This document shows, in pieces, positions 1-64,000 of a stretch of DNA of 64,000 nt. The notes beneath the pieces are model-generated. The model was not told the origin of the DNA, made no database searches, and saw only the letters and a program-made list of their open reading frames with translations. Within the stretch, counting starts at the first letter, position 1, and every line of letters starts with the position of its first letter. Position numbers and translations under genes: made by a program. This stretch comes from Octopus sinensis (Eukaryota). The stretch lies in contig NW_021832396.1 in assembly GCF_006345805.1 (NCBI RefSeq), positions 4,873 to 68,872 on the forward strand. The letters run 5' to 3'.

Positions 1-244
1 TGTGTGTGTGTGTGTTTGTGCGTGCGTGTGTGTATGCGTGTGTGTGTGTGCGTGTTTGTGTGTGCGTGCGTGTGCGTGTGCGTGTCTGCGTGTGTGTGTG
101 GCTGTGTGTGCATGTGTGTGTGTGCGATCGTGTGTGTGTTGCATACTGTGTGTTGCGTGTGTGTGTGCGTGCGTGTGTGTTTGTGTGTGTGCGTGTGTGT
201 GTGTGCGTGTGTGTAGTTTGCGTGTGTGTGTGTGCGTGTGTGTT

Positions 245-286
<42 letters not shown>

Positions 287-600
287 CACATATATACATA
301 TATATCTATATCATGTATATATATATATATGTATGTATAATATGTATATATATATATATTATACATATATATATATAACATACATTATATATATATGTAA
401 TATATATATACATACATATGGAGAATACGTTAAACGACGATGATGATGAGATGATGATATACATACATACATATATACATACATGTATATATATCTATGT
501 ATGCATATATGTTATATATATATATATATTATAATATATATATATATACATATATATAGTATATATAATATATAGATATATATATATACATATATATATG

Positions 601-652
<52 letters not shown>

Positions 653-671
653 ATATATATACATATATATG

Positions 672-705
<34 letters not shown>

Positions 706-1018
706 CATCTATATATATATATATATACATATTATATATATTATATATATATACATATATATATATACATATATATATACATATAATATATACATATATA
801 CATACATTATATATATATGTATATATATATATATATGTACATATATATATATATTTCTTTACTACCCACAAGGGGCTAAACACAGAGGGGACAAACAAGG
901 ACAGACAAAGGGGTTAAGTCGATTACATCGATTACATCGACCCCAGTGCGTAACCGGTACTTAATTTATCGACCCCGAAAGGATGAAAGGCAAAGTCCAC
1001 CTTGGCGGAATACATACA

Positions 1019-1049
<31 letters not shown>

Positions 1050-1065
1050 TTATGTATATATATGT

Positions 1066-1102
<37 letters not shown>

Positions 1103-1375
1103 GTATATATATGTGTATATATATATATATAATATATAATATATATATAGATGTATAATATACATATACATACATACATGTATATATATGTATTATGTAT
1201 ATATGTATGTATATATATATATATATTATATATATATAAATATATACATACATATATATATATGTATATATATATATATGTATATGTATATATATATATT
1301 ATATATATATATATATATGTTATATATATACATATATACATACATACATGTATATATATGTATGTATGTATTATG

Positions 1376-1409
<34 letters not shown>

Positions 1410-1432
1410 TATATACATACATTATATATAAT

Positions 1433-1463
<31 letters not shown>

Positions 1464-1615
1464 TTATATACATATATACATACATACATATATACATACA
1501 TATATATGTATGTATATATGTATATATATGTATATATATGTGTATGTATATATGTATATATATATATATTTTGTATATATATATGTATATATATATATTT
1601 ATGTATATATATATG

Positions 1616-1673
<58 letters not shown>

Positions 1674-1690
1674 TGTATATATATATATAC
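1..1690. repeat. Compound (GT)n then (TA)n/(TATG)n microsatellite tract, interrupted by a SINE fragment
   Basis: Directly visible dinucleotide runs; the VCVC/YIYI ORFs here are artefacts. Confidence 0.97.
854..1011 (-). mobile_element. SINE family A (tRNA-derived, octopus-type), 3' portion
   Basis: Matches the reverse complement of the copies at 13112-13327 and 15291-15510 (gaccccgaaaggatgaaaggcaaagtc core). Confidence 0.85.
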
Positions 1691-1722
1691 ACATGGTAAA
1701 CGATCAAGCACACTCAAGCCAA

Positions 1723-1868
1723 GTGAGCACTCAACTTGTTTTATTGCCAAAAGACTTGCAAGGCACCAGGGGCATCAAGGGACAGATTCGCACCCAGAGA
1801 ACATGCTTAACGCTTTATTTTACTGAACCTCCATTTGTCGTTCACCACAAGATATCATCCTGTATGTA
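1723..1868 (+). mobile_element. 3' end of RTE-type LINE (short copy), inverted relative to 1961-2108
   Basis: Near-exact reverse complement of 1961-2108; ends in a tgtatgtatg tail running into (TA)n. Confidence 0.8.
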
Positions 1869-1870
1869 TG

Positions 1871-1954
<84 letters not shown>

Positions 1955-1960
1955 TATTTA

Positions 1961-2915
1961 TACATACAGGATGATATCTTGTGGTGAACGACAAATGGAG
2001 GTTCAGTAAAATAAAGCGTTAAGCATGTTCTCTGGGCGCGAATGTGTCCCTTGATGCCCCCTGGTGCCTTGCAAGTCTTTTGGCAAATAAAACAAGTTTT
2101 GTGCTCACTTTGTTTCTGTGCTTCTGGATCATTTACTGTGTGTTTTCTCGAGTGGACAATAAAGCCTGCTTTGCTTCGTGCCATAAGACCACACTGACGC
2201 TAAGATTTCTATTTAGAGGAACGGTGTTTTGCCAGCGTACCTTCATGCTTGCACGAAGTTGTTCCCGGTGTTGCAGTCGATTTTTCTGAAACCTTAGAAG
2301 AAGCAGGACTAGTGCTAGGTCCTTGCGATCTGGTGGTTTGTTTTTCCAGGAAGAAGAAAAGGGAACATTGCATCGTTTCAGATTGTCTTTTAGTTTGTCT
2401 TTGAAACGCAGGAATGGCCTTCCAACTGACCTTCATGACAGGAATTGGCCCCAGAGAAGTTGCTTCGGAATACTTGAGAGATGACCATACTATCTAACCT
2501 GTATTTTGATGAGGATGACTTTAATACCTGATATGTTGCATTCTGATCGTACCTCACTGTTAGGAATATGGTCGCTCGGTTTTATGTTGGAGGTAGTACG
2601 CACGCATCGCATATGAAAAGCGTCAAGTTGGTTGATGTGCTTTTGGTACAAAGTCCAAGATTCATTACCATAAAGCAATGTTGTCAAAACCAACGACCTA
2701 CATTAACTTTCACCTTTTACGATACCTTGTGGTTGTTACATAGATTGTGATTTCCCGATTGTGGAATCGATTTATTGATCCATTTTCGCATTATTGGACA
2801 CGGTGGATCGAAGACGAGTGAAAGGGGAAACAGTTTTTAATGTTTTTCCCTCAAAATATACAGAAGCTCAGTTTTCTTGATATTGACGGAAAGACCAAAA
2901 GTCTTGGATGCATCG
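1961..2915 (-). mobile_element. RTE-clade LINE, 5'-truncated and degenerate (C-terminal RT region plus 3' UTR)
   Basis: Minus-strand peptides FGLSVNIKKTELL and VLTTLLYGNESWTLYQKHINQLDAFHMRC match RTE post-YADD motifs; stops and frameshifts present. Confidence 0.8.
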
Positions 2916-3852
2916 CAGAGACACAAAGTGACAAAGAGAGGGAGACGTACACACACACACACATACACATACACACACACATTACCACTCCGTCTGCGCA
3001 CACATGTCAACACATACACACACGCACATACAGAGCCACACACACTTTCAAACTCCTTCTGACTACCTATTGATCCGTCCATCTACGCACACATGCAAAC
3101 ACACACGCACGCACGGCTACACCCACCCACTGTAGCTGCTGACTTCTCAGAGCCACATTAAAACACACACACAGATACTATCACACACAAACACACACAC
3201 ATATAAAGTTAGAGAGAGAGAAGAGAGAAGAGAAAGAGAGAGGAGAAAGAGAGAGAGAGGGAGAGAGAGAGAGTAAAGTTTATTTACTAACATAATGTGG
3301 CAGTACTACTTTTTAAAACCACGTCCGGTTAAAAAGTCACGTACGCCAAAATCACACTGCCTTCGTTTACAAAACCAGAGGGCGGTGTTCTAATTCGCGT
3401 TCTGTGGACGAGAAATTATCTAAGCATAATTTTTCCCATTTGTAACAATATAACATCGATTTCTTTGTCTGGCGTAATGGCATATTTTTCCAAATACGCC
3501 AGCTACGCTAATTTGAACTGTCTAAAGTCGAAAGACACCCGTTGTTTTTGTCCTGTTATTATTATTATTATTATTATTGTGTTTTTTGTATTTATATTCG
3601 TGTGGCATCGTCCGTTTTTGTGTCCCTGTTTCGTATCAATTCGATCCTTTTTCAAAGAAATCTAATGCTCGTAGCTTAGTTATTCCATGGGGCTGGCCGG
3701 ATCGGAGCGATCTCAAGATTAATCAGCCGAAATTGCGAGGATGATCCGGTTCTTGACTGAAGATTGAAGACTTCGAATGTCCCGTCCGTGTTTTTTGTAT
3801 CGTCTATCTGGATGTTTTGTGTTCTTGTACCAGTTTGTATTTATATATATAT

Positions 3853-3959
<107 letters not shown>

Positions 3960-3974
3960 ACATATATATGTATA

Positions 3975-4032
<58 letters not shown>

Positions 4033-4146
4033 TATGCATATACATACATACATACATACACACACACATACATACATACACACATACATACATACATACA
4101 TACACACACATATATGTGTGTGTGTGTATGTATGTATGTATGTATG

Positions 4147-4620
4147 TATTTGACTGCGGCCATGCTGGAGCACTGCCTTTAGTCGAGCAAATCGACTAAA
4201 GTACTAGGTTTACAAATTCTAGTACTTATTCTATCGGTCTCTTTTGCCAAACCGCTACGTGACGGGGATGTAAACACACCAGCATCGGTTGACAAGCAAT
4301 GTGGGAGAACACACAAACATATACACACACACATACATACATACACACACATACATACATACATACATACACACACATATATGTGTGTGTGTGTATGTAT
4401 GTATGTATGTATTTGACTGCGGCCATGCTGGAGCACTGCCTTTAGTCGAGCAAATCGACTAAAGTACTAGGTTTACAAATTCTAGTACTTATTCTATCGG
4501 TCTCTTTTGCCAAACCGCTACGTGACGGGGATGTAAACACACCAGCATCGGTTGACAAGCAATGTTGGGAGAACACACAAACATATACACACACACACAT
4601 ACATACATACATACATACAT
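4147..4620 (-). mobile_element. Two tandem 3' halves of SINE family B (263-bp local duplication)
   Basis: tgactgcggccatgctggagcac occurs at 4151 and 4414 with identical downstream sequence including shared private variants. Confidence 0.9.
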
Positions 4621-4820
4621 ACATCATACATACATACATACATATATATAAAGATGAGAATGTGTGTCTGTCTGTGTGTCTGTGTGTCTGTGTGAAACCT
4701 TAAATCTTGAGAAGTACACAACCAATTTCATTTAAATTTTACGCATGCCTTATTTAGGGTCCACGTAATGTCATAGGCCAAAGAAATTTCAAACTTCTTG
4801 CCTTGTACATACATAGATAG

Positions 4821-4887
<67 letters not shown>

Positions 4888-5348
4888 TGCACAAATGTAT
4901 ATATATATATATAGATATATATATATATAGAGAGAGAGAGAGAGGAAAGAGAGGGAAAGATATGCATGTACATATATAGATGTATCTGTATACATGTATA
5001 TGTATAGATGTCTGTCTGTGTGTCAGTGTGAACCCCCAAAACTTGAGAACTACACAACCAATTTCATTCAAATTTTACACATACATTATTGAGGGTCCAT
5101 GTAGTGTCATAGTCCCAAAAAATTTAAAACTTCTTGCCTTGTGCGAGCCCAGAGCAATATCATATCTCCTTCACTATTTCAGTATTACGTGTTAAAAGTG
5201 AAACAATGACATCTCTCTATTGTAATGTCAGATATTTTCAATTTAATACTGAAACTATTAAAGTGAAACTATTATCTCATATATATATTTAGGTATACAT
5301 ACATACATACATATATACACACATATAATATATATATTATGCATATAT

Positions 5349-5400
<52 letters not shown>

Positions 5401-5602
5401 TGCAATATGTATATATATATAGCTGTGTATATATACATGTATATATATATATAGATGTATATATATACGTGTATATATATAGAGAGTATCTGTATACATG
5501 TTTATGTATAGCTGTATATGTATAGATGTATATATATAGATATAGATGTAGATGTATACATGTATATGTGTAGATGTATATATATATATCTATATCTATC
5601 TA

Positions 5603-5633
<31 letters not shown>

Positions 5634-5650
5634 ATATCTATATCTATCTA

Positions 5651-5733
<83 letters not shown>

Positions 5734-5734
<1 letters not shown>

Positions 5735-5915
5735 CGGGAAGGTTTACGAAAATAAACAAAAGACGAAGGCAGGTGGAGTACAAACAAACAAATGTATTAG
5801 TATGGCGCTCAGGAATAGAAATAGAACAAGTCTTTTACGTTTCGAGCCTACGCTCTTCGACAGAAAGATACACAGAAAAGAAACAAGGAGAGAAAAAAAT
5901 GCGTGTAGGAGCTAA
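5734..5915. mobile_element. Interspersed repeat embedded in (TA)n, possibly a Penelope terminal-repeat remnant; related pieces at about 7107-7225 and 9201-9282
   Basis: Shared gggaag..tttacgaaaataaacaaaagacgaaggcaggtgga sequence; the acgtttcgagcctacgctcttc motif resembles Penelope ends (recollection, unverified). Confidence 0.35.
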
Positions 5916-5921
5916 CGATCT

Positions 5922-6037
<116 letters not shown>

Positions 6038-6064
6038 GTATATGTATATATATGTATATGTATA

Positions 6065-6118
<54 letters not shown>

Positions 6119-6512
6119 CATATATATATATGCATACGCCTTATATACGCCCATGCACACACACATACACACAGACAGACCAACCAAACCCTTTTGGGTG
6201 GATTTTGTAGACAGAAACTGAAAGAAATCAATCGTATATATGTATATATATGTAAGTGTACGTGTGTCTTTGTCTCTGTGTTTCCCCCTCGTCACTGCTT
6301 CACAACTGCTGTTCGTTTATTTACACCCCCATAACTTACTGGTTTCACAAGAAGAAACTGATAGAATAAGTACCAGGCTTATCAAAATAAAAAATCACTT
6401 GCCAGTGTCTCACATTTTTCTTTGCCCACTCAGTTGTGTCTATCAATCTATCTTTTGTGTCTATCTGTGTGTAAATATATATATATATATATATATATCA
6501 TTTTCTCTTTTT

Positions 6513-6888
6513 TACTTGTTTCAGTCATTTTGACTGTGGCCATGCTGGAGCACCGCCTTTAATCGAGCAACTTGACCCTGGGACTTACTCATTGTAAGCC
6601 CAGTACTTATTCTCTTGGGTTCCTTTTGCCGAACCGCTAAGTTACGGGGACATAAACACACCAGCATCGGTTGTCAAGCAATGCTAGGGGGACAAACACA
6701 GACACACAAACACACACACGCATATATATATATGTATATATATATGATGGGCTTCTTTTAGTTTCCATCAACCAAATCCACTCACAAGGCTAGAAGACAC
6801 TTGCCCAGTGTGCCACGCAGTGGGACTGAACCCGGAACCATGTGGTTGGTAAACAAGCTACTTACCACACAGCCACTCCTGCGCCTAT
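6513..6888 (-). mobile_element. SINE family B, near full length (tRNA-derived head)
   Basis: Reverse complement of the + copy at 61041-61440; A-box-like tggctgtgtggt and B-box-like gggttcagtccc in the head. Confidence 0.9.
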
Positions 6889-7007
6889 ATATATATATAT
6901 GTTGGCCTGCTCGCTTAGCCAGCAGGGTGGCGTCATTTGAAGGCTAAAACAATGCGAAGCGCATTGTGACCAGCGATTTGTAGCAACATCTGATATCCTG
7001 GTCGGTC

Positions 7008-7039
<32 letters not shown>

Positions 7040-7224
7040 ATATGTTACGCCACACGTATATGTATATATATATATATACTTATATATATATATATATATA
7101 TATATGTAGTTAATCCAAACAAGAAGGCACAAAAAAACACAACAACGCGAGGACGTGGAACAAATATAGTATTATTGGACGCTCAGGAAAGAAGGGAAGA
7201 AGGAGGGTTTAACGTTTCGAGGAG

Positions 7225-7322
7225 GAATGTGTGTGTAAGTGTGGATATGTGCGTGTGCGGAGGTGTGCGTGTGTGTGTATGTGTATGTGTATGTGTGCAA
7301 TGATGACACGTGTGTGTGTGTG

Positions 7323-7355
<33 letters not shown>

Positions 7356-7687
7356 GTGGTTGTGGATGTAGGGCTAGTAGTAGGGCTAGTAGTGTGAAGG
7401 TCGAGGAAGAAGGAGTGGTACCTTTTGTCTCTACCACAGGTCAGTTCTGCTACTTTGAAGTATGTGTGTGTGTGCGTGTATGTATATGTATCGTGTGTGT
7501 GTTTTTTTGTAGTGTGTATGTATGTGTGTGTATGCGTAGAGTTTGGGTGTGTGGCGAATAACTGTGCTTTACTTAGTGTATGTGTAGGTGTGTGATTGTA
7601 CGTGCGTATGTGTGTATACATATATGTATAATTGTGTGCCGTGTGTATGGGATGTATGTGTGGGTTCATTTGTGTGTGTGTGTGTGC

Positions 7688-7777
<90 letters not shown>

Positions 7778-8150
7778 GTGTGTGTGTGCGTGCGTGTCGT
7801 ATGTGTGTGTACGTGTGCGTTTGTATGTGTGTGTGCGTAAGCATATATGGGTGTATATACGTGTATCCGTGGGGTTGTGAGTCTTGGGTGTGTGCATTCG
7901 TGTGCGTGTGTGCGCATGTTTATGTGTGTGTGTCTGTGTGTGTGTGTGTGTCTGTGTCTATATGTGTATACGTAAGTGTATGTGTGTGTACACGTGTAGG
8001 CATATATTGTGTGTATGTATATGTATCGGTGTGTATGTGAATTTGTGTATGCGTGTGTGTGGGTGGGTTTTAGGAGTTGTGTGGGCGTAATGTGCGTGCG
8101 TGTGCTTGTGTGTGTGTGTGTGCTTATATATATACATGTGCGTGTATGTA
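7225..8150. repeat. Degenerate (GT)n/(GTGTAT)n microsatellite
   Basis: Directly visible. Confidence 0.95.
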
Positions 8151-8740
8151 ACTGATAACCTAACGACAGTTCACATTAAAAATATTTATACATTCTGAGG
8201 GAAACGCTTCCTTTTCATTACTTTTCTAAGAATTGTATATATAAAAAAGAGTAAAGAGTATATATATATATGGGTTAGGCAGACACGAGAAGAAAGTAAT
8301 CTCCTCCCTCCCTTCCTCTTATTAGTTACCATTCCTCTACCACCATTTTCCAATTCACTTTCACTTTCTTTCTGAACCATCTTCGTAATAGAAAGCCGTC
8401 GTGTTAGGATCTATGGACCCACAAGATTACAATTCTAGGGAAACGGAGCTAAAGAAATTAAAAGGTAAGACAATTCGGTATACCTCCACATGTACGCCCC
8501 ACCCCCAGCGCATCTGAATTTTCGAAACTCCTCTTCCTAATCACAGAAAATAATAATTCTGATATAATCAAAGTTCTTTTTGTCATATTCGTTTTCTATG
8601 CAGCCGTTAAAAAGAGCGGTCGCAGTGCGCGCACTCGCGCATATGCTTTAATAGTCGTGACTTGTCGATCCTAGCGCGAGTGCGCGTACACGCTTTTACA
8701 TGCTTCAGTCATTTGACTGTGGCCATGCTGGAGCACCACC

Positions 8741-9004
8741 GGATCTTTTCCTTCTGAACGGCACATGTCAACACAATTTCTAGTTAACTAAACACTTTAA
8801 AACTTCGTATAATGGTAGAATGTGTCAAAATAAAACAGTTTTTCTCTTGGCTTTCTTGAGAAAATTGTAATTTGTAAGTTTAACGTAGTTTAATTCTTTG
8901 AATTTTAACCAATCCTACGGCTTCTATTGAGCTAAAATCAATTTTAAAAGTGTTTAGTTAACAAGAAATTGCGTTGAAAACTGCCGTTCAGAAAGAAAAG
9001 TTCC
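8741..9004. mobile_element. MITE with GG..CC terminal inverted repeats and 8-bp TSD (Merlin-like), inserted into a SINE B copy
   Basis: TIR ggatcttttc..tgaacggca / ctgccgttca..gaaaagttcc; flanks gcaccacc / tcaccacc; SINE B sequence resumes after 9012. Confidence 0.8.
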
Positions 9005-9154
9005 TCACCACCTTTAGTCAAGCAAATCGACCCTAGGATTTATTCTTTGGAAGACTATTAATTAATCTATCGGTCTCTTTTGATGAACCGCTAAGTTACA
9101 GGGACGTAAACACATCACCATCGGTTGTCAAGAAAGGCCCCCCCCCACACACAC

Positions 9155-9202
<48 letters not shown>

Positions 9203-9304
9203 CGGGAAGCTTTATGAAAATAAACAAAAGACGAAGGCAGGTGGAAAACAAACGAACAATTGTATTAGTATGGCACTCAGGATATATATATATACATATA
9301 TACA

Positions 9305-9563
9305 TCGCTTCGATTTACCCACCTGTTACACCAACACTTCCGCCCCTGAACCCTAACTCTATAAACTAGTGCAAGCCCTGGTTTTTTCCCCTACTCGATT
9401 TTTCAATTCCTGCCGATAGAACACGGATCTCAGAAGATGCCGAGATAAGGAAAATTTTGACTTCACAACCTCGTTCATGTTCTCCATGTTTAATGCGTAG
9501 ATCGTAACCCTAATGCCACCCCCATTCGTTCTCTATAATTATTATTATTATTATTTTTAAAAA

Positions 9564-9608
<45 letters not shown>

Positions 9609-10660
9609 GTTTGACTTTTGCTTTATATTTATACATGTTGGCCCCAAGTCTCACCCGGAGACCTCAAGAGACAACAGGTTGGAAGTTCACGTTGTTGTTA
9701 TGCCTAGTGTGCCATATATTTGGTTGTTTTTTGTGTTGTACTGGTAGATGTCTAAAAAAAAATGTTTGCTTTAATCCTTGCAATTACATAGAAAGTATTT
9801 TGCGTAGGATATGAGCAGTTCCCATGAGCACTATCTTTTGAATTTCTGCCATTTTTGGGTTTCCTGGTATATTAGCTTATTATTATTGTTATTATTATTA
9901 TTATCATTATTATTATTATTATTATTATAATCATCTTTATCATTATTATTATTATATTATCTATCTCATTCTCTATCACGTAAGCATAGCACCGATAGCT
10001 TTGTCTTCCTGCTTGCCTTAAGATCATGCTTATCTGTTAAATCAAAATGTCTCATTTATTTATCCTTCCTAACCAAGGTTATCATTTCGTTCATCCATTC
10101 TCTTTAATTTCTCTAGCCATAATATACAAGGGCAGAAGACGATGCTCTAGTCTAAACTCGCCCAAACTCCCTAAGAATTTCTCTCTCGCTCGTATTTACT
10201 GCCTGACTACCCAGCTCTGACCTCGCTCTCTCCGTCTCATTGTCTCCTCCAATTTACCACTGCTGTTTCTTTAAATTATGTTTCCCAAAATCTGAAAATA
10301 TTTTTCGATTCTATCTCAGGATTTCGGCATTTGATGTTCCGTTAATTTATCTCACCGAGTACCCCTAAGAATTTCTTCCTTCTCCCTCGTGGTGTATTTA
10401 CTGCTTGTCCCCTCTCTTTCTCTCTCTCGCTTCGATTTACCCACCTGTTACACGAACACTTCCCCCCTTTAACCTTAACTCTATAAACTAGTGCAAGCCC
10501 TGGTTTTTTCCCCTACTCGATTTTTCAATTCCTGCCGATAGAACACGGATCTCAGAAGATGCCGAGAAATGGAAAATTTTGACTTCACAACCTCGTTCAT
10601 GTTCTCCATGTTTAATGCGTAGATCGTAACCCTAATGCCACTCCTCCTTCGTTCTCTATA

Positions 10661-10692
<32 letters not shown>

Positions 10693-10920
10693 GATTATTA
10701 TTATTATTATCATTATTATTATTATTATCATTATTATTATTATTATTATTATAATCATCTTTATCATTATTATTATTATATTATCTATCTCATTCTCTAT
10801 CACGTAAACATAGCACCGATAGCTTCGTCTTCCTGCTTGTCTTAAGATCATGCATATCTGTTAAATCAAAATGTCTCATTCATTCATTTCTTTATTTATT
10901 TATCCTTCCTAACCAAGATA
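9305..10920. repeat. Local duplication (about 9305-10080 and 10427-10920) built around an (ATT)n tract; third partial copy at about 11040-11130
   Basis: tcgcttcgatttacccacctgttacac... and atcatctttatcattattattatt..atattatctatctcattc blocks each occur twice. Confidence 0.85.
9607..9876 (-). mobile_element. 5'-truncated 3' end of an R4/Dong-clade LINE inside (ATT)n
   Basis: Minus-strand translation ANIPGNPKMAEIQKIVLMGTAHILRKILSM* is homologous to the C-terminus IQKISLLGTAHILCRTLSIQ* of the element at 11452-14733. Confidence 0.8.
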
Positions 10921-11214
10921 TTTATAGAAAATTTCATTACAAAATATCCATTCTATGATGTTATTCAAGTGTTTAAGTCTTCACTGATAATGGGGGGAAA
11001 CATTAGGCCAAGTGTTCAAGTACTCTGTTTGAACTGATTTTTCAATTCCTGCCGATAGAACACGGATCTCAGAAGATGCCGAGAAATGGAAAATTTTGAC
11101 ATATTTAATGCGTAGATCGTAACCCTAATGCCCTCCCCCTTCGTTTTTTTTTTCTTTTTTTTTTGTACTTGTTTCAGTCATTTGACTGCGGCCATGCTGG
11201 AGCACCGCCTTTTA

Positions 11215-11365
11215 GAGTACAGCAGGGATCACCACCTCCTGCCGGAGCCTCGTCGAGCTTTTAGGCGTTTTCGCTCAATAAACACACACAACGCCTGGTC
11301 TGGGAATCGAAACCGCGATCCTCCGACCGCAAGTTCGCTGCCCTAACCACTAGGCCATTGCGCCA
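11215..11365 (-). mobile_element. tRNA-headed SINE fragment (family D-like)
   Basis: Reverse complement begins ggcgcaatggcctagtggttaggg...ggtttcgattccc (A and B boxes) followed by a non-tRNA body. Confidence 0.6.
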
Positions 11366-11396
11366 TTCTCTATTATTATTATTATTATTATTATTA

Positions 11397-11451
<55 letters not shown>

Positions 11452-11454
<3 letters not shown>

Positions 11455-14400
11455 TAGTTTTATTTTTATATCGTGCTTTCACTTCACTACCGAGCGCAGC
11501 TCTGTGTGCCTTGGGTATGTGCTGTGATTTGTTGTGATGCTCTGATGGTTATTGTATGGAAAGTGTTCTGCATAGGATGTGTGCAGTGCCTAGTAGTGAA
11601 ATTTTCTGTATGTTATATGTGTTTGTAAGTCCTGGTGTTTTTGTTATGTATTTGTCTGAATATTTTTTTATCATGCCTAATGCACCTACTATGATAGGAA
11701 TTGTTTCTGTTTTTAAATTCCACATTCTGGTTACTTCTATTTCCAGGTCTTTGTATTTTGAAAGTTTCGCCATTTCTTTTAGAGACACGTTGTCATCTGC
11801 CGGTATTGATACATCAATTAGAAAGCATTTTTTTTACTTCATGATTTCTAACAACTATATCTGGTCTGTTGGCCTTAATTTCTCTATCTGTGTGTATCGG
11901 CATATCCCAAAGTATGGTTGCTTTTTCGTTTTCTGTGACATTTTCTGGTGTGTGCCTATACCATCTTTTTTCTGTTGTTATTCCATAATGTTGGCGTAGC
12001 TTCCAGTGTATGTAGGTTCCAACTCTGTCATGTCTGTGAATATATTCCTTCTTAGCCAGGACTGGGCAGCCAGAGATAATATGATTTAATGTTTCTTGTC
12101 CATCTCCACATATTCTGCAGTTACTTGTTATATTTCTTTTCATTACATGTTTTTGGTAATTTCTGGTGAGGAGGCTTTGGTCTTGTGCTGCAATTAAAAA
12201 TCCCTCTGTCCCTGCTTTGAGTTCTGAGCTTCTCAACCATTGCTGGGATTTTTCTTTGTCTATTTCTTTTGCGTTTAGTTTAGTCCAGTATTTACCATGA
12301 AGGGGCTTTTCTTGCCATCGTTTTATAATGGTTCGTTGCTGTTCTATTTTTAGTTTGGATTTCATTTGTTTTATAGCTTTTGCTGTTTCTTCATCTTCTT
12401 CTTCATATTTATTAGGTGGTATGATTTCTTCTTTGTATTTGTCAGCTTCCTTAAATACTGAGAACAGTTTTTTTGTTTTGCTCGTGTTTTGCCGCTATTT
12501 ATATCAGTTTTCCTTACTTCTGAAGTAGATATTTTTGCAGTCCTATGGTGGTTATTTTATAGTAGTTTTCCAGCTGCATAAGGCCTCTACCACCTTCTAT
12601 ACGTTGTATATATAGTCTTTTATGTCAGATTTTGGGTGATGCATCCTAGATCCTGTCATTATTTTTCTTGTTTTCCTATCTATTTTGGTCAGTTCATTTA
12701 GTGTCAAGTTAAGGATATTGTAGCTGTAACTTATAACTGGGACAGCTAAAGTGTTGATACCTATTAACTTGTTTTTAGCATTGAGCTCTGTTTTTAGTAT
12801 TGATCTAACTCGTCTATAATATTCTTTTTTTAAATTTTCTCTTTCATTTGTGTGTGTTGTATCTCATCTAGTTCATGGATTCCTAAGTATTTGTAAGTTT
12901 GGCTTTGGTCTAATTCTTTTATTTCATTGGTTTTATCTAGTGTGGTGTTGCTACTCTTAACTAGTTTTCCTCTTTTCATGGTTACTTTGGCGCATTTTTC
13001 TAATCCAAATTTCATATCTATTTCTTTGGTAAATCCATGAACTGTCTTTAATAGCGTTTCCAGCAGTTTGTCATTTGCAGCGTATAGTTTTAGGTCATCC
13101 ATATATAAAAGGTGGCGAGCTGGCAGACTCGTTAGCATGCCGGGCGAAATGCGTAGCCGTATTTCGTCTGCCGTTACGTTCTGAGTTCAAATTCCGCCGA
13201 GGTCGACTTTGCCTTTCATCCTTTCGGGGTCGATAAATTAAGTACCAGTTACGCCCTGGAGTCGATGTAATCGACATAATCCGTTTGTCCCTTCTGTGTT
13301 TAGTCCCTTGTGGACAGTAGTGAAATACATATATAAAAGTTGGTTGATCGTTTTGCCGTAACATTTATATCCACATCTAGTTCTATTTAGCATATCAGAT
13401 AGAGGTGACAGTGCCAAGCAGAAAAGGAATGGAGAGAGTATGTCTCCCTGGAATATTCCTCTTCTAATGGGGATGGCTTTGGTTTTCATGAGTCCCTCTT
13501 TTGTTTGGAGCTGTAACACTGTTTGCCATTTATTCATAGAGTGCCCTATGAATTTTATAATTGTTGGTGCTACTTTGTTAATGGCTAGTGTTTCGAGGAT
13601 CCATGTGTGGGGGATGCTATCAAACGCCTTTTTGTAGTCGATCCAGGCCATACTGAGGCCTTTCTTCTTTCTGTGGCTGTCTTCAGTTATGGCTTTATTA
13701 ATCATTAGTTGATCTTTACAGCCATATGAGCCCTTGCGGCATCCTTTCTGCTCTTCTGGAAACAGGTTGTTTTCGTCCAGGTGCTTGTTCAATCTTTGCG
13801 ATATTACTGCAGTAAATGCTTTGTACATTGTAGGGGGACAGGTTATAGGTCTGTAGTTTTCTGGTTTTGCTGTCTCATTTGATTAAGGAATTAAAATGGT
13901 TTTCCCCTTTGTGGGCCATTCAGGCATTGTCTCTGGCTCTGCTAGCATGCTGTTAAAGTTTTCAGCCAGCTTTTTGTGCATTCCTGTTAGATATTTCAAC
14001 CAGAAGCTGGGGATCTTGTCATGCCCAGGTGCCTCCCAGTTGCTTAGTCTTTGCAGTGCCTGGGTGACCTCTTCAGTTGTTATGGGGGTCCAAAGTTGCT
14101 CAGATGCTGAGTTTGTTGTTTTAATACTCCTTTTTTTTGGTTGTTCGTTCGCCGACCATATTTCTCTCCAGAATTCTTCCACTTCTTCTGCCGTTGGTGC
14201 TGCAGTGATTTCTATTTTATTTTTGCCAAGTTCTTGGGAGAACATTTTGGGGTTGGAGTTGAACTGTTTGTTTTGTTCAAAGAAACGTTGGCGTTTCTCG
14301 TACCGGCGGATCCTTTGTGCTTTGGCAAGAATATCTTGCTTTAGTTTTTCTTTTATCTCAGGTAAATCTTTTTCTGTGGTGTTGTATTTGCGGAGTATTT

Positions 14401-14733
14401 TTGTTTTCTTTTTGTTGCTCAGTAGCGTTGATTGTCTACTGATTTCATTAAGAATCGACAGATCTTTTCTCATTTTTTGTATTTTGTTTTGGATGTTATT
14501 TATCCACGGGGTTTGTTTGGGTGGTGGTACTCCTGTTTGGATGGGTTTGAGTGAGTATCCAGCTTCTTTGGTGGCTGCAGTGGCTGCTGCGTATACTAAG
14601 TCATTTAGCTCAGTGATATCGCTTTTTGTTTCAGTGGCTATTAGTTCCGTGACGGCTAGGTTTATGTTGTTTATAATTGATGTTGTTGTTTTGTCTATTT
14701 TGATTTTTGGGAGGTATGGTCGGTGGTCCATTT
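11452..14733 (-). mobile_element. R4/Dong-clade non-LTR retrotransposon (RT plus C-terminal CCHC and restriction-like endonuclease), 5'-truncated, frameshifted, flanked by (ATT)n on both sides
   Basis: Motifs NYRP, QKGCRKGSYGC, WIDYKKAFDSIPH, GIFQGDILSP, YMDDLKLY, CRICGDGQETLNHIISGC, RHD, NRPDIVV, DVSIP, KLSKYKDL in successive minus-strand ORFs. Confidence 0.93.
13112..13327 (+). mobile_element. SINE family A inserted into the Dong RT, 12-bp TSD catatataaaag
   Basis: TSD at 13100-13111 and 13328-13339; head ggtggcgagctggcag..., B-box gagttcaaattcc. Confidence 0.92.
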
Positions 14734-14737
14734 TTTA

Positions 14738-14781
<44 letters not shown>

Positions 14782-14825
14782 CATCATTATCATTATTATT
14801 ATCATTATTATTATTAATATTATTT

Positions 14826-14863
<38 letters not shown>

Positions 14864-14886
14864 TACCACAGCAAATCTCTTATATT

Positions 14887-15510
14887 TATTTCTTTACTAC
14901 CCACAAGGGGCTAAACATAGAGAGGACAAACAAGGACAGGCAAAGGGATTAAGTCGATAACACCGACCCCAGTGCATAACTGGTACTTAATTTATCGACC
15001 CCGAAAGGATGAAAGACAAATTTGAACTTAGAACGTAATGGCAGACGAAATACCTGTTTCTTTACTGCCCATAAGGGGCTACACACAGAGGGACAAACAA
15101 GGACAGACAAACGGATTAAGTCGATTATATCGACCCCAGTGCGTAACTGGTACTTATTTTATCGATCCCGAAAGGATGAAAGGCAAAGCCGACTTCAGCG
15201 GAATTTGAGCTCAGAACGTAGACTTTTTCCATGTATGAAGGAAATGGATTAAATGTAAAATATTAATGAAATATAATAATAATGAAATAAAAGGTGGCAA
15301 GCTGGCAGAAACGTTAGCACGCCCGGCGAAATGCTTAGAATTTCACCTGCCGTTACGTTCTGAGTTCAAATTCCCCCAAGGTCGACTTTGCCTTTCATCC
15401 TTTCGGGGTCAATTAAATAAGTACCATTTACGCACTGGGATCGATGTAATCGACTTAATCTCTTTGTTTGTCCCCTCTATGTTTAGCCCCCTGTGAGCAA
15501 TAAAGAAATA
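14887..15510. mobile_element. Cluster of SINE A copies (two partial on -, one on + at about 15291-15510)
   Basis: Sequence identity to 13112-13327. Confidence 0.85.
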
Positions 15511-15704
15511 AATATTAACGAAATATCTTTTTCCTACCTCTTAAAATCATATATGATAATACCGAATAGATTTTCCTGGCTTGCCAGTCCTCAGTCAAAC
15601 CGCCCAACCCATGCCAGCATGGGAAGCAGACGTTAAACGATGATGATGATGATATATATAATTATAATAGATTGTTACCCATTCGATTTTTAGGTAAACT
15701 TTGT

Positions 15705-15747
<43 letters not shown>

Positions 15748-15774
15748 TCTCTCTCTCTCTCGCCCAACACAAAT

Positions 15775-15849
15775 ATGAAACATTCTGGTGCCAAAAGTAG
15801 ATTTCCTTTTTTGCGATTTTTGGCGACGATACTTGTGGGGAGAGAGAGA
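15775..15849 (+). other. Candidate upstream exon of the Ig-like receptor gene (5' UTR or in-frame N-terminal extension)
   Basis: Ends at a consensus donor GTAAGT (15850); the ATG at 15775 gives 25 codons in frame with ACC-ATG after the 16888 acceptor. Not independently supported. Confidence 0.3.
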
Positions 15850-16179
15850 GTAAGTGTCAAAAAATAGTGCAATGAGTGTAAAAAAATGTGTAGGAAACGA
15901 ATATGAAGAAAAATACGCGTAAAGCAACGGGAGGATGAGGAGAGGACCTCGGAAAATTCACAAGATCCGAGTTTTTCCCTTGTAACTTTTAGGAAAATGG
16001 GGTTTTTTTTCAATGAAATTTTATATAATTACCTTTCAAACGGCATACATTACGATTATAAAGTAATTTGTAGGGAGAAGACTTTTGGAAAATTCCCAAG
16101 AATTCCAAAGAATTTGAATTCAGAACATAAAGACTTTTGAAATACCCCTAAGCATTTTGTCTGGTATTCTACCCGACTG

Positions 16180-16815
16180 GCCTCGTGCCGGTGGCATGTA
16201 AAAAGCACCATCCAATTGTGGCCGTTTGTCAGCCTCGTCTGGCACCTGTGCCAGTGGCACGTAAAAAGCACTATCTGATCGTGGCCGTTTGCCAGCCCCA
16301 TCTGGCCCCTGTGCCGGTGGCACGTCAAAAAAACCATCCGATCGTGGCCGTTTGCCAGCCTCGTCTGGCACCTGTGCTGGTGGCACGTAAAAAGCACCAT
16401 CCGATCATGGCCGTATGCCAGCCTCGTCTGGCACCTGTGCTGGTGGCACGTAAAAAGCACCATCCGATCGTGGCCGTTTGCCACCCTCGTCTGGCACCTG
16501 TGCTGGTGGCACGTAGAAAGAACCATCCGATTGTGGCCGTTTTCCAGCCTCATCTGGCACCTGTGCTGGTGGCACGTAAAAAGAACCATCCGATCATGGC
16601 CGTTGCCAGTCTCGTCTGGCCCCTGTGCCGGTGGCACGTAAAAAGCACCCACTACACTCACGGAGTGGTTGGCGTTAGGAAGGGCATCCAGCTGTAGAAA
16701 CATTGCCAGATCAGACTGGCCTTGGTGCAGCCTTCTGGCTTCCCAGACCCCAGTTGAACCGTCCAACCCATGCTAGCATGGAAAGCAGACGCTAAATGAT
16801 GATGATGATGATGAT
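16180..16815 (+). mobile_element. SINE family C with (GAT)n tail and an internal about 60-bp unit expanded about 7 times
   Basis: Repeating ccgtttgccagcctcgtctggcacctgtgctggtggcacgtaaaaagcaccatccgatcgtgg; 3' end ccaacccatgctagcatggaaagcagacg..gatgatgat. Other copies at 27300-27693, 45740-46035, 49585-49830 (-) and 62295-62710 (-). Confidence 0.88.
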
Positions 16816-16891
16816 GAAGACATTTAAAGTTTTTCATATCAGTCATGCTCCAGCAGTCAGTTTTCATGCTCTAAAAATTATTTTTCAGACC

Positions 16892-16937
16892 ATGGGCCGT
16901 CTAATGTTCTCCTGTCTGATGATTGTATTCTGTTTTT
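16892..16937 (+). CDS. Ig-like receptor gene, signal-peptide exon (MGRLMFSCLMIVFCF, phase 1)
   Basis: Acceptor tttttcag at 16888, Kozak-like accATGG, hydrophobic core, donor gtaagt at 16938. Confidence 0.85.
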
Positions 16938-17720
16938 GTAAGTTTTATTTTGTTTTTGTTTAAGTTTTTGTTTTTTAAATCCTTTTTCCTTAACATTTAG
17001 TTTTCTAAAAATAATTGTTTCAAATATCATTTACATTAACTTGGAGAATAATTTTTTTTTCTGCCAGTTTTTAATGTTTGTTTTTACAAATATGTTGTAT
17101 TATTTATTTGGTTTTAGTCAATATAGTTACAATCATTTTACAACAGTTCTTGTATCATCATCAAATTTTTTTTTTTTTGTTTTTTGACATCTGATCCATT
17201 TTCACATGGCGTACGTCTCAGCAAGACAATTTACGAAATGTCTAAGTGGTACATCCCGAATGTTTTTAAAAATTGTATTGATTCATTTTTCACAATAAAA
17301 ATATTTCAAAAACAAAAAATGTTTGCTGAAGTTTTTGAAGATGATCCAAAAAATATGATGTATGCATATCAGGAGTATTTGACAGTCCCAAAACACTTAG
17401 GAAGCAATGGGTTCTGACAACCAGGATTTTGTTAGAGGTTGGTTATGTCAGTGCATGACCAACCAATCGGATTTCTGAGTGAGAGGCTGGATCTGACCAG
17501 TTAGGACATAAAAACGTGAAACATTTTGGCCCGATATGGCCAGTTTAAATGCTAAAAGGTTAATGTTTTAACTGAGAACCACATTTTCAATGCCTTCTCT
17601 CAAACTACCATTGTATATAATGAGTAATTAGATCTACTAGGGTTAATTATCATTTAATCATTATAACACAAATAGTAAACAATCCTGTTGATCAAAAATA
17701 TTTCTTTTCCTCTTTTACAG

Positions 17721-17759
17721 ATTTCACGAGAGCAGGAATTTATAAAATTATTCAAAGTG
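17721..17759 (+). CDS. Ig-like receptor gene, 39-bp exon a1 (YFTRA/GIYKIIQS; completes the signal peptide and starts domain 1)
   Basis: Acceptor tttcttttcctcttttacag, donor gtaaat; phase 1-1; joins the flanking exons without stops. Confidence 0.8.
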
Positions 17760-18431
17760 GTAAATGGATTTACAAACCTTTTTCTCCCTTGAAACTAAAG
17801 TCTTTTCAAATCTGTCTTCTATCTCTTTCTCTTAACTCAGAAGATTTAGTCACTGTTTGGGGTGTCTTTTTATTTTTTGCTTTTTAAAAAAATTCTTGGG
17901 CAGTTCACTAACACAACTCAGTCACTGATATTGTTCTTTAGATAAAGCTACAGCTTTGAATCTGCCCATGGTTATCTCCCTTTGGCATTTCCCATTGATG
18001 AAGGTTAAAGAGCAAGAAACACGCATTGGGGAGTCCACTGAGGAGTGGTTTACATCTCAGGTTGAGATGGCTGTTGGGGGTCCGTATAAGATTTTGTTGC
18101 TAAAATTTATGTACAATTAATTGGTTTTAGCTTTACAGTACACCAAATTTTTAATTAATTTTTTAAATACAGTTCCTAATAATATTTAATTATAAAAATA
18201 GGATTTTTTAAAACATGAAATGTTTATAAGGGCCCACCGAGCAAAACAGGAATCAAAAGGGACCATAGGTGAAGAATGGTTGAAAATCATTGTGTTATAG
18301 GTAAGCACTGGGCAGATATGGTGTTTTCACACCTTTTACCATCAGTGAGAAATCCTTCTCTTTGGTAAATGCAGTAAATTTGCCTTTAGAAGTTAAAATA
18401 TGTCACAAACATATTTTAACTAAGGAGCACA

Positions 18432-18468
<37 letters not shown>

Positions 18469-19822
18469 GTCATCATCATGAAATGTCCATGGATTGAGCT
18501 GTTCAATAGGATCCAGCAAGCCACAGGATTGTGTTGAGCTCCAATCCCTGAATAGGCAGGGCTTATATTGTTTGATGACCCACCTAACACCGACCACTTT
18601 ACAGAGTGTAGTGGCTGCCCCTTTTCATTGCACCACCATTCATTTGGTTACTGTTATAGCTGGGATTATGATAGCCATTCTAAATAGGATTGCGGTTATC
18701 ATGTCTATCATCATAATTTGATGTCCACGGCCCCTTTTTAATGTCAATCATTTTACAGAGTAATTGAGCCTTTTTTTAACATGCAGTACCAAATAACTGG
18801 AAAGACAGAGGGAAAAGAAGAAAAAACCCTTGACTGGGGAGTGTTGCGGAGATGGATGTGGCTTTACACAATGTGTTGAGAGGTTGAAGTATGATAGAAG
18901 GACAGGAACATGTGTCTTACTGTAGAGAGTATATATGGTGATACTGCATTATATAAGGCAGGGCATGAGTAAATGGATAGATATGTGATTTATTCAGACA
19001 TACACCCATGTCTGACGAACACACTGAATATTTTTTTTAACCCCTTAATATAGGGTTTGGACGTAGAGAAGTTTCTCCATTTCATATTGAAATTGGTCCC
19101 TTAATCTTTAAGTTTCCAGATTAAAGCCAAAAGGGTTCTTGTCATGGTATCTATTAAAACACTTGAGAACCTCCAATGAATACATAAATTCAAGGAATGA
19201 GATTTTTTTACTGTATGTCCGCATCTCAGAAAATACATGTTGTCAGAATTTAAAAGGATACTACCAGACACTTAGTTAAGCATTAACATCTGGTTTACAT
19301 CTGGTTTACATCTGCTTGCCATAGAATTATTGTAATGTGGGTTATCTCCCTTGCTGCCTTAACATATACATACATAACAACATACATAGAAATAAGAGCT
19401 AAAGTGCTCTGGTGCTGCAGTCAATGCACACGCTTGCATACATACATACTGGCAGCAACTGCAAATGGGTGAAGGTGGCAGTCGTGGTATGCCTGGACCG
19501 TCGACAGTTTGGGTTTTAACACAGAAGCCTCATCACCGACCCTGTTGTTGAGTGCTTATTTTAAGCATGGTACTTATTCTGTTGGTCGTTTTTGCTGAAC
19601 TGCTAAGTTATAGGGATGTGAACACACCAACGCTGGTTGTAAAAACAGTGGTGGGGGAAAACACTGACACACACACACACACATGATGGACTTCTTATAG
19701 TTTCCGTCTACCAAATCCACCAGGTTTTGGTTGGCCCCAAGGTTATTGTAGAAGCTTACCCAGACTGAACCCAGAACCATGTGGTAGGGCAGTAATCTTC
19801 TTACTTGATTTCTTTATTTCAG

Positions 19823-20071
19823 AAAATGTTGTGCTTGGAGGAAGTGCTAGACTTTCTATATATATTCCAAACATGAAGAGACCCACGGTGTGGAAATGTG
19901 GAAACTATAAATACGAATGTGACAGAACATGCGCTAATGGCCCTGAATATACAGTTACCCACAGTGGTAACCATTCTGTTCTTTGGATCCGAAAAGTAAC
20001 AAAGGAATGTTTGACTTGGATGTTTGAAGACGACAATATTAATGTTGGAAAAATTCATTTGAAAATAAACA
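19823..20071 (+). CDS. Ig-like receptor gene, 249-bp domain exon Ig1 (ENVVLGGSARLSIYIP...VWKCGNYKYECDRTC...SVLWIRKVTKECLTWMF...KIHLKIN)
   Basis: Acceptor tttctttatttcag, donor gtaagg; phase 1-1; open frame; beta-strand pattern of a V-type Ig fold (the fold assignment is inference). Confidence 0.88.
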
Positions 20072-20085
20072 GTAAGGAAATGATT

Positions 20086-20117
<32 letters not shown>

Positions 20118-21425
20118 GATAAATGTGCAAAAGCTACCTTTATCAAAGGAAAAAATGATAGAAATATCCAACGTTAAGTAATTTCTTTTATTTGCTACAC
20201 AGGCTAAGGATAAGGGGACAACACAATGATAGGCGTAAAGTGTAGGGAGTTTACATGTTATGCAATGATAATAAAATATATAAACGATTTAACTTAAACG
20301 AAGATAGGAAGTATAGATTGCATGCAACAACAGGAGATAAAAGAAAGAGATGACAGTGTTGTGTCTAGGGATAACCAAGGAATTTCATCATCCAAGATCT
20401 CCCTGAACACCAAGGGCATGTGACCCCTCCGATTCCTACTCTCCAACCCAAACAACTGGTTGTTTTTAAAGAGGCACGGGTGCCTCTTGTGTGTCACTCG
20501 TACAAGTGTTTTTCACGTGTCACCGACACTGGCCATGGCCACAATTTCACTGAGCTTGACTTGTCTTCTCAAGTACAGCAGATGGTCAGAAATCTCGGTC
20601 ACTGGTCATTGCTTCTGTGAAACTCAACATCTAAACATCATATTTCACCGACCCGTCCCAAATCTTACCGAGTCAACCTCTTCCATGGTTTGCCTCCACA
20701 GTTAGAAATCGGTACTTCTTTACACAACTGTCGTTGTACATTTAATTTTAGAATGACATTATCGGATAGTTGAGAAACTTTAATATGGGCCAGATATGGT
20801 TGGTTTAATCCTTCAAGGTTCAGATCACTCTGTCAAGTGTAATGTTCATTCATTTGCATTGTTTTGAATTAATCATTCATTATCTTCTTACGACATTTTG
20901 ATGATGTAATTGTTTATCTTTAAACTGACATTGTAGGGTAGGAGTGAGAGGCTGGATCTGGCCAATTTGAACATAAAACAGGTAGAATATTTGGCGTGGA
21001 TATGGCAAGTTTAAATACTAAACAATTAATTCTTTAGCATTTAGATTAATCTATCAAATGTAATGCTTATAAATTCAAAATGTTTTGAATTAATTATTCA
21101 TTATCTTGTAGATTTCAGATTTAGATGATTGCTTAATTTTACAATGACATTGTAAGTTTGGTGTGAGAGGCTGGATCTGACCAGTTTGGATATAAGAAAG
21201 GTGAAACATTTTGGCCAGACATGGCCAGTTTAAATGCTAAATGGTTAATGTTTGAACTGAGAACCACATTTTCAATGCCTTCTCTCACACTGCCACTGTA
21301 TATAATGTGTAATTAAATCTACTCGTGTTAATTACTATTTAATTATTGTAACAGAAATAGGAAACAATCTTGTTGATCGAATGTAAAATCTGAAATTCAA
21401 AAGTCCTTGTATTCATCTTCCACAG

Positions 21426-21482
21426 ATTTGGCAAATGCAAACGATTTGAGGACAGAAGGAGTTTATAATATCACCCAAAGTG
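21426..21482 (+). CDS. Ig-like receptor gene, 57-bp exon a2 (NLANANDLRTEGVYNITQS)
   Basis: Acceptor catcttccacag, donor gtaagt; the last 39 nt are paralogous to exon a1 (30/39 identical); phase 1-1. Confidence 0.82.
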
Positions 21483-22197
21483 GTAAGTGGATTACCTTAT
21501 CCCCTTTCGCCTTCTAAACTAGACACAACTTTTTCAAATCTCTCTTCTATTTCTTTCACTCAACTCATAAATTTTATTCACTGTTTCATTTGTGTTTTTT
21601 GATTTCTTAAAACATTTATTCCGACCAGGCAGTTCACTAGCACAACTCAGTCACTGATAGTGACTGCTCTTTAGATAAAACAACAGCTTTGAATCTGCTC
21701 AGGTTTATCTTTCTCTGGAGTTTCCTATTGATAAAGGCTAATGAGCCAGAATCACTCATCGGGGAATCCACTAGAATAGTGGTTTTTAACCGGGGTCAGT
21801 ATGGCTGTTGGGGGTCCATATAGGATTTTGTTGTTAAAATTTATGTACAATTAATTGGTTTTAGCTTTACAGTACACCAAATTTTTAATCAATTTTTTAA
21901 ATACAATTCCTAATAATATTTAATTATAAAAATAGGATTTTTTAAAACATGAAATGGTTATAAGGGTCCACCTGAGTGAAATAGAAATCAAAAGGGTTGC
22001 ATTGTGTTATAGGTAAGCACTGGGCAGATATGGTGTTTTCACACCTTTTACCATCAGTGAGAAATCCTTCTCTTTGGTAAATGCAGTAAATTTGCCTTTA
22101 GAAGTTAAAATATGTCACAAACATATTTTAACTAAAGAGGGATTACTTATGATTGGCAGTTTCACTCTTAGGGCACAAATAATAATAATAATAATAA

Positions 22198-23100
22198 TCC
22201 TGGAAACATGGATCCTAGAAACAGTAGCCATGAACAAGGTAGCACCAATAATTATAAAATATATAAAACTCTCTATGAATAAATAGCGGACAGTGCTACA
22301 GCTCCAAACAAAAGGAGGACACATAAAAAGCAAAGCCTTTCTCATTAGAAGAGGAATATTCCAGGGAGACATGCTCTCTCCACTCCTTTTCTGCTTGGCA
22401 CTGACAACTTTATCTGACATACTCAACAGAACTAGATGCAGATGGCAACAACAATCAGCCACCTCTTATATATATGGATGACCTAAAACTGTATACTACA
22501 AATGATAAACAGCTGGAAACATTATTACAGGCAGTACATGGATTTACCAACGAAATAAATATGAAATTTAGCTTATAAATAAATATAAAATGTGCAAAAC
22601 AATCTTGAAAAGAGGAAAACTAGTTAAGAGTAGCGACATCAAACTAAATAAAGCAAATGAAATAAGAGAATTAGAAGCCAGACATACAAATATTTGGGAA
22701 TAAAAAAAAAGAATACTATAGACAAGTTAGATTAATACTGAAAACAGAGCTCAATGCAAAAAACAAGATAATAGGTATCAACACTTTAGCCGTCCCAGTT
22801 ATAAGTTACAGCTACAATATCCTTAACTTGACACTAAAGGAACTAATCAAAATAGACAGGAAAACAAGAAATATAATGACAGGATCTAGGATGCACCACC
22901 TAAAATCTGACACAGAAAGACTATATATGCAACGTATAGAAGGTGGTAGAGGCCTTATACAGCTGGTAAACTATTATAAATTAACCACCATAGGACTGCA
23001 AAAATACCTACTTCAGAAGCAAGGAAAACTAATACAAATAGCCACAAAACACGAACAAAACAAAAAAAAACTGTTTTCAGTCTTTAAGGAAGCTGTCAAA
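22198..23100 (+). mobile_element. Second R4/Dong LINE fragment (RT region), degenerate, starting at an (AAT)n tract in the a2-Ig2 intron
   Basis: GIFQGDMLSP, YMDDLKLY and IEGGRGLIQL homologous to the 11452-14733 element; stops and frameshifts. Confidence 0.88.
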
Positions 23101-23941
23101 AGAGACCGATAGAATAAGTACTGGGCTTCCAAAGAATAAGCTCTGGGGTTGATTTGCTCGACTAAAGGCAGTGCTCCAGCATGGCTGCAGTCAAATGACT
23201 GAAACAAGTAAAAAGAGTGAAGAGAATGTATGTACATAAATATTTCAAATTTTTTTGCCACAAGGGCAGCTTGCGGAAGGTGGGGATGAGTGGATTACAG
23301 TGACCCCAGTATGCCACTGGTACTTAATTTATCAACCCCAAAAGGATGAAAGCCATAGTCGACCTCAGTGAAATTTGAATTCAGAACGTAGTGGCAGGTG
23401 AAATACCGCTTAGCATTTTGCTTGGCGTGCTAACAATTCTGCCAGGTTGCTGCCTTGACATATATATACATAACAACATACATAGAAATAAGAGCTAAAG
23501 TGTTCTGGTGCTGCAGTCAATGCACACGCTTGCATACATACATACTGGCAGCAACTACAAATGGGTGAAAGTGGCTGTCGTGGTATCCCTGGACTGTCGA
23601 CAGTTTGGGTTTTAACACAGAAGCCTCATCACCGACCCTGTTGTTGAGTGCTTATTTTAAGCATGGTACTTATTCTGTTGGTCGTTTTTGCCGAACTGCT
23701 AAGTTATAGGGATGTGAACACACCAACGCTGGTTGTAAAAACAGTGGTGGGGGACAAACACTGACACACACACACACACACACAGATGATGAACTTTTTA
23801 TAGTTTCCGTCTACCAAATCCACTAGGTTTTGGTTGGACCCAAGGTTATTGTAGAAGCTTACCCAGGGTGCCATGCAGTGGGACTGAACCCAGAACCATG
23901 TGGTTGGGCTGTAATCTTCTTACTTGATTTCTTTATTTCAG

Positions 23942-24190
23942 AAAATGTTGTGCTTGGAAGAAGTGCTAAACTTTCTATATATATTCCAAACATGAAGAGA
24001 CCTGTGGTGTGGAAATGTGGAAACTATAAATACGAATGTGACAGAACATGCGCTAATGGCCATGACTATAAAGTTACCCACAATGGTAACCATTCTGTTC
24101 TTTGGATCCGAAAAGTAACAAAGAAATGTTTGACTTGGATGTTTGTAGATGACAATATTAATGTTGGAAAAATTCATTTGAAGATAAACA
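23942..24190 (+). CDS. Ig-like receptor gene, 249-bp domain exon Ig2 (paralog of Ig1, 9 aa differences)
   Basis: Same splice sites as Ig1; 13 nt differences counted in 249 bp; open frame. Confidence 0.88.
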
Positions 24191-24204
24191 GTAAGGAAAT
24201 GATT

Positions 24205-24490
24205 TATAATAATAATAACAACAACAACAACAACAACAATCATAATGATAATAATAATGATAATAATAAAAATAATAATAATAATAATGATAATAATAAT
24301 AATAATAATAATAATGATAATAATAATAATAATGATAATAATAATAATGATAATAATCATAATAATCATAATGATAATAATAATAGTGATAATAATAATA
24401 AAAATAAAAATAATAATAATGATAATGATAATAATAATGATGATGATGATGATGATGATGATGATAATAATAATAATAATAATAATAATA
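24205..24490. repeat. Compound (AAT)/(GAT)/(AAC)n intronic microsatellite
   Basis: Directly visible just after the Ig2 donor. Confidence 0.95.
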
Positions 24491-24568
24491 AGGTTGGGAT
24501 CAAAAGGGTTCAGCCTTATTGATATTACTATCTTTTCTTCAAAACAAAAAGTATCTGTTTTCTTGTAG

Positions 24569-24783
24569 GACTTGAAGCAGATGAAGAAACAAAAGATTGT
24601 GAAGCTGATGGATCAGGAATACCCACCTCTACCATTGTCGTCATTTTTGTACTTTGTCTTGAAAACATCATTCTCATAATCTTGTGGTTCAAATTCAAAT
24701 TGCCTCCTTACGATTGGTGCAGGAACCGTGTCACCCGCAGGATACCTCGTAATGAACCCCAGAATCAACAGGTTGAGGTATAA
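24569..24783 (+). CDS. Ig-like receptor gene, terminal exon TM-A (acidic stalk, TM TIVVIFVLCLENIILIILWF, tail ending NQQVEV*)
   Basis: Acceptor gttttcttgtag; phase 1; in-frame stop TAA at 24781-24783. Joined CDS = 46+39+249+57+249+215 = 855 nt = 284 aa plus stop. Confidence 0.85.
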
Positions 24784-25865
24784 AAATGCTATGTTTTGCG
24801 ATTTTTTTTTCTTATAGACTTTCAATGATTGTATTAGTATATTCTGTTGTGTCTGGGGAGAGTCATTTTCTTTTTGTGCCTTATGATGTAACACATTTGA
24901 TGTAGTGGTTTAGTCTCATCTTTTCAAAAACCCTGCTCAAGTGGTGGGGGGGGAACAAACACAGACACAAAGACCCCTTCCCCCATACACACATATGTCT
25001 GTGATTATAATTTAATACAATTCATTTTTATTATGGATATTCATGTAATGCATGCAACTTGACACATAGTAACCACCCAGGGGCAATACCTGGGGCACAT
25101 CTACACATGAATGCTCCAAAGACTTGCCTCATGACTTTCACAAAAATGTATATTTTTTAAGGAAATTTTCTACAAATCCACTTCAGATGGTGTAGATTCT
25201 TTTTATACTCGAATTTGATGTGACAAAATTTTCTGCCAAAAAATGTGATTTTTTTCTGAAAGCTATTTCTAACAAGTCAAGAAACCACATAAAAGTTATG
25301 CTTGTGTTAATCTCCATGGCAATAGCAATATGTGAACAATGGATGATTTCGATTGGCTAAAATTACTTAACTTTAAGTGCATGTAACTTTTTTATTATTT
25401 GTTTTTAGAAATAATGAGTGTGATTTTCATTATCCGTATCCAAAACTCCATCAGAACTATAATTTTTTTAAGTAATCAGGTGAAAATAGGCGTATTGATA
25501 CAGTTTTGTAAAGTAATGAATGCCATGAAATTCATTTTCACCATAGATCGATACATAAACAGCTAATATCATTTAAAATTTGCGAATTTTGGATAATTTT
25601 ATGTAGGTGCCTGTTTCCATAACAACAAGCCAAGTTGCTTACCATGTGTTCTTTTTCTCACTTTTTAAAAGCTAGTGTTTGGAACACAAGTTTATTTGAA
25701 GTCTTGATGGAAGGTTTTATTTTAGATCTCTTTAAAACAGGGAATTCATACAATAAAAACAAAGGCAGTTTTCAGTAGGTTGGGATCAAAAGGGTTCAGC
25801 CTTATTGATATTACTATCTTTTATTAAAAACAAAAAGTATATGTTTTCTTGTTCATCTTTTGCAG

Positions 25866-26208
25866 ATGAGGGTGCCGGAAGCAGCAGATCAGCAAACGGA
25901 TCAGGAAGCAGCAGATCAGCAAATGGATCAGGAAGCAGATCAGCAATGGATCAGGAATCAGCAAAGCAGCAAATGGATCAGGAAGCAGCAGATCAGCAAA
26001 TGGATCAGGAATCAGCAAAGCAGTTAATGAATCTGGAACCAGCATCCCCACCTGCGCCGTAGTCATCATTTCTGTACTTGGTCTTGTAGCCATCCTTCTC
26101 ATAATCTTCTCTGTCATATTCAAGTGGCTTCTTTACATTTGGATCAGGAACCGTGTCAACGAGTGGATATCTCCTAATGAATACCAGAATCCACCGGTTG
26201 AAGCATAA
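25866..26208 (+). CDS. Alternative terminal exon TM-B (27-bp repeat stalk, TM CAVVIISVLGLVAILLIIFSVIF, tail ending NEYQNPPVEA*), with a 1-bp deletion at about 25945
   Basis: Acceptor catcttttgcag; gap-free paralogy to TM-A over 54 codons; exon length 343 is 1 nt short of frame. Could be an assembly error, a null allele or a soluble isoform. Confidence 0.7.
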
Positions 26209-27198
26209 AAATGCTATGTTTTTTTATTTTTTCTTCTTATAGACTTTCAATGATTGCATTAACATATTCTGTTGTGTCTGGGGAGAGTCATTTTCTTTTT
26301 GTGCCTTATGATGTAACACATTTGATGTAGTAGTTTAGCATCATCTTTTCAAAAACCCTGCTCAAGTGGTGTGGGGAATAACACAAACCCACCAACACCT
26401 GTTGTCAAGTAGTGGGGAGGGAGGACAAACACAGACACAAAGACCCCTTCCCCCATACACACATATGTCTGTGATTATAATTTAATGCAACTCATTTTTA
26501 TTATGGATGTTCAGGTAATGCATGCACCATGACATATAGTAACCACCCAGGGGCAATACCTGGGGCACATCTACACATGAATGCTCCAATGACTTGCCTC
26601 ATGACTTTCACAAAAATCTATATTTTTTAAGGAAATTTTCTACAAATCCACTTCAGATGGTGTAGATTCTTTTTATACTCGAATTTGATGTGACAAAATT
26701 TTCTGCCAAAAAATGGGATTTGTGTTCGTACGTATCCCACCAATTTAATTTTTCATATTAAATTCCGATATAATTACAATCTACAAACTCTGAAAGGAAT
26801 TTGTAGAAATTTTCATTTTTCTGAAAGCTATGAAGAGACAAAGTCAGTGGAGCATATCTGTGTGTGTGTGTGCTAATTGGTTTCACATAAATATTTTTCA
26901 TTATAATTTTAAAGACTACATTTTTATTATTATTATTATTGCCTTTGTTTCAATAAATTTTGAAAATAAAGAATTCAATGAAATAATTTTGTCCTTACTA
27001 AGCTAGTGTTTGGAACACAAGTTTATTTGAAGCCTTGATGGAAGGTTTTACTTTAGATCTCTTTAAAACAGGGAATTCATACAATGAAAACAAGAGTGGT
27101 TTTCAGCAGGTTGGGATCAAAAGGGTTCAGCCTTATTGATATTACTATCTTTTATTAAATACAAAAGGGTATATGTGTTTATTGATCATCTTTTGAAG

Positions 27199-27818
27199 AT
27201 TAGCAAACAACAAGATTTGGATCTAATGTATCCAGATGTATCCTACTCACTACAGATAGCGAAACAACATTTAAGAAGTTGATTATCCGAGTGGGATCAC
27301 TGCCAGAGCAGCTGTCTGGCTTCCGTTCCGGTGGGCACGTAAAAAGCACCATTTGAGCGTGATCATTACCAGCGTTGCCTTACTGGCATGTGAACAAAAC
27401 ATCCTAGCGAGGTCGTTGCCAGTGCCGCTGGACTGACTCCTGTGCACGTGGCACATAAAAAACCACCATTTCGAGCATGGCCGTTGCCAGTACCACCAAA
27501 CTGGCCCTCATGCCGGTGGTACGTAAAAAGCACCCACTACACTCTCGGAGTGGTTGGGCGTCCAGCTGTAGAAACTCTGCCAGATCAAGACTGGAGCCTG
27601 GTGCAGCCATCTGGTTCGCCAGCCCTCAGTCAAATCGTCCAACCCATGCTAGCATGGAAAGCGGACGTTAGATGATGAGGAGGAGGAGGAGGAGGAACCA
27701 GCATATACATCTATGCCATAGCCATCCTTCTCATAACCCTGTTTGTCATAATCCGATGCTAACACTTCCTGTCCATTCCATACTTTCTAAAGAACACCAG
27801 AATTCAATGGAGGCATAA
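27199..27818 (+). pseudogene. Third, degenerate copy of the terminal TM exon (TM-C), interrupted by SINE C
   Basis: Same upstream intron block (ggttgggatcaaaagggttcagcc at about 27109); acceptor mutated to gaag with immediate TAG in phase 1; remnant GTSIYIYAIAILLITLFVIIRC* at 27694-27762; homologous gcataaaaatgcta end. Confidence 0.7.
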
Positions 27819-28199
27819 AAATGCTACATTCTGTGAATTCCATTTTTCAACATTGGCCAACCTTGTTATAGACCTTCACAGATTTCCATGCTGGCATGGG
27901 GCTGGACGCTTTGACCAGAGGTCATCAGCTGAGAAGCTGCACCGGGTCCCTGTCTGATTCAGCTTCATTTCTATGGCTGGATGACCTTTCTAATGCCAAC
28001 CACTCCTGAGAGCGTCCTAGGTGCTACTGGCAGGTGGGTTTTACCACATGGCAGAAGAACAAGCCAACCCTCTCCACTAGAGTGTGTTTCTTTAACACTC
28101 AGGCTGTGGTGGTTGGGTCCCCTTCAGTACTTGTTGGCTATAATTTTAGAAACCCTGAAATTCAAATTCAGGAAATATTCTTTTCTGCTCTAAGCACAA

Positions 28200-28560
28200 A
28201 GCCCGAAATTTTGGGAGAGGGGATCAGTCGCTTAGGTCGAACCCAGTATGCAACTGCTACTTAATTTATTGACCCTGAGGGGCCGAAAGGCAAAGTTAAC
28301 CTCAGAATGTAAAGACAGAAATACCTATTTCTTTACTACCTACAAGGGGCTAAATACAGAGGGGACAAACAAGGACAGACAAACGGATTAAGTTGATTAT
28401 ATCGACCACAGTGCGTAACTGGTACTTATTTAATCGAGCCCGAAAGGATGAAAGGCAAAGCCAACCTTGGCGGAATTTGAACTCAGAGCGTAGTGGCAGA
28501 CAAAATACTGCTAAGCATTTCGCCCAGCATGCTAATGTTTCTGCCAGCTTGCCGCCTTAG
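28200..28560 (-). mobile_element. SINE A, one full plus one partial copy
   Basis: Reverse-complement identity to 13112-13327. Confidence 0.85.
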
Positions 28561-30235
28561 ATATTTTTTTATTCAAAATTCAGGAAATATTGAATTTTAA
28601 AGAAATAATAAATAAAAACAAAAAGATGGTAGAATTTTGTTTATAAAATTTTATTTTCGCTTCTGTAAATTTCATCATGAAATTCAAATCTGTCCTGATG
28701 CTTAGAACTTGTCAGAGACACAGCATTTACATAAAAGTATACGTCATACATAAAAGAAAAAACAAAAAAAACAATGTACATATAGCAACAAGAGCACACA
28801 CGGAGAAAAGGGGGCAAACTTAGGGTTTCTAGTATTGGGGGGGGGGCTGTTACACAGACACGTACACACATGCACTGAAACGTGTGTGTATAAACTGTGC
28901 CCAACACAAGAGCTTGTTAAAAACCTGCAATACAAATTGTGTGTGCGCGTGTGTATATATACATACATATACACACACATAAATACATATACGTATTTAC
29001 TCATACACACATATATATATATAATATTAGGGAGTATATCCAAACTTATTACTTATTATATTATATTTAACTTTTGGTTAGTTAAAAAAAAAGGTTAAAA
29101 GTTTAAGAATTTAAAAATTTTAAATTTAAAAATTTTAAATATAAATTAAAAATTTTTTAATTTTAAATTTTATATATATATATATTGTATATTATATTAA
29201 TTATATTTATTTTTTGCTTTTATGTTTTGGTTTATGTCTATCACTGTTTGAGTTGCCTAATAGTGGCTTTATCTCTAATTTATATATATATATATATTAA
29301 TAAATGAAATAAAACATCTGCATATATATAAACATATATGTACGTACCTACCTCTACATGTACATATACACGCATATATGAGTACAGGACACCAAAAGGA
29401 AGTCGAACACAATGAGAAACGGAAACATAGACACAAACCAAAGGAACTGGACATTTATTAAAAAACAGCAAATATATATATAAGGGGATGAAAACAATTT
29501 TATTCAAATTTCTTGGTACTTCAAGTTTCAAAACATGACGCTAATCTTAGAAATTTCCAATGGCTAACAATTAGCATCAAGCTTTGAAACTCGAAGTACA
29601 AAGGAAACTAAATGAAACAAATTTGATCCACACATGTAACTCCCAATGAATGATTTGAGTGCCCTTCTTTTGTTTCTCCACTCATATATATATATATACA
29701 CACATAATATATAAGGAATTAAGATCTCATTACAGACCAAACTATAAACTCTTAGTAAAAGACAGTCTAAAAGCTTGAAAAAGCTATTAACAAAGGCAAG
29801 GTTTGGCCTTAGCAACAAAGACCAACCATTCACTGTGTCTATAGGCAATGATAACCGGTGTTGTACATGCCAATTAATTCATACTGGCCCATGTATGAAC
29901 ACAAAAAATGTGTTGTAGTGTCCCCAATGTATTGTAGTGTCCTCTCTGTCTAAACTCGTATGGTGAATAAAAAATAGTACAGTTGAAACCAATGAACATG
30001 ACCGTCACCAAAACCATATGAACCTGAAGATTGCATAAATGCAAGAAAGTATACTAGTCCAATAAGAATGGACAATTAATATTTCATTTGTTCGTTAAGA
30101 ATGGACAATTAATATTGCGTTTCATACCTTTTTACTGTTTTATTTTATATGATTATAAATAAAATGTGAAAAACAGAGTTGGAATTCCTTTGAGTAGTAT
30201 ATTCTTCTATACACAATCATACATACCCCTTTGTA

Positions 30236-30307
<72 letters not shown>

Positions 30308-30385
30308 CACCGTGACTGACCAGGCTATCAGATGTTGGTACACACCGCTGGTCACAGTGCGCTTCGCATTGTTTTCGCCTTCAAA

Positions 30386-30563
30386 TGACAGGTTTATCAC
30401 AAAATCGACATTCAAGAGAAAACATCCAGCTCAAGTTATGGCTTCGGGTGTTGTGGCTTCCGATGGAAAGAAAATTCCTATAAAATTCTACAAAGCTGAT
30501 GAAAAGATCAATGTTAATACTTACTAAAAGACTCAGAGATACCAGGTATTGACATGGCTTAAT
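30386..30563 (+). mobile_element. Tc1/mariner (maT/DD37D-like) transposase fragment; copies at 32105-32282 and 37577-37752
   Basis: KHPAQVMASGVVASDGKKIPIKFYKADEKINVNTY*KTQRYQVLTWL resembles the KHPxxVMVWGVVASDGK motif of this family; internal stop. Confidence 0.75.
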
Positions 30564-33500
30564 TTTATCCAAAATCCTCCAAAGATGCTCTCTGTATTGG
30601 CTGACAAATATTTTGCTCTAATAAAATCATAGAAATCAAACGTGACATTGAAGATGTTACAAATGGAATAAAAACACATCCAGAAGCAATAAGTGGTTCT
30701 GCTTTAGAGTGTCGCAAAATGTGACCTTGTCGCAGGTCAAAGAAATGATGCCACGAAACATTAAACAAAGGAACTCAAACAATCCAAGCGGTTTGTGTTT
30801 AAGTGTGATTCATTATATAAGCTCTTTGTCGGATCATTTTAGCTTCCTTCTACTTCTAATGCTTTGCAAAAAGCAAAAGAGAAGTGAAATATAGACAAGC
30901 AACAACCGGCGAGTGCAGTTCTGTTGTTTATCATTTACGAATTATTCACTTCTGCAGTTGGATAAGATAAGGAGAACTGCGGATCCATGAAATAAGCTGC
31001 CAGACGAGATAGTGAAGATGCCGACGACCGCTCGGTTCAAAGTCTCCCTTGACCAGAAATGGCCTGAACTCTTTGTATGACCACCCTCCCTGTACATAAC
31101 TCCCTGTCCCACTACATGGCCTTGCTTTTGCTTTCTGAACCAATAAAAATTGAATTGAATCAAAACAATCTAAAGATGCCCAGTGAAATATAGACAAGCA
31201 ACAACCGGCGAGTGTGGTTCTAGTGTTTATCATTTATGAATTATGCAGGTTTGATAAGATTAGGAAGAAAATGGAGGAAGAGAACTTTAATTATGTTAAA
31301 GAATTTCTCCAAAAATATCCAAATAAAATAAGTTGTTCTTTGTATTTGCTGCTAAATATTTAACAATACTACCTTAAACTTCAGAAATGCTATTAAAAGC
31401 AGGAGCTGAACAATTCTGTCCTGGTGCGGACATAAAGTCGCTTTGGACAATACGAAAGGAACGCATCTTCTTAGACCCACGTTCAGTACTTCTTGACTGA
31501 TCCTTCATTTTTGGCAGAGTAGCTATATTCTTGGGGCCAATGTCCAACATACAATGCTTCCACGAATTTCATACTGGCCCATATATGAACACAAAAAATG
31601 TGTTGTAGTGTCCCCAATGTATTGTAGTGTCCTCTCTGTCTAAACTCGTATGGTGAATAAAAAATAGTGCAGTTGAAACCAATGAACATGACCGTTACCA
31701 AAACCATATGAACCTGAAGATTGCATAAATGCAAGAAAGTATACTAGTCCAATAAGAATGGACAATTAATATTTCATTTGTTCGTTAAGAATAGACAATT
31801 AATATTGCGTTTCATACCTTTTTACTGTTTTATTTTATAAGATTATACAGAAAACTTAGGATAGGGACTAATTATATCAAAAGATTTATCAAAAGAAATC
31901 CAGATAAAGTAAAACCTTCTGGGTGTTGGCTTTTCAAAGTTTTTGAACAACATTGAAAATGTCGCAAATTTTATCCAAAATCCTCCAAAGATGCTCTCTG
32001 TATTGGTTGGCAAATATTTTGCAATAATAACATCCAAGAGATCAAAGGTGACATTGAAGATGTCAGAAACGGAATAAAAACACATCGCATTGTTTTAGCC
32101 TTCAAATGACAGATTTATCACAAAATCGACATTCAAAACAAAACATCCAGCTCATGTTATGGCTTCGGGTGTTGTGGCTTCCGATGGAAAGAAAATTCCT
32201 ATAAAATTCTACAAAGCTGATGAAAAGATCAATGTTAATACTTACTAAAAGACTCAGAGAAACCAGGTATTGACATGGCTTAATTTTATCCAAAATCCTC
32301 CAAAAATGCTCTCTGTATTGGTTGGCAAATATTTTGCTCTAATAAAATCATAGAAATCAAACGTGACATTGAAGATGTAACAAATGGAATAAAAACACAT
32401 CCAGAAGCAATAAGTGGTTCTGCTTTAGTGTCCCAAAATGTGACCTTGTCGCAGGTCAAAGAAATGATGCCACGCCACGAAGTACTGAACCCACGTTCAG
32501 TACTTCTTGACTGATCCTTCATTTTTGGCAGAGTTGCCATGTTCTTGGTGCAAAAAGTCCAACATACAATGCTTCCACGAATTTCATAAAAAGCATTAGA
32601 AAGTATCGACTTGTTTAATTAACCAAGCAACTATATGCACAAGTCCATTAGGAATAAAACAAAGAAAAGTGACTGAAGCATTGAAAATATCACAAAATTT
32701 AGCCCAAACCATCCAAATGATAGAAGATGTTGTTTGTATTGTTTGGCAGATATTTAGCAGAAACGTTAAGGGAAATCAAAGAACGTGACATTGAAGGGGT
32801 CACAAACGGAATGAAAACACATCCAGAAGCAATAAGTGGTTCTGCTTTAGAGTGTTGCAAAATGTGACCATGACACAGGTCCAGGAAATGATGCCTCTAC
32901 ACTTTATACAAGACAGTTGTGTCCCCAAAGTCCACCCCCTCCTCACCGTGGTGGGGACGCTGGCAATGGGTAGTGTCAGAGCTCTGCCGTCGGGAACTTC
33001 GGTTCCTGGTAGAGCCACCAAAGGCAGATTGGTCTGACACCGAGTGGTATTAGGGCCACAACCCTGCAGACGGGGCTCTAGTGAAAATCAAAGTGGTTCT
33101 GTTTTAAGTACGACCCGTTATATAAGTTCTTCGTCTGATCATTTTAGCTTCTTTCTATTTCTAGCATCTTTCGTTGACAAGAAATGGAGTTTGATAAGAT
33201 TACTGATAAGATTGTGAAAGATGCTTGGGAGAAATGAAACGAAACCATCAAACCCTTTGCAAAAAGAAAATGAGAAGTGAAATATAGACAAGCAACAACC
33301 GGCGAGTGTGATTTTATTGTTTCTCATTTAAGAATTATTCACTTCTGCAGTTGGATAAGATAATGAGAATTGAGGAGGGAGAATTTAATTATCTATCTCT
33401 TTTCATTTTCTATAATTGCTAAGTTTATCAAAATGTACTTAAATTACACACATGTGCCACTATTGGTGCGTGGAAAGTGTCCGGTATGAAACCATTCTGT

Positions 33501-34409
33501 GGCACAAAAAAAAGGTTAGTGATCACTGCATTAGACAAAACTCAGGTTTCCAGTATAAATGCCATTTTAAGTGAGATTTTAAAAACCATCACCTTCTTTG
33601 TATTATTGTTTACCTCTTTTTATAAGGGTTTTCTTCAAAATCCTATCACTATCAGCTCTTAGCATGTTCCACTCAAAAGATGGAACAGTGAAATATAGAC
33701 AAGCAACAACCGGCGAGTGTGGTTCTAGTGTTTATCATTTATGAATTATGCAGGTTTGATAAGATTAGGAAGAAAATGGAGGAAGAGAACTTTAATTATG
33801 TTAAAGAATTTCTCCAAAAATATCCAAATAAAATAAGTTGTTCTTTGTATTTGCTGCTAAATATTTAACAATACTACCTTAAACTTCAGAAATGCTATTA
33901 AAAGCAGGAGCTGAACAATTCTGTCCTGGTGCGGACATAAAGTCGCTTTGGACAATACGAAAGGAACGCATCTTCTTAGACCCACGTTCAGTACTTCTTG
34001 ACTGATCCTTCATTTTTGGCAGAGTTGCCATGTTCTTGGTGCAAAAAGTCCAACATACAATGCTTCCACGAATTTCATAAAAAGCATTAGAAAGTATCGA
34101 CTTGTTTAATTAAGCAAGCAACTATATGCACAAGTCCATTAGGAGTAAAACAAAGAAAAGTGACTGAAGCATTGAAAATATCGCAAAAGTAAGCCCAAAC
34201 CATCCAAATGATAGAAGATGCTGTTTGTATTGTTTGGCAGATATTTAGCAGAAACGTTAAGGGAAATCAAAGAACGTGACATTGAAGGGGTCACAAACGG
34301 AATGAAAACACATCCAGAAGCAATAAGTGGTTCTGCTTTGGAGTGTTGCAAAATGTGACCATGACACAGGTCCAGGAAATGATGCCACTACACTTTATAC
34401 AAGAAAATT

Positions 34410-36375
34410 GTGTCCCCAAAGTCCATCCCCTCCTCACCGTGGTGGGGACGCTGGCAACGGGTAGTGTCAGAGCTCTGCTGTCCGGAACCTCGATTCCTGG
34501 TAGAGCCACCAAAGGCAGATTGGTCTGACACTGAGTGGTATTAGGGCCACAACCCGGGACGCTAGCAATGGGTAGTGTCAGAACTATGCCGTCGGGAACT
34601 TCGGTTCATGGTAGGGCCACCCAAGGCAGATTGGTCTGACACCGAGTGGTATTAGGGCCACAACCCAGGACGCTAGCAATGGGTAGTGTAAGAGCTATGC
34701 CGTCGGGAACTTCGGTTCCTGGTAGGGCCACCCAAGGCAGATTGGTCCAACACCGAGTGGTATTAGGGCCACAACCCGGGACGCTAGCAATGGGTAGTGT
34801 CAGAGCTATGCCGTCGGGAACTTCGGCTCCTGGTAGGGCCACCCAAGGCAGATTGGTCTGACACCGAGTGGTATTAGGGCCACAACCTGGGACGCTAGCA
34901 ATGGGTAGTGTCAGAACTATGCCGTCGGGAACTTCGGTTCATGGTAGGGCCACCCAAGGTGGATTGGTCTGACACCGAGTGGTATTAGGGCCACAACCCA
35001 GGACGCTAGCAATGGGTAGTGTAAGAGCTATGCCGTCGGGAACTTCGGTTCCTGGTAGGGGCCACCAAGGCAGATTGGTCCAACACCGAGTGGTATTAGG
35101 GCCACAACCCGGGACGCTAGCAATGGGTAGTGTCAGAGCTATGCCGTCGGGAACTTCGGCTCCTGGTAGGGCCACCCAAGGCAGATTGGTCTGACACCGA
35201 GTGGTATTAGGGCCACAACCCGGGACGCTAGCACTGGGTAGTGTCAGAACTATGCCGTCGGGAACTTCGGTTCATGGTAGGGCCACCCAAGGCGGATTGG
35301 TCTGACACCGAGTGGTATTAGGGCCACAACCCAGGACGCTAGCAATGGGTAGTGTAAGAGCTATGCCGTCGGGAACTTCGGTTCCTGGTAGGGCCACCCA
35401 AGGCAGATTGGTCCAACACCGAGTGGTATTAGGGCCACAACCCGGGACGCTAGCAATGGGTAGTGTCAGAGCTATGCCGTCGGGAACTTCGGCTCCTGGT
35501 AGGGCCACCCAAGGCAGATTGGTCTGACACCGAGTGGTATTAGGGCCACAACCCGGGACGCTAGCAATGGGTAGTGTCAAAACTATGCCGTCGGGAACTT
35601 CGGTTCATGGTAGGGCCACCCAAGGCAGATTGGTCTGACACCGAGTGGTATTAGGGCCACAACCCAGGACGCTAGCAATGGGTAGTGTAAGAGCTATGCC
35701 GTCGGGAACTTCGGTTCCTGGTAGGGCCACCCAAGGCAGATTGGTCTGACACCGAGTGGTATTAGGGCCACAACCCGGGACGCTAGCAATGGGTACTGTC
35801 AGAGCTATGCCGTCGGGAACTTCGGTTCCTGGTAGGGGCCACCCAAAGCAGATTGGTCTGACACCGAGTGGTATTAGGGCCACAACCCGGGACGCTAGCA
35901 ATGGGTAGTGTCAGAGCTATGCCGTCGGGAACTTTGGTTCCTGGTAGGGCCACCCAAGGCATTTTGGTTTGACACCAAGTGGTATTAGGGTCACTACCCG
36001 GCAGACGGGGCTCTGGTGAAAATTCTCAGAGTGTCTGCTTCGGCAACCGGCGGCTCCTCGGTCGTTCTGTCCCTGCGTCTGCGGACAATCTGTGGCAAAC
36101 AGGATGTTCCTACATGTGGGATTGTTGGGGACCGCTTGTGAAATCAACATATTCCCACAAAACTTCTTCCGGAGGACCTCTCCATGCTCACGGGATCGCA
36201 GGTGGTCAGCGTGCGCCGATGGAACCGTGACTGGCTCACTATCTCCAGTGAATTGGCGCAGGACCGTCGTGCGTGGGGTGCCATGGTTCAAGATGCCTCA
36301 AGGGTGGTAGAAGAAGCCGAATCAACCGGCCCCGGATGAATGTCACCACAAGTACAAATACAAGTAAGTATACAA
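34410..36375 (+). mobile_element. Internally deleted RTE-like element whose 5' region is expanded into a 111-bp tandem array (about 34555-35990, 333-bp higher-order repeat)
   Basis: About 13 units of gggacgctagcaatgggtagtgtcagagctatgccgtcgggaac...; the 3' part encodes LAQDRRAWGAMV..* followed by a caagta-type tail (36345-36375). Single-unit copy at about 32908-33090. Confidence 0.7.
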
Positions 36376-36509
36376 GACAATCAAAAGAAAATAAGTTCTA
36401 TTTGAAGGGTGAACGATTTCAGAAGTTTTTTTTGCCAGACTATTTGAGTTTCCCTGTATTTCTAGCAGATTTCGTTGCAAAGAACTACAAGAAGGAAAGA
36501 CTGATGTTG

Positions 36510-36565
36510 TGAAAAATATTTTGGTGGACAAGATGTTGTTTTAGAAATTGACGAATCCAAGTTTA
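36510..36565 (+). mobile_element. Merlin/IS1595-like transposase motif remnant
   Basis: Translates KYFGGQDVVLEIDESKF, matching the GGxxxxVEIDESKF first catalytic motif; TGEC-like (accggcgagtgt) remnants recur in 30.9-38.1 kb. Confidence 0.55.
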
Positions 36566-38399
36566 TGCATTTGATGCCACAAATCTTTACACGATAAGAA
36601 AATTTCTTCGAAATAGGCCAAGTAAAAGAAAGTTCTTTCTTGCATTGGCGTCTCAAACTTAAGACAACACAACAAATGGAGATTGATAAACATTATAGAT
36701 TGGTGCAGTCAAAAATATTTTAATAGTGTGAAGTGGGGAATGAAATTAAACCATGAAATGCTTTGTAAAGAAAATGAGAAGTGAAATATAGACCAGCAAC
36801 AACCGGGGAGTGTGGTTCTATTCTTAATGTACTTGGATAAGATTATAAAGAAAATTAAGCAAGGTGACTTAAAATATGAGAAAATTTCTTCGAAATAGGC
36901 CAAGTAAAAGAAAGTTCTTTCTTGCATTGGTGTCTCAAACTTAAGACAACACAAGAAATGGAGGTTGTTGAAGTTGTTCTGCTTTATGTTGTCACAAAAT
37001 ATGGCCAAGTGACAGGTCAAGGAAATGATGCCACAAATCTTTACACAAGACAATCCAAATAAAAAAGGGCTGCTCTATTGTAAGAGTGACCCATTTTAGA
37101 AGTTTTTCTTTGGACAATTTTGGTTTCCTTCTATTTCTAGCATCTTTTCCTCGCAAAGAAACGGAGGTTGATAACATTGCATATTGATGTTGTGAAAAAT
37201 GTTTTAGGGGTCATGGAAGGAAACCATTAAAGGACTTGTGAAACAAAACAGAAGTGAAATATAGGCAAGCAACAAGCGGCAAGTGTGCTTCTATCATTTA
37301 TGAATTATTTACATCTGTAGTTTAATAAGATTATACAGAAAACTTAGGAAGGGGACTAATTATATCAAAACATTTATCAAAAGAAATCCAGATAAAGTAT
37401 TGGCTTCTCAAAGTTGATGAACATTGAAAATGTTGCAAATTTTATCCAAAATCCTCCAAAGATGCTCTCTGTATTGGTTGGCAAATATTTTGCAATAATA
37501 ACATCCAAGAGATCAAAGGTGACATTGAAGATGTCAGAAACGGAATAAAAACACATCACATTGTTTTAGCTTTCAAATGACAGATTTATCACAAAATCGA
37601 CATTCAAAACAAAACATCCAGCTCAAGTTATGGCTTCGGGTGTTGTGGCTTCCGATGGAAAGAAAATTCCTATAAAATTCTACAAAGCTGATGAAAAGAT
37701 CAATGTTAATACTTACTAAAAGACTCAGAGATACCAGGTATTGACATGGCTTAATTTTATCCAAAATCCTCCAAAGATGCTCTCTGTATTGGCTGACAAA
37801 TATTTTGCTCTAATAAAATCAATGAAATCAAACGTGACATTGAAGATGTTACAAATGGAATAAAAACACATCCAGAAGCAATAAGTGCTTCTGCTTTAGA
37901 GTGTCGCAAAATGTGACCTTGTCGCAGGTCAAAGATATGATGCCACGAAACATTAAACAAAGGAACTCAAACAATCCAAGCGGTTTGTGTTTAAGTGTGA
38001 TTCATTATATAAGCTCTTTGTCGGATCATTTTAGCTTCCTTCTACTTCTAATGCTTTTGCAAAAAGCAAAAGAGAAGTGAAATATAGACAAGCAACAAGC
38101 GGCAAGTGTGCTTCTATTCTATCATTTATGAATCCTTCACTTCTGTAGTTTGATAAGATTATACGGAAAACTGAGGAAGGGCACTTTATTCATATCAAAA
38201 GATTTATCAAAAACCTGATAAACACAAAATGTTCTCAGTATTGGCTTCTAAACGCCGAGCAACAGCATCACATTAAGTCAAGATGACATTGAAGATGTTT
38301 CAAAATTTATCGATAGACATCTAGATAAATCTATTTGTCTTTATTACCAATGCAAAACGTCTGCTCATTGGTCAACAAACGGATGTTGTATACGCTTTA

Positions 38400-39350
38400 T
38401 AAAAAAGCAACTGGAAAACACATCACCACGACGGATTCGGTGGAGGTGTGGGCAGTCAAGTTTAAGGTTGACCCCCTCCAGAAGTAACCAAAAAGAGGAC
38501 AGCGGTTTATAGAACACTGTCCATAAGCTGTAAAAAGATTGAGATAGCTTTGGAAGAAGCTATAGAGAAATGTCTGGAAGAAGTAAGGAGTGTTGCAACG
38601 TTCTACACTCACTCCATTGTGATGCTGAGGTCGCGAGAATGGGTATGCCTGCCGACCTACTGTGGCAGAAGAGTCACGAGAATTAGGATAGGCAGGGTAC
38701 CACCAGAAATTGAAGAAGTGTGGCAGCAGTGATGCACAGAACCCACAAAGATGTAAAGATATTAAAAGTGGCAAGAACAAAGAAAACGAATTGCTGGGGT
38801 TATGGCCTGGAAATGGTCATCCAGGCCACCCAGCAAGACCTGAATGAAATAGCAGAAGAGGTGTTGCTGCCGGAAAACAGAGTTCATAGTGGTGGTAGAA
38901 GGGTGACCTCCAACATGCTACCGCTGTGGAGAAAAGGGGCACATCAAAATAAAGTGCCCCCGGAAAAACAATGAAACCAGCATGAACAAAGTCAGCGTAG
39001 CAAAATGAAAAACGCAGCGTAGGTGGAGTGTATGGAAGATACAGAAGAAGAGGGATTTACAGAAGGGCCCAAAAGAACAAGAAAGGAAATAGATACAGCC
39101 CTGAAGAGTCCAAGCATTTACTGCAAAGACAGACAGAAAGGTGATTATACATGTGCAGCAAATGCTGTAAGTGTGAGTGGCCACCTGCACCCATAGAAGT
39201 GACACAAGTTGGTGCTCCAGCAAGAAATTGGAAAAGTCTCATCTGCTTGGAGTAGCACCCTTTTCCTCCAAACTGGGGATGAGGAAAAGAGGTCAAATAA
39301 CTGACATCACAACGGGGTCTAGCGACTCTGCTCAGGTAATGGACTTGGCT
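38400..39350 (+). pseudogene. Degenerate ORF1 (gag-like) of an L1/Tx1-type LINE
   Basis: VVEG*PPTCYRCGEKGHIKIKC = CX2CX4HX4C zinc knuckle at 38916-38957; upstream RIRIGRVPPEI segment; frameshifts. Confidence 0.7.
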
Positions 39351-40739
39351 GCAATTTATAATGTAAGCATATCCATGTTTATGCCTGGAAAATATAGAAT
39401 CATATAATGAGGAAGATGAAATTACGAATCAAATCAAGAGCTAAAAGCACTTACTCTTATTCCTTATAATGGAGGTCCTATCAGGACGTCTCCAGATGGC
39501 ATCGTTCCTTATGAAGCTCATGAGTGAGAGTTTATCAAACATGTCTCAGAGTCTCATCAAATAAAACCAGATGAGAGCAGAAATTGGAAGTTTCTCATTG
39601 AAATATGAAGACGAAGAAATTACAAACTAAATCAAGAGCCAAACACTGTTATTCTTATTGTTCTTGTAGTCGATAACGGGTCCGTCAGACTCAAAACAAA
39701 TGACAGATAACGTAAGATATGTTGGCTGCCCATATCATTATATGTCCCCCACATTATGAATGCATGATCCGACAGTGTGGTTTATACATTCTAGAGACAC
39801 TGTTTTTTTGTCTCTGCATACAAAGTTAGGCAGCACCTGCACATCTTATGTATTCACTGCCCTTCCATAGGATGTCCTGTTGGAGATCCAGGACTTGATT
39901 ACATCTCCGGATGACACTGTTCCTTATGGAACTCCCCAAGTGAGAGTTTATCAAGCCTAACTCAGAGTCTCATCAAATAAAAGCAGGAGATGAGAGCAGA
40001 GGAAGTAGTTTGATGTTTGTCATTAAAATATGAAGAAGAGGAAATCACGAACTAAATCAGTTGTTCTAATTGTACTGGTAGTTGATAATGGGTCCATCAG
40101 ACTCAAAACAAATGACAGATAACGTAAGATATACTGGCTGCCCATATGTTTGTCATTGAAATATGAAGAAGAGGAAATCACGAACCAAGTCAACAGCTAA
40201 AAATGCAAAGTGTCATTGTTCTTGTAGCTGATAATGGTTCCATCAGACTCAAATCAAAAGAGATGACTAAGATAAAACAAGATCAACAGAGGAAATAAAA
40301 AATAATCCTCCTATTGTCGCTTCAACGGCCAGGAAGAGCCTCATGGAAAGACAGGAAACGGGTGGACCAGAGCAGTATTGAACCCATGGATTCTATGATC
40401 GGGTGAGAAAAATGGTTGCACATGCAATTGAAGCGAGGACTATAGTTACTCCAAAGGACACGTGTTGTAAGTTCAATAACAAAATATACCTCCGGGAAGA
40501 TTGGTGCAGCCATGGGGCCCCAGCCAGCTCGTAATGGCATGGTGGGACGGTGGCCTGAAAGAAAATATGTCAAGTGAGACATTTTATGAGTGTGTACAGT
40601 TATATACTGACGAATGGTCCAGTTATGTTGAACAGTTCCCACACCATAAAAAAATTGGGTGCCTGCTTCCATGCATCTCACAGAGATACGGAACCCTCAA
40701 CCGATTCTTGGCGGTGGTGATGAGATTTTTTCTTGGGGA

Positions 40740-42700
40740 TGGGGGGGTCACTTGTCTATCCAACTGGATGCCTCCTCGGGGCCAGTTCTGCAGACTACAC
40801 ACTTGTTTGAAGGACACCCTGAACGGGCTGTAAATAAACAAACTCAACTCGGAGGCCTTGGTCGGACAAAAGAAGAATTTAAACAGAATGGGGGGGGGGT
40901 CAATTGTCTGTCCAACTGGATGCCTCCTCGGGGCCAGTTCTGTGGCCCACACACTTGTTTGAAGGACACCCTGAAGGGGCTGTAAATAAACAAACTCAAC
41001 TCGGAGGCCTTGGTCGGACAAAAGAAGAATTTCAACAACAGGATGGCGGGGGGGGTCACTTGTCTATCCAACTGGATGCCTCCTCGGGGCCAGTTCTGTG
41101 GCCCACACACTTGTTTGAAGGACACCTGAAGGGGCTGTAAATAAACAAACTCAACTCGGAGGCCTGGTCGGACACAAAGAAGAATTTTAACAGGATGGGG
41201 GGGGGGTCACTAGTCTATCCAACTGGATGCCTCCTCGGGGCCAGTTCTGTGGCCCACACACTTGTTTGAAGGAACCCTGAAGGGGCTGTAAATAAACAAA
41301 CTCAACTCGGAGGCCTGGTCGGACAAAAGAAGAATTTAAACAGGATGGGGGGGGGTCACTTGTCTATCCAACTGGATGCCTCATCGGGGCCAGTTCTGTG
41401 GCCCACACACTTGTTTGAAGGACACCCTGAAGGGGCTGTAAATAAACAAACTCAACTCGGAGGCCTTGGTCGGACAAAAGAAGAATTTAAACAGGATGGG
41501 GGGGGGTCACTTGTCTGTCCAACTGGATGCCTCCTCGGGGCCAGTTCTGTGGCCCACACACTTGTTTGAAGGACACCCTGAAGGGGCTGTAAATAAACAA
41601 ACTCAACTCGGAGGCCTTGGTCGGACAAAAGAAGAATTTAAACAGGATGGGGGGGGGGTCACTTGTCTATCCAACTGGATGCCTCCTCGGGGCCAGTTCT
41701 GTGGCCCACACACTTGTTTGAAGGACACCCTGAAGGGGCTGTAAATAAACAAACTCAACTTGGAGGCCTTGGTCGGACAAAAGAAGAATTTCAACAGGAT
41801 GGGGGGGCCACTTGTCTGTCCAACTGGATGCCTCCTCGGGGCCAGTTCTGCGGCCCACACACTTGTTTGAAGGACACCCTGAAGGGGCTGTAAATAAACA
41901 AACTCAACTCGGAGGCCTTGGTTGGACAAAGAAAATTTCAACAGGATGGGGGGGTCACTTGTCTGTCCCACTGGATGCCTCCTCGGGGCCAGTTCTGTGG
42001 CCCACACATTTGTTTGAAAGACACCCTGAAGGGGCTTTGTAATAAACAAACTCAACTCGGAGGCCTTGGTCGGACAAAGAAGAATTTCAACAGGATGGGG
42101 GGGGGGGGGTCACTGTCTGTCCAACTGGATGCCTCCTCGGGGCCAGTTTCTGCGTCCCACACACTTGTTTGAAGGACACCCTGAAGGGGCTGTAAATAAC
42201 AAACTCAACTCGAGGCCTTGGTCGGACAAAAGAAGAATTTAAACAGGAGGGGGGGGGCACTTGTCTGTCCAACTGGATGCCTCCTCGGGGCCAGTTCTGC
42301 GGCCCACACACTTGTTTGAAGGACACCCTGAAGGGGCTGTAAATAAACAAACTCAACTCGGAGGCCTTGGTCGGACAAAAGAAGAATTTAAACAGGATGG
42401 GGGGGGGGGGCACTTGTCTGTCCAACTGGATGCCTCCTCGGGGCAAGTTCTGTGGCCCACACACTTGTTTGAAGGACACCCTGAAGGGGCTGTAAATAAA
42501 CAAACTCAACTCGGAGGCCTTGGTCGGACAAAAGAAGAATTTAAACAGGATGGGGGGGGTCACTTGTCTATCCAACTGGATGCCTCCTCGGGGCCAGTTC
42601 TGTGGCCCACACACTTGTTTGAAGGACACCCTGAAGGGGCTGTAAATAAACAAACTCAACTCGGAGGCCTTGGTCGGACAAAAGAAGAACTTCAACAGAA
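40740..42700. repeat. About 150-bp tandem satellite, about 13 copies, each with a variable poly-G run and aataaa
   Basis: ccaactggatgcctcctcggggccagttctg recurs at a period of about 150 bp from 40760 to 42571. Confidence 0.95.
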
Positions 42701-43489
42701 TGGACTGGCAAACCTGGATTGCAGAGGGTTACAACCACACCACCACCAAGAGTTTTGCTTCAGTATGGGACCCAACAGAAAAATGTCTCGTCAGGTACAA
42801 CAATTTTTACTGATAAATGAGCCAGTTACAAAGGGCCTTTCACCAAACTCGGCGCCTACATTCACCAAACAGTGAGTCATGCCAAGAATTTCTTGGTTCC
42901 AGACAATGAAGCATGCACCAGCCGTATTTAGACCTATTCATCTCATGAAAACATTAATTGATGAAATTAATTATTCACAATGCCGACAGCTCCATAAAGT
43001 GCCAATCTCTCAAAGTGGAAGATTTAGGATTGAGACTGCCGGTGCCTTGTTGTACTCAAGAAGACCCATACCTCACAGCAGAATTGCTAAGACCAAGTGG
43101 TGTAAAGCATTCATGGAAGTCAGGAGGCAGTGTTTGCAGTGGCGCATTAACAAACCTGTGTGGTGCCACATAAAAGTGCCAGTGTGGTGTCGCATAAAAA
43201 GCGGCCCATGCTACCAAGATCCACCAACAAAACTGATCTAGCGTGGACCTACAATCAGATACCCATCTAACCTGCTGATGTTCCAAACACAGCAATTGCC
43301 ACGCCCTTCAGACTGAGTTTTTGTGGATGCCCTTCAGCTTCCAGAATGCGGCACAGACATTTCAATGCTTTATAGACACCGTCAAAAATTGTCTCATTAA
43401 ATAAATGGTTGTTTTTGCATAATAAGAATTTTTATAGAACCTAATAATCTAGGACGGTAATAAATGATGCCTGTAAACAAAAATAGCCT

Positions 43490-44310
43490 TTGTTTCTTTA
43501 CTACCCTCAAGGGGCTAAACAGAGAGGGGACAGACAAGGACAGACAAACGGATTAAATTGATTATATCGACCCCAGTGTGTAACTAGTACTTAATTTATC
43601 GACCCCAGTGAGAAACTGGTAGTTAATTTATTGACACCAGTGTGTAACTGGTACTTAATTTATCGACCCCAGTGTGAAACTGGTAGTTAATTTATTGACA
43701 CCAGTGCGTAACTGGTACTTAATTTAACGACTCCAGTGAGAAACTGGTAGTTAATTTATTGACACCAGTGTGTAACTGGTACTTAATTTAACGACCCCAG
43801 TGAGAAACTGGTAGTTAATTTATTGACACCAGTGTGTAACTGGTACTTAATTTATCGACCCCAGTGAGAAACTGGTAGTCAATTTATTGACACCAGTGCG
43901 TAACTGGTACTTAATTTAACGACCCCAGTGAGAAACTGGTAGTTAATTTATTGACACCAGTGTGTAACTGGTACTTAATTTAACGACCCCAGTGAGAAAC
44001 TGGTAGTCAATTTATTGACACCAGTGCGTAACTGGTACTTATAAATGAGCCAGTTAATTTATCGACCCCAGTGAGAAACTGGTAGTCAATTTATTGACAC
44101 CAGTGCGTAACTGGTACTTAATTTATCGACCCCAGTGAGAAACTGGTAGTCAATTTATTGACACCAGTGTGTAACTGGTACGTAATTTATCGACCCCAAA
44201 AGGATGAAAGGCAAAGTCGACCTCGGCAGAATTTGAACTCAGAACATAACGGCAGACAAAATACAGCTACGCATTTCACCCGGTGTGCTAATGCTTCTGC
44301 CAGCTCGACG
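43490..44310 (-). mobile_element. SINE A with an internal 32-bp unit amplified about 20 times as an alternating dimer (about 43567-44195)
   Basis: Both SINE ends are intact around alternating ttaatttatcgaccccagtgagaaactggtag / ttaatttattgacaccagtgtgtaactggtac. Confidence 0.9.
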
Positions 44311-44402
44311 TCCTATTGTTTCATTTCATACCATTGGTGGATTAGATTTATTTTGGTACAATACATGTAGACAGGTATTATCATCCCGCAGTGGAAAATA
44401 TC

Positions 44403-45612
44403 TGCGTCCCCAAAGTCCATCCCCTCCTCACCGTAGCGGGGATGCTGGCAATGGGCAGTGTCAGAGCTATGCTATCGGGGAACTTCGGTTCCTGGTAGGG
44501 CCACAACCCGGGATGCTAGCAATGGGTAGTGTCAGAGCTATGCCGTCGGGAACTTCGGTTCCTGGTAGGGCCACCCGAGGCGGATTTGTCTGACACCGTG
44601 TGGTATTAGGGCCACAACCCGGGACGCTAGCAATGGGCAGTGTCAGAGCTATGCTGTCGGGGAACTTCGGTTCCTGGTAGGGCCACAACCCGGGATGATA
44701 GCAACGGGTAGTGTCAGAGCTATGCCGTCGGGAACTTTGGTTCCTGGTAGGGCCACCCGAAGCGGATTTGTCTGACACCGAGTGGTATTAGGGCCACAAC
44801 CCGGGACGCTAGCAATGGGCAGTGTCAGAGCTATGCCGTCGGGAACTTCGGTTCCTGGTAGGGCCACCCGAGGCGGATTTGTCTGACACCGTGTGGTATT
44901 AGGGCCACAACCCGGGACGCTAGCAATGGGCAGTGTCAGAGCTATGCTGTCGGGGAACTTTGGTTCCTGGTAGGGCCACAACCCGGGATGCTAGCAATGG
45001 GTAGTGTCAGAGCTATGCCGTCGGGAACTTCGGTTCCTGGTAGGGCCACCCGAGGCGGATTTGTCTGACACCGTGTGGTATTAGGGCCACAACCCGGGAC
45101 GCTAGCAATGGGCAGTGTCAGAGCTATGCTGTCGGGGAACTTCGGTTCCTGGTAGGGCCACAACCCGGGATGCCAGCAATGGGTAGTGTCAGAGCTATGC
45201 CGTCGGGAACATCGGTTCCTGGTAGGGCCACCCGAAGCGGATTTGTCTGACACCGAGTGGTATTAGGGCCACAACCCGGGACGCTAGCAATGAGCAGTGT
45301 CAGAGCTATGCCGTCGGGAACATCGGTTCCTGGTAGGGCCACCCGAAGCGGATTTGTCTGACACCGAGTGGTATTAGGGCCACAACCCGGGACGCTAGCA
45401 ATGGGCAGTGTCAGAGCTATGCCGTCGGGAACTTCGGTTCCTGGTAGGGCCACCCGAGGCGGATTTGTCTGACACCGTGTGGTATTAGGGCCACAACCCG
45501 GGACGCTAGCAATGGGCAGTGTCAGAGCTATGCCGTCGGGAACTTCGGTTCCTGGTAGGGCCACCCGAGGTGGATTTGTCTGACACTGAATGGTATTAGG
45601 GCCACAACCCGG
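44403..45612 (+). repeat. Second array of the 111-bp family, mixing full units with short deletion units
   Basis: Same leader (gtccccaaagtccatcccctcctcaccg) and unit as 34410-35990; short units join ggtagggccac directly to aacccggg. Confidence 0.92.
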
Positions 45613-47149
45613 CCCTAATTAGATGAATGAGACACATCACGAAAACGACTGCAAATAGATATTCAAGACGACGACACGGAAAGCAAAGACCCTGCAATAA
45701 CAGAAATACTTAAAGATATACATCAATGGAAATAGTAGTTGTGATACCGATCGTGGCTGTTTGCCAGCCTCGTCTGGCCCCCGTGCTGGTGGCATGTAAA
45801 AAGCACCATCCGATCGTCGCCGTTTGCCAACCTCGTCTGGCACCTATGCAGGTGGCACGTAAAAAGCACCCACTACACTCATGGAGTGGTTGGCGTTAGG
45901 AAGGGCATCCAGCTGTAGAAACACTGCCAGATCAGACTGGAGCCTGGTGCAGCCTTCTGGCTTCCCAGACCCCAGTTGAACCGTCCAACCCATGCTAGCA
46001 TGGAAAACGGACCTTAAACGATGATGATGATGATACCTACATCATTTGAAGATGATTGTCATGAACTCCATGGTAGTACACAAGTATCCCCTTTTTTATA
46101 GCCCCCCCCCCCACATGTAGACTAGATCCAAATTAAGAAGGACAACACTGCATAAAAGATCAACACAGGAATTTGGCACTGATTATTTTTATGGGATCTT
46201 TTCCGTTTGAACGGCAGTTTTTAACATAATTTCTAGGTAACTAAACACTTTTAAACTTCGTATACTGGTAGAATGTGTTTATAAAACATCATTTTTTTCT
46301 TGGCTTTATTGAGAAAATTCTATAGTTTGTAAGATATTTGGGTCTTTTCGGTTTGACCGGCAGTTTTTTAAAATAATTTCCACGTAACTAAACACTTTTA
46401 AACTTCGTATACTGGTAGAATGTGTTTATAAAACATCTTTTTCTCTTGGCTTTATTGAGAAAATTCTATAGTTTGTAAGATATTTCGTCTGAAAATCCAA
46501 GCATTTTGGCAATTTTAACCAATCGATTACCTCCATTGAACTAAAATCATTTGCTGCATCTAAAACTGAAACAACATCCTGTAACTAACCCTAACCCTAA
46601 TTTTTTTTTCTTAATTGTTAATTGTTTAAATTATTTGAGGGTTAGTGACAGGATGTTGTCTCAGTTTTAGACGCAGCAAATGATTTTAGCTCAAAAGAGA
46701 GCACAGGATTTAGTATTTCTAAATTGAATTTTTCCCTGTAAGTTAGGAATAATGTTCCCTCAAATTATTATTATTATTATATATATATATAGAGAGAGAG
46801 AAACAAATACTGGCACATTTTTTTGAGGGGATATCAACTCATTTGTCAGCATATTTCTGTTGAAATACATTGCCACAGTTTCAACTAATTAAAAAAAAAA
46901 TGTAATTGTGAAAAATAATTTTGTCATTATTAAGCTGGTGTAATTAACAAATTAGTTTGAATTTTGGGCAATTTAAAAAAAAAAAAACTTGAAAAAAAAA
47001 ACAATGAATTTGTATCGTAGAACCAAGATGGGGATGTAGGTATCAAAATTAATTAAACCAAACTGTTAATTAATAGAGTTAAAATTTTCATTAATGACTT
47101 AACTTTGGAAATCGTTATTGGACTAATCAACTTTTGTTATATTTAACTC

Positions 47150-47530
47150 CTTTGTTTTAGTCATTTGTCTGCGGCCATGCTGGAGCACCGCCTTTAAGCG
47201 AGCACATCGACCCCGGGACTTATTCTTTGTAAGCCCAGTACTTATTCTATCGGTCACTTTTGCCGAACCGCTAAGTCACGGGGACGAAAACACACCAGCA
47301 TCGGTTGTCAAGTGATGTTGCGGGGACAAACAGACACACAAACATATACACGCACATACATATATATGACGGGCTTCTTTCAGTTTCCATCTACCAAATC
47401 CACTCACAAGGCTTTGGTCGGCCCAAGGGTATAGTAGAAGACACTCGCTCAAGGTGCAACGCAGTGGGACTGAACCCGGAACCATGTGGTTCGTAAGCAA
47501 GCTACTTAACACACAGCCACTCCTGCACCT
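47150..47530 (-). mobile_element. SINE B full length; further copies at 48280-48750 (+, rearranged), 50465-50865 (-), 59165-59450 (+ head), 60170-60910 (-, interrupted) and 63090-63300 (-)
   Basis: Identity to 61041-61440. Confidence 0.88.
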
Positions 47531-47711
47531 ATATGAGTCTGTTAATTAAAGTCAACTTGAGTTTACTTATGTTAACTTCAATTTAATTGAAGTTAATGGA
47601 TTTAATAGTTTTGGTACTTTTATAAAGGTGTTTTTAGGTGGGGTTTTTTTGAGCAAAAACGTATTTTTCGTTTTTTCTATAATATAAATGACGTTAACAA
47701 TTTATTGATAA

Positions 47712-47880
47712 CTAGCAGTATCGCCTGGCGTTGCTCGGGTTTGTAAGGGAAATAACTATATAAGCATTTTTAGAGAGTTACTTCCCTTATAAAAATCGAG
47801 CAAAAATGGATTAAAAATGCGGAAAAATGATGGTAAATTTTTTTTTAAATCGTAGACTCATTGTAGACGTGCGCTAATAT
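47712..47880 (-). mobile_element. Helitron 3' end fragment
   Basis: ctag terminus with an adjacent GC hairpin (cctggcgttgctcggg), same design as at 48761. Confidence 0.6.
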
Positions 47881-48760
47881 TAGGCTGTTAAGAAAGGAGA
47901 CAATACTTTTGGAAGGTATGGTGGGGGAAAAAAAAAACAAGAAAAAAATGTGGTGAAATTTGAAACCAGACCGTTTAGTTTTACATATGAGACAAGACAG
48001 AACTATCTGCTGCTTTCTGGAAGGTCCCATTATCACACAGAAAGACAACTATCGGCATTTTGGTCTTTCACATCAGGTACAGCGATTTGGTTGAGGAAAT
48101 CTTTCAGGGTCAGAAAGAGCAGGTCACCGGCAGTTTCTGAAATGACAAGAATATAATACAAAATATTGACTTTTCTTTTAATTTGCCACCAGTGTGAAGG
48201 ACGGACAGTGGGGCCAACAGAAAGTGTTAGGGTTTACATATAATGAAATGAGAAAAGAATTATACACAGGCATGACATCTTGAGCAAGTGTCTTCTGCTA
48301 TAGCCCCGGGCCGACCAATGCCTTGTGAGTGGATTTGGTAGACGGAAACTGAAAGGAGCCTGTCGTATATATGTATATGTGTGTGTGTTTGTCCCCCTAG
48401 CATTGCTTGACAACCGGTGCTGGTGTGTTTACATCCCCGTCACTTAGCAGTTCAGCAAAATAGACCGACAGAATAAGTACTTGGCTTACAAAGAATAAGT
48501 CCCGGGGTCGATTTGCTCGACTAAAGGTGTGCTCCAGCATGGCTGCAGTCAAATGACTGAAACAAGTAAAAGAGTAAAGAGTAAGAGAGAGGCATGACAG
48601 TGTGGTAACATGCTTGCTTCCCAACCACATGGTTCAGGGTTCAGTCCCACTGCGTGGCACCTTGGGCAGGTGTCTTCTACTATAGCCTCAGGCCGACCAA
48701 AAGCCTTGTTAGTGGATTTGGTAGACGGAAACTGAAAGATGCTCATCATATATATACATA

Positions 48761-49578
48761 CTAGCAGCATAGCCCGGCGTTGCCCGGGTATGTATGAGCC
48801 CCTAGTAGGCAACAACTAATCCCAATCTACTCCTTTCCCTCTAGGGAATGAAGGCGCATGTGTAGGTTGCAATGTCTTCTCTTCACTCGAATACTTCTGT
48901 GTATACGATGTTCCTAGCTGTCCTTTGGGCGAAAACATGAAAATATCATTGCGCCTCCCAAGAGAGTTAAAAAGGTCGAGTTGCGTCCCCTAGACTGTCT
49001 GTGGTTTGTGTTTAATACACAAATCGGTTTGCTATGTGTGACACATATGATTTAATTAACCGATTTTTTCCAGTAATAAAGTATCCTATTGGAATAAAAA
49101 GGGCCATATAGCTCCTTGGAGCAGACATGATGCTCACTGTGAATTAAAAAAAAAATTCCTGCCAATTTGTGAAAGATATTGTCGAAAATATGCCATCTTG
49201 AATTTAAACGGGATTTCCCAAAATGGCATGATTTTATCGATTTTTTCTGATGGCAAGGTATTGCATGGAAAACTAACGTCAGAATTAAGTTTCTTAGGGT
49301 AACATTAAGCTTTACCATGAGTTTGGTGAAAATCGATTGCAAGTTGCGAAAACTACAACAGAAAATGTGTTGCATATAAGAAGCTTAGATTCTCGACGCC
49401 ATGTTGAATTAATCAATTTTTTTCAGAACTGGGGGAACTTTTCAAAATTTTAGCTGTGTTAGTTTTGAATTATGACATTGGGCTATGTGTGTGTCAAGTT
49501 TCATCAGAATCGGTTGAAAGCCGTGGTCAGAGTGAGGGTACAACCTGACAGACAAACTGCCGTTTATATATAGAGAGA
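48761..49578 (-). mobile_element. Non-autonomous Helitron with a helicase C-terminal remnant
   Basis: On the - strand: A|TC 5' end at 49578, hairpin cccgg-gcaacg-ccggg 10 nt before CTAG|T at 48761; remnant RNIVYTEVFE* resembles the Helitron Pif1 C-terminus. Confidence 0.8.
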
Positions 49579-50884
49579 TTCATTATCATCATCATCGTTT
49601 AACATCCGTTTTCCATGTTAGCATGGATTGGACGGTTCGACCGGGGTCTGGGAAGGCAGCAGGCTGCACCAGGCTCCGGTCTGATCTGGCAGTGTTTCTA
49701 CAGCTGGATGCCCTTCCTAACGCCAACCACTCCGTGAGTGTAGTGGGTGCTTTTTACGTGCCACTGGCACAGAAGCCAGCACTGGCATCGGCCACGATTG
49801 GATGGCGCTTTTTATGTGCCACCGGCACAGGTATCACAACTACAATTATATAAAGTGGAGGACAAACTTTCATTGGTCACATTCTTTTATGAAATTCATA
49901 TACGGCATCAGACTAATCTTAAACTGTGAGAATACCACATTGTCACCCATAATTATGACCCGAGTATCGATCTATTGCATTTCAATCTGTTTTAGGGTTA
50001 GGGGTGGGGGAAGGGTATCTTTTTTTTCTTCAGAAATGTAAATAAACCCAATCTGTTTCTTAAACGAGGGACATATTCATACGGCACAGAATGTTTTTTT
50101 TACCTCAATAGACGTCATTGATTGGTTGAATACAGACTGGTCAACAGAAGCGGACCAATTATTCTTCATGACCACATGTTTCACTAATATCAATCTTATC
50201 GAGTGGCCAGCATGGGAATAAAAAACCTTACAAAGGTAATAATTATTTAAAACTATAAATTAGAGTATCTGAGAGAGACCACCATGCTGAAATAGCAGTC
50301 AAAACCCTGACCCTAAAAACACCTTTTGCAAGATTATTTTGTGTCTGAGTTCTCTCCTAGCGCTATAGGAACATTTAAGGTGGTTTTAGGGTCAGGGTTT
50401 TGACTGCTATTTCAGCATGGTGGTATCTCTCAGATACCCAAATATTGACTCTCCCTCTCTTTTACTCTATTACCTGTTTCAGTCATTTGACTGCGGCCAT
50501 GCTGGAGCACCGCCTTTAGTTGAGCAACTCGACCCCGGGACTTATTCTTTTTGTAAGCCCAGTACTTATTCTATCGGTCTCTTTTTGCCGAACCGCTAAG
50601 TGACGGGTACGTAAGCACACCAGCATCGGTTGTCAAGCAATGCTAGGGGAACAAACACAGACACACAAACACACACACATACATACATATATACATATAT
50701 ACAACAGGCTTCTTTCAGTTTCCGTCTACCAAATCCACTCACAAGGCATTGGTCGGCCCGGGGCTATAGCAGAAGACACTTGCCCAAGATGCCACGCAGT
50801 GGGACTGAATCCGGAACCATGTGGTTGGTTAGCAAGCTACTTACCACACAGCCACTCCTGCGCCTATGTATATATAGAAATTTA

Positions 50885-51304
50885 GGATCTTTTCGGTTTG
50901 AACGGCAGTTTTTTCTAGTGGTGTCATATGAAATTGTCACCCATAATTATGACCCTAGTATCGATCTATTGCATTTCAATCTGTTTTAGGGTTAGGGGTG
51001 GGGGAAGGATATCTTTTTTTCTTCAGAAATGTAAATAAACCCAATCTGTTTCTTAAACGAGGGACATATTCATACGGCACAGAATGTTTTTTTTTTTTTT
51101 ACCTCAATAGACGTCATTGATTGGTTGAAATTGCAGAAATTGAAGAAAAAAAAACAACAAATATCTTACAAACCATAGAATTTTCTCAATAAAGCCAAGA
51201 GAAAAAGATGTTTTATAAACACATTCTACCAGTATACGAAGTTTAAAAGTGTTTAGTTACGTGGAAATTATTTTAAAAAACTGCCGGTCAAACCGAAAAA
51301 ATCC
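50885..51304. mobile_element. Full Merlin-like MITE (about 420 bp); related partial or tandem copies at 46190-46700, 49930-50130, 51730-52460 and 58013-58920 (period about 275 bp, 3 copies)
   Basis: TIR ggatcttttcggtttgaacggcagtttttt / aaaaaactgccggtcaaaccgaaaaaatcc; flanks gaaattta / gaaatttg (8-bp TSD, 1 mismatch). Confidence 0.85.
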
Positions 51305-53159
51305 GAAATTTGTAGTACCTACTTAGAATTAAGTAGTTCAAACTATCCCTTTGTTTAATTTTATTTATCTCCAGCTGTCCCTTCCGGAATCCGTGGACAC
51401 TTTATTTCTATCCGGTTATTCGTGTTTGGAAATACTTTAAATATTTCTTTCATCTCCTTTTACTTTCCTGTTTTGATAACATTAAGGATGGTCCAAATGC
51501 CAAAACAAATCCAGCATCTCAGTTGATAACATACAAATAGATCATCATCATCATTGTTTAACGTCCGCTTTCCATGCTAGCATGGGTCGGACGATTTTGA
51601 CTGAGGGCTGAGAAGACAGATCGATAGAGAGAGACAAATAAATAGACAGATAGATAAATAGATAGGTCTTCCTGGGGCTATAAACAACAATAACACAGTC
51701 TTCTATAGGATCGCCACATTCAGTTGAGAAATATAATTTGTAAGATATTTGTTGTTTTTGTTTCTTCAATTTCTGCAATTTCAACCAATCAATGGCGTCT
51801 ATTGAGGTGAAGACGTTCTGTGCTGTATGAAAATGTCCCTCGTTTAAGAAAGAGGATCTTTTCGGTTTGAACGGCAGCTTTTTAAAATAATTTCCATGTA
51901 ACTAAACACTTTTAAACTTCGTATACTGGTAGAATGTGTTTATAAAACATCTTTTTCTCTTGGCTTTATTGAGAAAATTCTATAGTTTGTAAGATATTTG
52001 TTGTTTTTTGTTTCTTCAATTTCTGCAATTTCAGCCAATCAATGACGTCTATTGAGGTAAAAAAAAAACATTCTGTGCCGTATGAATATGTCCCTCGTTT
52101 AAGAAATAGGATCTTTTCGGTTTGAACGGCAGATTTTTAAAATAATTTCCACGTAACTAAACACTTTTAAACTTCGTAATTATGGGTGGCAATTTCATAT
52201 GACCCCATTAAAAAAAAACTGCCGTTCAAACCGAAAAGATCCGGTTTCTGTAGAAAAAAAAAATCCCCCGAAGATGGGTGTGGTCCATCTCCTTGCGCGT
52301 CGGGTCCACTTTTCTGTTTGACCGGCAGCTTTTTAAAATAATTTCCACCTAACTAAACACTTTTAAACATCGTATACTGGTAGAATGTATCATAATTATG
52401 GGTGACAATTTCATATGACCCCATTAAAACAAACTGCCGTTCAAACCGAAAAGATCCGGTTTCTGTACAAAAAAAATCCCCCGAAGATGGGTGTGGTCCA
52501 TCTCCTTTACCTTTGCCGCAATCCGATGAAATTTTAGGCAAGGTCTGCGCATCGGGTCCACTCTTCTTGAGTAGTACCAAATGTTTTCTTAATAGACTGC
52601 TTCTGTCCTTTAGGATTTAGGCAACGATACATTCAACCCTCTCTCGTCCACTGCGCACATTTAAAAGCTTTCTCTACGTAACCCACCGCGAGTCCTTAAA
52701 AAAAATATCGACCAGCTTTTCAGGATCGTTCACAATACCAGTAATTATAAATAACCCTAGTCGGTCCCCTTATAGCGTTAACATTTCAGGGCCCTTGTAT
52801 CCCACTAGTCCCTAATTTGCCCTTAAATCACACTAAAAAAAGGTTTTTCGAATGTTTTCCACACGCGGGTAACCATACGATTATGCAAAAAACCAAAGCA
52901 AGGTACTACTTAAGAACAGTGGCCCCGGTGCGCGCACTCCGGCTAGCTAGTCGTGACTAATCGATCCTACGACTACCTTGCAAAGTAAATAGAGCACAAA
53001 ATAAATAATTTTTTCACACAAAGTAAATAATTTTTGTTGAACAAGGCAAATAAAACACAAAATAATTTTTTAAACAAAGTAAATAACACGCAAAAACACA
53101 AAGTAAGGATCGACTAGTCATGAGTAGCTAGGGCGGATGTGCGAGTACGCGCACCAGGA

Positions 53160-55806
53160 CGCAAAGCAATACTTTCTTTGTGTGATTTAAAGTCGATTTA
53201 GCTGTTATTTCTAGCACATCTCATACCCCAAAGCAGTACTTTGTGATTTAAAGTCGATTTAGCTGTTATTTCTAGCACATCTCATACCCCAAAGCAGTAC
53301 TTTGTGTGATTTAAAGTCGATTTAGCTGTTATTTCTAGCACATCTCATACCCCAAAGCAGTACTTTGTGATTTAAAGTCGATTTAGCTGTTATTTCTAGC
53401 ACATCTCATACCCCAAAGCAATACTTTGTGTGATTTAAAGTCGATTTAGCTGTTATTTTTAGCACATCTCATACCCCAAAGCGATACTTTGTATGATTTA
53501 AAGTCGATTTAGCTGTTATTTTTAGCACATCTCATACCCCAAAGCAATACTTTGTATGATTTAAAGTCGATTTAGCTGTTATTTTTAGCACATCTCATAC
53601 CCCAAAGCAATACTTTGTATGATTTAAAGTCGATTTAGCTGTTATTTCTAGCACATCTCATACCCCAAAGCAATACTTTGTATGATTTAAAGTCGATTTA
53701 GCTGTTATTTCTAGCACATCTCATACCCCAAAGCGATACTTTGTGTGATTTAAAGTCGATTTAGCTGTTATTTCTAGCACATCTCATACCCCAAAGCAAT
53801 ACTTTGTATGATTTAAAGTCGATTTAGCTGTTATTTCTAGCACATCTCATACCCCAAAGCAATACTTTGTATGATTTAAAGTCGATTTAGCTGTTATTTC
53901 TAGCACATCTCATACCCCAAAGCAATACTTTGTATGATTTAAAGTCGATTTAGCTGTTATTTCTAGCACATCTCATACCCCAAAGCAATACTTTGTATGA
54001 TTTAAAGTCGATTTAGCTGTTATTTCTAGCACATCTCATACCCCAAAGCAGTACTTTGTGTGATTTAAAGTCGATTTAGCTGTTATTTCTAGCACATCTC
54101 ATACCCCAAAGCAATACTTTGTGTGATTTAAAGTCGATTTAGCTGTTATTTCTAGCACATCTCATACCCCAAAGCAATACTTTGTGTGATTTAAAGTCGA
54201 TTTAGCTGTTATTTCTAGCACATCTCATACCCCAAAGCAGTACTTTGTATGATTTAAAGTCGATTTAGCTGTTATTTCTAGCACATCTCATACCCCAAAG
54301 CAATACTTTGTATGATTTAAAGTCAATTTAGCTGTTATTTCTAGCACATCTCATACCCCAAAGCAGTACTTTGTATGATTTAAAGTCAATTTAGCTGTTA
54401 TTTCTAGCACATCTCATACCCCAAAGCAATACTTTGTATGATTTAAAGTCGATTTAGCTGTTATTTTTAGCACATCTCATACCCCAAAGCGATACTTTGT
54501 ATGATTTAAAGTCGATTTAGCTGTTATTTTTAGCACATCTCATACCCCAAAGCGATACTTTGTATGATTTAAAGTCGATTTAGCTGTTATTTTTAGCACA
54601 TCTCATACCCCAAAGCAATACTTTGTATGATTTAAAGTCGATTTAGCTGTTATTTTTAGCACATCTCATACCCCAAAGCGATACTTTGTATGATTTAAAG
54701 TCGATTTAGCTGTTATTTTTAGCACATCTCATACCCCAAAGCAGTACTTTGTATGATTTAAAGTCAATTTAGCTGTTATTTCTAGCACATCTCATACCCC
54801 AAAGCAATACTTTGTATGATTTAAAGTCGATTTAGCTGTTATTTTTAGCACATCTCATACCCCAAAGCGATACTTTGTATGATTTAAAGTCGATTTAGCT
54901 GTTATTTTTAGCACATCTCATACCCCAAAGCGATACTTTGTATGATTTAAAGTCGATTTAGCTGTTATTTTTAGCACATCTCATACCCCAAAGCGATACT
55001 TTGTATGATTTAAAGTCAATTTAGCTGTTATTTTTAGCACATCTCATACCCCAAAGCAGTACTTTGTATGAGTTAAAGTCGATTTAGCTGTTATTTTTAG
55101 CACATCTCATACCCCAAAGCGATACTTTGTATGATTTAAAGTCGATTTAGCTGTTATTTTTAGCACATCTCATACCCCAAAGCGATACTTTGTATGATTT
55201 AAAGTCGATTTAGCTGTTATTTTTAGCACATCTCATACCCCAAAGCAATACTTTGTATGATTTAAAGTCAATTTAGCTGTTATTTCTAGCACATCTCATA
55301 CCCCAAAGCAATACTTTGTGTGATTTAAAGTCAATTTAGCTGTTATTTCTAGCACATCTCATACCCCAAAGCAATACTTTGTGTGATTTAAAGTCAATTT
55401 AGCTGTTATTTCTAGCACATCTCATACCCCAAAGCAATACTTTGTGTGATTTAAAGTCGATTTAGCTGTTATTTCTAGCACATCTCATACCCCAAAGCAA
55501 TACTTTGTGTGATTTAAAGTCGATTTAGCTGTTATTTCTAGCACATCTCATACCCCAAAGCAATACTTTGTATGATTTAAAGTCGATTTAGCTGTTATTT
55601 CTAGCACATCTCATACCCCAAAGCAATACTTTGTGTGATTTAAAGTCGATTTAGCTGTTATTTCTAGCACATCTCATACCCCAAAGCAATACTTTGTATG
55701 ATTTAAAGTCGATTTAGCTGTTATTTCTAGCACATCTCATACCCCAAAGCAGTACTTTGTATGATTTAAAGTCGATTTAGCTGTTATTTCTAGCACATCT
55801 CATACT
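53160..55806. repeat. 63-bp tandem satellite, about 42 highly homogeneous copies
   Basis: Unit aaagcaatactttgtatgatttaaagtcgatttagctgttatttctagcacatctcatacccc; period checked at 53401/53464. Confidence 0.97.
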
Positions 55807-56124
55807 GCTTTAATGTTTTTTTGTGTTTTTGATAATGAACAATAAAGGCCAAAGGGTTTACTTACCTTTAGAGGTGCAGAAGTTTTTCGGCGGGTTTCAA
55901 ATTGTCCAACGTCTCAACGGAAAAAACTGGGAGAATGATTAAAGAGCGAATCAGGGGACGTAAATAAGGGAGAACGAACTCGAGTGAGTATGAGTGAGGC
56001 TAAAAGGAAAACTTTGTGGATTCTGGGTGTGGCAGAATAACGAGGATCTTTAGATATTTCTCTGCTGTTAGGAAGGGCTAAAAAAGGTACGATGATTTTA
56101 GGCGGGATCCTTCACGGCAGAATA

Positions 56125-56510
56125 GTTTGCGCGCCTGGCGAAATGCTTTGTGGTATTTCGTCTGCCGCTACGTTCTGAGTTCAAATTCCGCCGAGGTCAA
56201 CTTTGCCTTTCATCCTTTCGGGGTCGATTAAATAAGTACCAGTTGCGCACTGGAGTCGATATAATCGACTTAATCCGTCTGTTTGTCCTCTTTGTGTTTA
56301 GCCCCTTGTGGGTAGTAAAGAAATAGGTATTTCGTCCGTCTTTATGTTCTGAGTTCAAATTCCGTCGAGGTCGACTTTGCCTTTCATCCTTTCGGGGTCG
56401 ATTAAATAAGTACCGGTTACGCACTGGAGTAGATATAATCGACTTAATCCGTGTGTCTGTCCTTGTTTGTCTCCTCTGTGTTTAGCCCCTTGTGGGTAGT
56501 AAAGAAATAG
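56125..56510 (+). mobile_element. Two tandem SINE A copies
   Basis: gttctgagttcaaattccg...gccccttgtgggtagtaaagaaatag occurs twice. Confidence 0.88.
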
Positions 56511-57059
56511 ATTTCATTAGTCTGATACATGTTAGTAAAGATTTTTCTTCAGAGATAAAACGGATTTCAAAAGACCAACTGAAATGAAAGTTTTCTCTCC
56601 TTTAGCACAAGCACCTGGGGAAACATAAGGGCACCGCCCAACCATTTCGCCTGACCCACTTTTGAGGAGGAAGTAAAACTGAAGACAACTCCAACTAAGG
56701 CCATCATACCATCATCCGCCATGCCAGGTGACCAATACCCCAGATCGTTCCATTCCCGACCTGGTCTTCTGATCCATGTCAGGTTTAAGCATCATAGGGG
56801 CACCGGATGAACGGAACCCGGACACGAGTGGTGCCGACGACGATCTTATCTCAGGAAACATGGTTATGGTACAATATAAAGATCTGTGGATAGCCCTGTT
56901 GAGGGTTGTTAGGGTTTGATCCTTCTTCAGACGTCCTGGAAGCATTAGATGTCCTTCTAGAAGAGGAGCTCATTCCGGCGGTGAAGGCTGGGGTTGCTTT
57001 CTTGCTAATGAAGCGGACCTCTGCACTTCTGAAGTTGGGTTGCGACCGATCCTTAACGA

Positions 57060-58010
57060 ATGACGACGGAAGAATGTATAGTGAAGGGGAGGGTGATAGT
57101 TATAGATGTATTATAAAAGGGGGAGGAGGTTTTGGTAGTAGAGAGAGGAAAAGAGGACGAAGATGTAGTGTGAAAGAGAGAGAGAGAGGATGAGAGTAAA
57201 AACATAATGGGAGTGGTAGTAATAGATGTACTGTAACAGGAGGAGGAGGTTTTGGTAGTAGGGAGAGAAAAGGAGGACGAAGATGTAGTGTGAAAGAGGG
57301 AGGGAGGAAGAGAGTAAAAACATGATGGGAGTGGTAGTAATAGATGTACTGTAAGAGGAGGAGGAGGTTTTAGTGGAGCGAGAGAGAGAAAGAGTAATGT
57401 GACAGCGAGACAGGAAGAGAGTAGCAGTTTATGGGAGTGAGAGTAATAGATGTACATTAACAGGAGGAGGTGGTTTCAGTCGAGGGAGGGGGAAAGGACG
57501 AAGGAATAAGGTGGATTGTGAGAGTATGAGGGTAGGAGTGGCAGTATTAGAGAGTTATAGGAAGAGGGAGTCATTGTGATTGGGTGACGTACTAATAAGT
57601 GTTATTGTGAAAGGGGGAGGAAGGTATTAGTGGGAGAGAAGGACTGGCGAAATAGTCAGAGAGATGAGAGAGGAAATAAGAATTTATGAAAGTAGAGAGA
57701 GAGTGTGTCGGGAAGTGGACGACGCTGTAAGAAATAGGAGGGAGAGAGAGATATTAAGGGAGTGGTAGTAATAGGTGTACTGGGAAAGAGAGAGGAAGGT
57801 ACGATGTGTGAGGGAGAGAAAAGAAGAAAGGGAAGGCGTAGTATGAGAGAGTTGAATAAGAGAGAGAGAGAGAGATATTGTAAGAGAGTGACGGGAAAGG
57901 AAGACAACGTGAAAGAGGAACAGTATGAGGTAATAATTGTGAGTGTTAGAGAGGAAGACACTGTGAGAGAGAGATACGGAGGTCGAGGAAGACACTATAA
58001 GAGATTTAAA
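57060..58010. repeat. Purine-rich low-complexity tract with a degenerate about 120-bp repeat (3-4 copies)
   Basis: gatgta...ggaggaggttttggtagtag...gaggacgaagatgtagtgtgaaagag recurs at about 57105, 57226 and 57344. Confidence 0.8.
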
Positions 58011-59454
58011 GGGGGATCTTTTCGGTTTGACCGGCAGTTTTTTCTAGCGGTGTCATATGAAATTGTCACCCATAATCATGACCCTAGTATCGATCTATTG
58101 CATTTCAATCTGTTTTAGGGTTAGGGGTGGTGGAAGGGTATCTTTTTTTCTTCACAAATGTAAATAAACCCAATCTGTTTTTTAAACGAGGGACATATTC
58201 ATACGGCACAGAATGTTTTTTTACCTCAATAGACGTCATTGATTGGTTGAAATTGCAGAAATTGAAGAAAAATAACCACAAATGGATCTTTTCGGTTTGA
58301 CCGGCAGGTTTTTCTAGCGGTGTCATATGAAATTGTCACCCATAATTAAGACCCTAGTTTCGATCTATTGCATTTCAATCTGTTTTAGGGTTAGGGTGTG
58401 GCGAAGGGTATCTTTTTTTCTTCACAAATGTAAATAAACCCAATCTGTTTTTTAAACGAGGGACATATTCATACGGCACAGAAAGTTGTTTTTTTTTACC
58501 TCAATAGACGTCATTGATTGGTTGAAATTGCAGAAATTGAAGAAAAATAACCACAAATGGATCTTTTCGGTTTGAACAGCAGGTTTTTCTAGCGGTGTCA
58601 TATGAAATTGTCACCCATAATTAAGACCCTAGTTTCGATCTATTGCATTTCAATCTGTTTTAGGGTTAGGGTGTGGCGAAGGGTATCTTTTTTTCTTCAC
58701 AAATGTAAATAAACCCAATCTGTTTCTTAAACGAGGGACATATTCATACGGCACAGAAACTTTTTTTTTTTTTTTTTTTTACCTCAATAGACGTCATTGA
58801 TTGGTTGAAATTGCAGAAATTGAAGAAAAAAAACCAACAAATATCTTACAAACCACAGAATTTTCTCAATAAAGCCAAGAGAAAAAGATATTTTATAAAC
58901 ACATTCTACCAGTATACGAGTAAGATAATTGCATAGAATAAAAGTAAAAAATCCATCGTCTCACAATCAAGATGAACCAAAATTATAAACACTCATCAAA
59001 TTTTTATTTTTCTAAATTCAAAAATTACAAAAAGAAAGAAAAGCGAGAGTAAAACCACTTGAGTAGGAAATAAAACAAAGGGTGAAACAGGATTTATCAA
59101 ATTCTCAAAAGCCATGTAATCAAAACAAAACCAGAGAGGATAAAACGCCTATAACAGGCATCCGCAGGAGTGGCTGTGTGGTAAGTAGCTTGCTTACCAA
59201 CCACATGGAATTTTGCAAAACAAATATTTAAAAATTGTTCTAAGTGGAGGTTCTTTTACTTTTTTATTCTTTTATTTGTTTCAGTCGCAGGAGTGGCTGT
59301 GTGGTAAGTAGCTTGCTAACCAACCACATGTTTGTGGGTTCAGTCCCACTGCGTGGCATCTAAGGCAAGTGTCTTCTGCTATAGTTCCGGGCCGACCAAT
59401 GCCTTGTGAGTGAATTTGGTAGACGGAAACTGAAAGAAGCCTGTCGTATATGCA

Positions 59455-59866
59455 TGCACACACATATGCATGCATGTATGTATGTATGTATGAATATATG
59501 TATGTATGTATTGTATGTATGTATGTATGTATGTGTGTATGTATGTATGTATGTATGTGTGTATGTATGTATGTATGTATGTATGTATGTATGTATGTAT
59601 GTGTGTATGTATGTATGTATGTATGTATGTATGTACGTACATATGTATGTATGTATGTATGTATTGTATTTATGTGTGTATGTATGCATGTGTATGTATG
59701 TATATATGTGTGTGCATGCATATGTATGTATGTATGTGTGTGCATCTGTATGTACGTATCCTGCATATTTATGTGCTTGCCCGTCCGTGTTTGTGTATTT
59801 TCTATGTATGCGTGTGTGAGCGTGTGTTTGTATATGTATGCACCTCTGTCTCCTTGTGTGTGCATA

Positions 59867-59930
<64 letters not shown>
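59455..59930. repeat. (TATG)n and (TG)n microsatellite
   Basis: Directly visible. Confidence 0.95.
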
Positions 59931-60405
59931 GTAACTATGTACCTTGTTTGTATGTATGGATGTGCCTATTTACATGTGTGGACCCGTGTCTCCATATACT
60001 CTGTTTACTCTTTTACTTGTTTCAGTCATTTGACCGCGGCCATGCTGGAGCACCGCCTTTAGTCTATATATATATATAGTGGCTAATACCATAGCGGATC
60101 TATTTTTAGCGCAAGAGTCGACCATATGGTGGTCACCCTCTTATATTTGTGTATATATGTATATATACTCTTTTACTCTTTTACTTGTTTCAGTCATTTG
60201 ACTGCGGCCATGCTGGAGCACCGCCTTTAGTCGATCAAATCGACCCCGGGACTTATTCATTGTAAGCCCAGTACTTATTCTATCGGTCTCTTTTGCCGAA
60301 CCGCTAAGTGACGGGGACGTAAACATACCAGCATTGGTTGTCAAGCAATGCTAGGGGGACAAAAACACACACATACACATATATATATATATATATATAT
60401 ACATA

Positions 60406-60725
60406 AGGGTGCGTGGCTTAGTGGTTAGGGCATTCGGCTCATGATCGTAAGGTTGTGAGTTCGATTCCCGGCGACGCGTTGTGTCCTTGAGCAAGACACT
60501 TTATTTCACGTTGCTCCAGTCCACTCAGCTGGCAAAAATGAGTTGTACTTGTATTTCAAAGGGTCAGCCTTGTCACTCTCTGTGTCACGCTGATTATCCC
60601 CGAGAACTATGTTAAGGGTACACGTGTCTGTGGAATGCTCAGCCATTTGCACGTTAATTTCACGAGCAGGCTGTTCCGTTGATTGTATCAGCTGGGACCC
60701 TCGTCGTCGTAACCGGCGGAGTCTT
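60406..60725 (+). mobile_element. tRNA-headed SINE family D nested in the TA linker of a SINE B copy
   Basis: Head gggtgcgtggcttagtggttaggg...gagttcgattccc; body gttgtgtccttgagcaagacacttt; SINE B continues on both sides. Confidence 0.8.
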
Positions 60726-61040
60726 TAATATATATACATATATATGACAGGCTTCTTTCAGTTTCCGTCTACCAAATTCACTCACAAGGCATTGGTCGGC
60801 CCGGAACTATAGCAGAAGACACTTGCCCAAGATGCCACGCAGTGGGACTGAACCCGCAACCATGAGGTTGGTTAGCAAGCTACTTAGCACACAGCCACTC
60901 CTGCGCCTCATGTGGAGTACAGTGTGTGTGTGTATATATGGTCATGTGTTTCAGTCTCCATTTGCGTATGTGTGCTTGTCTGTTCTTGTAACCTATCTAC
61001 CTATCCGTCTGTATCTTGATCTGTTTATTTTCATATCCAT

Positions 61041-61440
61041 AGGCGCAGGAGTGGCTGTGTGGTAAGTAGCTTGTTTACCAACCATATGATTCCAGGTTCA
61101 GTCCCACTGCGTGGCACCTTGGGCAGGTGTCTTCTACTATAGCCTCGGGCCAACCAAAGCCTTGTGAGTGGATTTGGTAGAAGGAAACTGAAAGAAGCCC
61201 GTCGTATATATGTGTGTGTGCGTGTATGTTTGTGTGTCTGTGTTTGTCCCCCTAGCATTTGCTTGACAACCGATGCTGGTGTGTTTACGTCCCCGTCACT
61301 TAGCGGTTCGGCAAAAGAGGCCAATAGAATAAGTACAAGGCTTACAAAGAATAAGTCCCGGGGTCGAGTTGCTCGACTAAAGGCGGTGCTCCAGCATGGC
61401 CGCAGTCAAATGACTGAAACAAGTAAAAGAGTAAAAGAGT
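61041..61440 (+). mobile_element. SINE family B, full-length reference copy
   Basis: ggcgcaggagtggctgtgtggtaag head, internal TA/GT linker, gtaaaaga-repeat tail. Confidence 0.92.
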
Positions 61441-61460
61441 ATATATATATATACACATAT

Positions 61461-61709
61461 ATACAAAATAAGAAAATGGAGAAATACATCCAATTCAAAT
61501 ATCAACTACCAGATAATACCCAATCACATAATTTATTAAAATAACTACATATGAACATCAAGGTCTCCTTCATGTACACTGTTTTGTTCTATATTATTAT
61601 GTTTGACCTTAAAGTTTCTTATGTGGTGGTTCAATAAATTATGTGATTGGGTATTATCTGGTAATTGATATTTGATTTGGATGTATTTCCCCATTTTCTT
61701 ATTTTGTAT
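61461..61709. repeat. About 79-bp inverted repeat with a spacer of about 90 bp
   Basis: 61461-61539 is the reverse complement of 61630-61709 with 4 mismatches. Confidence 0.92.
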
Positions 61710-62908
61710 TATTAATTTGTGGTGAAACATATAATACATATAATACAGTAAATTAATTAATTGCATCGCAATTCTTAACATTTATGTATTAACTTTGTTG
61801 GGTGCTTCACTAGCAGTATATTGGATATATGTTATCCCATGGAGGGTTGCATTTACACACATATTAATATATATACACACACATATCCATATATATATAT
61901 ACACACACATACACACACATGCACATATCAATATATATACACACACACATATCCATATATATATATACACACACACATATCCATATATATATATATATAC
62001 ACACACATACACACACATGCACATATTAATATATATACACACACACATATCCATATATATATATACACACACGCATGCACACACACATATCCATATATAT
62101 ATATACACACACACACGCACACACATATCAATATACACACACACATATCAATATATACACACACGCACACACACACACACACATATCCATATATATATAC
62201 ACACACACACGGACACACATATCAATATATACACACACACACACATATCCATATACACACACACATCTATATATATATCCATATTCATCATCATAAACAT
62301 CATCGTTTAACATCCGCTTTCCATGCTAGCATGGGTTGGACGATGTGATTGGGGAGTGGTGAACCAGATGGCTGCGCCAGGCTCCAGTCTGATCTGGCAG
62401 TGTTTCTACAGCTGGATGCCCTTCCTAATGCCAACCACTCCGAGAGTGTAGTGGGTGCTTTTACATGGCACCGACACGAGGGCCAGTCTGGCGGTACTGG
62501 CAACGGCCACGCTCGAAATGGGGTTTTTTACGTGCCGCCTGCACAGGAGTCAGTCCAGCGGCACTGGCAGTGACCTCACTCGAATGTTTTGTTCCCGTAC
62601 CACTGGCACAAGTGCCAGTAAGGCGACGCTGGTACCAATCATGCTCAAATGGTGCTTTTTATGTCCCCACCGGCACGGAAGCCAGACAGCTTCTCTGGCA
62701 TTGCTCCCACTAGGATGGAGCTGTTAGCTCCTGTGTGGTAAGTAGCTTGCTTACCAACCACATGGTTCTGGGTTCAGTCACCCGGATATTTTACTAAATT
62801 ACATTTCCTTCTTCAGATCCTGTTGCAAACTGATAAGTACTTGACCTAAATAAGTGTTTATGTTTATGACTAACTAATTCAGCTTGGGAGAGACAAGCAC
62901 AGGCATTT

Positions 62909-63040
62909 CCTGTGTTATGGTCACCCCACGTTATGGGAGTTCCTGTGTTATGGTCACCCCAGGTTATGGGAGTTCCTGTGTTATGGTCACCCCAGGTTAT
63001 GGGAGTTTCTGTGTTATGGTCACCCCAGGTTATGGGAGTT
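62909..63040. repeat. 33-bp minisatellite, 4 copies
   Basis: Unit tcctgtgttatggtcaccccaggttatgggagt. Confidence 0.92.
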
Positions 63041-63288
63041 CACACTTAGAAAAAATTATTAAGTATGGCTATTACTATTTTACTATTTTATTCTACTTGT
63101 TTCAGTCATTTGATTGCAGCCATGCCGGAGCACCGCCTTTAGTTGAGCGAATCGACCCTGGAACTTATTCTTTGTAGGCCTAGTTCTTATTCTATCGGTC
63201 GCTTTTGCCAAACCGCTAAGTAACAGGGACATAAACACACCAGCATCGGTTGTCAAGCAATGCTAGGGGGACAAACACAAACTCACAC

Positions 63289-63370
<82 letters not shown>

Positions 63371-63528
63371 ACGGAGTAAGCACATAAATGTGAAACAAGG
63401 TGGAAAAAAGAGTACTCAAATACCAGAGGTAGAGTAATATGCTTTATTTAAAAGCATACTGTCCTCCGAACGGGAACGTGAAACTCTGAGTAACAGCTTT
63501 TGTTATATTTCTGCTGCTTTTAAATAAA

Positions 63529-63655
<127 letters not shown>

Positions 63656-63862
63656 TCTCTTATCAGATAAGAGAAAAAAATCTATCAGAAAGGAACTCTA
63701 TCTCTCTTAAAAAATATCTTTTGATAAGCATAACAAATGCGCAACCGGTAAAAAGAACTTTCACCTAATTAAATACACTCTCCCTTACTTAAATTATTTT
63801 GTCAGCATTTTCTTCATTTCCTTTTTTTATATATCACAACTCGTGTTCCACATCTCCTTTTT

Positions 63863-63931
<69 letters not shown>

Positions 63932-64000
63932 TATATATACATACATATATACACACATATATATACATATATATATACATTATCCTCATCATCGTTTAGC

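Follow-up and report, generated by a model that had tools for sequence, protein, structure and literature searches.

The stretch of Octopus sinensis DNA analysed here (64,000 nucleotides, hereafter the window) contains LOC115229017, a gene read from the forward (+) strand. Protein searches showed that this gene, located on a contig of 68,872 bp, holds both of the look-alike exons that drew attention to the region. Its product is composed of a signal peptide, two Ig-like domains, a transmembrane (TM) helix, and a tail. Joined together, the exons of the window give the RefSeq isoforms X1 (336 amino acids) and X2 (332 amino acids) letter for letter. Exon 1 (16892..16937), placed by its match to X1 and X2, carries the start codon and the signal peptide MGRLMFSCLMIVFCF, and is followed by a short phase 1-1 linker in exon 2 (17721..17759, FTRAGIYKIIQS), Ig-like domain 1 in exon 3 (19823..20071), a further linker in exon 4 (21426..21482, LANANDLRTEGVYNITQS), and Ig-like domain 2 in exon 5 (23942..24190), which ends in a phase 1 donor. 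Phase 1-1 is the rule for every ectodomain exon of the gene. The 3' end consists of three tandem TM cassettes, namely A, B, and a dead C. According to the reproduced isoforms, the coding part of exon A starts at 24569 (X1) or 24581 (X2) and ends at 24777, and that of exon B spans 25866-26024.

An AlphaFold (AF2) model built with 25 family members (mean pLDDT 74, with 83-94 in the domains) predicts two beta sandwiches, a TM helix at residues 229-253, and a C-terminal helix. In Foldseek, the model is matched best in the PDB by titin Ig tandems and by antibody variable domains or scFv (E 2e-7), and the beta sandwich encoded by exon 3 likewise has titin Ig tandems and scFv at the top. Pfam assigned the ectodomain to no family and returned only sub-threshold chance matches for the TM segment of cassette B (TM-B); PF07679 is precomputed on relatives of the product. 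In protein searches these relatives were restricted to Octopus species, where a tandem cluster encodes them as small type I membrane proteins that have 1-5 copies of a Cys-containing domain of ~100 residues. The signal peptide, the Ig-like sandwiches, and the single TM helix by which a type I membrane protein of the Ig superfamily (IgSF) is recognized are all present; the product of LOC115229017 belongs to this type, has two Ig-like domains, and is specific to Octopus. An Rfam search of 24200-28000 gave no match.

Each TM cassette is a unit of ~1.3 kb that brings together an intron end, a stalk, the TM helix with its short tail, and a stop followed by a UTR. Cassette A is preceded by an (AAT)n microsatellite (24206..24491, no strand assigned), at which site the O. 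vulgaris ortholog has ~17 kb extra. The intron end of cassette A, as delimited by cassette comparison, lies at 24491..24568; its first 47 nt (24491-24537) are near-invariant across all cassettes, and the last 31 nt before the exon have been remodelled in A to a new acceptor, TAG/GA. Exon A (24569..24783, with the alternative acceptor of X2 at 24581) encodes stalk, TM, tail, and stop, its TM/tail codons occupying 24619-24780 and the stop 24781-24783. A 5' splice site (GAG/GTATAA) overlaps the last codon and the stop of the exon and sets its end at 24777. The 3' flank of cassette A (24784..25251) is divided into a proximal, diverged part (24784-24835), a 65-nt arm of a dispersed repeat (24836-24900), and a distal part (24937-25251) orthologous to the flank of the corresponding O. 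vulgaris cassette A'. The repeat arm is identical in four cassettes and recurs genome-wide, often inverted.

Cassette B begins with an intron end at 25669..25865 (acceptor AG at 25864-25865) and continues with the annotated exon B (25866..26027), which contains a 27-nt minisatellite and ends in a stop at 26025-26027. Downstream lies TM-B (26044..26208), an intact relic of 54 TM/tail codons plus TAA with near-ancestral sequence, and then the 3' flank (26209..26721), with a 45-nt insertion relative to A at ~26375-26420. Comparison of the window with itself placed the dead cassette C at 27000..27830. Its intron end (27000-27203) is 92-95% like those of the other cassettes (92% vs B), a repeat insertion at 27203-27680 breaks the cassette, and the remaining TM segment (~27690-27820) has deletions; the same dead state is found in O. 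vulgaris.

The first-pass annotation had treated A and B as alternative exons, a premise that the annotated isoforms contradict: in them, A is joined to B, and B is translated in a different frame. From the donor of the second Ig exon, exon A is entered in frame. In X1 and X2 the donor within A is joined to exon B, whose minisatellite is then read in phase 0 as MRVPEAADQQ...NQQSS up to the stop, upstream of TM-B, so that TM-B is 3' UTR in both isoforms. The independent annotation of O. vulgaris contains the same junction from A' to B' in the same frame (P0034 and P0035), and a further O. vulgaris isoform, P0010, terminates at A's own stop. Entered in phase 1 from the donor of the Ig exon, exon B would encode a GSGSSRSAN stalk, lose the frame at ~25945, and stop at ~26060, before the TM segment; in this assembly, the frame loss stems from a repeat unit that is one base short, with AA for AAA at 25945-25946. 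The O. vulgaris B' has an open phase 1 frame that covers both stalk and TM, and its TM-frame stop has changed from TAA to TAC. Of the two features typical of Dscam exon-17-type alternatives, a reading frame shared with the common donor is thus found in A and in O. vulgaris B', but not in B, and transcripts with one exon or the other, never both, are not what is annotated, since X1, X2, P0034, and P0035 all contain A followed by B. Moreover, no protein using TM-B was found among 5.8 billion sequences queried with words from both tails. Cassette B was probably once an alternative anchor, and judging from the gene models of either species it does not appear to be one at present. Cassette A would serve as the in-frame membrane anchor and B would be a near-ancestral duplicate, whose repeat-rich 5' part may have been co-opted in another frame while its TM part became UTR. 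Spliced onto A, that repeat-rich part may provide an optional extension of the C-terminus.

The divergence that had been counted by hand between the two copies was reproduced by script. Between 24619-24780 and 26044-26205 there are 54 codons without a gap, 39 nucleotide differences (75.9% identity), 27 amino acid differences, and 3 purely synonymous codon changes, and the nucleotide differences are distributed over the three codon positions as 13/18/8. Frame, length, hydrophobic helix, and stop position are kept as claimed, as both copies have 54 open codons and a TAA in the same place. Similarly, the flank at 24826-25245 agrees with its partner as closely as the claimed ~95% (18/420 sites differing, i.e., 95.7% identity, plus one 45-nt indel), and the exon is indeed far more diverged than that flank (33/125 nonsynonymous (N) sites vs 18/420, p 2e-11). 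A formal dN/dS above 1 for the A-B pair did not reach significance by either method used: NG86 gave dS 0.185, dN 0.324, and an omega of 1.76 (Fisher p 0.27), and maximum likelihood (ML) gave an omega of 2.65 (LRT p 0.058).

Taking a divergence faster than that of the flanks as a sign of selection proved unsound, as the flank is no fair yardstick. Synonymous divergence between A and B amounts to 6/36.7 sites (0.185 as dS) compared with 18/420 (0.044) in the flank (p 0.0085), that is, four times the flank's value, and the flank is therefore not a valid clock for A. The noncoding DNA next to exon A (31 nt before and 55 nt after it) differs at 9/86 sites, or 10.5%, vs 4.3% in the distal flank (p 0.035). 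Pooled, the silent sites of A and the noncoding sites next to it reach 12% divergence vs the same 4.3% (p 0.004). Outside A, the cassettes show no such rise: their silent plus adjacent noncoding sites and their distal flank have diverged to a similar degree (for B-A', 5/121 vs 13/341, p 0.79). The flanks are ~95% alike among all cassettes, even that of a paralogous gene with an ectodomain dS of 1.2. About half of the contrast of 24% vs 5% between exon and flank is accordingly the history or local mutation of the A core and not protein selection.

This history can be followed in a set of five cassettes, consisting of A and B from the window, A' and B' from the orthologous O. vulgaris locus (L004, OX597842.1:27452568-27498109, which also has a cassette C'), and V1, the single cassette of a neighbouring O. 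vulgaris paralogue (L003). Further O. sinensis cassette matches lie outside this set (on contig C27 at 18.98 and 19.13 Mb, and on C13134 and C12305), and the family genes at three more O. vulgaris loci (L001, L002, and L005) have no cassette of the A/B type. Window positions 7632-24254 and 24937-36721 align to L004 at 94-98%. Between them, the synteny is broken, with 24254 to 24937 of the window standing against 17403-34421 of the locus, and the ~17 kb that separate the second Ig exon from A' in O. vulgaris, absent from the window, hold a third, membrane-proximal Ig-like domain.

B and B' behave like orthologues (TM exon 95.1% identical, flank 98%). A and A', in contrast to their distal flanks (96.3%), are only 78% identical in the exon. 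Every pair of paralogous cassettes has flanks that are 94-97% alike and exons that are 75-90% alike, and the best genomic matches of cassette A reach just 85-86%. When the 39 A-B differences were polarised with A' and V1, 22 fell on A, 7 on B (all of them also in B'), and 10 were ambiguous. In A, codons 39-41 and 44 read ACC CGC AGG..CGT, which O. vulgaris B' almost matches, vs AAC GAG TGG in O. sinensis B, A', and V1; this block, common to A and B' against the tree, is a short conversion tract inside the exon. None of A', B, B', and V1 has the DEETK stalk of A, which two O. sinensis paralogues, P0036 and P0038, do have. Furthermore, A is without two insertions common to A' and V1, and a 3-nt insertion is common to A and B. 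As these structural features match B and other paralogues, A as a plain ortholog of A' after a simple deletion was rejected. No donor for the residues unique to A was found among the cassettes compared, and no A-like TM was found in annotated proteins.

The ages of neighbouring segments are also discordant. Between the gene of the window and the V1 gene, the ectodomain has a dS of 1.2, a dN of 0.24, and an omega of 0.2, as opposed to a cassette dS of 0.10-0.13 and a flank that is ~5% diverged; across pairs, cassette dS vs V1 ranges over 0.04-0.18 and flank divergence over 4-5%. An old ectodomain next to a young cassette indicates that cassettes have recently moved between old paralogues, and such discordance within the same two genes is the hallmark by which concerted evolution or cassette exchange is recognized. 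It was thus shown that mosaic history is one cause of the A-B contrast. Paralogous genes have traded cassettes of this type and patched them, through unequal crossing-over and short-tract conversion, which has left flanks ~95% alike everywhere and a core of A that, even at its silent and adjacent noncoding sites, is ~3 times more diverged. This core comprises the exon with roughly 30-55 nt on each side. Conversion, whose action on the flanks alone was proposed as a check on the contrast, has occurred both in the flanks and inside the exon.

Beyond this history, the exon carries a surplus of amino acid replacements. All 10 cassette pairs have an omega above 1 (10/10, range 1.8-10). The GY94 M0 model was fitted with our own code to the five cassettes under three topologies and three frequency models and evaluated by LRT, which yielded omega values of 3.7-5.0 (p 0.0001-0.0009), with 3.8 (p 0.0008) in the headline fit. 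Omega was 2.7 (p 0.02) once the converted codons 37-44 had been removed, 4.6 (p 0.003) for A, A', and V1 only, which are annotated as coding, and 2.9 (p 0.047) without A. TM codons 1-26 gave a nonsignificant 2.1, and tail codons 27-54 gave 7.0 (p 0.002). Counted conservatively as one event per codon and branch, there were 51.5 nonsynonymous vs 4 synonymous events (p 0.002), and changes in the five cassettes are spread over the codon positions as 24/32/12 (p 0.011). The tree length per site is 0.42 in the exon vs 0.10 in the distal flank. The surplus also holds against a local yardstick, as N sites outrun silent plus adjacent noncoding sites both in A-B (33/125 vs 15/123, p 0.006) and in A-A' (p 0.005).

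Multinucleotide changes were not in excess (adjacent differences 11 vs 9.2 expected), and the transition/transversion spectrum did not differ between exon and flank. Other reading frames were rejected as a source of the periodicity: the other sense frames contain stops, and with the open antisense frame the most variable position would be codon position 2 of that frame. In the two Ig exons, which served as control, omega is 0.6-1.9 and divergence 5-7% vs 2.5-5% in their introns; against this background the TM/tail exon is conspicuous. These selection tests rest on 54 codons in five non-independent cassettes, and the codon test's assumption of a single tree without recombination is violated by the block of A and B' that conflicts with the tree. 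Recombination and multinucleotide events are known to inflate codon-model tests (10.1101/165969). N also greatly exceeds S on the B and B' branches (13.5 to 1, not significant), though the TM frame of B and B' may go untranslated, and part of the pattern could consequently be non-selective. The proposed diversifying selection on the exon is partly upheld, by the excess of amino acid changes in the five cassettes but not by the formal dN/dS test of the A-B pair. We infer that the replacement surplus in the TM/tail exon reflects positive or diversifying selection, and the simplest reading of the excess is an accelerated and probably adaptive change of the protein, focused on cassette A and the tail. 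Overall, we hold with middling confidence, at about an even chance, that the A-B contrast combines mosaic history with a real amino acid replacement surplus in the three-cassette array at the 3' end of LOC115229017.

The contrast could also be due to history alone, with the core of A stemming from an older cassette lineage or converted from a divergent paralogue, the flanks homogenised, no selection, and the N>S excess made up of chance and clustered or complex mutations. The raised silent and adjacent noncoding divergence of A, its synonymous excess over the flank, the DEETK stalk that A shares with P0036 and P0038, the lacking A'/V1 insertions next to a 3-nt insertion common with B, the conversion block within the exon, and the nonsignificant pairwise dN/dS are all in line with such a history. 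Nevertheless, we consider it a possible but doubtful account, since N sites exceed even the local neutral proxy in A-B and A-A', omega stays above 1 without A and without the converted block, an A-like TM occurs in no annotated protein, and the closest genomic matches of cassette A are no better than stated above. Drift under relaxed constraint, either of a redundant copy or of a whole gene degenerating after the loss of its third domain, would fit the absence of the O. vulgaris membrane-proximal domain from the window gene, a recent ectodomain omega of ~1, the frameshift in B, and the death of C. It is very unlikely nonetheless, as drift cannot outrun the neutral rate and the N sites of A are 2-6 times as diverged as neutral sites, local or distal; A and TM-B are also free of stops and indels, and the 24/32/12 periodicity is opposite to neutrality.

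Under another explanation, A and B are mutually exclusive terminal exons that provide two membrane anchors, which diversifying selection holds different. The 54 open codons, hydrophobic helix, and stop in both copies, good acceptors on both, and the O. vulgaris B' that is open in phase 1 through the TM speak for this arrangement. It is nevertheless improbable: in this assembly B frameshifts from the Ig-exon donor and stops before the TM, every annotated isoform in both species reads B in the other frame after A, the search of 5.8 billion sequences returned no TM-B protein, B' has lost its TM-frame stop (TAC), and the divergence is mostly one-sided, on A.

The combination of mosaic history and replacement surplus, which we prefer, directs attention to what has changed in the anchor of cassette A. 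The hydrophobic helix is retained, with a 19-residue Kyte-Doolittle maximum of 2.89 vs 3.3-3.4 in the others, and now contains Glu15 and Asn16 (E15/N16) in its middle. The juxtamembrane YIW motif has acquired Asp32 and Cys34. The NEYQxPP motif has lost its tyrosine (Y47P), which B, B', A', and V1 all retain, and the net charge of the tail is +3 vs 0 to -3 in the other cassettes. No canonical ITIM or ITAM was found in these cassettes. By analogy, the changes in A resemble the differences between signalling modes of paired receptors. A joint reading may be put forward as a tentative and rather unlikely proposal, in which the 3' end is a swappable, diversifying TM/tail signalling module, A is the anchor of the "other mode", and B is reused as a tail. 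Cassettes would move between old paralogues and then undergo positive selection, whose main targets would be the juxtamembrane region and the tail; A would be a newly derived anchor with an acidic/polar helix pair, a basic tail, and no tail tyrosine. The system would represent either a cephalopod counterpart of paired receptors with activating and inhibitory forms or a host factor whose anchor is chased by an antagonist, and exon B in its new frame would supply a Gln/Asp-rich tail that masks the C-terminal VEV end of A.

To our knowledge, the immune and recognition receptors of cephalopods are almost undescribed. If the replacement excess holds, this locus would be among the few cases of adaptive change in a membrane anchor and cytoplasmic tail instead of a binding surface, and its setting would be a lineage-restricted cluster of Ig-like receptors in a cephalopod. 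The array also provides a clean example of a terminal exon cassette exchanged among old paralogues, of a duplicated exon re-read in another frame, and of why adjacent noncoding DNA cannot serve as an assumed neutral clock in tandem arrays.

Alternative TM exons are known from Drosophila Dscam1, in which exons 17.1 and 17.2 are mutually exclusive and both used. Like these, the octopus cassettes are tandem duplicated exons at the 3' end of an IgSF gene, each encoding a TM segment. Unlike them, A and B are joined serially in the annotated octopus transcripts, and TM-B is untranslated. An accelerated-exon pattern is shared by conotoxin genes and snake venom PLA2. In conotoxin genes, the toxin-coding exons are accelerated and the introns and UTRs are conserved (PMC3862624). 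The octopus gene resembles toxin genes in that the divergence of a coding exon exceeds that of the noncoding DNA beside it several-fold and dN is greater than dS. It differs in that the accelerated parts of toxin genes encode secreted mature toxin regions instead of a TM/tail cassette, and in that the conservation of the octopus flanks comes partly from cassette exchange and a dispersed repeat.

In primate tetherin/BST-2, the TM domain and the cytoplasmic tail have been positively selected, with viral antagonists as the driving force (PMC2633611). The replacement excess in octopus likewise lies in the membrane anchor and tail and not in a ligand-binding face; yet the tetherin case has a known antagonist and many orthologues, and the octopus case is built on paralogous cassettes of 54 codons with recombination. 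Tandem clusters of paired activating and inhibitory IgSF receptors, finally, include KIR, LILR, and the NITR of fish. From these, the octopus genes differ in sharing no sequence homology with them, in lacking a canonical ITIM or ITAM, and in that the gained charge is acidic (Glu). They are alike in combining similar Ig-like ectodomains with sharply different TM/tail modules, in having one form with a charged TM residue and a lost tail tyrosine, and in residing in a cluster with conversion and unequal crossing-over.

In the O. vulgaris orthologous locus (L004), about 17 kb of extra sequence separates Ig exon 2 from the first TM cassette (L004 17403-34421 vs window 24206-24491), and it includes a third, membrane-proximal Ig-like domain at L004 19223-19486 that the O. 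sinensis gene lacks. The two Ig-domain exons (window 19823-20071 and 23942-24190; L004 12937-13185 and 17090-17338) differ at 12-18 of 249 nt, the difference between orthologues being about as large as that between the internal repeats. Omega is close to 1, and the nearest match of O. sinensis Ig exon 2 is O. vulgaris Ig exon 1, a pattern that suggests conversion between the internal Ig repeats.

Cassette A ends in VEV-COOH (window 24775-24783), the equivalent residues being VEA in cassette B and DEV in V1, the single cassette of the neighbouring O. vulgaris paralogue (L003). This end resembles a class III PDZ ligand. When A is spliced into B, the last Val is lost and a Gln-rich tail is added. 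Exon B carries a 27-nt minisatellite of 6.4 copies (window 25877-26044) that is open in all three frames, entry in phase 1 yielding GSGSSRSAN and entry in phase 0 yielding ADQQMDQEA. It is the phase 0 reading that appears in the annotated proteins of O. sinensis and O. vulgaris alike, so exon B is a duplicated exon that is re-read in a new frame.

Directly 5' of the acceptor, each cassette has a 47-nt block (window 24491-24537, 25777-25823, and 27108-27154), which is invariant among B, V1, and the O. vulgaris cassette A', and shows one difference in A and one in B'. This block might function as an intronic splicing element or else mark a hot spot for conversion. It is also retained in cassette C, which is dead in both species (window 27000-27830; L004 36482-37350) and has the same repeat insertion and deletions in each. 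The intron end of cassette C is still 92-95% like that of the live cassettes, whereas its exon and 3' flank have strongly diverged.

Upstream of the gene, a LINE-type element on the minus strand (window 11814-14734) contains long reverse-transcriptase-like open frames of 226, 214, and 283 aa, and a decayed copy lies at about 22200-23100, inside the intron preceding Ig exon 2. GC-rich satellites are found downstream of the gene (window 34445-36001, 40741-42703, 43565-44198, and 44439-45612), comprising 111 bp x 14, 152 bp x 13, and 32/64 bp arrays, and are common to the window and the O. vulgaris locus.

The cassette 3' flanks share a 65-nt block (window 24836-24900 and 26265-26329; L003 23699-23758; L004 34048-34107 and 35744-35803) that is far more conserved than the adjoining sequence: four cassettes, drawn from both species, carry it without any change, and the A copy differs at two positions. 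The same 60-mer of this block is present on many chromosomes at 95-100% identity, frequently as close inverted pairs, as would an arm belonging to a foldback element or MITE.
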